Source of the DNA: Coleofasciculus sp. B1-GNL1-01
GTDB lineage: Bacteria > Cyanobacteriota > Cyanobacteriia > Cyanobacteriales > Coleofasciculaceae
DNA length: 57,697 bases
Direction: 5' to 3' (one strand)
NCBI GenBank assembly: GCA_040220235.1
Contig: JAVJTO010000085.1
Numbering within the stretch: the stretch's first letter is position 1; the number at the start of each line of letters is the position of its first letter. Both the position numbers and the translations under genes were made by a program. Under the pieces are notes generated by a model, which was not told the origin of the DNA, searched no databases, and worked only from the letters and a program-made list of their open reading frames with translations. Shown here piece after piece: positions 1 through 57,697 of this stretch.

Positions 1-252
1 ACCGACTCCAGTACAGAAGAAGGCTTTAGATTTATTGGGTGTCAGCCTGATATGTACCCAGTGAAGCCAAAAGTGAAATCGCCCTAAGCCAAGATAGGCA
101 TACAGTGTAGCCATTTGTCAAAGGGGAACTTCAGTCTAAAACGGCGACAAAGGACGCCTATACTGTACCTGTAGGGGAGCTTGTAGGAGGACATCACAAT
201 TTAGAAACCTGCGAAGGCAGGTTTTGTGTGTGTAGATGCGGTTCTAACCGCC

Positions 253-435
253 CTATCCTAGTTTAATGAAGACTGCCTGTAGCAGCTTCACCAGTTCAAA
301 GGTGACAAAAATAGCGAGGATGGCTGTAACCAAGCTATTCAAGAAGCGATTATTGCCATAGCCAAAGACAGAGGCGGTAAATTTGATCAACACAAAGGCG
401 AGACAGGTAATGACGGCAAGTTGCAAAAAAGTCAT
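253..435 (-). CDS. small hydrophobic membrane protein (60 aa)
   Basis: ATG start; two hydrophobic segments; co-oriented downstream of the NACHT gene. Confidence 0.6.
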   Translation of the reverse strand: MTFLQLAVITCLAFVLIKFTASVFGYGNNRFLNSLVTAILAIFVTFELVKLLQAVFIKLG

Positions 436-534
436 AGGTTCTTGTTTAACTAAGTATTTTTGCTGATTAGACTATATCACCTATCCATCGACTCAGGGTG
501 ATTGGGCGTGTTGGACAACCTCTTTCAGCAATCC

Positions 535-2886
535 CTATAATAACGTTGTCTCAATCTCTTGTCTTACAGTAGCTGTGAGCTGACAATTACTCTTGAGACA
601 GTCTACGATTAACCGATTGGCATAATCATAGGAATCAAACCGTTTTTGCCATAGCGCACCCAAGTGCCATTCATACCCTATATTTCGATGGTCAATCATT
701 ACCGATCGCAACTGCGCTACCCACTCTTGACTATGCTGACGCCACCACTGCTGAATCTTATCTTTATCGTCTTGGCAGTTAGGCAACTGCTGTTTCAATT
801 GCCGGAGTGCGGTACTAAGTGGAGTATCTTGGGTTAGATAGTCGAGTTCAAGGGCAAGGTGTAAGGCATTGAGTCGATCATCAACCAGATCAGGAGTCAG
901 CGCGATCGCAACGGCTAATGCTTGAGTTAAGGCTAAATCTAATCCGATATCCCCAGCTAATTCACCTGCGAGTCTAGGATCAATGGCTAAGGCTAATGTG
1001 GAGTCACCCGCGAGTCGATGATTGGGGGGTAAAGCAAGGGTTAAGTAAAAAGCCCGAACAGCCGCCGATTTATAGGAGGTGGTGACAGTCAAGGATTTTT
1101 GTCGCACCCAATCAAGTAGCCCTGGTAACGTCTGGGCGGTGGGTTCAGCAGGGGACAATTTGGCGGGCGATCGCTCGTTTTTGTGCGGCTTCTCTACCTC
1201 TGCCACAACTAAAGCATCAATCTGTTGCTTGAGGCACTGTATCATTCCATCAGCATGGGGTAACATCTGGGCAGTGAGTAAAATCACTTCCCGCCAGCGT
1301 TTTTCGGTGAAATGGGACAATAACTGGGGAATAGAGGTTTCAGCATCAGCGACAACTGCCCTTGCTGTAAAATACTCTTGAAAGGTTAAATGAGAAAACG
1401 AATAAATTCCCCTCGCCCGTTCAACTAATAACCCATGCTGTGCCTCAATGGATTTCAACACCGCCGCACTATCTAATTCTAGAGTAGCCAGATCCAGGCG
1501 ATCGCCTAACTGTTGCTGTAAATAGTCACCAATCAGATGGACGAGGGTGCTTTCGGTAAAGAAGTAATCCCCTTGCTCAAACGTTATGGCGGCTATCTGA
1601 CTCAGCAATTGTAGCTTATGGGACAAGGATAAATTACGATAAATATCATCCCGTTTAATCCCTCTGGCTTCATCCCAGCGAATCAGTAGCAGATCAAGTC
1701 CTTGTTTGTAGAGATCACAGCGTTTTTTGGGGAATTCTGTTTTAGTTTGAAAGACTAAACAACTCAGATTTAACAGGACGGGCGTCGTTGCCAGTTCTCG
1801 AATCGGTTGATTTTCGGGACTTTCTAACTGTTCCAGAAATAGCGCCGCTTTTTTTAATCCTGATGCAGGTTTATTCCGGGCAACGGCGATAAACCAATTT
1901 CTGACAAACTGTTCAATTTGAGGGCGTTTGAAGTCAGCCAATTCGACCTCAGTAAAGCCCGGAAATCGGTATTCTTTGGCGGCAATCCGACAGGTAATAA
2001 TAATCTGGTTTTTATAATAGTGGTCGGCTAGCTGGCGAATCTGGCGAATGACGGCATCACTCCAGGTATCTGGCACTTCATCCAAGCCATCGAGTAAGAG
2101 CAATGCTCTGCCTTGATTTAAAACCGTTTCCAGCTCTGGGGCTGTCACCTGGCAACGCTCAAATTCTTGGGTAATATAGTTAAAAAGATTCCCATTATTT
2201 TCACAACAAGCATCCTCGGCAAAGTTTTTCAGGCGGATAAAAATGGGAACCTGTTCGGGTTTAAATTTACCCGTATTACATTGAATCGCCAGATATTGTA
2301 AAAATGTGGTTTTCCCGGCACCAGGTTTTCCTAATACCATTAATTTGCCATATCGTTCCACGGCTTTGAGTCCGGCAAGCCCTTCCAGTCGAACATTGCC
2401 TAAGCCCAAGCGATCAAAGTCTTTTGATTTGTCGCCTTGTAGATCGTTGAGATCGAGCCATCGTTGACTGCTAATTTCTTCGAGGATATTAACATCGACA
2501 TAGAGTTCATCTAAATCAATCGGTCGGGTAATATCTAATAGACGTAGGGTTCCACATTGATGGTGCAGTTTATCATGATGCTTTTGTCGCACTTGATTGA
2601 CGAGAGTATTAATATCATTGTCAATCGTTTGAACATTCGGCTTGGGATGGGGGTTAGCCATTGACGGTAACGCGGCTATTTCGTCGAGATCAAGATCGAG
2701 GCGAAAGCAAATTTCGATAAAAACGTGATGATCAACGGGTTTCCCCTTAAAAAATTTCCAAATCGGCTGACGAGTTTCTAAACCTACTTCTCCGGCTAAG
2801 TATTCCTGTGTCCATCCCTTACGCAGGAACGCTTGTTTGGCTTTTTGGATACCTTCTGTAGATGCTTTGAGCGAACGTCTTGCCAT
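535..2886 (-). CDS. NACHT-family NTPase with N-terminal XRE-like HTH and C-terminal helical domain
   Basis: Walker A GKPGAGKTT, Walker B LLLLDGLDE, ITCR, YSFSHLTFQEYFTA; N-terminal GWTQEYLAGEVG HTH. Confidence 0.9.
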   Translation of the reverse strand: MARRSLKASTEGIQKAKQAFLRKGWTQEYLAGEVGLETRQPIWKFFKGKPVDHHVFIEICFRLDLDLDEIAALPSMANPHPKPNVQTIDNDINTLVNQVRQKHHDKLHHQCGTLRLLDITRPIDLDELYVDVNILEEISSQRWLDLNDLQGDKSKDFDRLGLGNVRLEGLAGLKAVERYGKLMVLGKPGAGKTTFLQYLAIQCNTGKFKPEQVPIFIRLKNFAEDACCENNGNLFNYITQEFERCQVTAPELETVLNQGRALLLLDGLDEVPDTWSDAVIRQIRQLADHYYKNQIIITCRIAAKEYRFPGFTEVELADFKRPQIEQFVRNWFIAVARNKPASGLKKAALFLEQLESPENQPIRELATTPVLLNLSCLVFQTKTEFPKKRCDLYKQGLDLLLIRWDEARGIKRDDIYRNLSLSHKLQLLSQIAAITFEQGDYFFTESTLVHLIGDYLQQQLGDRLDLATLELDSAAVLKSIEAQHGLLVERARGIYSFSHLTFQEYFTARAVVADAETSIPQLLSHFTEKRWREVILLTAQMLPHADGMIQCLKQQIDALVVAEVEKPHKNERSPAKLSPAEPTAQTLPGLLDWVRQKSLTVTTSYKSAAVRAFYLTLALPPNHRLAGDSTLALAIDPRLAGELAGDIGLDLALTQALAVAIALTPDLVDDRLNALHLALELDYLTQDTPLSTALRQLKQQLPNCQDDKDKIQQWWRQHSQEWVAQLRSVMIDHRNIGYEWHLGALWQKRFDSYDYANRLIVDCLKSNCQLTATVRQEIETTLL

Positions 2887-2996
2887 AGCCTATCGGTGAT
2901 CAAGTGCAGGACAAATCCTACTGGATTTAGCTAGAGTGTTCCCACTTATTTGGTAAAATGCGACATTTTACGGACTTTTTGAGATAGGGGGAGAGA

Positions 2997-3208
2997 TACA
3001 GCGCTTTGCGTTGTAATAAAGTACAGTAGATCAAAATCCCCCTTCAGATCCCCCTCCCGTCCCCCTATTAGATCCCCCTCCCGTCCCCCTATTAGATCCC
3101 CCTTCCGTCCCCCTTAAAAAGGGGGAGACCAAAGGATGCTTCGCTTTTTTTGCTTATGGGATTTAGGGGGATTGACAATTGTACCGCATAGCAGAGCAAA
3201 CTGCTGTA
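2997..3208. mobile_element. TA-flanked MITE-like element containing a 24-bp tandem repeat (AGATCCCCCTCCCGTCCCCCTATT, about 3 copies)
   Basis: imperfect inverted ends TACAGC..TTTGC / GCAAA..GCTGTA; non-coding. Confidence 0.5.
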
Positions 3209-3337
3209 TAGCATTACGAGGTACGGAAAGGACATCAGTTGATCTCAAGAGGGAACAGGCAACACCTGCTCGGTAACACGCTCGGTGTGTCACAGGGAAC
3301 AGTACAGAATGTCCTAACCTGTCTTGGTACTGCTATA
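3207..3337. mobile_element. TATAGC...GCTATA MITE (IS630-like ends); inverted copy at 42139-42246
   Basis: both ends match, in reverse complement, the ends of the element at 42139-42246. Confidence 0.65.
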
Positions 3338-3621
3338 AATATAAATCGATAACCTGGCGATTAGGATGGAGAGGTCGATCGCTACTGGCAGATGGGTGAG
3401 CGTATCAAGTTTGCCAGTAGCGTGGATGGGTAGGTGTTTTTTGAGCCGTCAACAACTCCCCCAGCGCCCCCAGCGCCCCCAGAACCCTCGGCTTCATTTA
3501 TACGGGTTTTCTGATACTAGAAGGGAAACTTATGATTTGAATTGAACATTTCCATGTAGAGCGATCGCAAATTTGTGCAGATTTTAAGATAAACTTAAGC
3601 TCATAGAGATTCGGGACCTTA

Positions 3622-3637
3622 ATAGATCTTGATCTAT
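3622..3637. promoter_or_regulatory. ATAG-N8-CTAT palindrome, putative NdhR/CcmR operator upstream of sbtA
   Basis: ATAG-ATCTTGAT-CTAT matches the NdhR (CcmR) consensus; lies upstream of a known NdhR-regulon gene. Confidence 0.55.
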
Positions 3638-3779
3638 GGGAGGTGCTGTAGCACAGGTATTCGCGTAACACTTGTGTTGTGGAGGTGTAGCGCTGCACCC
3701 CCGCTTTCTTCAACTTTTAACCGATTTCACTTATCACAATCACCACTCCCCCAGCCAGGGGAGATGGAAGGAGGTATTC

Positions 3780-3866
3780 ATGGCAATTTTCTCTCACATG
3801 TTTCATCGGAACTTTCTCTTACACTGCCGGCGCTTCCGCAGCCGGCTCTATTGTAGTTCCAAGTAG
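3780..3866 (+). CDS. putative small leader ORF (28 aa) upstream of sbtA, possibly a frameshifted small protein
   Basis: GGAGG Shine-Dalgarno 5 nt before ATG; MAIFSHMFHRNFLLHCRRFRSRLYCSSK. Confidence 0.35.
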   Translation: MAIFSHMFHRNFLLHCRRFRSRLYCSSK

Positions 3867-4112
3867 AAACCAACAGCAACAACCGCCAGCGGATTGGAAA
3901 TCTGGGGCTAATACAACGAAGTCCGTCTTCATGGACTCTAAAGATCTATGTATGGTATGGAAATAAATTGGAATGACTAGATCTTCATCTCTGGTTGGTC
4001 GTGTTTCCCAAAGTCTGCATCGGGTTTGCGGCTTTGGGGATGAGTACGATGGCGTTTAACCTGAAGGGTTTTAACTTTATATCTGAATATCTGATTAAGG
4101 AGGAATTACAAC

Positions 4113-5249
4113 ATGGATTTTTTGTCCGATTTCTTTACGCTATTCCTGGGGAAGTTGCAGTCCCCGACACTTGGCTTTCTGATTGGTGGTATGGTCGTTG
4201 CCGCCCTCAATAGCCGACTGGCAATTCCCGATGCGATCTATAAATTCATCGTCTTCATGCTGCTCATCAAAGTCGGTCTGAGCGGCGGCATTGCGATCCG
4301 CAATGCCAATCTGGCGCAGATGCTGTTGCCCGCAGTGTTCGCTGTGATCACGGGAATGCTTATCGTGTTCATCGGGCGCTACACGTTAGCCAAGCTGCCG
4401 GGCGTCAAAGTCGTGGACGCCATTGCAACAGCGGGTTTGTTCGGTGCTGTGAGTGGCTCTACCCTCGCCGCTGGCATAACGGTACTGGAATCAGAAGGTA
4501 TAACATACGAACCCTGGGCAGCCGCACTCTATCCCTTCATGGACATTCCAGCGCTCGTGACTGCGATCGTCGTAGCCAGCGTTTATGTCAGCAAGCAAAA
4601 GTCTCTCAAAAATCAGGAGTCTCTCAGCAAGGAGGAGTCTCTCAGCAAGGAGCCGGTTGCCGCAGGCGAGTATCCCACCACTAGGCAGGAGTATCGCAAC
4701 CAGCAGCGCATTACCGCACAGGGGTATCCCAGCCAGGAACCCGAGCGGGTCAAAATATGGCCCATCGTGCAGGAAAGCCTCCAGGGTTCTGCCCTGTCGG
4801 CACTGCTGCTCGGCATCGCTCTAGGCATACTAACCCAGCCGGAAAGTGTCTATGAGAGCTTCTTCGATCCCCTCTTCCGTGGTCTGCTTTCAATACTGAT
4901 GCTGGTAATGGGTATGGAGGCTACGGCAAGGCTTGGCGAGCTACGCAAGGTGGGTCAGTGGTACGCCCTATATGCCTTTGTGGCGCCGCTTCTGCATGGG
5001 TTCATAGCCTTCGGTCTCGGTATGATTGCCCACTACGCCACGGGATTCAGCGCTGGCGGCGTCGTGCTTCTGGCTGTCATCGCCGCCTCCAGTTCAGACA
5101 TCTCAGGACCGCCCACTTTACGCGCCGGTATCCCGTCAGCCAATCCCTCCGCCTACATCGGCTCGTCCACAGCCGTAGGCACGCCGATTGCGCTTGCCGT
5201 GGGAATACCGCTCTTCATTGGACTCGCACAGGCGGTGATGGGCGGCTGA
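4113..5249 (+). CDS. sbtA: sodium-dependent bicarbonate transporter SbtA
   Basis: MDFLSDF..LQSPTLGFLIGG start, GAVSGST and SSSDISGPPTLRAGIPSANPSAY motifs; AAGGAGG RBS. Confidence 0.95.
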   Translation: MDFLSDFFTLFLGKLQSPTLGFLIGGMVVAALNSRLAIPDAIYKFIVFMLLIKVGLSGGIAIRNANLAQMLLPAVFAVITGMLIVFIGRYTLAKLPGVKVVDAIATAGLFGAVSGSTLAAGITVLESEGITYEPWAAALYPFMDIPALVTAIVVASVYVSKQKSLKNQESLSKEESLSKEPVAAGEYPTTRQEYRNQQRITAQGYPSQEPERVKIWPIVQESLQGSALSALLLGIALGILTQPESVYESFFDPLFRGLLSILMLVMGMEATARLGELRKVGQWYALYAFVAPLLHGFIAFGLGMIAHYATGFSAGGVVLLAVIAASSSDISGPPTLRAGIPSANPSAYIGSSTAVGTPIALAVGIPLFIGLAQAVMGG

Positions 5250-5913
5250 TCCCAGACGGGTCGCGGTCTGCCGATGCTCCCCTTGCCCGGTGACAAACGC
5301 GGCGGCTATGTCAAGGTCTGCGTCGTCTCCATTAAACGCACCCCACTCAGAATCTTCGATTTGAGTGGGGATTCTTATGCTTGTCACTGGCGTTCGCAGC
5401 GTGTGGGAGGAACTTTTGCCTGCCCACACTAAGCGTAATTTTACTATTTGTTAATAGGGCGTACCAATACCGTGCGCCGATGTTGTAGGAAGCGGACAAG
5501 TCAGCATTGTAAGTAGGTGGATATATTAACGTGAATGGTGAAGATTGTCATTCGTCATTTGTCATTCGTCATTTGTCATACTCGCTCCCTTGAGAAGCAA
5601 GCTACGTTTATGTAAGGGTTTGAGGCTTGTTTACAAAACTTAGTATAGTGCTGTTTTCTTTTGTCCGACCACTTATGTCTCTGGCAGGATTGATGAATTT
5701 TCTAGCTTTTAAACTGAGTTAAAAACTCTAATGACTCACGCCTCTCTTTTCCTGCTTCTTATTCCCCAATCTTAACCGTAAACTTTAATGTTGGATGATC
5801 AACCCAGATTGAGTATCAACAGTCGCCTTGAAAATTGTTCCTCCCAAAGATAGATGAAAGCGCGTCCAACTCCTCCATTACAGTAGAACAATACTGCCTA
5901 TTTTTATACACCC

Positions 5914-7425
5914 ATGACTTTGATTGCTGGAAAACCTGCTTCATTTTGGATTGATTCAACGCCAACGTCTACATTTTCTCCTTTTATCAACAACCTGGTT
6001 GTCGATGTAGCGATTGTTGGTGCCGGAATCGCGGGACTGACCGCTGCGACTCTGTTAAAGCGTGCGGGTAAAACCGTTGCGGTGATTGAGTCGAAACGAG
6101 TTGCCACGGGAGTGAGTGGTCATACAACGGCAAAGATAACATCGCTGCACAAGTTAATCTATGCCGATCTTATTCAGCAATTGGGAGAAGACAAAGCCCG
6201 CCTTTATGGAGAGTCCAATCAGGCGGCAATTGAGCAGGTGGCTCAACTGGTTAAAGAGGAGCAGATTGATTGTGATTTTAGCCGTCAAAGTGCCTACACC
6301 TTTGCCAATTCTCCAGAACAGTTGAGTCAAATTGAAGCTGAAGTAGAAGCGGCGATCAAATTAGGACTTCCTGCCTCTTTTGTCAAAGAGACATCACTCC
6401 CCTTTCCCATTGCCGGAGCGGTTAAATTTGAAAATCAAGCCCAGTTTCACGCCCGGAAATATTTGCTGCATCTAGCGAAAACCATTCCCGGTAATGGCAG
6501 CTATTTGTTTGATGATACGCGAGTAGAAACCGTTGATGAAGATAGCCCTTGTCAAGTTCAAACAACCCGGGGGGTACTCAAAGCCAAAGATGTAATTGTC
6601 ACCACAAATGTACCCATTCTGGATCAAGGGCTGTTTTTTGCTAAAACCTATCCGAAACGTTCTTATATTGTCGCCGCTTCGATTGATCCAGCCAAAGCAC
6701 CCGATGGTATGTTTATTAGCGTCGGTGAACATTATCGATCGCTGCGGACAACGCCCTACAATGACGGTGTACTCTTACTGATTGGTGGTGAAAGTCATAA
6801 AACGGGTACAGTTACCCAGACAGAGGAACGATATCTGCGCTTAGAAGACTATGGTCGCACCCAGTTTGGCATCGATAAGTTCGAGTATCGCTGGTCAACC
6901 CAGGATATGGTATCCTTCGACAAGTTACCCTACATTGGTAAATTAACCCCAGTTAACAATCATATTTATGTCGCCACGGGATTTAGTCTCTGGGGTATGA
7001 CCAAGAGTACCCTATCGGGGATGATTCTATCTGACTTGATTTTAGGACGATCCAATCCCTGGGCGGATCTGTATGACGCCACTCGCGCCACTCCGTTTAT
7101 CTCGGAAACCTCGATTAAAGAGAATCTGGACGTGGGTAAGCATTGGATTGGCGATCGCTTGAAGGGGTTAGATGAGTCCTCTTTCGCTGATGTTAGCAAA
7201 GGGGAAGGGAAACTGCTCACCATTGATGGAAACAAAGTCGCCGCGTATCGAGATGAAAAGGGTTCAATTCATGCGGTTTCCGCCGTTTGTCCTCACTTAG
7301 GCTGTATCGTCGATTGGAATAGCGCTGAGAAGAGTTGGGATTGTCCCTGTCATGGTTCCCGCTTTAGTTGTGATGGACAAATTCTCCAAGCACCAGCGGT
7401 TAAGGAGATGGAACGGATTAAATAA
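5914..7425 (+). CDS. FAD-dependent oxidoreductase with C-terminal Rieske [2Fe-2S] domain (YhfW-like)
   Basis: GAGIAG Rossmann motif; CPHLGC ... WDCPCHGSRF Rieske motifs. Confidence 0.9.
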   Translation: MTLIAGKPASFWIDSTPTSTFSPFINNLVVDVAIVGAGIAGLTAATLLKRAGKTVAVIESKRVATGVSGHTTAKITSLHKLIYADLIQQLGEDKARLYGESNQAAIEQVAQLVKEEQIDCDFSRQSAYTFANSPEQLSQIEAEVEAAIKLGLPASFVKETSLPFPIAGAVKFENQAQFHARKYLLHLAKTIPGNGSYLFDDTRVETVDEDSPCQVQTTRGVLKAKDVIVTTNVPILDQGLFFAKTYPKRSYIVAASIDPAKAPDGMFISVGEHYRSLRTTPYNDGVLLLIGGESHKTGTVTQTEERYLRLEDYGRTQFGIDKFEYRWSTQDMVSFDKLPYIGKLTPVNNHIYVATGFSLWGMTKSTLSGMILSDLILGRSNPWADLYDATRATPFISETSIKENLDVGKHWIGDRLKGLDESSFADVSKGEGKLLTIDGNKVAAYRDEKGSIHAVSAVCPHLGCIVDWNSAEKSWDCPCHGSRFSCDGQILQAPAVKEMERIK

Positions 7426-7454
7426 TGGTGCGTAGTGGGAGCATCTTGCTCCCC

Positions 7455-8627
7455 TTAGTTAATCTGAGTTTCTATCTGTGCGATCGCCTCTTCTGGGGAA
7501 GCCTCACCCTTAATCACAGAGGTAATTCCGGGTAAATAGTCATCCATCATCATCACATTGGTATAAACTAAGCGTTTGATCAGTGGAAATGTGAGGGTTG
7601 AACCTTCCATATCAATACTGGTTTTGTAGCGGATTTCTCCGTCGGTAAAATCTAATTCAAAATTACCAATAATCATGCCATAATTGGCACGGGCGATAAA
7701 TTCGCCTAAAGCCCGACGCTTTGTCTTTGGCACTTTAATGGGACAAATGGAGTAAAAAACTACTTGTTGTTCTTCTTCTCTGGCGTTAGCATAGCAAGTC
7801 CATGTACCGTTTTTACCTTGGAAAGCGAGGTGCAATGTTGGTTCACCCTGAATTTTTGTATAAGTCCAGTCATCTGCGGTGAAAAAATTGGCGATTTGCT
7901 CAAAAATAGATTTATTTATAGGAGTAGCTTTGAAAGCGGCTTCTAATTCCTGAACCAGCTTATCCAGATTGAAATTGTCCAGTTTCTTGAGGAAATTGGT
8001 GCTTGCCTCAAGCATCTGGGAAGTGGCTTTTTCAGTCACCCCTGATAAATTACCCCCAGTCCAGTCTTGGAAGAAGTTGATCAGAGCGTCAGAAATTGCG
8101 TCGTTTGAATCCGACGTGGCGGCTTGGGCAAGAAGGGTTGGACTAATGTAGTCCCACAGGGTACGGTAACCTCTCTCACCTGACTCCTGGGGTTGTTTGG
8201 CTGAGAGGAGTAACCAGTTCTCGGTGGACAATAAAGGGCTGTCCGGCTGCTCTTGGCTGAGATTCAAGATATACGTTGCAGCCTCATCAACGTTGGCGGC
8301 GTGTTCTGTTAGGTGGGACAGCCAATCGGGTTTTAGAGTGGTTTCGAGCTTGATGTCTGGTTCGGGTAGAAACTCCAAAGCCTCAAGGGGGCTTCGCATT
8401 TCTGGGGTGAGATTGAATAATCTTTCAGTTTCAATGCGTTGGTAGAGTTCAGGGTTTATATGGAAGGTGAGACGACACTCAATAGCTTCGTTGTCCAGCT
8501 TAGTCAAGGTTAGAGTTACGGCGCGGACGGTTAAGGGGAATTCTGAACTAGTATCCTTTGGAAGAGCTTCGCTAACATATAGTGTCAGTTCGCTGTCCCA
8601 GTGGCAATGTTCAGTCTTTACTTCCAT
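7455..8627 (-). CDS. YbjN domain-containing protein
   Basis: C-terminal EFIARANYGMIIGNFELDFTDGEIRYKTSID YbjN-like signature; ATG at 8627 preferred as start. Confidence 0.8.
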   Translation of the reverse strand: MEVKTEHCHWDSELTLYVSEALPKDTSSEFPLTVRAVTLTLTKLDNEAIECRLTFHINPELYQRIETERLFNLTPEMRSPLEALEFLPEPDIKLETTLKPDWLSHLTEHAANVDEAATYILNLSQEQPDSPLLSTENWLLLSAKQPQESGERGYRTLWDYISPTLLAQAATSDSNDAISDALINFFQDWTGGNLSGVTEKATSQMLEASTNFLKKLDNFNLDKLVQELEAAFKATPINKSIFEQIANFFTADDWTYTKIQGEPTLHLAFQGKNGTWTCYANAREEEQQVVFYSICPIKVPKTKRRALGEFIARANYGMIIGNFELDFTDGEIRYKTSIDMEGSTLTFPLIKRLVYTNVMMMDDYLPGITSVIKGEASPEEAIAQIETQIN

Positions 8628-8983
8628 GCAGTTTTCTCCTACTAGCACCTACTCTATGACTTCTGTGCTGTCCTACTATGTAGCTATGCAAGCAATTCGG
8701 ATATAATTATCCTTGGAGTTGTTAGGCTTCATGCTTCAATCCAACTTACAGGTGAGCGCTTGCACTCCTAATTTTTATTGTGGAGAGGTCTAATGAACTT
8801 TACTACATATGCAGGTAATTGAATCTTTATGTAGCAATCACTTTTTCCTTCACTAACTGGGGTGAAATGGGGCTTGTTTTGCTACAACTTTAAAAGAAGT
8901 GACCGCCCTTGGCTGAACTTCATTTTATGTTGTCTGTGAGATTGCCGCAGTGTCATATAACTTTCCTAAATAATATTGCAGAA

Positions 8984-9460
8984 TCACGCAAAGCTGTCAC
9001 CACGATATGGTACTGGTTCATCATAGCGCTTATTATACTCTAGGATGGCTTCGCTTAGAATCCTCAGCGCCGGATCGGATAAATCTATATCAGAGGGCAT
9101 TAGTTTCGGATTTTTAACAACCTGGATGTAGTAATCTTTGCCCTTACCTACAATCGATTTACACAAGTCATCAATACCGTCTTCTGAGAGAGCGGGATCG
9201 ACATAGTTCAGATAAGGTTCGGCTTTAAAATAAGCTGCAGCTTCTTCATAATTCCAACAGAACCTAATAAGTGTCCCACGGTTCATTTTTTGCAACAGCT
9301 CAACAAACTGCTCATAGTCATTTCTTGCCAGAGCGATTGCCTCCCAAAATCCATCAGGTATGTTTTCAGGTGTAAATTGTTTAAGCATAAGCAGATGAAC
9401 TTTTGTGAAAAAATCATATCCTGGAAAATTTTGAGAGAAACTTGACAAACAACTGTTCAT
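8984..9460 (-). CDS. putative immunity protein (DUF4240-like FWEAIALAR motif); start may be ATG 9388
   Basis: small acidic AT-rich ORF directly downstream of the toxin-tipped DUF4157 gene. Confidence 0.55.
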   Translation of the reverse strand: MNSCLSSFSQNFPGYDFFTKVHLLMLKQFTPENIPDGFWEAIALARNDYEQFVELLQKMNRGTLIRFCWNYEEAAAYFKAEPYLNYVDPALSEDGIDDLCKSIVGKGKDYYIQVVKNPKLMPSDIDLSDPALRILSEAILEYNKRYDEPVPYRGDSFA

Positions 9461-9462
9461 CG

Positions 9463-12400
9463 CTATCTGAAGTCCTCAATTTTAAGCTCATATTCTCTTA
9501 GCCATCTATACACTGTTGATGGATTTATGTTAAATTTCTCGGCGGTTTTTTTAACATTTCCATTTAGCTCAGTGAGTGTGGCTATTAGCTGTTGTTTTCT
9601 TTTTATGTCCCTTGCAGATACCTTTGTGGATGTCCTAGATACATCACCACTACCCTTCTCGACTAGATAACCTTCTTCATTATTCCACTCGTGTGTTTTA
9701 TATTTAGGATTCTCTGATGATAAGTCATCAAAGGGCACAGCGGGTCCGTCACGGTCAAGCCTTGTACTAAAGTTGTCCCAGGGCAGAAGGTGTCCCTCAC
9801 TTTCTAATCCTCTGTTTAGGCGCTGTTCATAATACTGGATCTTATTGGTTCCCAGATTGCTAACTGACGTAACCTCTAGCTGAAGCTTCAGGTCAAGCTT
9901 TTCCGCTGCCCTTCGATAACGGTTAAATCTGTCTATATAACTCCTACCTGTTGTTTTCCCTGATTTGATAATCGCGCCAGATTTTGCATCACGAAGAACA
10001 TATATTATCTCTGTAATGGGATTAATGTTTGAGGTATTAAATTGCTTTCTCCAATCTGTAGCGTCAAATATTTGACGTTCACCTATATCTAATCCTGAGT
10101 CTCCTAAATGTTTATTCAAATCAACAGGAACCAAATCATCACCTTCCTTAATCAGACTTGGTTCATCTAATGCTCCCCCCAAACTCCGATATCGATTTCC
10201 TAGCTCTCGAAACTTCTCAGAAATATGTGCGCACTTCTCAAAAACCTCTTGATGCGCTACAAAACCCTCTTCGTCTGGTTTCTTGCCTGTGCTAAGGATA
10301 GGCTCTATTTCATCAATCTGATGCTTTAGTTGTTCGAGTTCATCCTTCAGCTGTTGGACTTGTTCAGTCTTGGGTAAAGTATTAAGTTCCCCAAGGATGT
10401 TGTCTATTTTTGTTGTAGCAGCCTCACACGCCTTGCTACAAACCCAGAGTTCTATCTTGTCGCCAATCCGTCGAGGTTTGACCTCATGATCGACATCGCC
10501 GACCTTCGTCGGCACAGTAGTCTCGGCTTCGATAGTTGGTTCTCCCACCTTTGCACTACGTCCGGCTCCAGCCTCAGTTGCCTCTTTAGTCGCTTTTTCA
10601 GCGCCAGCCTCAGCCGTCTCCTTAGCAGCTTTTTCAGCCCCTTCTTCAACGACCTCACCAGCTGCTCCTTTAGCCGCTCTGCCAAGCAGTTCATCAGCAA
10701 AGGAAATCAGTTTTTGCCCAATCTCACCTAGAGCATCCAGAACTGACTTAGCCGCACCACCAGCATTACTCAAAAGCTTGCCGATACCCTTAACAATATC
10801 GAGAACAAAACCACCCAACTTCGCCAAACCTTTGAACGCCAACCCCAACGCCTCACCTGTCCAGTCAAGAACCTTAGCGAAGATTTTGAGTACCTTCATC
10901 GCACCCTTCGCCGCTGTCACGGAACCCGCTGTCAGAATACCCAAAGCTACCTCAAAGGCGATAGTTCCCGCTAACCAACCAACGGTTTCACCCATCTGCC
11001 CTTCAGCAGTATCCTGCATCATGAATTCACAGACTTTCTGGGCAAGTTGACCTCCAGCATTGGTAATCGCTGACTCCACAGCCGCCCAAGCGTCACCCAG
11101 CTTCTGCATTAACCCCTCAAAGGTCAAACCCTCACCGCCGCTGAATGCCTCTTGCACCGCAGGCATGAAGCCTCCTGTTACTTGTTCGGCTGGGGGTTGC
11201 AGTTCTGTTCCCATCTGTTGCAATGTTTGACCAATTGCTACTTTATCCACACCTGCATCAGATGAAGCTGCTGCGGTTTGATCTGTGGCGGTTGACTGAG
11301 CAGCAGGTTGAGGACTCAGCGCCTGATTCGCCGTATCGTTGAGCCAGCTAATCAGATTACCTAACCCCTTAATCCCTTCATACATCAGAACGAATGGGTC
11401 AGTCAGCCCTTCCCAAATGCCCTTCAGTAAACCCTTAACAAATCCCAGGATAAACGCAGGGCTACCACCGCTGATAATTGTTGCCAGCTTGTTGGTAATC
11501 GCCACCTTGGGATTGATACCAGTTTCGCTATCTGTTTTTTGCCCCTTCACACCCTTAAGAAAACCAAGCACACCCGCCTTGAGCATGGGCCACAATAGCC
11601 CAAACATCGGTAAGGATGGCGCAGCTTCTAACAAACCGATAACGACATCCAGCAAGAAATCAATGATGGGCAGTTTATAGCAGTCATCCAGCATCCGCCA
11701 AGCGGAACCCGCTAAGATAACCGGAATCATCGCCGGATTAACAATAGCTAGCGCCAGAGAACTGAGAACCCCAGCGTAAGGTTCGATTTTTGCCTTGATT
11801 TTGACGAAGGCTTCCTGTACAGCTTGAGCAGCAGCTTGGAATGATTGCTGCCCCCAAGTTACTAGCTCTTTGACACCATCCGACACAGCCTGTACTAGAG
11901 ACTGCGCCGCACTTAACAAGGGTACTCCAGTCACCGCTCCCAATAATCCCAGCACGGCTTCGCTCAGTTGCACAGCTTGGTTCACCAAACTGGTAACCGT
12001 GGACTGCACCGCCTGACTGAAACCCTGTACCGCACTTAAGAGTTGGGGCAAAATCGTATTGCCCATTTGTTCGTGGGCACTTTTGACAATATTTGGGTCA
12101 TCCTTGTGCGCCCAAAGCCATTGCACAGACTGCACCAATTGGGGTACGAACTTGACAATCGCGGCAATTATCCCCACAGGGGAGAAAGCGAGCAACACCG
12201 TACCCACTTTTTTCAGGGGTTCGATAACTGGAGCAAATGTCACCTTAATTTGCTCCCACACTTCTGAAGCTTTGGTCTTCAACCACTCCAGAATGCCACC
12301 CTCGCCATCGCCACCGAAACCGAGTTGCTGCTTCACCCAATCCCATGCTGCACCCAGGGTATTTCGCACAGGAGCCCCCCACTCCCAGATAGTCGTTGCC

Positions 12401-14634
12401 AGTCCCTTAACAGCGTTAAACACACCACCTGCCACATTCATCAGCGTGTCAAAGGCTGGAGCAATGACCAAATCTGTAACTTTTTTGAATGTACCGCTAA
12501 CCGTAGTAAAAGCCGTCTGGAGTTGTTTGATAACTGGGTTGTCCATAAAGGCTTGACCCAATTCTTGCAGCGACTTTATGCTGTTTGCAAATGCTTTACA
12601 TGAGGCTGGGTCACCTTTGCCCAATCCCTGAATCGTGGCAAAAACTCCAGCAAAGCTGCTCTTGAGTCCAGCGATGACGCTACCGATATCGACGTTCGCC
12701 ATCACCCCAGACAACCAACCTTTAACCCCCTCCTTAATTTTTTCGCTCAGTATCCCAACTGGACCCTGACGTATCAAATTAGCCAAACCTGGAGCAACTC
12801 TGGCAACCAATGCAGCAAAGGCATCTTTGCCCATCGAAGCAGCGTCTCCAACCTTATCCCCAACCCATTGAGCGCCCGAACTCACTGTATCTCCCGCCCA
12901 TTTTGCACCTGCACCTAAGGTATTTGTGAAATCATCCCAACCCCATTTCTGAACGGCTTTGTTGTCCTTGGGAGTAATGTTTTCAGCAAGAGACTTCCGT
13001 TGGATTTGCTCCTCTTTTTGCTCGTTTTCGGCACAGGTTGCACACTTCATCTGGATAGATGTACCCAGGTCTTTATTATTAAACGGCTGCTGTTGCGAAT
13101 TTTTTTGAACTTGTACGGCTGATGTCGATATTGAATTGGCAGATTGGGCAGGATTAATTTTAGTTTGGATAGATTGTTTATTAGAGCGTAGGCTAGTTAG
13201 TGGTTTTTCCTGGAGAGTTTTAGCTGCACCCTGCTGGATGGTGTGGGTTAACTCATGTGCGGTTAACTCATCAACATTGGGAGATTTCCCTGCACCATAG
13301 TAAATATTACTGCCATGGGCAAACGCTTGCGCTCCCAACTCCTTATTCATCTGCACGGCTGTGGAGTCGGTATGCACTCGCACCGCACTAAAATCAGCAC
13401 CGAAGCGAGGCTCCATGAAACTACGCACATTCTCAGGTAAAGAATTCCCTCCACCCTGAGAACTAGCGAGACGATTTTCTATACTGGGACTGGCTTGGCT
13501 GGTATCTGAGGCGGAGCGTTGGACTAAGGAACTAATCGATTTAGCCAGAGGGGGTTTATCGGCTTCGGTTTGGCGCTGAACAGACTGAGATAGAGTAGAG
13601 TCTGGCATTGCCATGACTTTCGCCGCCATGGTATCTGCTTCTTGTTCGTATTTATCCCCTGGTTCACCAACGGTTAGTTTAGTCTGAACAGATTCGTCTT
13701 TTTCCTCTTGTTTTTCACATTCACTACATTTCGCCTGAATCGCTCCATCAGACTGTACTAGCTTTTGAGGACGTTTCTGTTCCTTGTTGTTTTTGAATTG
13801 AAGATTCGACAGAGTGCTATTTGAACCGGAAGCTGTATTATCCTCTGGGTTATCGGGTGGAGAACTGGCAAGTTGCTGATTATGAAGCGATTCGGGTTGT
13901 TTTTCTTCCGGTTCTTCTAGTGGACTTTCGCCAGAACTATCCTGACGTTGGACAGAATAATCCTGAGACAATTGTTGAGCCTTAAACTGATTCAACCCAT
14001 TCAATACAGAATTAGCTCTTTGTCCTATCTGGGGTTGATACTGATGCTCTAATCCGCTTGTGGAAAGCGTCCTCTGCACTGGAGATGGCGGTGAACCTGG
14101 AGTATTAACCGGAACCTTGAGCCAGTTGGAACTCAAACGGGATGCTTTTTCCTTTTGAGCCTGTAAATCCGGCTTTTGAGATTGTGGGTGTGTACTTTCT
14201 GCTTCAGATTGCTGATTAGGAGTGACATCTTCTTCCTTTTCCTCTGTGTTAGGAGACTCTGGATTGGGTGATGCGGAGGTGGACAGTTCCTTTGGCTGAA
14301 CTGTCTCCTCTTCCTCTTCGGAAGTTGTTTCAATCTCTGGTTCTTCTGGCTGCTTGCTGTTACTGTCTAATTCTTCACTGGCTGGTTGTTTCTGAACAGG
14401 TTGGGGAGGTGGGGTTTGGGGTACATTAACTGGGACATTAAGACCGTTGTAGCCGACAAAGGCTGACTGTTCTAGTTTCTGTTGCAAAAACGCCTTTTGT
14501 TCTTCAGGCGACCTTTTCACAACAGGTTTCCGCGGCTTGGGGACTTTGAAACGGCGTCGCTGCAACGGATTGGACGCGGACGTGCGACTCAACGGTGAGA
14601 AATTTTTTTTGCGGATGGGTTCTCGAAAAGACAT
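9463..14634 (-). CDS. large DUF4157 (eCIS-associated) protein with hydrophobic central region and C-terminal putative nuclease plus HTH toxin tip
   Basis: QTKLTVGEPGDKYEQEAD, MEPRFGADFSAVRVHT, AQAFAHG, LTAHELTHTIQQ motifs; C-terminal IIYVLRD..IIKSGKT..RFNRY and TAEKFNINPSTVYRW. Confidence 0.85.
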   Translation of the reverse strand: MSFREPIRKKNFSPLSRTSASNPLQRRRFKVPKPRKPVVKRSPEEQKAFLQQKLEQSAFVGYNGLNVPVNVPQTPPPQPVQKQPASEELDSNSKQPEEPEIETTSEEEEETVQPKELSTSASPNPESPNTEEKEEDVTPNQQSEAESTHPQSQKPDLQAQKEKASRLSSNWLKVPVNTPGSPPSPVQRTLSTSGLEHQYQPQIGQRANSVLNGLNQFKAQQLSQDYSVQRQDSSGESPLEEPEEKQPESLHNQQLASSPPDNPEDNTASGSNSTLSNLQFKNNKEQKRPQKLVQSDGAIQAKCSECEKQEEKDESVQTKLTVGEPGDKYEQEADTMAAKVMAMPDSTLSQSVQRQTEADKPPLAKSISSLVQRSASDTSQASPSIENRLASSQGGGNSLPENVRSFMEPRFGADFSAVRVHTDSTAVQMNKELGAQAFAHGSNIYYGAGKSPNVDELTAHELTHTIQQGAAKTLQEKPLTSLRSNKQSIQTKINPAQSANSISTSAVQVQKNSQQQPFNNKDLGTSIQMKCATCAENEQKEEQIQRKSLAENITPKDNKAVQKWGWDDFTNTLGAGAKWAGDTVSSGAQWVGDKVGDAASMGKDAFAALVARVAPGLANLIRQGPVGILSEKIKEGVKGWLSGVMANVDIGSVIAGLKSSFAGVFATIQGLGKGDPASCKAFANSIKSLQELGQAFMDNPVIKQLQTAFTTVSGTFKKVTDLVIAPAFDTLMNVAGGVFNAVKGLATTIWEWGAPVRNTLGAAWDWVKQQLGFGGDGEGGILEWLKTKASEVWEQIKVTFAPVIEPLKKVGTVLLAFSPVGIIAAIVKFVPQLVQSVQWLWAHKDDPNIVKSAHEQMGNTILPQLLSAVQGFSQAVQSTVTSLVNQAVQLSEAVLGLLGAVTGVPLLSAAQSLVQAVSDGVKELVTWGQQSFQAAAQAVQEAFVKIKAKIEPYAGVLSSLALAIVNPAMIPVILAGSAWRMLDDCYKLPIIDFLLDVVIGLLEAAPSLPMFGLLWPMLKAGVLGFLKGVKGQKTDSETGINPKVAITNKLATIISGGSPAFILGFVKGLLKGIWEGLTDPFVLMYEGIKGLGNLISWLNDTANQALSPQPAAQSTATDQTAAASSDAGVDKVAIGQTLQQMGTELQPPAEQVTGGFMPAVQEAFSGGEGLTFEGLMQKLGDAWAAVESAITNAGGQLAQKVCEFMMQDTAEGQMGETVGWLAGTIAFEVALGILTAGSVTAAKGAMKVLKIFAKVLDWTGEALGLAFKGLAKLGGFVLDIVKGIGKLLSNAGGAAKSVLDALGEIGQKLISFADELLGRAAKGAAGEVVEEGAEKAAKETAEAGAEKATKEATEAGAGRSAKVGEPTIEAETTVPTKVGDVDHEVKPRRIGDKIELWVCSKACEAATTKIDNILGELNTLPKTEQVQQLKDELEQLKHQIDEIEPILSTGKKPDEEGFVAHQEVFEKCAHISEKFRELGNRYRSLGGALDEPSLIKEGDDLVPVDLNKHLGDSGLDIGERQIFDATDWRKQFNTSNINPITEIIYVLRDAKSGAIIKSGKTTGRSYIDRFNRYRRAAEKLDLKLQLEVTSVSNLGTNKIQYYEQRLNRGLESEGHLLPWDNFSTRLDRDGPAVPFDDLSSENPKYKTHEWNNEEGYLVEKGSGDVSRTSTKVSARDIKRKQQLIATLTELNGNVKKTAEKFNINPSTVYRWLREYELKIEDFR

Positions 14635-14764
14635 AGCCAGACGCTTCCCCAATCAATAGTTGGTCTTTTGAGTGCCTCCCTATCCCGCCAATAGCCTGTG
14701 TGGGATTGTTGGAAGAAAATATCCCTAATCATACCTCCAAGGAGAGAAAGACACCAGAACCATT

Positions 14765-15151
14765 TCACGAAAATTTTCCCGGAGGATAGGTGGGTTTGAT
14801 GGAATATTCACTCCCTTCTGTCTCTGAGAGAAACTCCATCACAATCCCTGGACTATCTCCTTGCAGGTGAGGCGTATAACTACGACGCACGTTTTCTGGC
14901 GATACCTGAATCCGAGGGACATACATCCAATCAGGAGCTTTTACCACAATCTTGCCATCTAACCGGGCGCAAACACCGTAATTCGTGGCGACTAGCATCG
15001 TTTCTCGCAATCGCCCTGTCACTTCTAAACTTTCGCTCAATGCGGCGGCTAATGTTGGCTGATTAATATTATCCACTGGCTCATCGGGTAAGGGAAAATC
15101 ATCCGGTAGCTTCTCCCAGGTAATTTTAGGCTTGCTGGTTACCGTTGTCAT
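14765..15151 (-). pseudogene. truncated Uma2-family endonuclease
   Basis: LPDEPVDN, KAPDW, VMEFLSETEGSEY motifs; stops at YPPGK, about half the usual length. Confidence 0.7.
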
Positions 15152-15184
15152 CGCGTAGTCTCTCCCTATCCATAAGCTCTATTG

Positions 15185-15448
15185 TATAGCGCTACGCGCT
15201 AGGGAATAGGGAATAGGCAACACCTCGGCTTACTTCGGCTTACTTCAGCTTCGCTCAGTAACATGCTCGGTACAAGTCGCTCAGGGTCAAAGCGATTTGA
15301 ATTTTTCTTTTATGTCCTAACTAGAGTGCGTAGTGCTATAGATATAGCAACCGCCATAGCGGTTAGGACACATCATTTATGTAGAGACGCGCCATGGCGC
15401 GTCTCTACAATGGTGCCGAAAGTCCTAATCAATGTGTTTACTGCTATA
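15185..15448. mobile_element. two adjacent TATAGC...GCTATA MITEs (15185-15340, 15343-15448); the second carries a perfect 30-bp palindrome at 15380-15409
   Basis: inverted ends TATAGC/GCTATA with TAGGAC/GTCCTA subterminal motifs; TGTAGAGACGCGCCATGGCGCGTCTCTACA. Confidence 0.6.
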
Positions 15449-15538
15449 AGTAAGGAGCGCGATCGCACAACTTGATACACTAAGAAAACAGTGGATAGCG
15501 TGGCTCTATCAGATCAAACGACCAAGGAATGACTGGGA

Positions 15539-16711
15539 ATGGCAGAGGATTTTTCAGTTGATCAGCTTTTGGACAAAATGAGCGAAGCCTACGAAGATGC
15601 CGGAAAGGACACGGGACAGTGTAATGTATTGGTCATTGGCAAAACAGGTGTGGGCAAAAGTACGCTGATTAATGCGATTTTCCAATCTCGTTTAGCCGAA
15701 ACTGGGGTGGGCTACCCAGTAACCCAAACTATCCGACGCTACCGGAAAAAAGGCTGTCCGATAACGGTTTATGATACCCCTGGACTTGAACTCAATCCCG
15801 AACAGATTCAACAGGTGCGCTTAGATGTCGCGGAACTTATCGACACGCAACGGTTACAAGCCGCCCCAGAGCATATTCATGTGATTTGGTACTGTTTAGA
15901 ACATGAGGCGGGACGGTTTGATGAAGTCGAGGAAGCATGGCTGAAGATGCTCAACTTGCAAGATGTACCGATTATTTTAGTCTTAACCCAAACCTTAACC
16001 CGAAAGCGCAGCGAGTTTCAAGTCTTTTTAGATAGCAAAAATTTACCCGTTTCTCAAATTGTTGCGGTTCTTGCTCAACCTAAACCCATCGATGATGAGT
16101 ATACAATTAAAGCCCATGGTTTAGACCATCTGGTCGAAGTCACGGCTAATCTTTTGTCTACTGAAGCACGTAAGGCATTTCTGAGAGAACAGAGTCGCAA
16201 TATTACCTTAAAAGCCGGGGAAGCGTTTAAATATGTGACCGGATATGTGGCGGGTTCTGCATTAGTCGGCGCGTCTCCGATTCCTTTTTCTGATGCACCA
16301 ATATTAGTTACCATGCAAACCGTGATGCTAGCAAATATCACGGCTATCTTTGGCTTACCCTTTGATCGCGCTTTTACCAGCACCGTACTCTCAACCATTG
16401 TTGGAGTGGGTGGTGTGGCAACCGTTGGCAGATCGATCGCGGCGAATTTACTTAAAATGATACCGGGTGCTGGGACAATTGTAGGTGGTGCCATTTCCGC
16501 CTCTACCGCCGCCGCGTTAACCTTGGCGCTGGGTTTAGCTTATATCGAGTCTCTCAAATATTACCTGAAACGTAAACTGGAGGGACACGAAATTCCCCTC
16601 TCTGAACTGGCAAAAATCATTCTAGAACAATATAAATTCTATGCCCGAACGGGTCAGAAAACCCTGAAAGAGGAACCCATAACCCCCCCTCGTCAAATTG
16701 ATATTGAATAA
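15539..16711 (+). CDS. Era-like GTPase with C-terminal DUF697/YcjF membrane domain
   Basis: GKTGVGKST, DTPG, IHVIWYC; C-terminal SPIPFSDAPIL..Q and KMIPGAGTIVGG. Confidence 0.85.
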   Translation: MAEDFSVDQLLDKMSEAYEDAGKDTGQCNVLVIGKTGVGKSTLINAIFQSRLAETGVGYPVTQTIRRYRKKGCPITVYDTPGLELNPEQIQQVRLDVAELIDTQRLQAAPEHIHVIWYCLEHEAGRFDEVEEAWLKMLNLQDVPIILVLTQTLTRKRSEFQVFLDSKNLPVSQIVAVLAQPKPIDDEYTIKAHGLDHLVEVTANLLSTEARKAFLREQSRNITLKAGEAFKYVTGYVAGSALVGASPIPFSDAPILVTMQTVMLANITAIFGLPFDRAFTSTVLSTIVGVGGVATVGRSIAANLLKMIPGAGTIVGGAISASTAAALTLALGLAYIESLKYYLKRKLEGHEIPLSELAKIILEQYKFYARTGQKTLKEEPITPPRQIDIE

Positions 16712-16801
16712 GTAAGTAGGTGGGGACAATTAAAGTTAACGGCGGAGAACTCGCTGTCCTTGAGAAGCAAGCTACGTCATTTGTCATTGGGGGTGTGGTT
16801 T

Positions 16802-16878
16802 GTTCTTACTTTTCACGGGATCTGGAAAACCTCTCTCCAAACCTCTCTCCTACAAGGAGAGAGGCTTTGAATTCTCCC
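16802..16878. repeat. 77-bp dispersed repeat; inverted copy at 33078-33154
   Basis: near-identical reverse-complement copies (one mismatch seen). Confidence 0.85.
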
Positions 16879-17049
16879 CCTGCTTCCCCTGCTTCCCCTG
16901 CTCCCCCTGCTCTTCCTATCTACTACGTTTGAGCGCAACTCAGTATGAATGGCGGAGTCTGGGTTACAGCGCTAACCTTGACGCAAAAGAGGTTTTATGT
17001 TAAAGAGAAAGTAGATAGTCTCAAGCTTCTGGTTTAGAAGTAATCAATT

Positions 17050-17667
17050 GTGACTGATGAACGACTTACTCAAGATCAGTTAACGCAACTCGTTGCTGAG
17101 GTGGATCAATTAGCCAGACGCCACGAGGCTGAAATTGACCGTCAACAAGTTCAACAGATTTTGCAGGAATTGAATCTACCACCAGAGTTGCTGGATGAAG
17201 CGCTAATCCAGCTACGTCGTCGTCAAGCGTTAGCCGTTCAACAAAAACGGAATCGCTGGATTGGGATAGGAGTAGGGGTGGCGATAGTGAGTGCGATCGC
17301 GGCTTCTACGGTATTCATTGTAAATCGTCACCGTGCGATCGCGGCAGTGTCTGCTTCTGGAAGTTGCATAACCTCAAATCCCAAAACCTGTGAACCGATA
17401 TTGGAGATTAATCGCCAAGAGATAGTCTACCGCGTTACCTTACAAGACGCACCTGTGGGACAAAAGCTTTCCTTACAGTGTGATTGGATTAACCCTAATG
17501 GTCAAATCGTGCATCAGAATCGTTATCAAACCAGTAAAATTGACCGAGAGGTTTGGTCTACCTATTGTCGTCATACCTTGGGTTCTACTGCAACCCTGGG
17601 GGATTGGCAAGTGCGGATGAGAGTAGGCGATCGCGCACTCGACCAATCATCGTTTACAGTTAAATAA
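17050..17667 (+). CDS. DUF3859-like single-pass membrane protein
   Basis: N-terminal helical region, one TM, C-terminal Ig-like domain (CDWINPNG, GDWQVRM). Confidence 0.7.
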   Translation: MTDERLTQDQLTQLVAEVDQLARRHEAEIDRQQVQQILQELNLPPELLDEALIQLRRRQALAVQQKRNRWIGIGVGVAIVSAIAASTVFIVNRHRAIAAVSASGSCITSNPKTCEPILEINRQEIVYRVTLQDAPVGQKLSLQCDWINPNGQIVHQNRYQTSKIDREVWSTYCRHTLGSTATLGDWQVRMRVGDRALDQSSFTVK

Positions 17668-17673
17668 TCGGCA

Positions 17674-18558
17674 CTATTCGCTATTTCCCAAATCATCGGG
17701 CTCAATACCTAACTCTCGTAATCGTGCGGCTAATTCTTGAACCCGTCGTTTAGCCGTTTCAGCTTCCTGTTTCGCCATTTCTGTTTCTTGTCTGGCGGCT
17801 TCTGTTTCTTGTCTGGCTATTTCAGCTTCTTGTCTGGCGACTTCACTTTCTTGTCTGGCGGCTTCCGTTTCTTGTCTCGCCACCTCTGTTTCTTCAGTGG
17901 GTAAAGGAATCCAAGTTCCCTCCAGTGTCATCCACCGTAGCCACAGTCGGTTAAACCCGCGAAAATTACCTTGCCATACGCCTAAACTTAATCCTAACTC
18001 CGGTACAGATAAACATCCTTGAGTCAAGTCTACGGATTCATAATGACCCCCAACCAGATGAAAAGCTTGCCATTCATTCGTATAGCGACTAAAAATCACA
18101 TAGTAAGGAATCCGCAGAATCTCTTCATAAACTCGCCACTTTGTCAGCGGGTGTCCTAATTCGCTTTCAGTTTGACCTAAATCTTCATCTTCCGTACCTG
18201 GTGACAATAACTCCACCACAATAAACGGATTCACCCGTTCTTGCCAACACACATAACTCAAACGCATATCGCGTTCCTGATAAAGCCTGGGTACACCCAC
18301 AACGCCGAACCAATCCGGACGTTTATACCAGTTGGGATGAGTCGGGTCATAATAGAGATTCAAATCACAAGCACTAAACACTCGTTCTGGATACCAATTA
18401 GTCGGTGAAAACGTCAAATACAGTAACAACGGCTGCAAAAAATGGAACTCATCAGGCAAACCAGGTTCCTCCGGATTTTCGCTAGGTAAATCATACATCG
18501 TTGGCAAAGTTTGCCACGGGGGAAGTGGGGGGTCAGTTTGGCGGGGTAACTGAGTCAT
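17674..18558 (-). CDS. Uma2-family endonuclease with C-terminal heptad (21-bp) repeats
   Basis: LPTMYDLPSENPEEPGLPDEFH, KRPDWFGV, VELLSPGT; ARQETEA repeats. Confidence 0.9.
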   Translation of the reverse strand: MTQLPRQTDPPLPPWQTLPTMYDLPSENPEEPGLPDEFHFLQPLLLYLTFSPTNWYPERVFSACDLNLYYDPTHPNWYKRPDWFGVVGVPRLYQERDMRLSYVCWQERVNPFIVVELLSPGTEDEDLGQTESELGHPLTKWRVYEEILRIPYYVIFSRYTNEWQAFHLVGGHYESVDLTQGCLSVPELGLSLGVWQGNFRGFNRLWLRWMTLEGTWIPLPTEETEVARQETEAARQESEVARQEAEIARQETEAARQETEMAKQEAETAKRRVQELAARLRELGIEPDDLGNSE

Positions 18559-18803
18559 TTTCTAACGAGAGTTATTGATAAAATCTCTTCCACTATCTTA
18601 ACGGTTCCTAGTCAGGGATGCGAGCCTATTATCGTGTTGGGTTGCCAATATCCGACAAAATAACAACTGGTTTAATTCTTCTAAATTAAGGTAAATAGCA
18701 CGCTGCTTAAACCTGGTGGGGCATTGCCCCGCCTACGGTATATCTAAAGATTTCAGCGAGCCAAAAGTATTGATTTTAGTGCCATTACAATTCAGGTGTT
18801 TTC

Positions 18804-19415
18804 TTAAACATCGCTCAACGTTTGTTCACCTAACTTAAAGACGAAATGAAGCAAGCCTAAAATTTCTTCAAGATGAGCAATACCATAGAGTAACGTTTCA
18901 TAAACACTGCCTTGAGATGTCAGCTTATAAAACCGCCAGCCATCGCCGTTCGTCACCACTCCCAAAACATCAATATCCTTACCGATTCGGCAATTTTGCC
19001 ATTGACAGGCTTGCATTTCGACCAAACATTGAGCCAATCCTTGTTCAAAGTCATCCTTTTTGGCTTCGACGATACATAAAAATGGCGTTTCTAAATAGCG
19101 TTTACGTTCAGCAATTAAATAATCAACATTACCGCTTGTTGTATTCCCTTCTAAACTAGCCCCTTTCCAAATTTTTAGCCGACCCAGTCCTTCAAGTGCT
19201 TCCTCGCAAAGGGCATCAATAATAAGCTTCTTGGATTCTTCATGGCTTTCCAAGTCAAAACGTTGTAACCTTGCCCACCGTTGTTGAAAAAAATCGCTAG
19301 GTTTAATTGGCTGAAACTCAATCTGCCAAGGGATTAGATCGATGAGGTTAATTTGCTTAAATGCCTGAGTTTTGTTAAAACTATAAAAATTTTTCTTCTT
19401 GATTTTTTTATCCAT
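18804..19415 (-). CDS. cyanobacterial PD-(D/E)XK-fold hypothetical protein
   Basis: GNVDY..IVEAKKDDFEQGLAQCLVEM..GVVTNGDGWRF. Confidence 0.7.
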   Translation of the reverse strand: MDKKIKKKNFYSFNKTQAFKQINLIDLIPWQIEFQPIKPSDFFQQRWARLQRFDLESHEESKKLIIDALCEEALEGLGRLKIWKGASLEGNTTSGNVDYLIAERKRYLETPFLCIVEAKKDDFEQGLAQCLVEMQACQWQNCRIGKDIDVLGVVTNGDGWRFYKLTSQGSVYETLLYGIAHLEEILGLLHFVFKLGEQTLSDV

Positions 19416-19563
19416 CAGAGGGTTGCAAATTGAGTCAATAATTTTTATTTTATACTATAGGGTTTGTAGTTGCGCTGTCTTCGCCATAAAGCTCACGGGT
19501 AGATCAGTAACTTGAACGGTAGATTGGGTATAGATGTGACCATTGAATCGGGCGCACGTCACT

Positions 19564-19822
19564 CATCCGCGTCAACTTAAGAGGAAACGCAAGCTAAGTG
19601 AGACGAAAGAATCTCGCTGCCTTAAAAATAACCCCCCTTAATCCCCCGTGCAACAAAAAGCGAAGCATCTGCTGGCTTCCCCCTTTCAAAGGGAAGAGGG
19701 GGATTCAAAGGGAGGAACGAGGGGGGTAGGGGGGAAATGTTCCCTCCCCTTGATAAGGGGAGGGTTAGGGTGGGATCAGATCAAGGTATTGCTTTCTTTT
19801 TTAGCTTAAGTTGACACCAATG
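19564..19822. mobile_element. 259-bp MITE (IS4-type, Nezha-like ends) with 9-bp target duplication, inserted in a REP-like palindrome
   Basis: ends CATCCGCGTCAACTTAAG / CTTAAGTTGACACCAATG; CACGTCACT duplicated at 19555-19563 and 19823-19831. Confidence 0.8.
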
Positions 19823-19954
19823 CACGTCACTGCGCCCCTACAGTTTCTGGATGGAATTCTAATTCATTTTGCTTAAGTGTGACACACCACTACGATATAT
19901 TAAAGTGCGTATTTCAGTGCTATTGTACTTAAATTAATTCAAGATTCAATTATT

Positions 19955-21733
19955 GTGAGTAATCCCTATCAATTTATCGGCTATTGGGGTATAGATTCAC
20001 CCGATAAACTGGAAGCGACGTTAACCAAAATTCTCGTTGCCGCGACAGGTTTAGAAACCTCAACACGATTGAAATATCACCTTAACAAAGTCCCTGTAAA
20101 GGGTAGGTTAAATTGGTGTGTTGGTTATATTGGCAGTAATCCGACTAATTCCTTCACAAATGAAGACGGTATCATCGCCGCGTTGTCCGCTTCTGGTTTT
20201 CACGACTCAGCTGATGCTTGGGTTAAGGTAGAAAATAATTATCTAACTTTAGGACGCGAACCCTTTGGACGTGTGCCGCTTTATTGGACAAAACAGGCAA
20301 ATATTATCTGGTTTGCGTCTCAATTACAGCTATTATTACCCCTACTAAAAACAGTTGAGGTGAATCATCATGGGTTGTATGGCTATAGCTGTTTTTCTTA
20401 TGTTCCCACACCGTTGACGCCAGTATCTACTATTTTTTCCGTAGCGGCTGGAACCCTAGAAACCTGGCAAATTACCTCTGAACAAGACTTAACCCATAGC
20501 ACTCACCGTTATTATCAATGGCAATCTGCCTCTGTACTGATTCACGATGAAGACGAAGCCGTATCTCAACTGCAAAGCCTGTTAAAAAATGCCGTTCATC
20601 GACAACTGGAAAATTTGCCCAGTGAACCTGTTGGCGTTTTTCTCTCTGGCGGGTTAGATTCATCTACAATAGCGGCATTATTAGTGCAAGCGGGAGTTAA
20701 GGTTAAGGCATATACCTTAGATTTTGGGTTAGCGGGTGTCTCAGAAGTACCCTATGCGGAACAGGTGGCTGACTATCTGCATATTCCTCTAGTTAAAGTT
20801 GATGCCACACCCCGGCGAATTAAGCAAGCGATTCAAGCGACAGCGACGGCGTTAGATTTACCTTTTGGCGATGGGGTAACGGTTCCTTTATATCTGTTGT
20901 GTCAAGCCGCCAGTCAAGAGACAAAAGTGATTTTTAATGGGGAAGGGGGCGACCAACTTTTTGCTGGATGGACAAATAAACCGCTAATTGCCGCCGGGGT
21001 TTATCATCAAGAACATCCTGGCGGACATAGCAATTTTAGCCAACAGTATTTGCGAACCTTTCACCGTCTCTGGGGATATGAGGAGCGAGTATTTCAGCAT
21101 CAGGTAAACCAGGCGTTATCGGTACACCCAGAACAATGGTTAGCCGAAGCGTTAGATGCTCAGTTTACCACTACCCTATTAGACCGATTGCGTCGGGCGA
21201 CGTTAATGTTAAAAGGCGCTCAAAACATCCATCCACGGGCGACTAACTTAGCATTCTCTCATGGATTGTGGGTGCGATCGCCCTTTTGTGACATTCCGTT
21301 ATCCGAGTGGACATTTCAGGTACCGGGGGAGTTCTACCTGCGGGGTGCTTGTGAAAAATATATCCTCAAACGTGCAGTGGAATCTTGGTTACCGTCAGAG
21401 GTGGTGTGGCGGGAAAAACGGGGGATGGGAGTGCCGTTAACGGCGTGGTGTTTCAATGAGTTATGGTCTGAGGTAGGATATTGGTTAAATTCGGGTATTT
21501 TAGAAGCTGAAGGACGATGGCAACCGCAATTACCCCTGCAACTGATTAAAGGGGAATTTAGCGCCTATTTGCGAGGGCGACGAGTGGGTGAGATTCTCTG
21601 GTTATTGCTGATGTGGCAAGTTTGGCGTAGGAGGGTGTTAAATGAAACGGTGTCTGGGTATTCTGGGTTACATCCCTTTTGGTTACCGTCTCGGTTTTGG
21701 CGATGGTATTGGAAATTACGGGATGAGGTATGA
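19955..21733 (+). CDS. asparagine synthetase B-like (ATP pyrophosphatase) protein lacking the N-terminal catalytic Cys
   Basis: REPFGRVPLYW, FLSGGLDSS, NGEGGDQLFAG, RSPF, EKYILK, REKRGMGVP. Confidence 0.85.
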   Translation: MSNPYQFIGYWGIDSPDKLEATLTKILVAATGLETSTRLKYHLNKVPVKGRLNWCVGYIGSNPTNSFTNEDGIIAALSASGFHDSADAWVKVENNYLTLGREPFGRVPLYWTKQANIIWFASQLQLLLPLLKTVEVNHHGLYGYSCFSYVPTPLTPVSTIFSVAAGTLETWQITSEQDLTHSTHRYYQWQSASVLIHDEDEAVSQLQSLLKNAVHRQLENLPSEPVGVFLSGGLDSSTIAALLVQAGVKVKAYTLDFGLAGVSEVPYAEQVADYLHIPLVKVDATPRRIKQAIQATATALDLPFGDGVTVPLYLLCQAASQETKVIFNGEGGDQLFAGWTNKPLIAAGVYHQEHPGGHSNFSQQYLRTFHRLWGYEERVFQHQVNQALSVHPEQWLAEALDAQFTTTLLDRLRRATLMLKGAQNIHPRATNLAFSHGLWVRSPFCDIPLSEWTFQVPGEFYLRGACEKYILKRAVESWLPSEVVWREKRGMGVPLTAWCFNELWSEVGYWLNSGILEAEGRWQPQLPLQLIKGEFSAYLRGRRVGEILWLLLMWQVWRRRVLNETVSGYSGLHPFWLPSRFWRWYWKLRDEV

Positions 21734-21738
21734 ATATT

Positions 21739-21831
21739 TATAGCACTACGCATTGAGGTTAGGACAATAACATTGAGTGAAAAGGCAACAGGCAACAGGG
21801 TAATGTCCTAACGTATCTTCGTAGTGCTATA
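21739..21831. mobile_element. TATAGC...GCTATA MITE
   Basis: TATAGCACTACG..GTTAGGACA / TGTCCTAAC..CGTAGTGCTATA inverted ends. Confidence 0.7.
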
Positions 21832-21920
21832 TGCCATCAGGTCGCCCCTACAAGCGCTCTTCAGGTATCACCAATAACATAAACGAATGACAAATAACAA
21901 AATTACCCGTTCCTTGACCC

Positions 21921-23459
21921 ATGATAATCAGTGAAGTTTTAAACCAATACGCCACCGGAAGACGTGATTTCAGAGGCGCAAACTTGAACGGTCAATTCTT
22001 TCAAGGACAAGACCTCTCTGGGGCAGATTTTAGTGAAGCGGATATCCGAAGGACAAATTTTACCAATGCTACGTTGACGGGTACGAACTTTAGCGGTGCT
22101 AAGGCGGGACTACAACCTTTTTGGGCAACAGTTTTGGTTATCGGCTTATGGATACTGGCAGGGATATCCGGAATTTTTTCAGGATTCGCTAGTGGTTTTG
22201 TCATATTCATTTTTGATAACAGGCGTCCCGAATACATTCTGGCTGGCTGGGTGAGTTTAATCATGCTGGTCGTTTTGTTTTTCGTCATCCTCCGCAAAGG
22301 TTTAGTCGCTGTCGCTGTGCCTGGAGCGTTGGCTGGAGCTTTGGTTTTCGCTTTCGCTGTCACTGAAGATGGAGTTGTCGCTGTCGCTGTTGCTGTTGCT
22401 GTTGCTGTCGCTGTTGCTGTAATTTTCGTTTTCACTGTCGTTTTCGCCGTCGCTGTCCCCAGAGCTTTGGCTCTCGCAGTGGTTTTGGCTGGAGCTTTCG
22501 CAGTGGTTTTGGCTGGAGCTTTCGCTGTCGCTGGATTTGTCGCCTTTGCTGGAGCTTGCACTGTGGTTTTCGCTGTCGCTTTCGCTTTGGCTTTCGCTGT
22601 TGTTTTCGCTTTTACTGTCGCTGCCGCTGGCACTTTGGCTGGAGCTTTCGCTGTCGCTTTGGCTGGAGCTTTCGCTTTCATAGGAGTTTTCGCTGTCGCT
22701 TTCCCTATGGCTTGGAATGGACCTTTCGCTTTCTCCGGACCTTTCAATTTCGCTGTCGCTGCTGCTTTCGCTGTCGCGTTCACTCTCGTGCTGTTTAGTG
22801 CTGACATTGGCTGGGAAGCAATCCTGGGAGATGAGAAAAATGCTTGGATTCGGGGAGGGGCAATTGCCTTTGCAGCTATCGACGGTACCAGCTTTCGCCA
22901 TGCGGACTTAACTGATGCTGATTTCACAGAAGCTACCCTCAAAAGTACTGACTTGAGACAGGCTACGCTTATTCGTACTTGTTTTTATCACACCAAACAA
23001 CTTGATCAGGTTCGCCCTGGTATAACTTATATTAAAGATGCTCAGGTGCGACAACTGCTAATTACCCGACAGGGACAAGCTCAGAACTTTGACCGCTACA
23101 ACCTGCGCGGTGTCAACTTACAAGGGGCAAACTTAGCCGATGCTAGTTTTATCGGTGCTGATTTAAGCGAAGCCAACTTGCAAGATACGGACTTATCCAG
23201 AGCCAAACTCGTCCAAACCCAACTCGATTACACCGACTTAACCGGAGCTACATTAACAGGTGCTTGTATTGAAGATTGGGGTATCACTCCAGAAACCCAA
23301 CTCAATGGTATCAAGTGTGATTATGTCTTCATGCGCCTAGCCGATAACCTTGACCCCAATCCCCACCGCAAACCAGATGATTGGAATAAGAACTTTGAAG
23401 ATGGCGAATTTGCCGACTTCATTGCACCCATGGTACAAACCCGGGTCTTCCGTAGTTAG
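21921..23459 (+). CDS. pentapeptide-repeat membrane protein with low-complexity Ala/Val/Phe region; C-terminus truncated by an insertion
   Basis: A(D/N)LxGA repeats at both ends, GACIEDWGI motif; last residues are encoded by the MITE end. Confidence 0.8.
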   Translation: MIISEVLNQYATGRRDFRGANLNGQFFQGQDLSGADFSEADIRRTNFTNATLTGTNFSGAKAGLQPFWATVLVIGLWILAGISGIFSGFASGFVIFIFDNRRPEYILAGWVSLIMLVVLFFVILRKGLVAVAVPGALAGALVFAFAVTEDGVVAVAVAVAVAVAVAVIFVFTVVFAVAVPRALALAVVLAGAFAVVLAGAFAVAGFVAFAGACTVVFAVAFALAFAVVFAFTVAAAGTLAGAFAVALAGAFAFIGVFAVAFPMAWNGPFAFSGPFNFAVAAAFAVAFTLVLFSADIGWEAILGDEKNAWIRGGAIAFAAIDGTSFRHADLTDADFTEATLKSTDLRQATLIRTCFYHTKQLDQVRPGITYIKDAQVRQLLITRQGQAQNFDRYNLRGVNLQGANLADASFIGADLSEANLQDTDLSRAKLVQTQLDYTDLTGATLTGACIEDWGITPETQLNGIKCDYVFMRLADNLDPNPHRKPDDWNKNFEDGEFADFIAPMVQTRVFRS

Positions 23460-23627
23460 TGTACTAAATTGTTAGTTTAATTTGCCAGAATATTGGAAAG
23501 CAATAGCTTTAACCATTTTTACCCGAATTTCAATTTGTTTTGAGGTGGTTAAAGTCTACAGTCCTTGTGTGGTAGGCTTCCTGATTCATTAAAGTTGATA
23601 GTTTAGCACACTAAGTCCGGAAGACCC
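23443..23627. mobile_element. 185-bp MITE with about 27-bp imperfect terminal inverted repeats
   Basis: GGGTCTTCCGTAGTTAGTGTACTAAAT vs reverse complement of the right end GGGTCTTCCGGACTTAGTGTGCTAAAC. Confidence 0.8.
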
Positions 23628-23976
23628 ATTTTTTACAATCTATAAAACATTGCAAGCTTTGCCATCGGGAAATTTAGAACGACTTTTAAGGGAGAAAAAT
23701 GAACAAGTTAAAAAGGAAATAGGTTGGCTGGAAACAACACTTAAGGAATACTAAACTATTATAATTGTTAAGAATCTATGATAGATTAAGCATTTTAAGG
23801 CACTTAGGTGCTATTGGTACACCTAAATGTTGAGGAATGTAGGGACGCAAGCCTTACGCCCTCACATCAGAACAAAGGGCGACCCGACAAAATTGATAGG
23901 AAAAGAGTTGTTCATTGATGCAGGCGGGTCGCCCCTACAAACACCGATATCACCAATGACGAATAACCAATGACTC

Positions 23977-25152
23977 ATGACGAATGACCAAGAATTACTG
24001 AATATCTACGGTTCACCCCTCTATGTTTATCAAGGCGATCGCATACGGGATACAATTCGTTATATCTCTTACGCTGTCCCCTATCCGCGCACTCGGTTCC
24101 AGTTTGCCAGCGTGACGAATGGTAATATCGCGTTGCTGCAAATCTTCCAGCAAGAGGGGTGGGGACTTCATGCAAACACCCCCGGAGATATTTATTTAGG
24201 TTTAAAGGCGGGATTCACCCCGGATAAAATTGTTTACAGTGGCAGTAATTTAAATTATCCAGAAATGGAGCAAGTGCTTCACTGGGGAATTACGACCTTA
24301 AATTTAGATAGTATTTCCCAATTAGATTTATGCTGTCAAGTCTATCACGCCTTAAATTCTAAATTACCCCGATTAAACTTAGGATTACGGTTAAATGTAC
24401 CCGAATTAACTGGGGATAGCCGCATCGGGGTTAGACCCGAAGAATTCCCCGATGCGCTGAACCTTACTCAATCAGCCGGATTACAACTCAAAGGTATCCA
24501 TTTCTATCGCGGAACTGGAACCAATGCAACCAAAGCTTTTACCCAAGTAATTGATTCCTTATGCGAGATTGGTCAACAATTACCGGATTGGAACTATTTA
24601 GACTTTGGCGGTGGATTTGGTTATCCCTATCAGGGGAATGGCGTCGCTTTTGATTGGCAAGGATTTGGTCAGGCGATAACTCAGAAACTTGAGACAATTG
24701 GCAGACCTATAGACTTAATTATAGAACCTGGACGTGCCGCGATCGCAGGATGTGCGTCCTTGTTAGCGAAAGTCGTTTCCGTCAAGTGGCAAAATGGGAA
24801 ACAAATTATCGGTGTTGATACCACAGTAGCAAATTTATCCGTTCCTTCGGTACATGGTGGCTATCGAAAAATTATCAGTTTCACCGATACCCAGGGTGAA
24901 CTGTATCCCACCGATGTGTGTGGAAATACCACCTATTCACGGGATTACTTGGGGCGCAACTGTCAACTCCCCGCCTTAAAGATTGGAGATGTTATCGCGA
25001 TTCTCGATAGCGGTGCTTACGGATATGCGATGTCGTCCCATTTCTTACACCGTCCTCGTCCGGCTGAGGTTTTAGTCGAACAAGGAACTCACCGATTAAT
25101 CAGAAAACGGGAAGATTATAGTGTTTTGTTAAAAAATCAGTTATTTGCTTAA
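23977..25152 (+). CDS. diaminopimelate decarboxylase-like (fold-type III PLP family) protein with atypical active site
   Basis: YGSPLYVY, DFGGGFG, EPGRA, GAYGYAMS motifs; FASVTN replaces YAxKAN. Confidence 0.8.
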   Translation: MTNDQELLNIYGSPLYVYQGDRIRDTIRYISYAVPYPRTRFQFASVTNGNIALLQIFQQEGWGLHANTPGDIYLGLKAGFTPDKIVYSGSNLNYPEMEQVLHWGITTLNLDSISQLDLCCQVYHALNSKLPRLNLGLRLNVPELTGDSRIGVRPEEFPDALNLTQSAGLQLKGIHFYRGTGTNATKAFTQVIDSLCEIGQQLPDWNYLDFGGGFGYPYQGNGVAFDWQGFGQAITQKLETIGRPIDLIIEPGRAAIAGCASLLAKVVSVKWQNGKQIIGVDTTVANLSVPSVHGGYRKIISFTDTQGELYPTDVCGNTTYSRDYLGRNCQLPALKIGDVIAILDSGAYGYAMSSHFLHRPRPAEVLVEQGTHRLIRKREDYSVLLKNQLFA

Positions 25153-25349
25153 TTTCCCAGGTGCGTAGGGGCGCACTGACGTGCGCCCTTTACCTAATGT
25201 GCGCCTTAGTAAACCTCAAAATTTTTTTTAACGCAGAGGGACGCAGAGATTGACGCAGAGGGACGCAGAGGAATGGAGAGGAATGGAGAGTATGTGAGTG
25301 AATTTTTTAGCCAATTACAGAAATAGTTAAAAATACAAATTGCCTAATT

Positions 25350-26627
25350 ATGAAATGTATTCAATGTCAAACTGATAATAATCTCAAAGACCGCACCGCC
25401 AATCAAGGACGCTGCAAAAATTGCGGTCATCCCTTTGCCTTTGAACCCACAACTATGGGTCAAACCAAAATCACTGATCCATTTTTTGCCAAAGCTATCT
25501 CGGATCTCTCAGTAAATGGGAGTCTATACTTTACCCCTCAACAATTATACTACCTTATCAACAAGAGAATTAAACGCAAGAGCAACAATATTGTCCTGCA
25601 AATATTTGCCTGGATTCTGATTGTTATTATTCCTTACATCGGAATCCCGCTCTTAATTTTTGCCTGTTACCAAATCAGCAATTCTGCCAATACGCTCAGA
25701 AGAGTCCGTAATCGCAATGCTAGATATTTACAAATTATTGGTGGATTTTTGCTTCTCTATGGAATTTTATTTCTTTTATTCTTTACCGTCGATGGTAGTG
25801 GAGGTAACTGGCTGATTTTTTGCCAATTTGCGATAACTATTATTGTCGGTATGTTATCGTTCTATTTAGGAATTCGACAGTCGCGTCGCCAAAGCACATT
25901 CTTCCAAACCGTTTCGATTACACTGAGTAAATTCCAAAGTTGGTTAGAACGGTGGCAACAAATTAATGGCACAGTTGAACAACTTTTACCCTCTCCGAAT
26001 CAGAAACGTTTACCCACATCCATTAATCCGGATATCACCGCTTATAGTTTTGACCGAGTTGTCGTCTGTGATAGTGCCACAATTGCTCAACTGCTGATTG
26101 CTAATAATTTTCACTTTGAAAATAACTGTGCGGTGCTAAGTATTACTGGGTATCCCCAAGGCATTTTTTCAACGGTATTAGACATGCTGAGACGCAATCC
26201 CGAATTAAAGGTTTACGCCCTACATAATGCCAGTCCTCATGGTATCACCCTGATTCATAACCTGCAAACAAGTTCCAATTGGTTTGCTGATAGTACCGTC
26301 ACCATTTATGATTTAGGATTACTTCCACGTCATGTCTTAAATAGTCGCAATCTTTTTATTCAATCCTCCCCACAGTCAGCAGAAGAGGCGGAACAATTAG
26401 GGTTAGAGGTACGACTAGACTTATCGGGTGAAGAATTTGCCTGGTTAAAATCCGGGAATTTTGTCGAGTTGGAATCATTTACACCGCAACGACTATTACA
26501 GATAGTGACTCAAGGAATTAACCGGAGTCAAATTAGCACAGGGGGGAGAGATTCAGTATTTATAGACGTTGAGAGTGAGAGTAGTAGTAGTGATGTTTAT
26601 TTGGTTGCATCCGACAGTTTTGGTTAA
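25350..26627 (+). CDS. hypothetical membrane protein: N-terminal Zn ribbon, 3 TM segments, C-terminal degenerate TOPRIM-like domain
   Basis: CIQC..CKNC; SITGYP..VYALHNASPHG..LGLLP..VELESF. Confidence 0.65.
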   Translation: MKCIQCQTDNNLKDRTANQGRCKNCGHPFAFEPTTMGQTKITDPFFAKAISDLSVNGSLYFTPQQLYYLINKRIKRKSNNIVLQIFAWILIVIIPYIGIPLLIFACYQISNSANTLRRVRNRNARYLQIIGGFLLLYGILFLLFFTVDGSGGNWLIFCQFAITIIVGMLSFYLGIRQSRRQSTFFQTVSITLSKFQSWLERWQQINGTVEQLLPSPNQKRLPTSINPDITAYSFDRVVVCDSATIAQLLIANNFHFENNCAVLSITGYPQGIFSTVLDMLRRNPELKVYALHNASPHGITLIHNLQTSSNWFADSTVTIYDLGLLPRHVLNSRNLFIQSSPQSAEEAEQLGLEVRLDLSGEEFAWLKSGNFVELESFTPQRLLQIVTQGINRSQISTGGRDSVFIDVESESSSSDVYLVASDSFG

Positions 26628-26762
26628 AAATTACAAGCCAATTCCCCCCTTTTGAAGGGGGATTTAGGGGGATCTAAACTGTATTTAATGAAAACTAACA
26701 GGGTGAAAGATATTTGACGGTAAAATCGGGCGCACGTCGGTGCGCCCCTACGGTTACTAATT

Positions 26763-27743
26763 TTAGTATTTCCGTTTATTCAACCGTTTAATCGTTTTAT
26801 AACTGTCTCGACTAATCGTAACAATCATCTCATCGCCTCCCTGTAATACCTCATCGGCTTGGGGAAATCGAATTTGCCGCCCATTGGCTTTATATAACAC
26901 TAACCCCGCCACTTCTAACTGATTCTGTAACTCAGCAAAGCGTATCCCATCCAACTGACTCTGGGATGTAATCAGAAGTTTTGTGGTTAAAAACACCTCA
27001 TTTTGCACCCGTGTGGTACTAATAATATTTTCATCATGGGCGGCTTGGGCAAATGTCGGTGCGGCTAATGTGGATGTGGAAAACACCAGTTTAAGATTAA
27101 ATCCATTCTGAATTTTTCGGGCTAAGGTTTGGTCATAAATTCTCAATACTATCCGCACATTTGGCTCAATTTCCTGCGCGGTTAATGCACCTTCTAAATT
27201 AGCCAAATCATTATCCGTACAAAAAATAATGGCTTTGCACTTAGCAACCGCTGCTTTAGTTAGGGTTTCGGCTTGACAAATATCACCGATAATGTAGGGA
27301 ATATTTTGATTTTGCAAGAGATCAATCTGTGTCTCTTCATTTTTCTCAATCACCAGAACCGAATCCCCTAACAGTAACAACGTGTCGAGTATCTTTTGTC
27401 CAACTTTACCAAAGCCGCAGATAATTACATGATTTTCCATCTTATACGTTTTTTTTCCTGTTATCTCCAAGAGCTTATTCTTAATTAACCGATCCACCAC
27501 TAAACTAAATAGAATGGCATAGCCCCCAGCCCCTGATAACATCAGGTATATCCCATAAATTTTAATTCCTAACGGTGCAGCAGCTAAATTAAAATCCCCG
27601 AACCCAATGGTGGTGACAATCGTGACAACAAAATAAACGGCATCAATATAACTGATAGATAAACCATAATGAAAAACGAATACTCCTAAAACAATGTTCG
27701 TGAGTAAGAGAAGAGTAAAATAGGTGGGAGAGTTGAGCCGCAT
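26763..27743 (-). CDS. potassium channel family protein with TrkA-N/TrkA-C (RCK) domains
   Basis: selectivity filter TTIGFGD; HVIICGFGKVG RCK motif; ATG 27743 preferred because the longer start lies in a REP palindrome. Confidence 0.9.
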   Translation of the reverse strand: MRLNSPTYFTLLLLTNIVLGVFVFHYGLSISYIDAVYFVVTIVTTIGFGDFNLAAAPLGIKIYGIYLMLSGAGGYAILFSLVVDRLIKNKLLEITGKKTYKMENHVIICGFGKVGQKILDTLLLLGDSVLVIEKNEETQIDLLQNQNIPYIIGDICQAETLTKAAVAKCKAIIFCTDNDLANLEGALTAQEIEPNVRIVLRIYDQTLARKIQNGFNLKLVFSTSTLAAPTFAQAAHDENIISTTRVQNEVFLTTKLLITSQSQLDGIRFAELQNQLEVAGLVLYKANGRQIRFPQADEVLQGGDEMIVTISRDSYKTIKRLNKRKY

Positions 27744-28084
27744 TGAAGGGGGTGAAAAAGTACGGTAGAGACACGCCATGGCACGTCTTGTCGGGGCAGT
27801 TTTAGCTATTATCGTCTTTGGACACCCTGATATTATAAAACCCGCCCCAAGTTGTGAGTCATATAATTATTTGTAGCAATCACCAGAATCATTGTTACCT
27901 TAAATAGATGCAGTTTCAGCAAATCACAATAACAAATCATATCATTTCCGCTTTTTCCAGAATCCCCTAAAATCTGCCACGCCAACCTTTAACCCCCTCC
28001 GCGTACCTCTGCGTTTTCCTCTGCGTCCTCTGCGTTAAAAAAATACAATCTCGATGTCACCCATTTGCCCCCAACCCAAACACA

Positions 28085-29800
28085 TCAATTCAGCCAATAT
28101 TCCAAACTCACCAACAACCAAAGTTTAACCCCATACCGCCTCCAGGTATCTCCCCGATACTCAATCCAATCGCGAATTACTGACTGATTTAAATAAGGCG
28201 CGATCGCGGATTTTTTGGACAACAACAATGCCTTGGTTTGTCGTTGCCAATAGTGGCGGAACCAAAACTGCACTGGAACCATCATCCCGCTTTTGGGTCG
28301 CTGAATAATCTCCCTAGGTAAGAGATCGGCAACCGCTTGCTTGAGAACGGCTTTCTCCTGATTCCCTGCTAGTTTATATTCCGGCGGAATTTCCATTGCC
28401 ATTTGCACAATTCGCTGGTCAAATAAGGGAGAACGCCCATCTAATCCAGCGGAACGGGTCAGATTATTCACCTTGGTTAAAATATGATCCGCACCTTTAA
28501 ATTTAATATTAAGCCCCATTAACCGATTCAAATACTGTGCTGATGAAAACAAATCCGTCTCAAAGACAGAGGGTACAGAGTTAACCGCGTCCCATATTTC
28601 AGCTTGAAACAACCTCGGCAAATCTGGAGCGCATTTTTTAAAGGAGTTCAAATAAGCCGCTACTAAATTAGGATTATTTTCCGGAGAACCATATAACTGC
28701 TTGAGTAACATTGGCTGATTTTTCGGTCCGCCAAAACAAGGATCTCCCCCTTCACCATTGAGGATAATCGTAACCGCTTCCTTCGCTAGTTGCGCTAACA
28801 AATAATTGGGAACCGTTAACGGATCACCAATCGGATCATCCAACTGTGCCATGGTTATCGGTAATTGTTGCCACATCTGTTCTGGAGTAATTTCTAAGAT
28901 ATGGTGTTGCGTGTGGCAATGATGGGCAACTAAATTGGAAAAGTCTAATTCATTGGGACAATTGGCGCCAAAATGAATCGAGTAGGTATGAACCGGATGC
29001 TGATGAAACTTAGCCGTGAGTGCGGTGATGCAACTGGAATCTAATCCCCCCGATAAATAAACCCCCACCGATTCATTGGTAGGTAAGTAACTCTGAACTA
29101 CTTGATCGAGGCGCGATCGCAACTGCTGAGAGTGCCATGATAAATTTTGCTGAGGATGGGTAATTTGCTCTTGCGGTTGCCAGTAATAGTTGGGTGGTCC
29201 ATCAGGTAACTGCAACACCGTACCTGGACGTAATTCCCGCACCTGTTGCCAAAGCGTGCGTTCTCCAGGGACAAAAGCACAACACAAATAATCCCGCAAC
29301 GCAACTAAATCCAAGTCGGCTGAATGGTAGGGGCGCAGGGTTCTCAACCGAGGCGCAATCCAGCAAGAGGAACCCACAATCGTATAATATAACGTCCGAC
29401 CGCCGACGCGATCGCGCACCAACCACAACCTCTGACTCGGTTGATGCCAAATCGCTAGTCCAAATACCCCTTCCAGGTACTCTAAACAATCTTGTCCCCA
29501 GCGTTCCCACAGCAGCGCCACCAACCCTTGATCGGTTCCCCGCCAATCCCCAGGTTCAATTCCCACCTGTTGCAATAATCGGGCAGAATTACTTAACCAA
29601 ATATCCCCCACCACCCCATACTCTGCTTGAGGACTAAAAGCGGGTTGAATCTGAGTTACCGCTAACTGGTTAGGAATCAAGAACGTACAATCAGGGGGTT
29701 CAGCGCGAAATTGCCCCCAGGCTAACAACCAACCTGGGTGAACCGAGGGAATGGGTTCCCTAACCTGTTGATCAGTTAATCGGGACAATAACCATCTCAT
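28085..29800 (-). CDS. second asparagine synthetase B-like protein lacking the N-terminal Cys
   Basis: RDRVGGRTLYY, YLSGGLDSS, NGEGGDPCFGG, RSPLFD, EKAVLK, RPKSGMMVP. Confidence 0.85.
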   Translation of the reverse strand: MRWLLSRLTDQQVREPIPSVHPGWLLAWGQFRAEPPDCTFLIPNQLAVTQIQPAFSPQAEYGVVGDIWLSNSARLLQQVGIEPGDWRGTDQGLVALLWERWGQDCLEYLEGVFGLAIWHQPSQRLWLVRDRVGGRTLYYTIVGSSCWIAPRLRTLRPYHSADLDLVALRDYLCCAFVPGERTLWQQVRELRPGTVLQLPDGPPNYYWQPQEQITHPQQNLSWHSQQLRSRLDQVVQSYLPTNESVGVYLSGGLDSSCITALTAKFHQHPVHTYSIHFGANCPNELDFSNLVAHHCHTQHHILEITPEQMWQQLPITMAQLDDPIGDPLTVPNYLLAQLAKEAVTIILNGEGGDPCFGGPKNQPMLLKQLYGSPENNPNLVAAYLNSFKKCAPDLPRLFQAEIWDAVNSVPSVFETDLFSSAQYLNRLMGLNIKFKGADHILTKVNNLTRSAGLDGRSPLFDQRIVQMAMEIPPEYKLAGNQEKAVLKQAVADLLPREIIQRPKSGMMVPVQFWFRHYWQRQTKALLLSKKSAIAPYLNQSVIRDWIEYRGDTWRRYGVKLWLLVSLEYWLN

Positions 29801-29902
29801 AAGCTGTCATGCATTTAAATTGGGTATTAGTAGCGAGCAAGATGCTCGCACTACAAAGATTGCGCCATTATTGATATTAAGGTTTAAATGCCGAACAGCT
29901 TA
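29800..29902. mobile_element. TA-flanked MITE (TAAGCTGT..GCATTTAAA / TTTAAATGC..ACAGCTTA); related partial copy at about 39270-39345
   Basis: inverted ends and internal GTAGCGAGCAAGATGCTCGCACTAC palindrome. Confidence 0.65.
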
Positions 29903-29915
29903 TCCAGTTGAATCC

Positions 29916-32294
29916 TTACCCTTCTAATGAGCGCCGTGCAGCCTCTAAAAGTAACCGTTGTTCTGCGCGAGCGATCGCATAATAAGTCGCTTCCACATCA
30001 CTGACATCCACAGAAATAGACTGAATTCCCCATTCCACCAAGGATTCCACTACTTCCGGATACTGGGCTGGGGCTTGACCACATATTGCACAAGGAATCC
30101 CCGCCCCTTTTGCCATATCGATCAACTGCTTAATCGCTCCCATGACGGCGGGATGGCGTCCATCTAACGTTGAACCTAACTCCCCCAAATTGCGATCAGC
30201 AGCTAATAACAATTGCGTTAGATCATTCGTACCAATCGAGATTCCCTGCACCCCCGCTTTCACATAATCCGGCAGTAAAAACAGTATCGATGGCACTTCT
30301 GCCATAATCCAAAGTTGAAAATGAGGATTATCCATTAATCCTGCTTGTTCCACCCGACGGCGACAAAAGACAAACTCTTCAACCGTCCGCACAAATGGCA
30401 ACATTAACTGAACATTACTATACCCCTGAGCATAAAGTTGATGTAATGCCGCCAGTTCCAAATCAAAACTCGTCGGATCATGTAAATAACGATAAGTCCC
30501 CCGCCGCCCCAACATTGCATTCACCACCGATAAGGTTGAACCATTCACATTCGACGTATCCCCATGGATCAATTCCGCTTCACCCCAATCCAGGGAACGA
30601 TAAAATACAGGTCGTGGCATCAACGCCGCCGCAAACTGCATGATCAATTGGGCAAGGCGGGTGATTAACTCCTGTTTCCGCCCCTGTCGCAACCATTCCT
30701 GGGGGGGTTGATTATTCAATACGTCCAAAATCATCAATTCCGATCGCAATAAGCCAATCCCATCAATGGGTAAATCCCGAATTCGTTCCAGAGATTGGGT
30801 TTGGCTGAGATTCACCAACAATTGAGTCGCAATCGGAAATCGGTTATACTGCCTCTGTGATGGGGCATCGGCAAGGGTTTCCTGCTTCTCAATAGCGACA
30901 TCTACGGCTTCTTCAAGCTGTTTAGCATCCCTGGCTAAACGTTGAATTTCGCCGCGATCGCCATCTACCAACAGTACCTCCCCCGTTTGTACCAATTGGG
31001 TAATCCCAGGAACATTAACCACCGCTGGAATCCCCAATTCTCTCGCCACAATTGCCGCATGAGACGTCATTCCCCCCTGTTCCGTCACCACCCCTGCGGC
31101 TTGTCTTAATATAGGTAGCCAATCAGGAGCAATCGTTTGAGTCACTAAAATCCGATTCGGAGGGATAGTCCGCCAATTTTGTTCCTCCCCAATCATCACT
31201 TGCGCCACGGCTGTTACTTGTCCAGACGCCGCCGATAATCCTCGCAGTGACTGAGGTTGGGAGGGGAATGATTCAGCAGAAGAAGCAGACTGAGGGCGAA
31301 ATTGAGTCACGTATAGCTGAGGTTCTGTCGTGTTGGGAATTTTACAAAGAGTCCAGTCAAAAGAAAAGGGGGGATTGAATTGGGTTTGCAGTTTTCTGGA
31401 TAACGCCATAATCGGTTGCCAAGCGTTATCGTCCAAAACAAACTGCTGCTGTTCTCCTTGGCTGAGGGGATAAGCTTGCACGGCATTTCCTGTCGGTTCC
31501 GGGTTCAGCCGATAGGCGAGGGTTTTATTTCCTGGTTGACTTAGCAAAAGTTGATCGGTGGGAACCGCAATTTGATAGGTATCGGGTAAGACTTTACCCT
31601 GAGTAATTGCTATCCCTAGTCCCCAGGTGGCTTGGATCTGACAGAAATCAGATTTCGCCTGGAGAACGCCAGAGGCTAAAGTGTCATAGATCGGTTGTAC
31701 CAGAACCGCTAAATTAATTTGATCCAGTCCCATGCCAACCCGTTGCCAGTAAAATAAGCTTTTGGCTCGAAACAATTCTGCCCACACCTGCTTTAAAGTA
31801 TGGATCAGAGCATCCGGCTGTTTGCGGCAATAATGAGATGCTAAAAGTTCTGGAATCGGCGCAAACTCAGCCCAATCCTCACGGTTAACCGGATGAGTAG
31901 ACATCGGCGTCCGCGATCGCACCTCAGGAAGTGACATAGAAGGCTGTAAAATCAGGGCGGGAGCGTCTAGAGTTGACCCTGCATCCAGAATCTGCGATCG
32001 CCAACCGTCTGATACAGTGGCAGAGGTAATCACTTGGCGAATATGTTGAGCAACCTGTTGCAACTGACGGGGATTATCAACATTCACGTACAACGAGGAC
32101 TGGGGTAAATCGGCTAACAAGGGTTCTGATTGACTTAAATCAGCGATGACTTGCCAAAACGCGATCGCTGGAATCACAAAGCCGCGAATAACCGGATACC
32201 CTTGTTGCCCAAGTTGACTTAAGCCAAAGGCTTTCTCTCCCACCAGGGAACGTTGTGACAGTTGAATCTGATCCAGCCAGTAGAGATTGTCCAC
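29916..32294 (-). CDS. PEP-utilizing enzyme (PEP synthase-like, putative PEP-binding protein)
   Basis: VGEKA, GGMTSHAAIVARELGIP phospho-His motif, GIGLLRSE, MAEVPS, SIGTNDLTQ, ICGQAP; GTG 32294 preferred as start. Confidence 0.85.
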   Translation of the reverse strand: MDNLYWLDQIQLSQRSLVGEKAFGLSQLGQQGYPVIRGFVIPAIAFWQVIADLSQSEPLLADLPQSSLYVNVDNPRQLQQVAQHIRQVITSATVSDGWRSQILDAGSTLDAPALILQPSMSLPEVRSRTPMSTHPVNREDWAEFAPIPELLASHYCRKQPDALIHTLKQVWAELFRAKSLFYWQRVGMGLDQINLAVLVQPIYDTLASGVLQAKSDFCQIQATWGLGIAITQGKVLPDTYQIAVPTDQLLLSQPGNKTLAYRLNPEPTGNAVQAYPLSQGEQQQFVLDDNAWQPIMALSRKLQTQFNPPFSFDWTLCKIPNTTEPQLYVTQFRPQSASSAESFPSQPQSLRGLSAASGQVTAVAQVMIGEEQNWRTIPPNRILVTQTIAPDWLPILRQAAGVVTEQGGMTSHAAIVARELGIPAVVNVPGITQLVQTGEVLLVDGDRGEIQRLARDAKQLEEAVDVAIEKQETLADAPSQRQYNRFPIATQLLVNLSQTQSLERIRDLPIDGIGLLRSELMILDVLNNQPPQEWLRQGRKQELITRLAQLIMQFAAALMPRPVFYRSLDWGEAELIHGDTSNVNGSTLSVVNAMLGRRGTYRYLHDPTSFDLELAALHQLYAQGYSNVQLMLPFVRTVEEFVFCRRRVEQAGLMDNPHFQLWIMAEVPSILFLLPDYVKAGVQGISIGTNDLTQLLLAADRNLGELGSTLDGRHPAVMGAIKQLIDMAKGAGIPCAICGQAPAQYPEVVESLVEWGIQSISVDVSDVEATYYAIARAEQRLLLEAARRSLEG

Positions 32295-32599
32295 AATTTG
32301 CTTTGGAATACCACTCGCGGTTAAGTGATCTAGAATAACGGAAACTCGATTAGCCAACAGTGTTGAATGCGTAGGGGCGGGTTTAGGGAATCTCTTGTCG
32401 CTATTGATGATAACGTTTGTGCAAAACCCGCCCTAACCAAGTGTGTAGGGGCGGGTTTCACTACTATCGTTTTTGACCTCACCCAGATGTAACTAAACCC
32501 GCCCTGACTAAGGATTGACTTCTGTTTTCTGGGTTGCATGAGTAGAATTGCATAAGTCTTGTTAGGATAAATGTGAACAGTAGGTCTTGAATACTGGGT

Positions 32600-33043
32600 A
32601 TGTCATCAACCTCAACCCCTCTACCCGATTCCCTCGCCAAAATTGTGCAGCGATTTAAGCGACGGACGAATCCTAAACAACGGTATGAACAGCTTCTCTG
32701 GTATGCCAAGAAGCTTCAGGATATGCCAGAAGCAGACAAAACACCGGAAAATAAAGTCCAAGGCTGCGTTTCCCAGGTTTACATCACTGCCAACCTAGAA
32801 GACGGCAAGGTATGGTATCAAGGAGATTCAGACGCCCAGTTAGTCAAAGGGCTAGTGGCGCTGCTGATTGAAGGGTTGAATGGGCTTCCCCCAGAGGACA
32901 TTGTGGACGTGTCCCCAGAGTTTATCCAAGAAACCGGGTTAAATGTCAGCTTAACCCCCTCTCGTGCCAATGGCTTCTACAATATTTTCCAGACGATGAA
33001 GAAAAAAGCCCTGGGATTCAAACTAGCAACGAATCCTAGTTAG
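32600..33043 (+). CDS. sufE: cysteine desulfuration protein SufE
   Basis: NKVQGCVSQVY, GDSDAQLVKGL, SLTPSRANGF. Confidence 0.95.
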   Translation: MSSTSTPLPDSLAKIVQRFKRRTNPKQRYEQLLWYAKKLQDMPEADKTPENKVQGCVSQVYITANLEDGKVWYQGDSDAQLVKGLVALLIEGLNGLPPEDIVDVSPEFIQETGLNVSLTPSRANGFYNIFQTMKKKALGFKLATNPS

Positions 33044-33298
33044 GGGTTGCTGAATAAGTGCTGTGGTGAGGGGGAGCGGGAGAATTCAAAGTCTCTCTCC
33101 TTGTAGGAGAGAGGTTTGGAGAGAGGTTTTCCAGATCCCGTGAAAAGTAAGAACCTACTGGCGTGGCACAGCTAAAATGGTGGAACAGATTTCACCATTG
33201 AATCGGGCGCACGTCTGTGCGCCCCTACGGTTTCTGGACATAAGGTTAACTAACCTATCAAATGATGCGTCCTAACCGCTATGGCGATTGCTATATTA

Positions 33299-33859
33299 TT
33301 AATGGGTGACACTGCGCTTAAGCACAAAAAAGAACGGTTGGGGTGAGCGTTTCAAATCCATAATTCCTAACACAGTATTGTCATCTACTTTCCGAAACGA
33401 GTCATTAATCGGCAAATGATCATAGATCATCGTGGCACTGACTTTTCCTCGATAGTCCATCATTCGGAGTCGCGCTTGACTTTCCTCAGTTTTCACAAAG
33501 GGTTTCAGGAAGGAATTCGTCAAGCTTAGCCAAGGTTTCAGAGAGTCATTTTTGAGAATTGGCAAATTAAAAAGTACGTTAATTGCTGTGGGATGGGGCG
33601 CAACCTTAAAAATTGTTCCCTGGCTATCTAAAAATAACAATGGGTGAACTGTCTCCGGATCAACAAATTCTTTTCCATACCAATTCAATGTTTCTAAGAA
33701 GCCATCCAGATGGTGATCAGTATGGAGTCCCGATCCTTGCCAACGACCAATCATAAAGTCTAAATCCACGGGTTCGAGAGCGTCAAATAATTGTAACGCT
33801 GTTTCGGTTGTCGTTTTCCCTGCGTTCAGAACCGACTGGCAGCTTTCTACTGTTTGCAT
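33299..33859 (-). CDS. GXWXG/DUF4334 domain protein
   Basis: IGRWQG, WYGKEF, ATMIYDHLPINDSFRKVD. Confidence 0.85.
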   Translation of the reverse strand: MQTVESCQSVLNAGKTTTETALQLFDALEPVDLDFMIGRWQGSGLHTDHHLDGFLETLNWYGKEFVDPETVHPLLFLDSQGTIFKVAPHPTAINVLFNLPILKNDSLKPWLSLTNSFLKPFVKTEESQARLRMMDYRGKVSATMIYDHLPINDSFRKVDDNTVLGIMDLKRSPQPFFFVLKRSVTH

Positions 33860-33946
33860 GTTTTTAAGGATTGTGTAATGGTGGCGATCGCGAGTTGTTT
33901 AGCCTGTCTCCTACCCTGAAGTCCTCTTGCCTCTACCTTTCTTTTA

Positions 33947-35026
33947 TCAAACCGTTGAAGCCCTTAATTGTCCACAGGCGGCGTCTTTTTCTAAACCGCG
34001 AGAACGACGCACACTGACGGCAATGTTATGCTGTTCTAATGCCTCAACAAAGGCTTGAATTCGCCGGGGACTAGGACGCTGATAATCCACTTCGCTAATT
34101 GGATTGTAGGGAATCAAATTAACGTGACTCTGAAATCCGCGTAGGTGTTGAGCTAATTCTATTCCATGTTCGGGTTGGTCATTTAGTCCGGCTAAAAGGA
34201 TATATTCAAAGGTAACTCGGCGTCCGGTTATCTTGACATAATCCCGACATTCCTGTAGTAAATCAGCTAACGGATAGCGTTTAGCACTGGGAATCAATTG
34301 TTCGCGTAGTTGCTGATTAGAAGCGTGGAGACTGACAGCAAAGGTCAATTGCAGTTTATGTTTTGCCAGTTGACGAATGCGATCGCGAATGCCTACGGTG
34401 GAGATGGTCAGCGATCGCATACCAATGCCAATATCTTGATTGAGCGATCGCACAGCCGCGAGAACCGCCTCTAAATTCAGTAAGGGTTCTCCCATGCCCA
34501 TAAATACAACATTACTCACCCGTTGCCCAAAATCCTCCTGAACCGTCAAAACTTGATCAACAATCTCGTGAGGGTGGAGATTCCGGGTAAATCCGCCTTT
34601 CCCCGTCGCACAAAAGTCACACGCCATGGGACAACCGACTTGGGAGGAGACGCAAACCGTTAACCGATTAGCAGTGGGAATCCCGACGGTTTCAATAATA
34701 TTTCCATCTGCCAACCGCAGCAAATATTTGACCGTGCGATCGGGAGCCTGAGAGCGATAATGTAGAGTAGAACGACCAATGGGGACATCAACTAAGGCTT
34801 GCCGCCATGACTTGGAAAAGACTGAAATCTCACTAAGGCGTCGCACCCCTTTTTGATAAATCCAGTTATGAAGCTGGCGTCCCCGATAGGCAGGTTGTCC
34901 TTGCTGTTGTACCCAATGGGTTAACTCAGCCAAACTTGCTCCTAATAGCGGTGTTTTGGTTCCATTTAGCGGACTCTTTTCTGGGGATACGGGGGAATGG
35001 GAGGACGAGGTGACGGAGTAAGCCAT
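33947..35026 (-). CDS. rlmN: dual-specificity RNA methyltransferase RlmN (radical SAM)
   Basis: [31 protein letters not shown]. Confidence 0.95.
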
Positions 35027-35305
35027 AAGCCTGATAATTCTTTACTGCACTGATTGTTGATTTTGTCAAGATTAGTAGCCGGACTAGAGGTGAGATTGAG
35101 GCAGTCGGGTCTAGATCTAATTCTACCGCCTCAGTAAGAGTTGAGGTGGGAAACCATAGAGATAAAATGAAGGACGAATCAACCGAGAGAATAAATGGAC
35201 TCGATTAAAATCGCCAAATTCTCTCTAAGTAGGTTAATAGAGATAAATCCAACTTCCGACAAGTCCTGTAACTATTCCTCAACCCCTTATATACACGAAT
35301 GACAA

Positions 35306-37012
35306 ATGACAAACGACAAAAACAAAGCCCAGCTAATTAAATGTCCAACTGGCATTCAGGGACTTGACGAAATTACCAATGGTGGATTACCTCAAGGGCG
35401 TCCTACATTACTATGCGGCAAAGCCGGCTGCGGTAAGACACTGATGGCAATGGAATTTCTGGTACATGGTGCCACGGAGTATCAGGAACCAGGTGTTTTC
35501 ATTTCCTTTGAAGAGTCACCCGATGAACTGACGCAGAATGTCGCTTCCTTCGGTTGGGATTTAACAGCATTAGCTGATCAGAAGAAACTGGCGCTTCATT
35601 ATGTGCATATTGATCGCACTCAGATCCAGGAAACTGGCGAATATGATCTCGAAGCCTTATTTATTCGTCTCGGCTATGCCATCGACTCAATTAATGCCAA
35701 GCGGGTTGTCTTAGACACCCTAGAGGTTTTATTTGCCGGATTGCAAAATAATGCGATCGTGCGTTCTGAATTGCGGCGACTGTTTCTGTGGCTTAAAGAA
35801 AAGGGCGTGACGGCGATTATTACGGGTGAAAGTGGTCAAAATACGCTCACTCGTCAGGGTTTAGAAGAATACGTTTCCGATTGTGTTATTTTCCTCAATC
35901 AACGGATCATCAATGAACTGGCAACACGACGATTACATATTGTCAAGTATCGCGGTTCTAGACATGGTACAAACGAATATCCATTCCTGATTGAAGACGA
36001 CGGGATTTCTGTATTACCTCTCACCTCTGTGGGATTAGATTACCAGGTATCCAATGAGCGGATATCTACAGGCGTTGAGCGCTTGGATAGCATGCTGGGA
36101 GGTGCAGGCTATTTTCGTGGCAGCAGTATTCTGATTTCTGGTACAGCGGGAACAGGTAAGAGTTCACTGTGCGCCCATTTCGCTGAGGCAACTTGCTTGC
36201 GGGGAGAACGATGTCTCTACTTCGCCTTCGAGGAATCGGCTAGCCAGATTATCCGCAATATGCGATCAATTGGCATCGATTTAGAACCATCTGTACAAAA
36301 AGGTTTGTTAAAAATTCAAGCCATGCGTCCAACCTTTTATGGGTTAGAGATGCATTTAGTCAAAATTCATCGTTTTGTTAATAAGTTTAAACCCACCGTT
36401 GTGATCATCGATCCGATATCCAATCTGACGGATATCGGTAACTATATGCAAGTCAAATCATTTATGATGCGTCTGGTTGATTTCTTTAAAACGCTCCAAA
36501 TCACCACGGTTTTGACCCATCTAAATTTAGGCGGAAATCCTCTGGAACAGACGGATTTAGGTATTTCCTCGTTAATGGATACATGGTTGCTGTTGCGGGA
36601 TGACGAAAGTAGCGGTGAACGCAATCGTTTACTGTTTGTCCTGAAATCTCGCGGCATGAAACATTCTCATCAAGTCCGTGAATTTCGTTTGACAGATACA
36701 GGGGTGAAATTAGTAGATGTGTATCTGGGAGCAGGTGGTGTCATGGCGGGAACCGCACGAACCATCCAAGAATCACAAGAAAAGGCAGAGGCATTAGTTC
36801 GCCGACAAGCCATTGAACGTAAGCAACATGAAATCGAACGCAAACGCCAGATTATGGAAGTTCAGATTCAAGCGTTGCAAGCTGAATTTGAAACTCAAAA
36901 AGAAGAAATCGAGCAAATGATTCAGCAAGAGAAGTTGCGGGAGAAGACACTGATCCAAGATCGTCAACTAAGGGCGCAGATACGTGATTCTGATTCCCTA
37001 GAGGAGATGTAA
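35306..37012 (+). CDS. kaiC: circadian clock protein KaiC homolog (KaiC2-type, C-terminal coiled coil)
   Basis: two RecA-like domains (GKAGCGKT, GTAGTGKS), ISSLMD phosphosite region, KYRGS and KSRG motifs. Confidence 0.9.
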   Translation: MTNDKNKAQLIKCPTGIQGLDEITNGGLPQGRPTLLCGKAGCGKTLMAMEFLVHGATEYQEPGVFISFEESPDELTQNVASFGWDLTALADQKKLALHYVHIDRTQIQETGEYDLEALFIRLGYAIDSINAKRVVLDTLEVLFAGLQNNAIVRSELRRLFLWLKEKGVTAIITGESGQNTLTRQGLEEYVSDCVIFLNQRIINELATRRLHIVKYRGSRHGTNEYPFLIEDDGISVLPLTSVGLDYQVSNERISTGVERLDSMLGGAGYFRGSSILISGTAGTGKSSLCAHFAEATCLRGERCLYFAFEESASQIIRNMRSIGIDLEPSVQKGLLKIQAMRPTFYGLEMHLVKIHRFVNKFKPTVVIIDPISNLTDIGNYMQVKSFMMRLVDFFKTLQITTVLTHLNLGGNPLEQTDLGISSLMDTWLLLRDDESSGERNRLLFVLKSRGMKHSHQVREFRLTDTGVKLVDVYLGAGGVMAGTARTIQESQEKAEALVRRQAIERKQHEIERKRQIMEVQIQALQAEFETQKEEIEQMIQQEKLREKTLIQDRQLRAQIRDSDSLEEM

Positions 37013-37139
37013 GGATAAGAATTAATAAGTAATACATAATACATAATCAAAAAAAATGAATCCTTTAGCAGATCAGTTTTAGAGGAAGTCACGGTACAAT
37101 GACTAGATTAGTATTATAGGGAGGCAAAACAGCATCGTC

Positions 37140-37493
37140 ATGAATGATTTCGACAAAAATAATGACAAGTCGTCGGAGTTAATCGAAGACTCTCAATCTA
37201 GTTTAGATTCCTTGGTTAACCTGGAGGTAGAAACTTATGTTTTTCGTTTGTATGTTGCTCAAAATAATTTCAAATCGATCCAAGCGGTTAAAAATATAAA
37301 AAGCATCTGTGAAGAACACCTAAAAGGACGTTATGAACTGGAAATTATCGACATCTACGAAAATCCAGAACGTTTAGAACAAGAACAGATTTTTGCTGTA
37401 CCAACTCTGATCAAAGAACTTCCTCCTCCTTTACAGCGTTTAATTGGGGATATGACCGATAAGGAAAAGGTTAAGATTTGCTTGAGTATTTGA
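37140..37493 (+). CDS. kaiB: KaiB-family protein
   Basis: YVFRLYVA, YELEIIDI, AVPTLIKELPPPLQRLIGDM. Confidence 0.85.
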   Translation: MNDFDKNNDKSSELIEDSQSSLDSLVNLEVETYVFRLYVAQNNFKSIQAVKNIKSICEEHLKGRYELEIIDIYENPERLEQEQIFAVPTLIKELPPPLQRLIGDMTDKEKVKICLSI

Positions 37494-37673
37494 TCAATCA
37501 ACATATTTTTAATACCAAGGGTCGATTAATTGATTGATTGAGTATAAACCTGCTCAGAATGGATGAGATTGAGCATTGATTAGAAAATTTTTCGATAAAC
37601 TGGTAACATTATCAACACATACATAGACCTACAGCATCTAATCTGCCGTCTCATTAGAGAAAACAGCTAAACC

Positions 37674-38168
37674 GTGAAACCCAATCGTATTACTCCTGAA
37701 CCTGGTCAAGAATCTGTCTGGGATTACCCACGTCCTCCTCGCCTAGAGGAGACAACAAAGCATATTCGGATAATCTTTAACGGGATCGCGATCGCAGATA
37801 CCCGACGGGCAAAACGGGTATTGGAAACCAGCCATCCTCCCTGCTATTACATCCCACCGGAAGACATTAAACTAGAACATTTAGCCAAGACAGGGCGTAA
37901 AAGTTTTTGTGAATGGAAGGGAATGGCTGGATATGCCGACGTTGTGGTAGGTGACAAGCGGGCTGCCAATGCCGCCTGGTATTATCCTCAGCCAACTCCA
38001 GAGTTTGCTTCGATTAAAGATCACGTTAGCTTTTACGCCAGTAAAATGGACGCCTGCTATGTCGATGATGAATTAGTTCAATCTCAACCGGGGGACTTCT
38101 ACGGGGGATGGATCACTAACGATATAGTCGGACCCTTCAAAGGTGGAGCCGGAACAATGGGATGGTAG
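37674..38168 (+). CDS. DUF427 domain protein
   Basis: ESVWDYPRPP, VLETSHPP, CEWKG, FYGGWIT. Confidence 0.9.
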   Translation: MKPNRITPEPGQESVWDYPRPPRLEETTKHIRIIFNGIAIADTRRAKRVLETSHPPCYYIPPEDIKLEHLAKTGRKSFCEWKGMAGYADVVVGDKRAANAAWYYPQPTPEFASIKDHVSFYASKMDACYVDDELVQSQPGDFYGGWITNDIVGPFKGGAGTMGW

Positions 38169-38219
38169 AGTTAAAATGCTATCCAATCGGACATTTGTTT
38201 AGTCTCCGCCATACCCACG

Positions 38220-39098
38220 ATGCTGCAAACCATACCTTCCCTGATCCTGGCGTTTCAATTTGCCTCTCCAGGACCCATTCTGGTGAAGCTAGGACCACTG
38301 ACGATCCGGTGGTACGGTTTATTAATTGCGTCAGCCGTATTAATTGGAGTCAGTCTATCCCAATATTTAGCCAAACGCCGTAACGTCGATCCAAACGCGA
38401 TCGCGGATTTAGCCATCTGGCTGGTGATTGGGGCAATTCCCTGTGCCAGACTTTACTATGTCTTGTTTGAATGGGAACAATACGCCCAACGCCCGGAAGA
38501 TATTATTGCGATTTGGAAAGGGGGTATCGCCATTCACGGTGCTATTTTGGGTGGACTTGTCGCCACGATCATTTTTGCCCGGATTCAGAAACTATCGGTG
38601 TGGTTATTAGCCGATTTGGTTGTTCCTTCGCTAATTTTGGGGCAAGCTATTGGACGTTGGGGTAATTTCTTTAACTCAGAAGCCTTTGGCAGTCCCACAA
38701 ATTTACCATGGAAACTGTATATTCCTCCCCAACAGCGCCCTCCAGGGTACATCAATTATCAATATTTCCATCCCACGTTTCTTTATGAGTCGCTGTGGAA
38801 TTTATTGATTTTTGCCATACTGATCACCTTATTTTTTCGGGATTTGAAACGAAAACCGCACCTGAAAGTTGGCACATTGGCCCTAATTTATCTGGTGGGT
38901 TATAGTGCAGGTCGCATTTGGATTGAAGGATTACGAACGGATAGTCTGATGGTCGGACCTTTACGCATTGCTCAAATTGTCAGTTTAGTATCAATTCTCT
39001 TGGGATTGGCAGGTTTAGCATGGCTCTACTGGTTCCGTCGTCCTCTCCCAGATGTTGTACCACCAGAAAATCAGCAATGGGATACGGTTGCTGAGTAG
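38220..39098 (+). CDS. lgt: prolipoprotein diacylglyceryl transferase
   Basis: [33 protein letters not shown]. Confidence 0.95.
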
Positions 39099-39349
39099 CA
39101 CAGGGTTCATTGGTGTCAATTTAACGCTAGAATACCATCTACATACAAGTTTAAACTGAGACCTGCGGCACTCTTCACAAACTCCAAAATACGGTGAGGT
39201 GGAGAATAACAAAAGTACCGTAGGGTGGGCATTGCCCACCAGCTTTAAGTCAGTGGAATTCTACTTAATGTAGTGAGCAAGATGCTCATACTACGACAAG
39301 GATTCCGCAATTCTTGACATTAAGGTTTAAATGCCGAACAGTTTAACTG

Positions 39350-39755
39350 AAATAACAAAAGCCCCAGAGAAAAAATCTCTAGGACTGAACCAGGGTGCAT
39401 CTACCATTTCTTTCTTCTTATCCCTATGAACCTGATCCGGAAAAGTCGTCTAAAAATAACAAAAGCCCCAGAGAAAAAATCTCTAGGACTGAACCAGGGT
39501 GCATCTACCATTTCTTTCTTCTTATCTCTATGAACCTGATCCGGAAAAGCCGTATAAAAATAACAAAAGCCCCAGAGAAAAAATCTCTAGGACTGAACCA
39601 GGGTGCATCTACCATTTCTTTCTTCTTATCTCTATGAACCTAATCCGGAAAAGTCGTCTAAAAATAACAAAAGCCCCAGAGAAAAAATCTCTAGGACTGA
39701 ACCAGGGTGCATCTACCATTTCTTTCTTCTTATCCCTATGAACCTGATCCGGAAA
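39350..39755 (+). repeat. 104-bp tandem repeat, about 3.9 near-identical copies, directly upstream of cobM
   Basis: same unit recurs at 39353, 39457, 39561 and 39665 (period 104). Confidence 0.95.
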
Positions 39756-39760
39756 TTTAT

Positions 39761-40615
39761 ATGTATCAAAGTTCTGACTCTACTCAACTTCAAAACCCTC
39801 TCCCTTCCCTAGCCCCAGCCGTCTACATTATTGGTGCTGGACCTGGAGATCCGGAGTTACTAACCGTTAAAGCGTTGAAAATGCTGCAAAAAGCAGATGT
39901 TATTTTATTTGCCGACTCCTTAGTGCCACCACAAATTTTGCAGGAAACCCGTCCGGATGCAGAAATTATCAGAACTGGGAATAAAACCCTAGAAGACATC
40001 TTACCCCTGATGATTGAACGAGTGCGATCGCAAAAATCGGTAGTTCGTCTGCATTCGGGTGATCTAAGTCTATACAGCGCCATTCACGAGCAAATGCAAG
40101 CCCTTACCGAGGCGGAAATTCCCTTTGAAGTGATTCCTGGCATTAGTGCTTACCAAGCGGCGGCAGCTAAACTAGGCGTTGAACTCACCGTGCCGGACGT
40201 GGTACAAACCATTATCCTGACGCGCATTAGTGGTCGAGCCTCAGCCGTACCTGAGTCGGAAGAATTAGCATCCCTAGCCGCGCATCAAGCCAGTCTTTGT
40301 CTTTACCTAAGCGCTCGTCATATAGACGCCGCCCAAGCCAAACTGATGCAACATTATCCAGCAAATACCCCGGTTGCTGTCTGTTTTCGGATCAGTTGGT
40401 CAGATGAAAAAATGTGGCTTGTCCCTCTAGAGCAAATGGCAGCACTCACTCACCAGGAAAATCTAATTCGGACAACACTTTATATTATTAGTCCCGCCTT
40501 AAAAACACCCTGGTCTTTACCTGAAACAATATCTAGCCAAGATACCAAAGTAGGAACACGTTCCCGCCTTTACCATCCGGAACACTCCCACCTATTTCGC
40601 CGCGAGGGGAGATAG
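39761..40615 (+). CDS. cobM: precorrin-4 C11-methyltransferase
   Basis: IIGAGPGDPELLT, RLHSGD, PGISAY, SRLYHPEHSHLFR; ATG 39761 lies just after the repeat array. Confidence 0.92.
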   Translation: MYQSSDSTQLQNPLPSLAPAVYIIGAGPGDPELLTVKALKMLQKADVILFADSLVPPQILQETRPDAEIIRTGNKTLEDILPLMIERVRSQKSVVRLHSGDLSLYSAIHEQMQALTEAEIPFEVIPGISAYQAAAAKLGVELTVPDVVQTIILTRISGRASAVPESEELASLAAHQASLCLYLSARHIDAAQAKLMQHYPANTPVAVCFRISWSDEKMWLVPLEQMAALTHQENLIRTTLYIISPALKTPWSLPETISSQDTKVGTRSRLYHPEHSHLFRREGR

Positions 40616-40753
40616 GGGAGCTGGGGGAGCTGGGGAAGCTGGGGGAGCTGGGGAAGCTGGGGAAGCTGGGGAAGCTGGGGAAGCTGGGGGAGCTGGGGAA
40701 GCTGGGGAAGCTGGGGAAGCTGGGGGAGCTGGGGGAGCTGGGGAAGCTGGGGG
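40615..40753 (+). repeat. 9-bp G-rich tandem repeat GGGG(A/G)AGCT, about 15 copies
   Basis: direct reading; related short runs at about 3458-3484 and 16877-16912. Confidence 0.95.
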
Positions 40754-40853
40754 TAAGTGAAACCCAACAGGCTAACGGATGGCGTTAAAATTCCTATCAT
40801 TAACTCTGCGAGTATAGTGATTGTATTGCCTGTTCCCTGTTCCCTAGTCAACT

Positions 40854-41246
40854 ATGAAGCCAACCGTTTGTCCTAAATGTGGTGCAAGCTTGGAGTCTAT
40901 CACTCATGGTGGCATAGAAATTGATCGCTGCTGCAACTGCAAAGGAATTTGGTTTGATTCTCTGGAAGCTGAAAAACTCAAGCGGATTAAAGACTCCGAG
41001 AGTTTGGACATTGGAGATCCAGAAACGGGACATCAATTTGATCAAGTAGATGACGATGTATATTGTCCTCGCTGTGGCGCGACGATGTTTCGCATGATTG
41101 ATATTGATCGGTATAGTATCTGGTATGAAAAATGTCCCCAGTGTCACGGTGTCTGGTTAGATGCGGGTGAATTTAAGAAGTTTAAGCGGAATTTCTCAGG
41201 CAAAGGGATTCTAGGTCGAGTTCGCAAAACCTGGCGTCCTCATTAG
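40854..41246 (+). CDS. double zf-TFIIB zinc-ribbon protein
   Basis: CPKC..CCNCKGIWFD..E and CPRC..CPQCHGVWLDAGE. Confidence 0.85.
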   Translation: MKPTVCPKCGASLESITHGGIEIDRCCNCKGIWFDSLEAEKLKRIKDSESLDIGDPETGHQFDQVDDDVYCPRCGATMFRMIDIDRYSIWYEKCPQCHGVWLDAGEFKKFKRNFSGKGILGRVRKTWRPH

Positions 41247-41496
41247 CTTGTCTGTTGTGGGAGGGTAATGTAGAGACGCGCCATGGCGCGTCTGAAAGCT
41301 GGGGAAGTTAATTTAACACTCACTCAGGGCGGGTTTAGTCACATCGGGGTCAAAAAGAAACGATAGTAGTAAAACCCGCCCCTACAAACCATGTTCCCTC
41401 GAAGGTCGTGAAGGGTCAACACTCTCCCCTGCACCCAAAACCCCTAACCTCTTGGTAAACTGAATGCCATATCTGTGCAACTAGGGAGAGGATGCC

Positions 41497-41979
41497 TTGC
41501 TAGACGAACAAGCGAAAAAAAAGATGCTGCGTAAGATTCCGCATGGTCTATATATCTGCGGCGTCAAAGACGGTGATAACTTAAACGGTTTCACTGTAAG
41601 TTGGCTGATGCAGTCTTCCTTTGAACCGCCACTGGTGGTTAATTGTATTAAGAGAGAGACAGGTTCTCACGAAATGCTGAAAAAAAATGGTGTGTTCAGC
41701 ATCAGCTTCCTAGAGAGTGGACAAAAAGACATGGCAGCGAAATTCTTTAAACCCCAAAGCCGGGTTGGGAATAAGTTCGCGGATGTGGAATTTTATGAAG
41801 GAGAAGCGACAGGCTGTCCAATCATTTCTGACTCCCTCGGTTACATCGAATGTAAAGTCGTCGATTCGGTGGAAAAGGGAGATCACAGTGTTTATGTGGG
41901 TGAAGTGATTGCCGCAGGTGTCCACCGGGAAGGAGAACCGCTTTTACTCGAAAGCACCGGTTGGCAATATGGTGGCTAG
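41497..41979 (+). CDS. flavin reductase family protein
   Basis: IPHGLYI, SFEPPL, GDHSVYVGEV. Confidence 0.9.
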   Translation: MLDEQAKKKMLRKIPHGLYICGVKDGDNLNGFTVSWLMQSSFEPPLVVNCIKRETGSHEMLKKNGVFSISFLESGQKDMAAKFFKPQSRVGNKFADVEFYEGEATGCPIISDSLGYIECKVVDSVEKGDHSVYVGEVIAAGVHREGEPLLLESTGWQYGG

Positions 41980-42138
41980 AGACTGAACGCCAATTTCCCA
42001 TATCCCAAATGGTTCTAACTCAGCTCTGGCAGCAGTTAAGGGTAAGCTGATTTGACGTAGAGTGGGCAAGAGTTATAAACCTAAACACCCTTCTATGATC
42101 ATTTGTTGCTCTTGCCAACCACCGGGTAACTGGGGATT

Positions 42139-42246
42139 TATAGCAGTACTAAGACAGGGCGTAAACATGCTTTACTGTTCCCTGTTCCCTGTTCCCTATT
42201 CCCTCTTGGACTAACTGATGTCCTTTCCGTACCCCGTAGTGCTATA
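42139..42246. mobile_element. TATAGC...GCTATA MITE, inverted copy of the 3207-3337 family
   Basis: end sequences are shared with 3207-3337; internal CTGTTCC heptamers. Confidence 0.65.
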
Positions 42247-42296
42247 TGACCAGTGCTGCAAGATCTCAGTTCTAGTGAAGTTGAAAAAATAAGCCT

Positions 42297-42650
42297 ATGC
42301 CTCTGATTAAAGTTCAATCATCTGTCAGTAATCCAGAACCTACCATAGTGGAAGGGTTGCTCAAAACCCTTTCCGGTAAGCTAGCCCAGCATGTAGGCAA
42401 GCCTGAATCCTATGTGATGACGGCATTTGAAGATGGTGTATCCATGACATTTGGCGGTACTGTTGAGCCAACCTGCTACATGGAAGTCAAAAATATTGGC
42501 ACGATGAATCCAGCCCAAACCCAGGCAATGAGTCAAGACTTTTGCCAGGTGATTAGTGAAAAGCTGGGTGTCCCGATTAAGCGAATTTATATTGAGTTCG
42601 CTGATGCCAAGGGTAGTATGTGGGGGTGGAATGGTACAACCTTTGGTTGA
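42297..42650 (+). CDS. MIF-family (phenylpyruvate) tautomerase
   Basis: N-terminal catalytic Pro (MPLIKV), GKPESYVM, WGWNGTTF. Confidence 0.9.
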   Translation: MPLIKVQSSVSNPEPTIVEGLLKTLSGKLAQHVGKPESYVMTAFEDGVSMTFGGTVEPTCYMEVKNIGTMNPAQTQAMSQDFCQVISEKLGVPIKRIYIEFADAKGSMWGWNGTTFG

Positions 42651-42836
42651 GGGGTTGGTTTTATCCTGATTCAGCCTTTGCTGTTTTCAGATGAACCCAA
42701 AGTAAGCCCCCCTTTTTAAGGGGGGTTTGGGGGGATCTCTACCGTGCTGTATTGGCACGCAAAACTAACCTAATCAAGGTCAGCATCCAATCCTATTGGC
42801 TATCGAGCGTCATCTTTGCAGGATTTCTGGTAATTG

Positions 42837-43181
42837 TTACACATACAAAAGCTGGTTAAAAACTTCATCGGCACTCAGACTATTCAGAATGATACCGACT
42901 CGTTTAGCAATCTCATAAGCATTATTTTGAGGTGTGACAATGATGCCTGAATGCTGTTGTCCTATTTCGATGTAGCTCAGGTGCAATCTTTCATAATCCA
43001 CTCGATTGTGAGTCAATAGACATCGCTCTTGTGCAGCAGCATAAGCCAATTGTTGCTGATCAGAGCAACCCGCCATCCCAGCATCAAGAGTTGTTAGGAC
43101 ATCCAAACCTCTAGCTCTTAGGAGAGTGGCAACCAAATTAGCAATATCCTCATCTGTGTAGAGTGACGCAAAGATTTTCAT
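42837..43181 (-). CDS. DUF5615 PIN-like toxin
   Basis: LYTDED, GLDVLT, SDQQQL, LLTHNRVDY, HSGII; 4-bp overlap with the DUF433 gene. Confidence 0.85.
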   Translation of the reverse strand: MKIFASLYTDEDIANLVATLLRARGLDVLTTLDAGMAGCSDQQQLAYAAAQERCLLTHNRVDYERLHLSYIEIGQQHSGIIVTPQNNAYEIAKRVGIILNSLSADEVFNQLLYV

Positions 43182-43471
43182 TCCGCTTCTAAGGCTTTGC
43201 GAACTGCGGGATGAATCAGATCGTTTTGGATTCGATTTCGCTCAATATACTCATTGATTTCAGCCTGGTTATCTAAATAGAAACTCAGGGCATCAAAGAC
43301 TTGAGCCAGAGTAAGCTGGGGATACTGAACCGGAATTTCTTCAGGAGGAGTACCCAATCGCCATAAGCCGACAATGACTCGCACCGATATGCGCGTCCCG
43401 ATTATAATCGGTTCACCGCTTAAAATGTCTGGATTACGAGTGACATATCTGGAAACTGATGTAGTCGTCAT
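43178..43471 (-). CDS. DUF433 antitoxin (type II TA partner of DUF5615)
   Basis: PDILSGEPIIIGTRISV, EEI..YPQLTLAQVFDALSFY. Confidence 0.9.
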   Translation of the reverse strand: MTTTSVSRYVTRNPDILSGEPIIIGTRISVRVIVGLWRLGTPPEEIPVQYPQLTLAQVFDALSFYLDNQAEINEYIERNRIQNDLIHPAVRKALEAE

Positions 43472-43557
43472 TAATCAAACCCTAGGAGATAGCTCATTTT
43501 TATTATCATCCTAACTACGGGAAAGCTGCATCTGTGTGCAATCAAGCGGATTCGATA

Positions 43558-45159
43558 TCACTTAGAGAACCAGGAAATGGGTTCACAGGGATAAGAAAAC
43601 TGGTCATTATCAATCCCTGTGGTTTCGTGATCCAATACTTGCATCACCTGGTTATAAAATGCCTCCGCTTCGGGAGGGGAATCACCAATACAGGTTAATC
43701 CCAGTTTGCCAAACTCCGAGAGGGCGCCCATCAGATGAAACACGTTGCCCGTCCGGGTACTGCTATCAAAATGCAGGCGATAATGGGTAATAATATCCAT
43801 CAGATCATTAGGCATTAACCCTCGGTAATGATCCCGTTGTAAATTATCCGTAGCAATGTAATATTTCTGGCGACCTTGCTGGCTGTGAAATAAACCCGTT
43901 GAGGCGTCGTAATGACCATTGGTTAAATACCGCAGCGACATAAACGGATGGGTGGTTCCCCCTTTGCGTAAGTTAATTTCGATCGCCTGTAAATCCCAAA
44001 CATTCTCCCCCTTCTCCGGCTGGTGAACGGCGACAAAATCCACACCATACCGTTCAATCGCACCTTTTTCTGCCAAGGCTTGTCCCACTTTAATTCCCAT
44101 CTGTTGTAAGGGTAAGCGATAGGCAGCATCGGCGGGAAATCGACAGCCCAGATAAATCTGACTATCGGGACCCCCTAAAATTTGATCATGGGTGGAGAGT
44201 ATCTTCACGTCACCATTCGGGGTAATATACCCTTGCACACTGGGCGATCGCTTGTTCTCTCCTTCGATAAATACCTCGACAATTGCGCCTAATTCGGGAA
44301 TGCGACTGGAAAATTGAGTCCAGGTTTCATTATTTGCCTGAAAGCCTAAATGGTCTAAGTCTTCGTGGATAGCGGCAACCCGTTGATCATGGGACGCTTT
44401 TCCCGGTGCTGCGTCGGGGATTTTTCTCAAATCCAGAATCGCATTCCCTTCCCCAGAAAAGCCTTCATTGAGTTTAATCACCATCCGCTTTAAATCAGGA
44501 TGACGTTCCCACAACACAGCCGCCGCTTCTACCAACTCCTCCACCGTCCACAGCGTTTCGCAGCCATCGGGATGGGGGATACCACTGAGTTTAAAAATTT
44601 CCCGACTCCCACTCTTGGTTCCCCAGTGGAGTAAATCAGGGTCAGGTGCCAGAAGGGGTAGACTGAGTTTTACGGATAACTCTCGCTCAAACTGAGTGGA
44701 ATTATAACAGACCATGTACGACTTGTGGGGACGCAACGCCTGACGAATTCGCGCCATTAACCGGGGACGTTCTAATATTTTTTGGCTCAGGGGTTTGAGT
44801 GAGGCATCATAGGTGGAGAGGAGCATCAAACGCTCACGAGCGTGAGAAAAGGGAATGCCGGGTAACAGTTGTAAGTAATAATCAATGACTATCGGTGATA
44901 GGGGGACTGCTGTCACATAAATGAGGCGAGTGCGGGGATTGCGTAAGCGAATCAGGGAAAATAACAGGCGTTCCTCATAGTGCAGAAAACCGGGAATCTT
45001 CGCCAGTTCCCGCTGATCAACGGTAACAGACGGCACCACCAAGATGTCGCGATCGTCCTGGTCAAATAGATCAATACTAGACCAGCGATCGCGCAACTGA
45101 CTCTGAAGCCGCCGAAACCGTTCTGCTTGTGTGGAGGAGGAAGAATTCAATCCATGCAT
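43558..45159 (-). CDS. PGM1-related ATP-grasp peptide ligase-like protein
   Basis: HYEERLLF, KLNEGFSGEGNA, SPSVQ, STHDQILGG, IEINLRKGGTTHP. Confidence 0.85.
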   Translation of the reverse strand: MHGLNSSSSTQAERFRRLQSQLRDRWSSIDLFDQDDRDILVVPSVTVDQRELAKIPGFLHYEERLLFSLIRLRNPRTRLIYVTAVPLSPIVIDYYLQLLPGIPFSHARERLMLLSTYDASLKPLSQKILERPRLMARIRQALRPHKSYMVCYNSTQFERELSVKLSLPLLAPDPDLLHWGTKSGSREIFKLSGIPHPDGCETLWTVEELVEAAAVLWERHPDLKRMVIKLNEGFSGEGNAILDLRKIPDAAPGKASHDQRVAAIHEDLDHLGFQANNETWTQFSSRIPELGAIVEVFIEGENKRSPSVQGYITPNGDVKILSTHDQILGGPDSQIYLGCRFPADAAYRLPLQQMGIKVGQALAEKGAIERYGVDFVAVHQPEKGENVWDLQAIEINLRKGGTTHPFMSLRYLTNGHYDASTGLFHSQQGRQKYYIATDNLQRDHYRGLMPNDLMDIITHYRLHFDSSTRTGNVFHLMGALSEFGKLGLTCIGDSPPEAEAFYNQVMQVLDHETTGIDNDQFSYPCEPISWFSK

Positions 45160-45277
45160 TGCCCCTGAACTGCCTCAATATTATACATAGCAATAGTAAC
45201 GGTTACTTGGCACAACTGTGATAGTGTAAACGTTAATCTTTGAAAAGCAATCAACGTTTACTGGCGAAACATCAAGG

Positions 45278-46249
45278 ATGAGCCTCTATCCCAAAACCAA
45301 AGCGCTGGAAGGGCGGATCACTATTTTTACGCGAGTCATCAGCATCATGTTTATGCTGTTTGGTATCGGTGCCGCTATTGCCCAACTGGCTAAAATCTCT
45401 CCGTTTTTAGAGTCCTATCCGGGCTGGACGTGGAATTTGAGTAATATCAGTGCCTTAATTTTAGGTATCCTGTTGTTCCTGTTGGGAAAAAGCCCAGCGA
45501 TTAAAAGGTTGGTTCATTTTTCCCTGTTTTCCGGGCGAGAAACAATGAAGCGGTTTCTCTTAGTTTTCCCGATCTTTGCCACGATTATTCTGCTGCTGAT
45601 CAAATTTCGCCTCGGTGACAGCCGTTCCTATCGGATGATTCTGGATGAGGGGGGATTTATTGAATATGGCACGGTTATTGCTTATTTCCTGGCGGGTGGA
45701 TTTTCCATACCGATTGGTCGTTATTTTTTCCGGCTGCGTCAAAATGTTTTTGGCTGGGGGTACTATCTCTACAGTGCCTTTTTTCTTTTTGTCGGCTTAG
45801 AAGAGGTCAGTTGGGGTCAACGCTTGTTTGGCTGGGAACTCCCCCCTTTCTTTGAAACCTACAATGTTCAAGAAGAATTCACGATTCATAATTTGGTCTG
45901 GTTTCAGGATTATTGGGGGGAAGGAATTATCGGGATTAGCTTTTTATGTTTGTTAGGGATTGTTTTCTGGTATCGTTCGCATCGACAACAGCAGCAAGGG
46001 GGTTATCACTATCTCACTTATTTAATCCCTAGTTGGTTTTTGGCGATATTTTTTAGTTTAGCGTTGGTTATCTATGTCATTCTTGAATATACCGATGGGT
46101 TGGGATTCGTTATTTCCAGAGATCAAGAGTTTGCCGAACTCCTTCTATCGTTAGGGTTTTTGTTTTTTGTGATCGTGAATTATTTCCGGCAGGTATTTGA
46201 CTTTGGAGTCTTAAAGCCAAGAGCAGAAGATAGGGAGTTACGTCTTTAA
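45278..46249 (+). CDS. hypothetical polytopic membrane protein
   Basis: multiple TM helices; EGGFIE, LEEVSWGQR, NVQEEFTIHN. Confidence 0.75.
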   Translation: MSLYPKTKALEGRITIFTRVISIMFMLFGIGAAIAQLAKISPFLESYPGWTWNLSNISALILGILLFLLGKSPAIKRLVHFSLFSGRETMKRFLLVFPIFATIILLLIKFRLGDSRSYRMILDEGGFIEYGTVIAYFLAGGFSIPIGRYFFRLRQNVFGWGYYLYSAFFLFVGLEEVSWGQRLFGWELPPFFETYNVQEEFTIHNLVWFQDYWGEGIIGISFLCLLGIVFWYRSHRQQQQGGYHYLTYLIPSWFLAIFFSLALVIYVILEYTDGLGFVISRDQEFAELLLSLGFLFFVIVNYFRQVFDFGVLKPRAEDRELRL

Positions 46250-46490
46250 ATCTTACTCAATAGCGAGCGAGACGCTCGCACTCCTGGCGCTAAAATTGTG
46301 GAATAGGTTGGGTTCGTCGTAGGGGCTTTAGCCCCTGATTGATTAAGTTTTCTGGGTGTAATGCTAATCCACCCAATTAGGTGTGTCACGCCACGACTGG
46401 ACTGACGCAGCTAAAATTGTGGAATAGATTTGACGGTGAAATCGGGCGCACATTGCTGCGGGAAAAGGGCACACGTCAGTGCGCCCCTAC

Positions 46491-46946
46491 TTACTGGAAA
46501 ATGCTTTTAATTATATCGGGAAGATGACGATCGCCGGAAAAGAAATCGATACCAACTAAGGATTTGAGTAAGTACGCAAATAGGAATAAACTGGCACTCA
46601 GTAGCAGGTTTGCGCCTAACAGTAGGATAATCGCCGCGATGACATTACCTACTTTAGCCACGCCTTTGGGGATATAACGCCGGGGTTTTCGTCGCCTATC
46701 TTTACCGACTAATAACACGACATAGAAGCGGGTGACGATTAAATCGACTAGAAATCTTAAATCGACAATCTTGGGCGATGGCTTGGGAATTGCCTCATCT
46801 AACAGATTAAATATTGCCTGAAGCTGTTGGGTGTTGAAACTTGCCCGGAGTTCTGGCTCCATTTTGTCGATATAATACTGGGGCGTGCGATCGGCATAGT
46901 TGGGGATTTTTTGCTGAGATTGTCCCGGCAAGGTTGAAGTTTTCAC
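46491..46946 (-). CDS. hypothetical membrane protein
   Basis: 151-aa ORF with GGAG RBS and one C-terminal hydrophobic segment. Confidence 0.7.
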   Translation of the reverse strand: MKTSTLPGQSQQKIPNYADRTPQYYIDKMEPELRASFNTQQLQAIFNLLDEAIPKPSPKIVDLRFLVDLIVTRFYVVLLVGKDRRRKPRRYIPKGVAKVGNVIAAIILLLGANLLLSASLFLFAYLLKSLVGIDFFSGDRHLPDIIKSIFQ

Positions 46947-47287
46947 TTTATTGTCTCCTTGATTAATTTGATACTTAAGCCGAGAACTAAAGTTCTGGCT
47001 TAAAGCTTAAACCCGTTAAAACGGGTTCAAAGGATTACTCGGTTTTTTAGCTTTAGGTTTCGGAATGTTATGTCCTGACGTTTGAGGTTGTAGGTTGGGT
47101 TTCGACTTCGCTAAACCCAACAGAATAGAGGAACTAAGGTTCCTTACTACAAGCCGGATATACTGTAGGATGGGTACTGCCCACTAGCCTTAAGTCAATG
47201 TTATTCAGGTTAGGATACATTGAATCGCTGATACGAAAAGGTAGCCGTAATAATCCTTCGGCTTTCTGCTTGTTGCTCGATCAACGA

Positions 47288-47749
47288 TTAACGTATAACT
47301 ATCATGTCCAAAATTCGACCGACGGCTAACCCACTAAAAGCTAGGGTGACTAAAAACCAAAAGGCTTGAGTGTTTTTCAATCCGGTGGCTTGTATCGGTT
47401 GTTTGGCAAAGGCTACGCCAAAGGCTAGAATTATGCCTAAAAGCCAGATCACAAATAAGGCAATGACTAACAGTTGAAAATTGAATCGTAGACTGGGGGG
47501 GTACGCCCTGGCTAGGGTGCCGATCCAGACAACACCAACTACCCAAGTGATGGCTAATGCGATCGCGCTTTTGCCTCGCCAAGCTAGGTGTACGGTGACG
47601 GCTTGGGTTCCTAGCCAAATTAGCGCCGGGGCTTGATAAAGGGATAATAACCAGCCGGCTACTGTGTATCCGATGAGGAGACTGATTAGATGTAGCCCCA
47701 GTAGGGATTGTCCGGATTCGATTCTTGGTGTAGACAGTTTTTGTATCAT
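47288..47749 (-). CDS. hypothetical membrane protein
   Basis: 153-aa hydrophobic ORF. Confidence 0.6.
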   Translation of the reverse strand: MIQKLSTPRIESGQSLLGLHLISLLIGYTVAGWLLSLYQAPALIWLGTQAVTVHLAWRGKSAIALAITWVVGVVWIGTLARAYPPSLRFNFQLLVIALFVIWLLGIILAFGVAFAKQPIQATGLKNTQAFWFLVTLAFSGLAVGRILDMIVIR

Positions 47750-48028
47750 TCGGGGAATCTCATGCTTTGTCTTTTGTCCTTCTTAGATTCAGGATTCCCG
47801 TTTTTTTGGCGAAACTCACAACATCGGAAATGTTTGGGCTGAAGGGGTGACAAGCTAAGTCAACGGTAGGCAGGGTTTGGGGTTTGGGGTATGGGGGTGC
47901 GGAAGTGCAAAGTTCATTTATCGGTGGGGAGGGCGGGTTTTGTTGTTCCGTTATTGGTGGATATTTGAATTGAGTCCCTAAACCCGCCCCTACAATTGTC
48001 CCTAAACCCGCCCCTACAAAAATACTTG

Positions 48029-49153
48029 TTATCTGTCATTGTTCAAGATGGCACGGCGGGCTAATTTGGTGTAAGTTTTGACGGTTTGGTAACGCATATC
48101 CAGATCATCTGCGATCGCGTTTAAGGATTCACCCATTTCTCGTCGGGCTAATATAGTCGCCCAGGTTTCGGCGATGTCTTGCGCCCGATTTCCTCCCTGG
48201 CGCTGGCGTTGGGCGAGAAACTGTTGGGTTAATTCGCTGATGCGTTCGGCTAATAGGGTTTCTATTGAGGGGAGGGCGGGGGTTTCGGGGGATAACCAGC
48301 CTAAGCGAGTTTGTCCTAAACCAAAGGGGGTTTTGTGTCCGGTGCCGCAGTAGGGGGCAAATTGGGCTAAGGTATGGAATAGTTGGCTAAATTCTGGGTG
48401 TTGGCTGGCACCTGAATCCAGTCCGAGGGCGATCGCACCTGTGAATCCGGTGACGACTCCTTTCTTTCCGGCTGCGACTTTCATCGATTCTAAACGGTGA
48501 CGCTGAATCACCACGTTTTCCTCTACCCAGTCTAAAAAGGCGGTTTGGTTAAAGGGGTGATCAGAAAAATCATTCCAGCGCCGCAAATAGCTGTGGAAGA
48601 GATTCGTGGGAACCGGTAAAGGAAAATGGTGTCCCTTGCGGCGAAAGCTGGTGGGGGTGAGGAAGCTGAGGCTTAGGGATTGGGGTAGGGTGGGGATTGG
48701 GGTGGATAAGTTCGGATACGTGGTTGGTGCTAAAGCGATGTGCCAACGGCTAATTTTGAGGACAGCACGACGTAATTTAATCATATCTGGCAGGTGATCA
48801 ACCCATTCGGCTAGCCATTGGCTTAGGGGTTGGTAAAGGGCGGTGATGTACCAACGGTAGGTTGTATTGGGTTTGAGTTTGAGGTTTTTTCCAGAGGTGA
48901 GGAAGTCTCCGTCTAAGCGGGAGAGGGTGAAGGGTTTCTCAGATTGACCATCATGGAGATAGGCGGAGAGTTCGGGGTTAGTTTGGCGAACTTGATCTAA
49001 GAACCAGGCGTGAAGTCCGACGGTGTATTGAGTATAGAGGGAGTCTGGGGCGTTGGCGGTTAATTCTAAGACAAGTCCGACTAATTCTGTATCCGCCGCC
49101 CAGGGATGGCGGGATGGAGGGGGTTGGGTTTGGCGGCGTTTGCGGGGTGCCAT
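48029..49153 (-). CDS. cas6: CRISPR-associated endoribonuclease Cas6 with C-terminal HTH extension
   Basis: GLHAWFL, LHD..EKPFTLS, FLTPTSFR, GFTG, Gly-rich loop GTGHKTPFGLG. Confidence 0.92.
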   Translation of the reverse strand: MAPRKRRQTQPPPSRHPWAADTELVGLVLELTANAPDSLYTQYTVGLHAWFLDQVRQTNPELSAYLHDGQSEKPFTLSRLDGDFLTSGKNLKLKPNTTYRWYITALYQPLSQWLAEWVDHLPDMIKLRRAVLKISRWHIALAPTTYPNLSTPIPTLPQSLSLSFLTPTSFRRKGHHFPLPVPTNLFHSYLRRWNDFSDHPFNQTAFLDWVEENVVIQRHRLESMKVAAGKKGVVTGFTGAIALGLDSGASQHPEFSQLFHTLAQFAPYCGTGHKTPFGLGQTRLGWLSPETPALPSIETLLAERISELTQQFLAQRQRQGGNRAQDIAETWATILARREMGESLNAIADDLDMRYQTVKTYTKLARRAILNNDR

Positions 49154-49382
49154 GATGGGGTGAATGCCGGATTTTTAAGGGGTTGCTCCTATATATATAG
49201 GGTAAACTGAGTTGTCTCAAACCTGTTTCATTAACTTCCCTGGCGAATTCAGCTCGGTTAAATGACGAGTAGCACTGTCTTCGAGCAATTGACGGATGAA
49301 GTTTGGATGTTGTGAGTTAATTAAATGTAACAACTCTCGATACAACCGACAAGCCGATGAGCCAATGAGGTTAGATCTAAAA

Positions 49383-49418
49383 GTTTCCATCCCCTTTCGG
49401 GGAAGTGAGTTTGTCAAG
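49383..49418 (-). CRISPR. single CRISPR repeat (probably the last repeat of an interrupted array): CTTGACAAACTCACTTCCCCGAAAGGGGATGGAAAC
   Basis: 36 nt, CCCC-GAAA-GGGG hairpin, 3' GAAAC end typical of cyanobacterial repeats; 229 bp upstream of co-oriented cas6; only one copy, so the 5' boundary is approximate. Confidence 0.75.
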
Positions 49419-49432
49419 GCTGCAACCTTAGT

Positions 49433-49506
49433 TGTCACTTGAACCATATCCTGTCCAAAGTGGAAGCATAAGCTGTCCCCAAACCTGTGGTCAATTTATG
49501 CTTCCA
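49433..49506. repeat. tniQ-proximal transposon end: 46-bp TIR (49433-49478) with two putative TnsB sites, plus an oppositely oriented site at 49489-49506
   Basis: TGTCACTTGAACCATATCCTGTCCAAAGTGGAAGCATAAGCTGTCC; GGTCAATTTATGCTTCCA. Confidence 0.85.
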
Positions 49507-49587
49507 GTGAGTAGGAGAGGTTAACTTGACTTGAACTGGAAACAAGTAGCTACCTGGAGAGAGACTTGGCAAATAACCTGATTAGAC

Positions 49588-50832
49588 CTAGGACTTTTTG
49601 ATTGTTTGTCGGTATAACCTGTAACGAGCCGAAATTTGGTGACACAAGTCAGGGAAAAATCGGGAAATATCTCCAGGATCATATCCAATAGTAGCAGCCA
49701 CTTGTTTGAGAGACTGCGGTGGTTCCAAGGACAAAGCTGCCTCTAAGAACATTTGTACTTTCACCCCATCAAAGCGCCGATTAGTTTTTCTGCGTTGTTG
49801 AGTGACAGGCAAAACCTTCAACGATAGGGGTTGATGTTTCATCACCTGTCCAGTGAGAACATCTTCTAAAGGAATAGAAAGACACCAACAGACTCTAAGG
49901 AGCAAACCTAATTGTGCCAGTGCCTGACCACATCGCCATTCTCCTGGTACGGAAGCACTCAGGTAGATTAACTCAGCAAAAGCTTTGGCATTACCGTTGG
50001 TAGCTTCTTGGATACATAAGTCAATGGCTAATGCGAGATTTCTGAAGGGTGGAGGAGACTGGAGAGCAGGTGCAAGCTCGATAATTTTTCCCACGGAGTA
50101 CACAACAAAAATCTGCCAGTCCCAATCGGGTTGCTCTACTGGGGAAGCGTCCACAGAGGTATCGCCATTCGTCAAAATTGAATTCACACCCAACCACTGT
50201 TGGCATCTAGAGCAGAAACCCGGTCGGGAATTCCACTCTAGAGGGTAGAGCAATCGCTGACAATGAGGACATTGATGCCATAAAACTTGTTGATGAAAAG
50301 GACAAGTTGTCACTACCTGGAGCGACCATAATAGAGGCTCGTAGATGGGTTTCCCACAACGCTCCCAATCGTCATAGCAGACGGGACACCAAGCCTTATT
50401 GGTACGCAGTAAACCTCGCGACGGTAAAACGTTAGCCCAACTTAACAAAGTCAGAAACCGTAACTGATGTTGCTTTGTTCGTGCTTCTAACACATGAACT
50501 GGCTCAGATGCCATAATTCCCATGCCATTCCAGGCTCCCGTATCGTTGAAGAAGACACGGAAAAACCATCGGGATAAACCTTGATGCTGATTGCCTTGAT
50601 ATCGACTGACTTGTGGAGCTACTTCTTGAGCTAACAAAATGCCCGTAGGCACCCGATGAGCTGCTGCTAACCGAGCCACATAACTGGTCAGACTTTCTAC
50701 CATAGGTGTTCCTACACCAATGGGTTCAAGAGGATGCAAGCGGCTGCGCTCTGGGATTGTTGTGGTTTTTGAATACCATAGTTGATGATTACTCCAGCTT
50801 TCAACTGACACTTGGAGCACCTCCGATGACAT
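49588..50832 (-). CDS. tniQ: TniQ/TnsD target-selector protein (414 aa)
   Basis: ESLTSYVARLA, WCPVC, CPFH, CPHC, CSRC zinc motifs, C-terminal HTH; start could be GTG near 50811. Confidence 0.9.
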   Translation of the reverse strand: MSSEVLQVSVESWSNHQLWYSKTTTIPERSRLHPLEPIGVGTPMVESLTSYVARLAAAHRVPTGILLAQEVAPQVSRYQGNQHQGLSRWFFRVFFNDTGAWNGMGIMASEPVHVLEARTKQHQLRFLTLLSWANVLPSRGLLRTNKAWCPVCYDDWERCGKPIYEPLLWSLQVVTTCPFHQQVLWHQCPHCQRLLYPLEWNSRPGFCSRCQQWLGVNSILTNGDTSVDASPVEQPDWDWQIFVVYSVGKIIELAPALQSPPPFRNLALAIDLCIQEATNGNAKAFAELIYLSASVPGEWRCGQALAQLGLLLRVCWCLSIPLEDVLTGQVMKHQPLSLKVLPVTQQRRKTNRRFDGVKVQMFLEAALSLEPPQSLKQVAATIGYDPGDISRFFPDLCHQISARYRLYRQTIKKS

Positions 50833-51994
50833 CCCGTTGAGGATTACGCTCTCCTGGACGACGTTTCTTGGTTTTCTTCTCTTTTTTGTTACCCGTAGAA
50901 CGGGTCGAGCTATTGAGCAAAGCTTCTGTTGCTGTTGATGGCTCCTTCACGGTTAATCCCAATTTTTGACGCAATCGACCCAGTTCGCTCTCCGATTCTA
51001 GTAGCGCTTTCTCGCCTTCTATCGCCTCAGTTGCCATCTGCATACATTTAGACACACTGGGAGCATAAGGTGTAAGATGTGCCAAGCTAAGAGTAGAGGC
51101 GGATTCTGCCAATGCTTTTCTCAAGGCTTGTGTCAGCCAATTCTTAACTATCCCTACACAACCGATACTGCGTTCATAGAAGTATTCCCAATGCTGCTCT
51201 AAATCAGGGGTTTCTAACAAGGGCATTTGGCAGGCAAAACTCTTGAGTACCCGTTTGAAATCTTTAACGTCCTGTGAGCAATCCGCTTGATAACGAGGAA
51301 AGTGAATATCTAGGCTGCGACGGCTCAATTGACCGCTTAAGTTCCTTAACTGTAGCAGTTCATAAGTACCAAAAAGTCCATGCCGGGTGGACGTGAAACT
51401 TGCCATTGACTGAATGGCATCCATTTGGTCTTGTTGTCTTCTTCCCGATGCCATTTTAGTGAAGCGCTGGGCTTCATCAACTAGAAATACAATTAATCTC
51501 CGTTGTTGAATAATCGCCGCTACATCTTCTCGTAAATCTGACAGGTTAGCTTTTGATTTAATTAGACGTTGAGAAGAGCCACTACCCTCAATTCGGCTAC
51601 TGCCAGTTCTGAGTTTATAATCAACGAAGGGGTCAGCCAAAGCTATCAAGACACTTTTGTAATAGTCTTTCCAGTCAAAAGACCCGGATTCAGGAGCGCG
51701 AGCTTCTACATAAGCAACAGGGATATGTCCACAATCAAGTTGTATGGCTCTGGAGTTCTGCTCTATGAGCACTTTCACAACTTGATGGAGTAAGGTTGTT
51801 TTCCCCACCCCAGTAGGGCCAAACAAAAAGATTAATGAAGCGCCTCCAGGATTATTGACGGCATCTATTACAGCTTCATACGCAATTTTTAGTCGCCTGT
51901 GTACTACCGTACAACTTTCAAAGTAAGCCAGTTTTTCTGCTGGATTGACGGCTAAAAGTTCTGGAGGAAAATTCTGGGAAGACGGCATTACCAA
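50801..51994 (-). CDS. tnsC: TnsC AAA+ ATPase
   Basis: Walker A GPTGVGKTT, Walker B FLVDEAQ, LFGTYEL, GQLSRR, SIGCVG. Confidence 0.92.
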   Translation of the reverse strand: MVMPSSQNFPPELLAVNPAEKLAYFESCTVVHRRLKIAYEAVIDAVNNPGGASLIFLFGPTGVGKTTLLHQVVKVLIEQNSRAIQLDCGHIPVAYVEARAPESGSFDWKDYYKSVLIALADPFVDYKLRTGSSRIEGSGSSQRLIKSKANLSDLREDVAAIIQQRRLIVFLVDEAQRFTKMASGRRQQDQMDAIQSMASFTSTRHGLFGTYELLQLRNLSGQLSRRSLDIHFPRYQADCSQDVKDFKRVLKSFACQMPLLETPDLEQHWEYFYERSIGCVGIVKNWLTQALRKALAESASTLSLAHLTPYAPSVSKCMQMATEAIEGEKALLESESELGRLRQKLGLTVKEPSTATEALLNSSTRSTGNKKEKKTKKRRPGERNPQRDVIGGAPSVS

Positions 51995-54684
51995 AACTCC
52001 TCATAAGGTTCAATTTCTTCCGAGTCAATCTCATCTCTATTAGGAGAGACTTCTTGACTTATAGGAAGTGAAAGGCACTCGGCGGCTGGAGGCTGTTCTT
52101 GAAGTCGCGAAATTTTTCCTCCATCAATTATTGCTAAAACCTCTTTGGCTTCTACATCCCGTAACCGTTGCTCTAAGATAACTTCTTGGGCTTCTGTACT
52201 TGCTAAAAATTCAGCTAGGGCTTTGGCTGTGATTGTAAATTGTTTGGAGTAATTCTTCTGCTGTTGACGCAACTGTTCACTAGCTACCATTATTTCTCGC
52301 TCTGAGTGACCCACTAAGCGGCTATAGTGCTGCGAGATGCAACTTACCCACTGACCTTTAATGTAAGCATAGGCAATCCCAGCATCATAGGGGTCATAGC
52401 GCACATTTACTTGGGTTTTTTCAATTTCCGGATTTCGGAAACTATTATGCCAATAGTAGATGTGGTTAATTTTGACTCCCTGATTGGGAATTACTTTGGC
52501 AGTTCCTTTGGGGGTCGTTGGTAGGGTCAAAATCCGGAAAGTTTCATCATAAGGAATCAGTTTGTGTGAGCGGAATCCGGTTTGCAACAAGCCATCTTCA
52601 AACGCCGCTCTTGGGCTTTGTCCTAGTGCCGGATGCTCCTTGTTGTCATAAAATTTATAAGCCCAATCGCATAGATTCTGATATAAACTTCCTAGAGTCC
52701 AGATGGCTAAATTACGAGGATTAACGCTTTTCGTCACAGCCCGATAATTCCTGTTAATTTGCGTATTTCCCCAGAGATTGTGAATGAACATGGTATTGGC
52801 TGTGCCGAACAAGCGCTCGCATACTGAACCAAATCGGGGTTTGGCGGCTGGTCGGGTTTTCTTTGTGCAAGAGTAAGCTGCCAGGAGCCGCTCGAAGTAA
52901 ACACTCATGAATTCTTTGGCTCCATCCACCACTATCGTGTCGGGCAATCGTCCATGACGATGGACACACTCGCGCATCACCATCATGCAACTACGATACG
53001 ACGGTGGGTCAAAGCACAGATAAACGGCTAGTATTCGTCGTGAGTAGGCGTCTGTTAGGAAGGTAGCCCAAGGGCGACCCAGATTGATTGATGTGTGGGA
53101 GCTAACTAACTCGATATCTAATTGTGTATGGTCAATATGGCAGATTTCAAAGGGTCGTTGTCCATGCCTGGGGGTGTTTACCTCTAGTTCCCAATAAAAA
53201 GGTTCGTGCTTGTAAGCGGCTCGGCGTCCTTGCCTGTTTACAGCCTGTTCGTAGTTAGATTTTTGCTGAATTTTTCGGACAAACGTTTTGTAGCTACAAG
53301 GAGTGATTCCCTGCTGAGAGCAGGCTCGTACCAGTGAACTATAAACGGCAAATTTTCCTTGTTGTTTGAGATTTAAATAGCTGTTATCAATGAATTCGTC
53401 TACGATTTTTTGTGTCGTTTGAGGCAATTTAGGTTGGTGGTTGCCTTTAGAGCTGACGCGGGGCAACAAGCCCACATAACCGCATCCATATTGCTCAACT
53501 GCGTTTCGCCACGAGCGCAACCAACGGCGAATTGTACGTGCTGAAACGACCTGATTTGAGGTTTGGAGTTCGCCCGTTAGGTAGGGAGAAATGATGGAAT
53601 AGCGGCGGTTGGCTTCTACACAATCATCAACACTCGCCTTGGCAAGGAGGTCATTGACTTCTCTAGAAGATGGGGATTGGATGACAACACCTGTTAACTC
53701 CCCCTGTTTTACTAATTCCAATAGGGCTTCGTTGGGCAGTTGGATGACTTTTGCCTCTTCATTGAGTAGGGCTGTATGGGTTTCTCCTCGATTGAGAATC
53801 GATAAGCTTTTTCCATTCCATACCACAGAAGAACCGGGTTTTAGATCAACTAAGTTGCGGGCTAATTCTAAGGTTGATTTTCCTCTCAACTTGGTTGTTT
53901 CGATTCGACAAGCTTTCTGATTAACCGGAAAGATTGGAATCTGTGTACCAAGTTGCGCTATGTTGACACCCCGCCAATTCACATTTAAATAATTTTGGGC
54001 AATTAGGGTATAAACCTCCTCACAGTTGTACCCCTCTTCTAGCAATTCACCTAAGGTAATTCCTGGATGAAGTTCCACCCGTGATATGATCTCGGCACAA
54101 ACTTTCTCTTCTACAGAAACCTGGGATGGGTGCAAGTAGTCTTCGAGAAAATGAAGATTATTTTGGAAAACCCAGTCAATTTCAGCGTTGCAACGGATGC
54201 GATAATATAATCCCAAACTTTGTGCTACTTCAACTCCTGGGGGACAGTGCCATTGACCTTCACCTTCTCGCACGTAACGAGCAGGCATTTTGACTGATAG
54301 TCGCACTAATTCATCCAGTGTTTTCCACTCTTCCCAACCAGCACAAGTCTGACGCAACACAAAGAAATCTGGGGTATGCAGGACTCCTACTTTCCGACCA
54401 CTCAGAGCAATGTAGCTCAGTTTGATGCCACTGGGTTGGTCGTAATATTCCAGTACATCTGGGTCATATTCCATCTCATAGATGCCTGCCAATTCGTTGT
54501 GGTGGCTCTCAAACTGAATCGTTACGCCCATTTTCCGGCTGGGGTAACGACCACTCACGTTCCCTGCCCTACTGCGTACCACACGCGACGGCGGCGAACT
54601 GCGTAACAGTTCGATGTATTTCCTTGTCGGTTCTGCCAAGCCTAACTGCTGACACCACCGCACAAACTGCTCGCCGTCCAGCAT
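51988..54684 (-). CDS. tnsAB: TnsA-TnsB fusion transposase
   Basis: N-terminal TnsA endonuclease (QFESHHNEL, YYDQP, HTPDFF, EEWK); C-terminal DDE integrase (HIDHT, VVDGAKEF, CERLFGT). Confidence 0.92.
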   Translation of the reverse strand: MLDGEQFVRWCQQLGLAEPTRKYIELLRSSPPSRVVRSRAGNVSGRYPSRKMGVTIQFESHHNELAGIYEMEYDPDVLEYYDQPSGIKLSYIALSGRKVGVLHTPDFFVLRQTCAGWEEWKTLDELVRLSVKMPARYVREGEGQWHCPPGVEVAQSLGLYYRIRCNAEIDWVFQNNLHFLEDYLHPSQVSVEEKVCAEIISRVELHPGITLGELLEEGYNCEEVYTLIAQNYLNVNWRGVNIAQLGTQIPIFPVNQKACRIETTKLRGKSTLELARNLVDLKPGSSVVWNGKSLSILNRGETHTALLNEEAKVIQLPNEALLELVKQGELTGVVIQSPSSREVNDLLAKASVDDCVEANRRYSIISPYLTGELQTSNQVVSARTIRRWLRSWRNAVEQYGCGYVGLLPRVSSKGNHQPKLPQTTQKIVDEFIDNSYLNLKQQGKFAVYSSLVRACSQQGITPCSYKTFVRKIQQKSNYEQAVNRQGRRAAYKHEPFYWELEVNTPRHGQRPFEICHIDHTQLDIELVSSHTSINLGRPWATFLTDAYSRRILAVYLCFDPPSYRSCMMVMRECVHRHGRLPDTIVVDGAKEFMSVYFERLLAAYSCTKKTRPAAKPRFGSVCERLFGTANTMFIHNLWGNTQINRNYRAVTKSVNPRNLAIWTLGSLYQNLCDWAYKFYDNKEHPALGQSPRAAFEDGLLQTGFRSHKLIPYDETFRILTLPTTPKGTAKVIPNQGVKINHIYYWHNSFRNPEIEKTQVNVRYDPYDAGIAYAYIKGQWVSCISQHYSRLVGHSEREIMVASEQLRQQQKNYSKQFTITAKALAEFLASTEAQEVILEQRLRDVEAKEVLAIIDGGKISRLQEQPPAAECLSLPISQEVSPNRDEIDSEEIEPYEEFW

Positions 54685-54737
54685 ATATTCCTTTGCCTAC
54701 GCAGCCATGAAATGATGTCTTCAGTTTATCAACAAAA

Positions 54738-54890
54738 GGACATCTTATCCTTCCAATTTCAACTTGTGGACAACTTATGGTTCTACCTAGCTGTTCAAGT
54801 ACCTGTTCTCCCGACGACAGCATCAGAGTTTTTACCTTGTTGGCGGACAGCTTATGCTTCCACTTTGGACAGGATATGGTTCAAGTGACA
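54738..54890. repeat. tnsAB-proximal transposon end: four putative TnsB sites (54738-54755, 54768-54785, 54845-54862, 54867-54884); TIR 54845-54890
   Basis: GGACATCTTATCCTTCCA, GGACAACTTATGGTTCTA, GGACAGCTTATGCTTCCA, GGACAGGATATGGTTCAA. Confidence 0.85.
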
Positions 54891-54982
54891 CAATCAATTG
54901 CCCATTCCCCATCTGCCAAGTGCTTCTCAAATTGCACCCGCCAAGTTTTCCCGCGCCAATCCTTAATCTCCAATTCCTTCAT
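54891..54982 (-). pseudogene. 5' fragment of a gene translationally coupled to the M23 gene and cut by the transposon end
   Basis: ATGA overlap at 54979-54982; reads MKELEIKDWRGKTWRVQFEKHLADGEWAID into the TIR, then stops. Confidence 0.55.
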
Positions 54983-56277
54983 GGCTGCTCACCTGTCAGA
55001 AACCATTGCAGCCAGCCACTTCTGACTCTCAACCAATTGCCAGAACTAGACGACTTAATCCGTAAGTCCAAATGTGGTCCCGTTGAGCCGCCACTGTTCC
55101 CTGTCCAGGCGATCGCTCTTTTTCTGTTGACTTTAATCTTTTGCCCCGGTTCAACTAAACACCGGGACAAGTGCAGCAGTTTAAACTGGAGTGTGGGGAA
55201 TTGCTCAGACGTGAATGTGGCATACAAGCCAGCCGCGTCACCTCTGGCACATTCGACCCAACCGTCAGCGATCGCATACAAAGCCGTCCCCGCTGGCGTG
55301 GCTAAGTCAACCCCTTGGTGATATTGACGCTTCCCTGAGATGGGGTGAATCCTCCACCCACGCGGCGATGTAACTTTATAGCCTGCGATGATGTCTCCCA
55401 GTTGAGGATTTTTCTGGAATTTAACATCCCATTTATAAATATGAGACTTGTTGATCTGATCTGGTGTTTTTTCTAGAGACTTACCGGAAAGGAGTGCGAT
55501 CGCTCTCCCTCGATGCTCCCTTGTCATCCGCTCAACGGCGCTATCTAAGGTATGATACCCGTCGCTGATACTTCCTTTGGCGTTGGGATGTCCAGCAAAT
55601 ACAGTAGAGTAAAGCTGTTTAAGTCCACCACCTTTAAACCCACGTTTAACCAAGTATCGCTCAACATAATCCATCTGCTCAACCTGGCTTTTATGGGCTA
55701 AGGCTTCTGATGTGGTTCCCAGTTCAGCCGCCGTGGAGGACATAAATTGAATAAGCCCGACGGCGCGTCCCCTACCTTTAACAACGGGACCTCTAATACT
55801 GGGGCTAAATGTTCCAGCAGTTTCAAAACTAATCAGTGTGGCTAAGTCAATGGGGTCAGCGTTGATATTAGCCGCGACTTGTTTGATTTTCTGTGCAAAT
55901 GGGGTTAGGTGTAGAGACGTTGCATGCAACGTCTCTACAGGTTTAGCTGAATCGGATTCCGGTTTGGATTCCGGTTGAATCGCTGTTTCCTGGACTTGTT
56001 CTACACCATCTTTAAACCAATCAAAATTGGGACTATAGTCTTGACTGTTTGCCAGGTTGAAACTGATTAATGCAGTGGCTGCGATCGCTAATATCTGATT
56101 CCTCAATCTAGATTTTTCTAGAGATTTAGGGGAATCATCGATCGCTCGTAATAACTGACTGACTCGGCGGTCAATTTTCCAGAGGTTCGTTCTCTTGAGG
56201 GTTGCTAGTTCCTGCTCCAGCTTCCGAATTTCCCTCTGTAGCTGGTTGGTGCTTAGGGTTTGTGTTGCTTGTGTCAT
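54979..56277 (-). CDS. cell-wall hydrolase: lysozyme-like domain plus M23 peptidase
   Basis: LISFETAGTF..AVGLIQF..QMDYV lysozyme-like motif; HQGVD and GPHLD M23 zinc motifs; N-terminal coiled coil and TM. Confidence 0.85.
   Translation of the reverse strand: MTQATQTLSTNQLQREIRKLEQELATLKRTNLWKIDRRVSQLLRAIDDSPKSLEKSRLRNQILAIAATALISFNLANSQDYSPNFDWFKDGVEQVQETAIQPESKPESDSAKPVETLHATSLHLTPFAQKIKQVAANINADPIDLATLISFETAGTFSPSIRGPVVKGRGRAVGLIQFMSSTAAELGTTSEALAHKSQVEQMDYVERYLVKRGFKGGGLKQLYSTVFAGHPNAKGSISDGYHTLDSAVERMTREHRGRAIALLSGKSLEKTPDQINKSHIYKWDVKFQKNPQLGDIIAGYKVTSPRGWRIHPISGKRQYHQGVDLATPAGTALYAIADGWVECARGDAAGLYATFTSEQFPTLQFKLLHLSRCLVEPGQKIKVNRKRAIAWTGNSGGSTGPHLDLRIKSSSSGNWLRVRSGWLQWFLTGEQP
55910..55939. 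repeat. perfect 30-bp REP-like palindrome inside the coding sequence
   Basis: TGTAGAGACGTTGCATGCAACGTCTCTACA (encodes VETLHATSL). Confidence 0.9.
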
Positions 56278-56464
56278 TGGTTAGTAGATGCCAGGTGAGT
56301 AAAAGCAAGCTAATCGCTAAGATGAGTAATGCGAAGCGCTGAAGTTTTATTCGTCGCACTTCCCGCTGGAGCGATCGCAAGTGCTGAAGTAATGCCCTAC
56401 GGCTGGGTTGTGTCTCTCCCTGATTTTTTCTCGTTACAAACTTCTTGAATGGTTTGAGTTCCAT
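56171..56464 (-). CDS. small hypothetical single-TM protein overlapping the hydrolase gene start
   Basis: ATG 56464; basic N-terminus followed by FALLILAISLLLLTW. Confidence 0.45.
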   Translation of the reverse strand: MELKPFKKFVTRKNQGETQPSRRALLQHLRSLQREVRRIKLQRFALLILAISLLLLTWHLLTNDTSNTNPKHQPATEGNSEAGAGTSNPQENEPLEN

Positions 56465-56738
56465 AACAAAAAAGGCAAAAAAGGCAACAGGCAACAGGCA
56501 ACAGTTCCTACTTTCTGATGGGTTGCTGTTGGGAGTATTTGGGTAGGGAGTAGGAGGAAGGAAGGAAGGAAGAAACCAAGCGTGTTTTCCATATCGCTGA
56601 TTGGTGCCAGCTTTTTACCTATCCTGGCTTTATGAGTGCCACGCTATGTCTCGTTTAAACCTCCTCTCATCCTTTAAACCCTAATGGCAACCGCTATATC
56701 TGTTGCCTGTTGCCTGTTCCCTGTTGCCTCCTGCTTTC

Positions 56739-57697
56739 TTACAGTTCCTGGGCTAAAGTAATTGTTTGGGCGATTACGTTGGCTAAATCAGGATGTTCCA
56801 CAACATAGCGATCGCTCCCTCTCAAACTGAGGATTAAGTCTCGTCCAAAGCGGAACGCGCCACCGCCCCCAACGATTGAGGTTTCTATCTCCGGAGGTGT
56901 ACAGTCGGTGATGATTTCGGCAATCTCGCCAATGTACCATTCATGGGCGGTATCAATTGCATCGGCGATGGGGATGGGTTCGGGTTCCCCCTGGGGCTGA
57001 TAATAGTCCTCACAGTTATTTACAGCGGTGATAAACTGGGGGTCTTCTGGGTCATTAATCCCGGCTTCTTCTGCGACCCATTCATAATATAAGGATGTGC
57101 CTTTGCCATCAAAGGACTGACTGCGGTTATCGTCAAAGAATCCATCAGGGTCAATAAAATCGCACAACAGGGTACGATAGCCGATATCGTAGCAGGCTTG
57201 CCAGGAATCATTGGGTTTAGATTCTGCGATCGCTAACTGACGATAAGCCCCAATGTGATAGCCTTCTGGCACTACCTGTAATGTCTGAATCGTGGCTGAT
57301 TTGCGTCCTTGCGGCGTAGACCAAGTGAGGGACTGGCTTAGGGCTTTCTTGGCGGCTGTCTCCTGTGCTTTGAAGTTTCCTGGGGTGAAGAATAGGCTCA
57401 GGCTGAGATGGATGTCCTCACCGTTTCCTAATCCCAGTTGCTCGAGTGCTAGAATAACTCGCAGCTTGAGATTGTCGGTTTTATCCCCGTGCAGTCCGGA
57501 CTGGCTGGTGAGTGTGGCTCCTTTGCGATCGCTGGTGTAGGTTTTACCGCGATAGGTGATTTCTATGTTCCCTTTAACGGTTGAGTTTCGGGTTCTTACT
57601 CGTGATTTGCCACGGGGTATCTCGGTGAGATAGTTGAGCGTGCGCTGGATGGCGAGGGCGGGTTGATCCACGATTTCCCCTAGTAAAGCGACTTTTT
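56739..57697 (-). CDS. ParM/StbA-like actin-fold ATPase (5' end beyond the window)
   Basis: VVPEG, DIGYRT, VGGGGA, DLANV actin-fold motifs; frame stays open to the window edge (KVALLGEIV...). Confidence 0.7.
   Translation of the reverse strand, partial: KVALLGEIVDQPALAIQRTLNYLTEIPRGKSRVRTRNSTVKGNIEITYRGKTYTSDRKGATLTSQSGLHGDKTDNLKLRVILALEQLGLGNGEDIHLSLSLFFTPGNFKAQETAAKKALSQSLTWSTPQGRKSATIQTLQVVPEGYHIGAYRQLAIAESKPNDSWQACYDIGYRTLLCDFIDPDGFFDDNRSQSFDGKGTSLYYEWVAEEAGINDPEDPQFITAVNNCEDYYQPQGEPEPIPIADAIDTAHEWYIGEIAEIITDCTPPEIETSIVGGGGAFRFGRDLILSLRGSDRYVVEHPDLANVIAQTITLAQEL

What the first reader, a model, noticed from the sequence alone, without database searches (positions are those of the whole stretch)
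49383..54890. Minimal Tn7-like transposon inserted in the spacer next to a CRISPR repeat (CRISPR-array-targeting element)
Seen: a 36-nt CRISPR-type repeat (49383-49418), 14 bp of unique sequence, then the TGT end of a 5,458-bp element encoding only TnsAB, TnsC and a single 414-aa TniQ/TnsD. There are no cas genes, array or cargo inside the ends, and cas6 lies outside. Known: cyanobacterial TnsAB-fusion Tn7-like elements usually use TnsD-like proteins to target tRNA genes or co-opt Cascade. From memory, a cyanobacterial family with shortened TnsD that inserts at a fixed position in CRISPR spacers was reported by Chacon Machado and Peters; this citation should be verified. Inference: this element uses the CRISPR repeat itself as its attachment site, recognised by protein rather than guide RNA, so it parasitises the host immune locus.
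Basis: partly seen in the sequence, partly recalled or inferred. Interest (0 to 1): 0.9.

Follow-up and report, generated by a model that had tools for sequence, protein, structure and literature searches.

The report
Known CRISPR-repeat-targeting Tn7-like transposon
A small jumping gene from an already published cyanobacterial family that homes to CRISPR repeats sits beside the last surviving repeat of a decayed CRISPR locus; the kind is known, but here the rest of the immune locus has been lost on the element's other side.

Summary
A 5,458-bp element (49433-54890) has 52-nt terminal inverted repeats and carries only tnsAB, tnsC and one tniQ/tnsD. Its tniQ-side (left) end lies 14 nt from a 36-nt CRISPR repeat, and cas6 is outside. 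The recalled citation is real (Chacon Machado & Peters, Mob DNA 2025, PMC11837452). The window's TnsD is 90% identical to that paper's founding protein. The paper's Supplemental Table 1 already lists a 5,458-bp element whose printed 400 nt equal the window's right end, with target "CRISPR repeat". So this is already known.

The distance from the left end to the repeat's GAAAC is 45 nt, inside the family's 43-48 range.

- The repeat is solitary in this genome. A same-genus relative has 11 repeats plus a type III cas operon at the orthologous site, and seven of those genes have no hit here.
- There is no target-site duplication. The right end abuts a truncated unrelated gene, so the copy has hybrid flanks from a transposon-linked rearrangement.
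- A second copy sits in a protein-coding gene with a perfect 5-bp duplication and no GAAAC motif, while more than 20 suitable repeats elsewhere in the genome are unoccupied.

Interest is low to moderate.

The parts
49383..49418 (-). Solitary 36-nt type III-style CRISPR repeat. The crRNA sense is the minus strand (CTTGAC...GGGGATGGAAAC). It is the presumed attachment site.
   Evidence: Unique in the window and the genome. Arrayed with 2 mismatches at the orthologous locus of G423. Best Rfam match is CRISPR-DR18 on the minus strand, E=7.6e-4, below the gathering score. Folds as a hairpin, -10.6 kcal/mol, z=-2.1.
49419..49432 (.). 14-nt remnant of the spacer upstream (in crRNA sense) of the repeat. 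Its last 5 nt (TTAGT, 49428-49432) would be one copy of the target-site duplication.
   Evidence: The same 12-14-nt gap is seen in the pMIC7113.03 copies and in L020.
49433..54890 (-). Complete 5,458-bp array-targeting Tn7-like element with no cargo.
   Evidence: Terminal inverted repeats. 93% identical over its full length to the L018 element and 90% to pMIC7113.03. Its right end matches letter for letter the 400 nt printed in row 7 of the paper's Supplemental Table 1.
49433..49587 (.). Left end (tniQ-proximal, 155 nt) with three TnsB-site-like 18-mers at 49439-49456, 49461-49478 and 49489-49506. The last one is in the opposite orientation.
   Evidence: The paper's table gives a left-end length of 155.
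49588..50832 (-). tniQ/tnsD (414-aa ORF; 407 aa from the start used in the paper). It has the CCCH zinc finger and lacks the roughly 60-aa C-terminal extension of tRNA-linked relatives.
   Evidence: PF06527. C149, C152, C177 and H180 are invariant. 90% identical to AfTnsD, aligned end to end. tRNA-linked homologues run about 56-63 aa further, and one about 117 aa.
50801..51994 (-). tnsC AAA+ ATPase
   Evidence: AAA_22 E=2.4e-13 and TniB E=3.4e-6.
51988..54684 (-). Fused tnsAB transposase (898 aa)
   Evidence: TnsA_N, TnsA_C, rve and Mu-transpos_C domains in one ORF. The length equals the 898 aa given in the paper's table.
54685..54890 (.). Right end (206 nt) with four same-orientation TnsB-site-like 18-mers at 54738, 54768, 54845 and 54867.
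   Evidence: The paper's table gives a right-end length of 206.
54891..54982 (-). 5' 30 codons of a small gene (MKELEIKDWRGKTWRVQFEKHLADGEWAID...), cut exactly by the right terminus. This is the flank that does not belong to the original insertion.
   Evidence: The 88% paralogue on C127 continues uninterrupted for about 65 more codons. Homology stops at the base next to the transposon end. The 3' part is found nowhere else in the genome.
48029..49153 (-). cas6 (374 aa), the surviving cas gene of the decayed type III locus.
   Evidence: PF10040 and PF19308. 94-96% DNA identity to the same-genus genomes G402 and G423.
49217..49357 (-). 3' fragment of a roughly 190-aa gene that lies between cas6 and the array in relatives. 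The 76-aa ORF 49217-49447 is a chance fusion that reads from the transposon end through the repeat.
   Evidence: Homology to G402 ends at 49357 and to G423 at 49300. No Pfam match.

Best explanation
This is a copy of the published cyanobacterial array-targeting Tn7-like transposon, of the A. franciscana type.

How it inserts (inferred): TnsD recognises a DNA motif at the 3' end of a CRISPR repeat (GGGGATGGAAAC). With TnsC and the fused TnsAB transposase it places the element's left end a fixed 43-45 nt upstream of GAAAC. That puts the insertion in the adjacent spacer and leaves the repeat intact. The geometry is shown here by comparison. The protein-DNA recognition is inferred, as it is in the paper.

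Where it inserted: the target was an array of a type III locus (cas6, array, csx3-cas10-RAMP operon) like the one a same-genus relative still has.

What happened afterwards (inferred, about 0.6): the right side was exchanged. The right terminus is now joined, to the base, to the middle of an unrelated small gene. The most likely route is homologous recombination with a second, off-target copy of the same element. That removed the rest of the array.

Whether the same event also removed the seven missing type III genes is less certain (about 0.4).

The element is intact. A second copy inside a protein-coding gene shows it has been active recently and that it does not always use the repeat motif.
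For: Family identity:
- Fused TnsAB, TnsC and a single TniQ, with no cargo.
- TnsD is 90% identical to AfTnsD.
- 90.2% DNA identity to pMIC7113.03.
- 88% TnsD identity to NZ_DATNPA010000798, an accession named in the paper.
- The window's right end is identical to the 400 nt printed in Supplemental Table 1 row 7.
- The C-terminal extension of about 56-63 aa seen in tRNA-linked homologues is absent.

Junction geometry:
- GAAAC offsets are 45 (window), 45 and 44 (the two plasmid copies), 44 (L018, not in an array) and 43 (L020). G411:C1 has GAATC at 43.
- The paper's table gives 43-48.

Ancestral locus:
- G423 has 11 repeats, then csx3, cas10, RAMPs and a CARF gene.
- 7 of the 11 G423 proteins tested (csx3 to RAMP296) have no tblastn hit in this genome. 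Three distal ones lie on C18 at 88-96% identity.

Hybrid flanks:
- No target-site duplication.
- Paralogy to C127 ends exactly at the right terminus.
- The genome holds only four transposon flanks, and the other two (C68 and C125) pair by a perfect AGCCC duplication and rejoin one ORF.

Independent in-array context:
- A metagenome contig (run X2) carries an identical right end (0 mismatches over 324 nt), then 26 nt, then the same repeat in the same orientation.
Against: - No experiment shows that TnsD binds the repeat. The paper's E. coli assays gave no transposition.
- The second copy has no GAAAC in the 62 nt next to its left end.
- More than 20 repeats ending ATGGAAAC on C143 and C101 are unoccupied.
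- The window's right flank and its C127 paralogue do not show GAAAC at the expected offset either (read by eye). A former copy there would therefore also have been off-target.
- The pairing of the window's two flanks rests on a short-read-style assembly through a 5.4-kb two-copy repeat. Read depth could not be obtained because only contigs were on hand.
- The lone repeat is also truncated on its cas6 side. The locus has therefore decayed by more than one event, and not all of them need involve the transposon.
- The other breakpoint of the missing cas genes lies next to an IS at the end of contig C18.
Confidence: 0.85

Rival explanations
1. Assembly chimera. The genome really holds three copies, each with matching flanks, and the assembler threaded contig C85 through the repeat from one copy's left flank to another's right flank.
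For: The element is a 5.4-kb exact repeat. Two other contigs stop 139-140 nt inside its ends. Copy number could not be measured because only contigs were on hand.
Against: Three copies need six flanks and only four exist in the assembly. The array that would flank the right end is absent, since the repeat occurs once. The 3' part of the small gene is also absent. The genome scores 100% complete. The paper's table also records no target-site duplication for the identical element.
Confidence: 0.07
2. The element inserted beside an already solitary repeat in a locus that had decayed earlier. The loss of the array and cas genes has nothing to do with the transposon. Only the right junction reflects a later transposon-linked exchange.
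For: One motif is enough as a target. L018 sits at a non-array site that has AAAGGGGAAGGAAAC at the canonical offset. The repeat is also truncated on its cas6 side. An IS lies at the far breakpoint on C18.
Against: 14 nt of spacer-like sequence, not leader or trailer, separates the end from the repeat. The deletion endpoint on the array side coincides exactly with the transposon. The same element is seen inside intact arrays of this repeat in a metagenome.
Confidence: 0.25
3. Targeting is guided by host crRNA and Cas proteins, as in a CAST acting in trans, rather than by TnsD reading DNA.
For: The short TnsD lacks a DNA-binding region that is essential in its relatives, and the element fails in E. 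coli. The authors therefore suspect a host factor.
Against: There are no cas genes inside the ends. Non-array targets carry the same DNA motif at the same offset. No spacer of this genome's arrays matches the off-target sites at 16 nt or more. The seven type III effector-module genes next to the array in G423 have no hit in this genome.
Confidence: 0.05
4. Chance adjacency. An untargeted insertion happened to land next to a lone repeat.
For: The second copy shows that untargeted insertion occurs.
Against: The repeat is unique in 8.66 Mb. The offset of 45 nt equals that of the founding element. The orientation also matches the family rule.
Confidence: 0.01

Closest known systems
Array-targeting Tn7-like transposons of cyanobacteria (Chacon Machado & Peters, Mob DNA 2025;16:5, PMC11837452); founding copies on A. 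franciscana PCC 7113 plasmid pMIC7113.03 (NC_019740.1)
   Same: Fused TnsAB, TnsC, a single short TnsD with the CCCH finger, no cargo, the same 8-bp termini (AAGTGACA), left end 45 nt from GAAAC, insertion in the spacer upstream of an intact repeat, and the same orientation. TnsD is 90% identical and the DNA 90%. An identical element is listed in the paper's Supplemental Table 1, row 7.
   Different: The genes here are full length, whereas the plasmid copies have truncated tnsAB and tnsC. Here there is only one repeat, no target-site duplication and a right flank that does not belong to the original insertion. The table leaves the duplication, adjacent cas genes and distance blank for this row. 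The second, motif-less copy is not in the table as far as I searched it (rows returned by my term look-ups; not read in full).
tRNA-targeting TnsD Tn7-like elements and I-D/I-B2 CASTs of cyanobacteria (as described in PMC11837452)
   Same: TnsD about 40% identical. The left end faces the target, and a GAAAC-type motif is shared between tRNA 3' ends and repeats according to the paper. Three of four such homologues in the family sample have a tRNA-Thr or tRNA-Val gene 340-420 nt downstream.
   Different: Their TnsD runs about 56-63 aa further (one about 117 aa). According to the paper they carry cargo and usually a second TniQ. No tRNA gene lies near the window element.
Prototypic Tn7 TnsD/attTn7 (glmS) pathway (textbook knowledge, as summarised in PMC11837452)
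   Same: A sequence-specific TniQ-family protein binds a conserved site and directs insertion at a fixed distance outside it, with a 5-bp duplication.
   Different: Different attachment site. According to the paper the motif faces the left end. TnsA and TnsB are fused. There is no TnsE pathway.
Phage PhiAP1.1 integration into CRISPR repeats (cited in the Discussion of PMC11837452; that paper itself not read)
   Same: A mobile element that uses CRISPR repeats as its integration site.
   Different: The phage interrupts the repeat by site-specific recombination. This transposon spares the repeat.

Membership tests
Array-targeting Tn7-like transposons (PMC11837452) | Fused TnsA-TnsB transposase | tested here: met
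   One 898-aa ORF holds TnsA_N, TnsA_C, rve and Mu-transpos_C. Same length as in the paper's table.
Array-targeting Tn7-like transposons (PMC11837452) | [quoted passage not shown] | tested here: met
   AAA_22/TniB and PF06527. C149, C152, C177 and H180 are invariant in 4 of 4 aligned proteins. There is one PF06527 match in the whole genome assembly.
Array-targeting Tn7-like transposons (PMC11837452) | TnsD belongs to the AfTnsD clade (the paper gives about 50-90% identity) | tested here: met
   367/407 (90%) identical and aligned end to end. In 31 family genomes, homologues fall into 86-100% and 42% or lower, with nothing between. No tree was built.
Array-targeting Tn7-like transposons (PMC11837452) | TnsD lacks the roughly 60-aa C-terminal region of tRNA-targeting relatives | tested here: met
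   Four homologues of 38-42% identity extend 56-63 aa (three) or about 117 aa (one) beyond the window protein's C-terminus. Three of them are the ones with a downstream tRNA gene.
Array-targeting Tn7-like transposons (PMC11837452) | Minimal element with no cargo | tested here: met
   The three genes fill 49588-54684. The ends are 155 and 206 nt.
Array-targeting Tn7-like transposons (PMC11837452) | Left end 43-48 nt from a conserved GAAAC in a CRISPR repeat; insertion in the upstream spacer; repeat intact | tested here: met
   Offset 45 with the repeat intact. Family range from the paper's table.
Array-targeting Tn7-like transposons (PMC11837452) | Same orientation relative to the array's transcription | tested here: met
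   The leader-like AT-rich sequence lies at the far end of the G423 array. The leader motif AGTTCGCTCAGGA follows the repeat in metagenome contigs. The best Rfam match is on the minus strand. The element therefore lies upstream of the repeat, as in the paper. Array orientation is inferred, not measured.
Array-targeting Tn7-like transposons (PMC11837452) | Sits inside an array, with repeats on both sides (18 of 22 in the paper; not obligatory) | tested here: not met
   There is one repeat in the window and the genome. The right flank is a truncated gene.
Array-targeting Tn7-like transposons (PMC11837452) | 5-bp target-site duplication | tested here: not met
   Window copy: TTAGT against CAATC. 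Second copy: perfect AGCCC. The paper's table records degraded or undetected duplications in many rows.
Array-targeting Tn7-like transposons (PMC11837452) | TnsD-dependent transposition into repeat-bearing DNA | not testable with these tools
   Not shown for any member. The E. coli mating-out assays in the paper were negative.
CRISPR-associated transposons (CAST I-B, I-D, I-F, V-K) | cas effector genes and a CRISPR array inside the transposon ends | tested here: not met
   Only tnsAB, tnsC and tniQ lie between the ends. No repeat lies inside.
tRNA-targeting TnsD Tn7-like elements | Left end next to the 3' end of a tRNA gene | tested here: not met
   ARAGORN finds no tRNA in L069 (window 48091-52332), whereas three 40%-identity homologues have one downstream.

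The most novel reading that the evidence does not exclude
Array-targeting Tn7-like elements are not always harmless residents of CRISPR arrays. This copy has one canonical junction at a repeat and one junction inside an unrelated gene. At least 10 repeats are gone compared with a same-genus relative, and seven type III genes (csx3, cas10, RAMPs, CARF) have no hit in this genome. The reading is that recombination between a targeted copy and an off-target copy of the element deleted the host's immune module. On this view the family can erase CRISPR loci as well as ride in them, and it makes motif-independent insertions into genes.
Probability: 0.35. Interest if true: 0.45.

Novelty: already known. 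Interest (0 to 1): 0.25.

Why it matters
The family matters because it is a Tn7-like lineage that turned the host's CRISPR repeats into its attachment site, and that result is already in print.

This copy adds detail on three points:
- It is a full-length, apparently intact member, unlike the truncated founding plasmid copies. That makes it a better candidate for reconstitution in a cyanobacterial host.
- It documents an off-target insertion with a perfect duplication and no GAAAC motif. This bears on how strict TnsD targeting is.
- It is a case where the array and cas genes next to the element are gone. The authors suspect that these elements do little harm to the CRISPR system.

Tried and rejected
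- Metagenome scan with a four-protein TnsD alignment: 31 loci, all only 25-39% identical, so no new close family members. Not followed up.
- Sequencing runs: all 22 listed runs are kept as contigs, so copy number from read depth could not be obtained. Uncovered bins mean nothing.
- RNA guidance: blastn-short of the off-target flanks and the C127 uninterrupted site against the genome found no match of 16 nt or more inside any of this genome's arrays.
- Linking the missing cas genes to the window: the surviving distal genes are on C18, which ends in a multi-copy IS. C85's right end is paralogous to C127 up to both contig ends. No physical link could be made.
- Shared spacers with G423, to reconstruct an empty site: none. 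The 14-nt remnant matches no G423 spacer (by eye).
- A motif at the putative former target in the small gene: the C127 paralogue has GGAGATTGAGAG where GGGGATGGAAAC would be (8 of 12, read by eye) and no GAAAC. This is too weak to use.
- In-register comparison of the two copies' flanks: no similarity.
- The search of earlier findings returned nothing for this place.
- A second literature search for later work on array-targeting Tn7-like elements (2025 onward) found only the same paper.

Full report
**The observation.**
- A 36-nt repeat lies at 49383-49418, followed by 14 nt and then a TGT terminus at 49433.
- The matching ACA terminus is at 54890.
- The terminal inverted repeats are 52 nt long and 96% complementary, and the element is 5,458 bp.
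- Three minus-strand genes fill the interior. One is an 898-aa fused TnsA-TnsB (TnsA_N, TnsA_C, rve, Mu-transpos_C). One is a 397-aa AAA+ TnsC. One is a 414-aa TniQ (PF06527, E=1.6e-19).
- The ends carry 18-mers that look like TnsB sites. Four lie in one orientation at the right end. Two lie inverted, plus one reversed, at the left end.
- cas6 (48029-49153) lies outside the ends.

**Is the 36-mer a CRISPR repeat?** Yes, but it is solitary here.
- It occurs once in the window and once in the 8.66-Mb genome at up to 3 mismatches.
- In a sample of 401 genomes of the phylum, 3 (this one included) hold it at up to 3 mismatches. One of them, G020, holds 11 copies in two regularly spaced arrays.
- In the same-genus genome G423, the DNA next to cas6 is 96% identical to the window. 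It is followed by 11 copies of a 2-mismatch version, separated by 33-43-nt spacers.
- Contigs of two metagenome runs also show the repeat with 35-36-nt spacers.
- Rfam's best match is CRISPR-DR18 on the minus strand (E=7.6e-4, below the gathering score). The minus-strand RNA folds into a short hairpin followed by UGGAAAC.
- An AT-rich, leader-like stretch lies at the far end of the G423 array. The sequence AGTTCGCTCAGGA follows the repeat in G423 and in metagenome contigs. Both place the leader to the right in window coordinates. The window's repeat therefore lies at the trailer, cas6-proximal side, and the element lies upstream of it in the crRNA sense.

[quoted passage not shown] I read the abstract, all of the Results and Discussion, and searched Supplemental Table 1.
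- The paper describes minimal cyanobacterial elements with fused TnsAB, TnsC and one TnsD. That TnsD keeps the CCCH finger but lacks about 60 C-terminal residues.
- The elements are inserted in one orientation in the spacer upstream of a repeat. A conserved motif lies 40-50 bp from the left end.
- The window's TnsD is 367/407 (90%) identical to the protein of the founding element on plasmid pMIC7113.03, aligned end to end.
- The element is 90.2% identical in DNA over 94% of its length to that plasmid copy. It is 93% identical over its full length to an element in Coleofasciculus sp. LEGE 07092 (L018).
- It is 88% identical in TnsD to NZ_DATNPA010000798, an accession the paper names.
- Row 7 of the paper's Supplemental Table 1 lists a 5,458-bp element with TnsAB 898 aa, right end 206 nt, left end 155 nt and predicted target "CRISPR repeat". 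Its printed first 400 nt are letter for letter the reverse complement of window 54491-54890. This element, or an identical copy, is therefore already catalogued. That row leaves the duplication, adjacent cas genes, distance and cargo blank.

**Family features tested here.**
- The four aligned TnsD proteins keep C149, C152, C177 and H180.
- In 31 genomes of the taxonomic family, TnsD homologues split into 86-100% identity (four genomes, this one included) and 42% or lower, with nothing between. The two same-genus genomes have none at E<=1e-20.
- Of four homologues at 41-42% identity, three have a tRNA-Thr or tRNA-Val gene 340-420 nt downstream. The fourth is cut by its contig end.
- The three tRNA-linked proteins run 56-63 residues beyond the window protein's C-terminus. 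A fifth homologue (38% identity) with no tRNA gene in its locus runs about 117 residues beyond.

**Junction geometry.** I read seven distinct left junctions. An eighth, L019, ends one base after the terminus and was dropped. Counting the nucleotides between the left terminus and GAAAC:

| Junction | Offset |
|---|---|
| Window | 45 |
| pMIC7113.03 copy 1 | 45 |
| pMIC7113.03 copy 2 | 44 |
| L018 (not in an array; the motif AAAGGGGAAGGAAAC lies at a gene's ribosome-binding site) | 44 |
| L020 | 43 |
| Chromosomal copy in G411 | GAATC at 43 |
| This genome's second copy | no GAAAC within 62 nt |

That is five exact matches, one near match and one miss. The paper's table gives 43-48 for the family and the same values for the shared entries. 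The two plasmid copies and L018 have perfect 5-bp duplications (ATAAA, CCTTC, CTATC). The plasmid copies have 30-31 nt of spacer on the right and 13 nt on the left.

- It has no duplication: TTAGT on the left and CAATC on the right.
- There is no repeat or spacer on the right. The right terminus abuts codon 31 of a small gene whose ATG overlaps the stop codon of an M23 peptidase gene.
- The whole right flank, to the contig end, is 86-89% paralogous to contig C127. There the small gene runs on uninterrupted for about 65 more codons. The paralogy stops at the base next to the transposon.
- The missing 3' part is found nowhere else in the assembly.
- The right flank is not found in the two same-genus genomes.

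**What the relative has on that side.** In G423 the array is followed by csx3, cas10 (799 aa), three RAMP genes, a small protein with no Pfam match, a CARF protein and further genes.
- By tblastn, the first seven of these have no hit in this genome at E<=1e-5.
- The next three lie on contig C18 at 88-96% identity. C18 then ends in a multi-copy IS.
- On the cas6 side the repeat is truncated too. A roughly 190-aa gene lies between cas6 and the array in G402 and G423, and only its 3' fragment survives here.
- The window therefore holds the last repeat of a decayed type III locus.

**A second copy.** Searching the genome with the element finds two contig ends that carry 140 and 139 nt of the left and right termini at 100% identity: C68:1-140 and C125:3903-4041.
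- Their flanks share a perfect AGCCC duplication. By my reading they rejoin into one continuous open reading frame.
- This copy sits in a protein-coding gene, with no repeat and no GAAAC motif nearby.
- The assembly holds only these four flanks. Since C68 and C125 pair with each other, the window's two flanks must belong to one copy.
- The genome also has arrays whose repeats end in ATGGAAAC. There are 21 such repeats on C143 and a few on C101. They are nearly identical to the repeat occupied in L020, and all are unoccupied.

**Mechanism.**
- Shown by comparison: the left junction is a canonical targeted insertion.
- Shown by the paralogue: the right junction is a joint made at the exact transposon terminus. 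It comes from a different event, because the would-be duplications differ.
- Inferred: a targeted copy in the array and an off-target copy in the small gene recombined, which deleted what lay between them. The second copy proves that off-target insertions happen in this genome.
- Whether that deletion also carried away the cas10 operon cannot be settled from contigs. An IS at the other breakpoint and the truncation on the cas6 side show that other events were involved.
- Recognition of the repeat DNA by TnsD remains an inference, here and in the paper. The paper's E. coli assays were negative and its authors suspect a host factor.
- Guidance by host crRNA is unlikely. Non-array targets keep the DNA motif at the same offset, no spacer matches the off-target sites, and the seven type III effector-module genes that flank the array in G423 have no hit here.

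**Independent context.** A 555-nt contig of a microbial-mat metagenome (run X2) matches the right end with no mismatch over 324 nt. It then continues with 26 other letters and then the same repeat in the same orientation. That is the in-array right junction that the window lacks, and it lies in a different spacer. So the same element has recently entered arrays of this repeat. In run X18 a short contig joins a transposon terminus to TTCCTGAGCGAACT followed by the start of a repeat. The two termini are 96% alike, so this is probably a left junction 14 nt upstream of the first repeat, inside the leader. [quoted passage not shown]

**Verdict.** The family is published, and this element, or an identical one, is in the paper's table, so it is already known. 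What this analysis adds for the copy:
- the canonical 45-nt offset and the neighbouring cas6;
- the absence of an array and of a duplication, because the right flank belongs to another site;
- the loss of at least 10 repeats relative to a close relative, with seven type III genes not found in this genome;
- a second, motif-less copy inside a gene.

**Limits.**
- No read depth or long reads were available.
- Array orientation is inferred.
- No tree was built.
- The paper's figures could not be seen.
- Supplemental Table 1 was seen only through term searches.

Noticed in passing
G000:C68:1-140 and G000:C125:3903-4041 (loci L003, L004): A second copy of the element in the same genome. It is inserted in the 3' part of a protein-coding gene, with a perfect AGCCC duplication and no CRISPR repeat or GAAAC motif within 62 nt of the left end. 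Only its termini are assembled.
   Followed up: yes
window 47912-48019: A dispersed repeat of about 108 nt just downstream of cas6. It matches at 76-97% identity on well over 60 other contigs of the genome, often in tandem pairs, and looks like a MITE. TRF also reports a 24-nt unit at 47974-48019.
   Followed up: no
window 39350-39755: Tandem repeat of a 104-nt unit, 3.9 copies, 97% matches, overlapping the start of ORF 39707-40615. Next to it, GGGGAGCTG occurs 16 times at 40606-40753.
   Followed up: no
window 49217-49447 (minus strand): A 76-aa ORF that starts inside the transposon's left end. It reads through the 14-nt spacer remnant and the CRISPR repeat into the 3' fragment of a gene that is about 190 aa long in relatives. 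It is probably a chance fusion, and it has no Pfam match.
   Followed up: partly
window 54891-57697 and G000:C127:1-2609: The last 2.8 kb of the contig (small gene, M23 peptidase and two unannotated ORFs) has an 86-89% paralogue on the 8.9-kb contig C127, and both contigs stop at the same point. The segment is not found in the two same-genus genomes, so it may belong to a mobile or plasmid-like region.
   Followed up: partly
run X18, contig laid at window 54891: A transposon terminus joined to 14 nt of leader (TTCCTGAGCGAACT) and then the start of a repeat. This is probably an insertion just upstream of the first repeat of an array, a position the paper reports as never seen.
   Followed up: no
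L020 (DALYJE010000427.1) 1918-6577: A related 4,636-bp deleted element has only 12 nt between the transposon and a repeat on both sides, and no duplication (CTAGT against CGTCA). The interrupted spacer would be only 19-24 nt long, so this copy also looks rearranged. The paper's table calls the duplication of a like element "degraded".
   Followed up: partly
G000:C143:9901-13110: Two arrays (10 and 11 repeats) of the same repeat, each preceded by the same leader-end motif (cctcagcgaact), lie 1.8 kb apart. What lies between them was not examined.
   Followed up: no
G000:C18:30884-33919: Orphan distal genes of the type III operon (a 316-aa RAMP and two others, 88-96% identical to G423) are followed by small dispersed repeats and a multi-copy IS at the contig end.
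   Followed up: partly

What the first reader, a model, noticed from the sequence alone, without database searches (positions are those of the whole stretch)
49419..54982. Mismatched flanks: no target-site duplication, array missing, other end truncates a gene
Seen: the 5 bp outside the ends are TTAGT (49428-49432) and CAATC (54891-54895), so the 5-bp duplication expected of Tn7-family insertion is absent. No further repeat follows the 54890 end. That end instead cuts an ORF that starts with an ATGA overlap on the M23 gene stop, after 30 codons. Inference: the two flanks come from two separate insertion events, one in a CRISPR array and one in a plasmid/phage-like gene. These were joined by recombination between copies, a cointegrate, or an adjacent deletion or inversion. 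The transposon may therefore have fused a mobile replicon into the CRISPR locus and separated cas6 plus the last repeat from the leader and remaining spacers.
Basis: partly seen in the sequence, partly recalled or inferred. Interest (0 to 1): 0.8.

Follow-up and report, generated by a model that had tools for sequence, protein, structure and literature searches.

The report
Likely misassembly across CRISPR-targeting transposon
A known jumping gene that inserts into bacterial CRISPR immune arrays has several identical copies in this genome, and its mismatched surroundings here are most likely two different copies stitched together by the assembly software, with a smaller chance of a real deletion of the immune genes.

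Summary
A 5,458-bp TnsAB-TnsC-TnsD element (49433-54890) has flanks TTAGT/CAATC, one CRISPR repeat on its left and a gene cut after 30 codons on its right. It belongs to the published CRISPR-array-targeting Tn7 family (TnsD 90% identical to the reference).

The join is probably an assembly chimera (about 0.7):
- A second copy (contigs C68/C125) has a perfect AGCCC duplication, so it is not the reciprocal.
- The contig overlaps (140 and 139 instead of 141) imply further junctions outside this bin.
- The same assembly demonstrably mis-joined another repeat (C90), checked against 4 of 5 sister genomes.
- 135 of 344 contig ends have no continuation in the bin.

A real deletion between two copies stays open (about 0.2). 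About 10 kb holding the array rest, leader and type III-D core is absent from the assembly. Also, 4 of 11 family copies in near-closed genomes lack the duplication, one of them cutting two different genes. A larger element has no support. The source reads were not available, so the join could not be phased.

The parts
48029..49153 (-). cas6 (374 aa) of the chromosomal type III-D locus
   Evidence: Pfam PF10040 and TIGR01877 above cut-off; same place in sister genomes
49217..49357 (-). 3' remnant of an Imm30 ORF (149 aa in sisters); deletion junction at 49357
   Evidence: tblastn covers residues 102-149 only; PF15565 on the sister protein; junction printed
49358..49382 (.). 25 bp between the deletion junction and the repeat, probably a spacer or trailer remnant
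   Evidence: differs from the sister sequence at this point; its nature is inferred
49383..49418 (-). single 36-bp CRISPR repeat, ending GAAAC on the - strand; the TnsD target
   Evidence: only full copy in the assembly; same repeat in sister arrays; starts 50 bp from the transposon end
49419..49432 (.). 14-bp spacer remnant ending in TTAGT (left flank)
   Evidence: not found in 8 sister genomes at up to 2 mismatches
49433..49587 (.). left end (tnsD side) with terminal inverted repeat and three TnsB-site-like 18-mers
   Evidence: its first 140 bp recur at the start of contig C68
49588..50832 (-). tnsD/tniQ (414-aa ORF as listed), short form without the C-terminal extension of tRNA-targeting TnsD
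   Evidence: PF06527; 90.1% to TnsD on NC_019740.1; tRNA-adjacent TnsDs run 58-68 residues further
50801..51994 (-). tnsC AAA+ ATPase (397 aa)
   Evidence: AAA_22 and TniB Pfam hits
51988..54684 (-). fused tnsAB (898 aa); open frame; TnsA D106, E119, K121 and TnsB D518, D587, E623 present
   Evidence: catalytic roles are assigned from motifs (inference)
54685..54890 (.). right end (tnsAB side) with four TnsB-site-like 18-mers and the terminal inverted repeat
   Evidence: its last 139 bp recur at the end of contig C125
54891..54982 (-). 5' 30 codons of a 94-aa gene of no known family, cut by the element; right flank CAATC at 54891-54895
   Evidence: no Pfam or NCBIfam hit for the intact paralog
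54979..56277 (-). M23 peptidase gene of a mobile block
   Evidence: PF01551; paralog on C127 at 89% identity
56739..57697 (-). actin-like (ParM-type) gene, cut by the contig end; 363 aa in G005
   Evidence: no Pfam hit; NCBIfam FcmB E 6.7e-12, below cut-off; PDB 9rmi CorM E 5e-10

Best explanation
The element is an intact, recently active array-targeting Tn7-like transposon. TnsD recognises the GAAAC end of a CRISPR repeat, or a look-alike, about 50 bp away; TnsC and fused TnsAB then insert it, most likely by cut-and-paste. The genome holds at least three identical copies: one in the type III-D array, one in a 94-aa gene at the end of a mobile M23/actin block, and one in a chromosomal gene (C68/C125). 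A short-read assembly with 141-bp overlaps collapsed them into one 5.4-kb stretch. Branches that shared flank bases with a sibling lost their tiny connecting piece, so the only lone left branch (array) and the only lone right branch (mobile block) were fused. The reciprocal junctions lie on contigs outside this bin. Shown: the junctions, the second copy, the overlap pattern and the control mis-join. Inferred: the third copy, the pruning mechanism and the missing contigs.
For: Second copy with a perfect AGCCC duplication; its two flanks are contiguous in 5 of 5 sisters. The commonest overlap is 141. Of 41 contig ends that run into another contig's interior, 0 keep 141 and 24 have a visible sibling end sharing flank bases. 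By that rule C68 (140) needs an unseen left junction ending in [not C]C, which CAATC fits, and C125 (139) needs an unseen right junction starting AG[not C]. Control: the IS inside C90 has the same detached branches on both sides. Its left flank shares a 10-bp duplication with C157, not with its own right flank, and 4 of 5 sister loci join C90-left to C157. 135 of 344 ends have no continuation in the bin. The IS end on C18, where the III-D locus resumes, has no duplication partner among 29 motif matches, as expected if one contig is missing. TnsA D106 is present; in McCAST the wild type gave 0/150 cointegrates and D106A 149/150.
Against: A plain TTAGT right junction does not fit the 139 overlap. 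It needs a partial or absent duplication (precedent: one '3 bp only' row and 7 'degraded' rows of 19 called in the paper's table) or a fourth copy. 17 of 41 detached ends show no sibling, so the rule is not airtight. About 10.4 kb of sister DNA (array rest, leader, csx3, cas10, csx10 and others) is missing from a bin rated 100% complete that keeps contigs down to 1.8 kb. The locus shows two real deletions inside contigs. Real duplication-less copies exist in near-closed genomes (4 of 11). The name of the assembler (MEGAHIT) and its pruning of short pieces are recalled, not from a call.
Confidence: 0.7

Rival explanations
1. Real deletion. One copy sat in the array and a second, in the same orientation, near the end of a mobile block integrated to the right. 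Recombination between them, or a transposase-made adjacent deletion, removed the array rest, the leader, the III-D core and about 190 bp of the block, leaving one hybrid copy.
For: One event would explain why both reciprocal junctions and the cas10 region are absent. In G007 the block ends just after the 94-aa gene and joins chromosomal genes, so it can integrate. Precedent: in G423 (4 contigs) one of three identical copies cuts a phosphatase-like gene at one end and an integrase gene at the other, with no duplication and no reciprocal among the other two copies. The locus is already decaying.
Against: With only the hybrid and the AGCCC copy, the assembler should have broken the contig at both ends with 141-bp overlaps; 140 and 139 need extra unseen junctions or chance losses. 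The block is not beside the III-D locus in the sister stretches fetched, and 6 of 8 sisters have no match to it. The control repeat with the same signature is a mis-join.
Confidence: 0.2
2. Real cointegrate or inversion: a mobile replicon was fused into the CRISPR locus, and the reciprocal hybrid (CAATC left, array right) exists but lies outside the bin.
For: The 140 overlap fits an unseen CAATC left junction equally well under this model. The paper notes that the related PmcCAST TnsAB was reported to form cointegrates.
Against: It needs both a rare rearrangement and the same missing contigs as the artefact model. The TnsA catalytic motif is intact, and McCAST TnsAB is cut-and-paste. No reciprocal swap was seen among the three G423 or four G574 copies.
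Confidence: 0.07
3. A larger element: the true right end lies further right, and the M23/actin block is cargo.
For: The contig ends at 57697, so DNA beyond it could not be read directly.
Against: No end-like motif in 54891-57697 (best 30-mer has 12 mismatches), and only four end copies genome-wide. The same 5,458-bp unit is bounded by a duplication at C68/C125 and in L061. The family is described as cargo-free. The block is intact without the transposon on C127 and in two sisters.
Confidence: 0.03

Closest known systems
CRISPR-array-targeting Tn7-like transposons of cyanobacteria (Chacon Machado and Peters 2025, PMC11837452), Allocoleopsis franciscana subgroup
   Same: Fused TnsAB, TnsC, one short TnsD, no cargo, no cas genes inside. 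TnsD is 90.1% identical to the one on NC_019740.1. The left end lies 50 bp from the repeat start, in the same orientation. Multiple identical copies and non-array insertions occur. The supplementary table lists 5,458-bp Coleofasciculus elements with 898-aa TnsAB, one with duplication '(-)' and a CRISPR-repeat target; I did not test whether any row is this record.
   Different: Here the assembled copy joins an array flank to a non-array flank. The AGCCC copy sits at a site with no target motif in either orientation (96% and 92% of random sites score as well), whereas the paper says non-array sites keep the motif.
tRNA-targeting TnsAB elements, including type I-D McCAST (Hsieh and Peters, PMC9881144)
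   Same: Fused TnsAB with the TnsA aspartate at position 106; 5-bp duplication on insertion.
   Different: No cas genes, no second TniQ, no tRNA target. TnsD lacks 58-68 C-terminal residues found in tRNA-adjacent relatives.
Chimeric contigs across collapsed repeats in short-read de Bruijn assemblies
   Same: A repeat far longer than the 141-bp overlap, detached side branches, and mismatched duplications; shown directly for the IS in C90 of this assembly.
   Different: For this element the true partner contigs are not in the bin, so the mis-join is inferred and not shown.

Membership tests
Array-targeting Tn7-like transposons (PMC11837452) | Fused TnsAB, TnsC and a single TnsD | tested here: met
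Array-targeting Tn7-like transposons (PMC11837452) | TnsD about 50-90% identical to A. franciscana TnsD | tested here: met
   90.1% over 414 aa
Array-targeting Tn7-like transposons (PMC11837452) | TnsD lacks the roughly 60-aa C-terminal region of tRNA-targeting TnsD | tested here: met
   7 of 7 relatives at 32-42% identity extend 58-68 residues past the alignment end (5 of 5 of these checked lie beside a tRNA); the 7 closer relatives extend 0-8 residues
Array-targeting Tn7-like transposons (PMC11837452) | CCCH zinc finger in TnsD | tested here: met
   CPVC at 149 and CPFH at 177
Array-targeting Tn7-like transposons (PMC11837452) | Insertion in a spacer, left end a fixed 40-50 bp from the repeat motif, repeat intact | tested here: met
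   repeat start at -50; best motif match at -48 to -53 in 12 relatives
Array-targeting Tn7-like transposons (PMC11837452) | Minimal element, no cargo, cas genes outside | tested here: met
   5,458 bp filled by three genes; no distal end
Array-targeting Tn7-like transposons (PMC11837452) | Array continues beyond the right end with a 5-bp duplication | tested here: inconclusive
   not seen in the window, but the path through the repeat is unphased; the paper's table has 8 of 19 called rows without a full duplication
Array-targeting Tn7-like transposons (PMC11837452) | TnsD-dependent transposition into repeats | not testable with these tools
   the authors could not reconstitute it in E. coli
CRISPR-associated transposons (CAST, e.g. 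type I-D McCAST) | Cas effector genes and array between the ends | tested here: not met
   only tnsAB, tnsC and tnsD lie between the ends
True transposon-mediated rearrangement (deletion or cointegrate) | Both junctions on one molecule | not testable with these tools
   no listed run holds the whole stretch (best share 0.65); no listed contig piece bridges a junction
True transposon-mediated rearrangement (deletion or cointegrate) | Reciprocal copy with swapped flanks (cointegrate or inversion) | tested here: inconclusive
   not in the assembly: four end copies only; but the bin lacks many graph neighbours

The most novel reading that the evidence does not exclude
Array-targeting Tn7s are not harmless passengers. 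Repeated insertion of identical copies, followed by recombination or adjacent deletion, removes spacers and whole cas operons; here it would have deleted the leader and the type III-D interference core and fused the locus to a mobile block. The duplication-less but 100% identical copies in near-closed genomes (4 of 11) would be scars of the same process, not decayed duplications. Four literature searches turned up only the founding paper on this family, which argues for little harm.
Probability: 0.22. Interest if true: 0.55.

Novelty: not a real feature. Interest (0 to 1): 0.22.

Why it matters
As a probable chimera, it is a warning: flank logic across multi-copy elements in binned short-read assemblies cannot be trusted, and contig-overlap lengths give a cheap test. 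If the join is real, it would be a direct case of a CRISPR-targeting transposon disabling the host's type III-D system, against the published view that these elements do little harm. The side result, duplication-less identical copies in near-closed genomes, makes that question testable in cultured strains whatever the truth of this window.

Tried and rejected
Raw-read phasing: 21 runs were listed and none held the whole stretch. Four were laid; their contigs cover the element (X18 5,427 bp with 3 substitutions and 3 gaps; X20 about 95%), but no listed piece bridges an end, and the loose-end table was cut, so this gave no verdict.

Pattern scans found nothing: the terminal repeat in JGI metagenomes and in IMG/VR, the spacer-repeat junction in metagenomes and in 8 sisters.

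The right block had no match among plasmids, and its actin-like protein had no relative in viral contigs, so 'plasmid or phage' is not shown; 'integrative mobile block' rests.

Rejected: C68/C125 as reciprocal partner (perfect own duplication, contiguous in sisters). Rejected: decay of the duplication by point mutation in G423 and G574 (copies have 0 differences). Rejected: a distal end.

Dropped before the duplication count: L062 (left end at the contig edge), L116 (one end found), L114 (no end found). L061 (match) and L063 (mismatch) are draft contigs and were kept out of the near-closed tally. In the C90 control, L088 gave no hit at the thresholds used and is counted as a miss. Two look-ups of earlier scan findings returned nothing.

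Full report
Observation. The window is contig C85 of a 172-contig, 8.66-Mb cyanobacterial assembly. A 52-bp inverted repeat bounds 49433-54890. Between the ends lie tnsD, tnsC and a fused tnsAB, all on the minus strand. The flanks are TTAGT and CAATC. The 36-bp repeat at 49383-49418 has no second full copy in the assembly. On the right, an ORF that begins at 54982, overlapping the M23 stop, matches a 94-aa gene for 30 codons and then enters the transposon end. That gene is intact on C127 and in G005 and G007.

What the element is. TnsD is 90.1% identical to the TnsD on plasmid NC_019740.1, the reference of the array-targeting Tn7 family of Chacon Machado and Peters (PMC11837452; I read parts 1-4 of 6 of the main text, through the methods, and supplementary table 1 in full; the other supplements and the figures were not seen). 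It lacks the 58-68 residue tail of tRNA-adjacent TnsDs and keeps the zinc-finger motifs. The repeat starts 50 bp from the left end; the best motif match lies at -48 to -53 in 12 relatives. The TnsA and TnsB catalytic motifs are present (roles inferred from motifs). In the related McCAST, wild-type TnsAB gave 0 of 150 cointegrates and D106A gave 149 of 150 (PMC9881144, passages only). Near-identical copies occur in other samples. The paper's table already lists 5,458-bp Coleofasciculus elements of this build. The element itself is known.

The left side. Seven same-genus loci carry this cas6. In five, homology to the window stops at 49357, and four show the repeat within 1.5 kb. The sister order is cas6, Imm30 ORF, array, a conserved leader-like stretch, csx3, cas10, RAMPs including csx10 and csx7: a type III-D locus. 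In this genome two thirds of the Imm30 ORF is deleted inside the contig, and about 10.4 kb of the G003 locus has no counterpart. The distal part lies on C18, which ends in an IS and has itself lost two more genes internally. So the locus is decayed, and its middle is missing from the assembly.

The right side. The M23/actin-like block has a paralog on C127 (86-89%), where a tyrosine recombinase lies on the same contig, and matches in 2 of 8 sisters. In G007 it ends just after the 94-aa gene and joins chromosomal genes, so it behaves as an integrative block. No plasmid or viral match was found. The missing half of the cut gene, read from the paralog, has a target-like 12-mer at -50; 2.6% of random sites score as well, and it was one of four non-array flanks scored, so this is weak. 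It fits an independent insertion into this gene.

Other copies. C68 begins with 140 bp of the left end and C125 ends with 139 bp of the right end. Their flanks are AGCCC and AGCCC, and they are contiguous in 5 of 5 sisters. This is a clean second insertion, not the reciprocal product. Only these four end copies are in the assembly.

Why the join cannot be trusted. The commonest overlap between contigs is 141 bp, which cannot phase a 5.4-kb identical repeat. Of 41 contig ends that run into the interior of another contig, none keeps 141 bp and 24 have a visible sibling end that shares flank bases. I read this as: branches that share flank bases meet in a tiny connecting piece that was lost, so the lone remaining branch runs through. 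That mechanism and the assembler's identity are inferred or recalled. By this rule C68 has an unseen sibling ending in [not C]C, which CAATC fits, and C125 has one starting AG[not C]. So at least three left and three right junctions existed, some outside the bin; 135 of 344 ends have no continuation in the bin. The other repeat that a contig crosses with many detached branches on both sides, an IS in C90, is a proven mis-join: its left flank shares a 10-bp duplication with C157, and 4 of 5 sister loci join C90-left to C157.

Results against this reading. TTAGT does not begin with AG, so the array copy's right junction must carry a partial or absent duplication, or a fourth copy is needed. 17 of the 41 ends have no visible sibling. 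A 10-kb chromosomal contig missing from a bin rated 100% complete is not the default. Real cases also exist. Among 11 copies in near-closed records (G423 three, G574 four, G737 one, G767:C1 one, NC_019740.1 two), 7 have a 5-bp duplication and 4 do not (G737 read from the printed flanks). Copies within G423 and within G574 are identical, so the duplications did not decay by point mutation. Three of the four have the array on both sides. The fourth cuts a phosphatase-like gene at one end and an integrase gene at the other, with no reciprocal among its siblings. I could not check those assemblies against reads. The paper's table rows 'degraded' and one '3 bp only' among 19 with a call; the words duplication, deletion and recombination in its main text do not discuss this.

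Weighing. My odds are a judgement, not a computation: chimera of at least three copies 0.70, real deletion between copies 0.20, real cointegrate or inversion with the partner outside the bin 0.07, larger element 0.03. The source reads were not among the runs served, so phase is untested.

Novelty. The element is an already described kind. The join that the finding is about is most likely not a real feature. Searches for 'array-targeting' with Tn7 and transposon, and for 'Tn7-like' with 'adjacent deletion' and 'target site duplication', returned only the founding paper and nothing, respectively; other papers were seen as listings only. The part worth keeping is the hint that this family does delete DNA next to itself, which would qualify the published view that it is harmless to CRISPR defence. 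Interest 0.22; 0.55 if the deletion here proves real.

Noticed in passing
L105, L106, L112, L113 (G423:C1, G574:C5, G737:C1): Four of 11 family copies in near-closed records have no 5-bp duplication, although sibling copies in G423 and G574 are 100% identical. L106 cuts a phosphatase-like gene at one end and an integrase gene at the other. This points to deletions beside or between copies.
   Followed up: partly
G000:C68/C125 (L074, L075): The second copy disrupts a conserved chromosomal ORF of about 150 aa, 0.5 kb-scale, near a VWA-like gene, at a site with no repeat-like motif in either orientation; this suggests an untargeted insertion pathway.
   Followed up: partly
G000:C90:14966-16544: Proven chimeric join across an IS in the same assembly; the true neighbour of the left flank is C157.
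   Followed up: yes
window 49357 and G000:C18:30300-30900, 33162: The type III-D locus is decayed apart from the transposon: the Imm30 ORF is cut, a RAMP gene and a 205-aa gene are missing inside C18, and an IS sits where homology to sisters ends.
   Followed up: partly
L063:1930 and 6565: A relative with array on both sides but flanks TGACG/ACTAG, and only 12 bp to the next repeat, suggesting a small adjacent deletion.
   Followed up: no
window 54891-57697, G000:C127 and C36: Two paralogous copies of an M23/actin-like/94-aa block share their upstream end; in G005 it continues into sequence matching C36. It is an uncharacterised integrative element with different neighbours in each genome.
   Followed up: partly
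G000:C82:94165-94190: An isolated 26-bp match (96%) to the transposon terminal repeat, without the terminal TGT; possibly a remnant.
   Followed up: no
L022-L026 (G002, G003, G005, G007, G008): Five of 8 sisters carry short matches to the element's ends (80-94%) without its genes: other Tn7-like ends or miniature derivatives.
   Followed up: no
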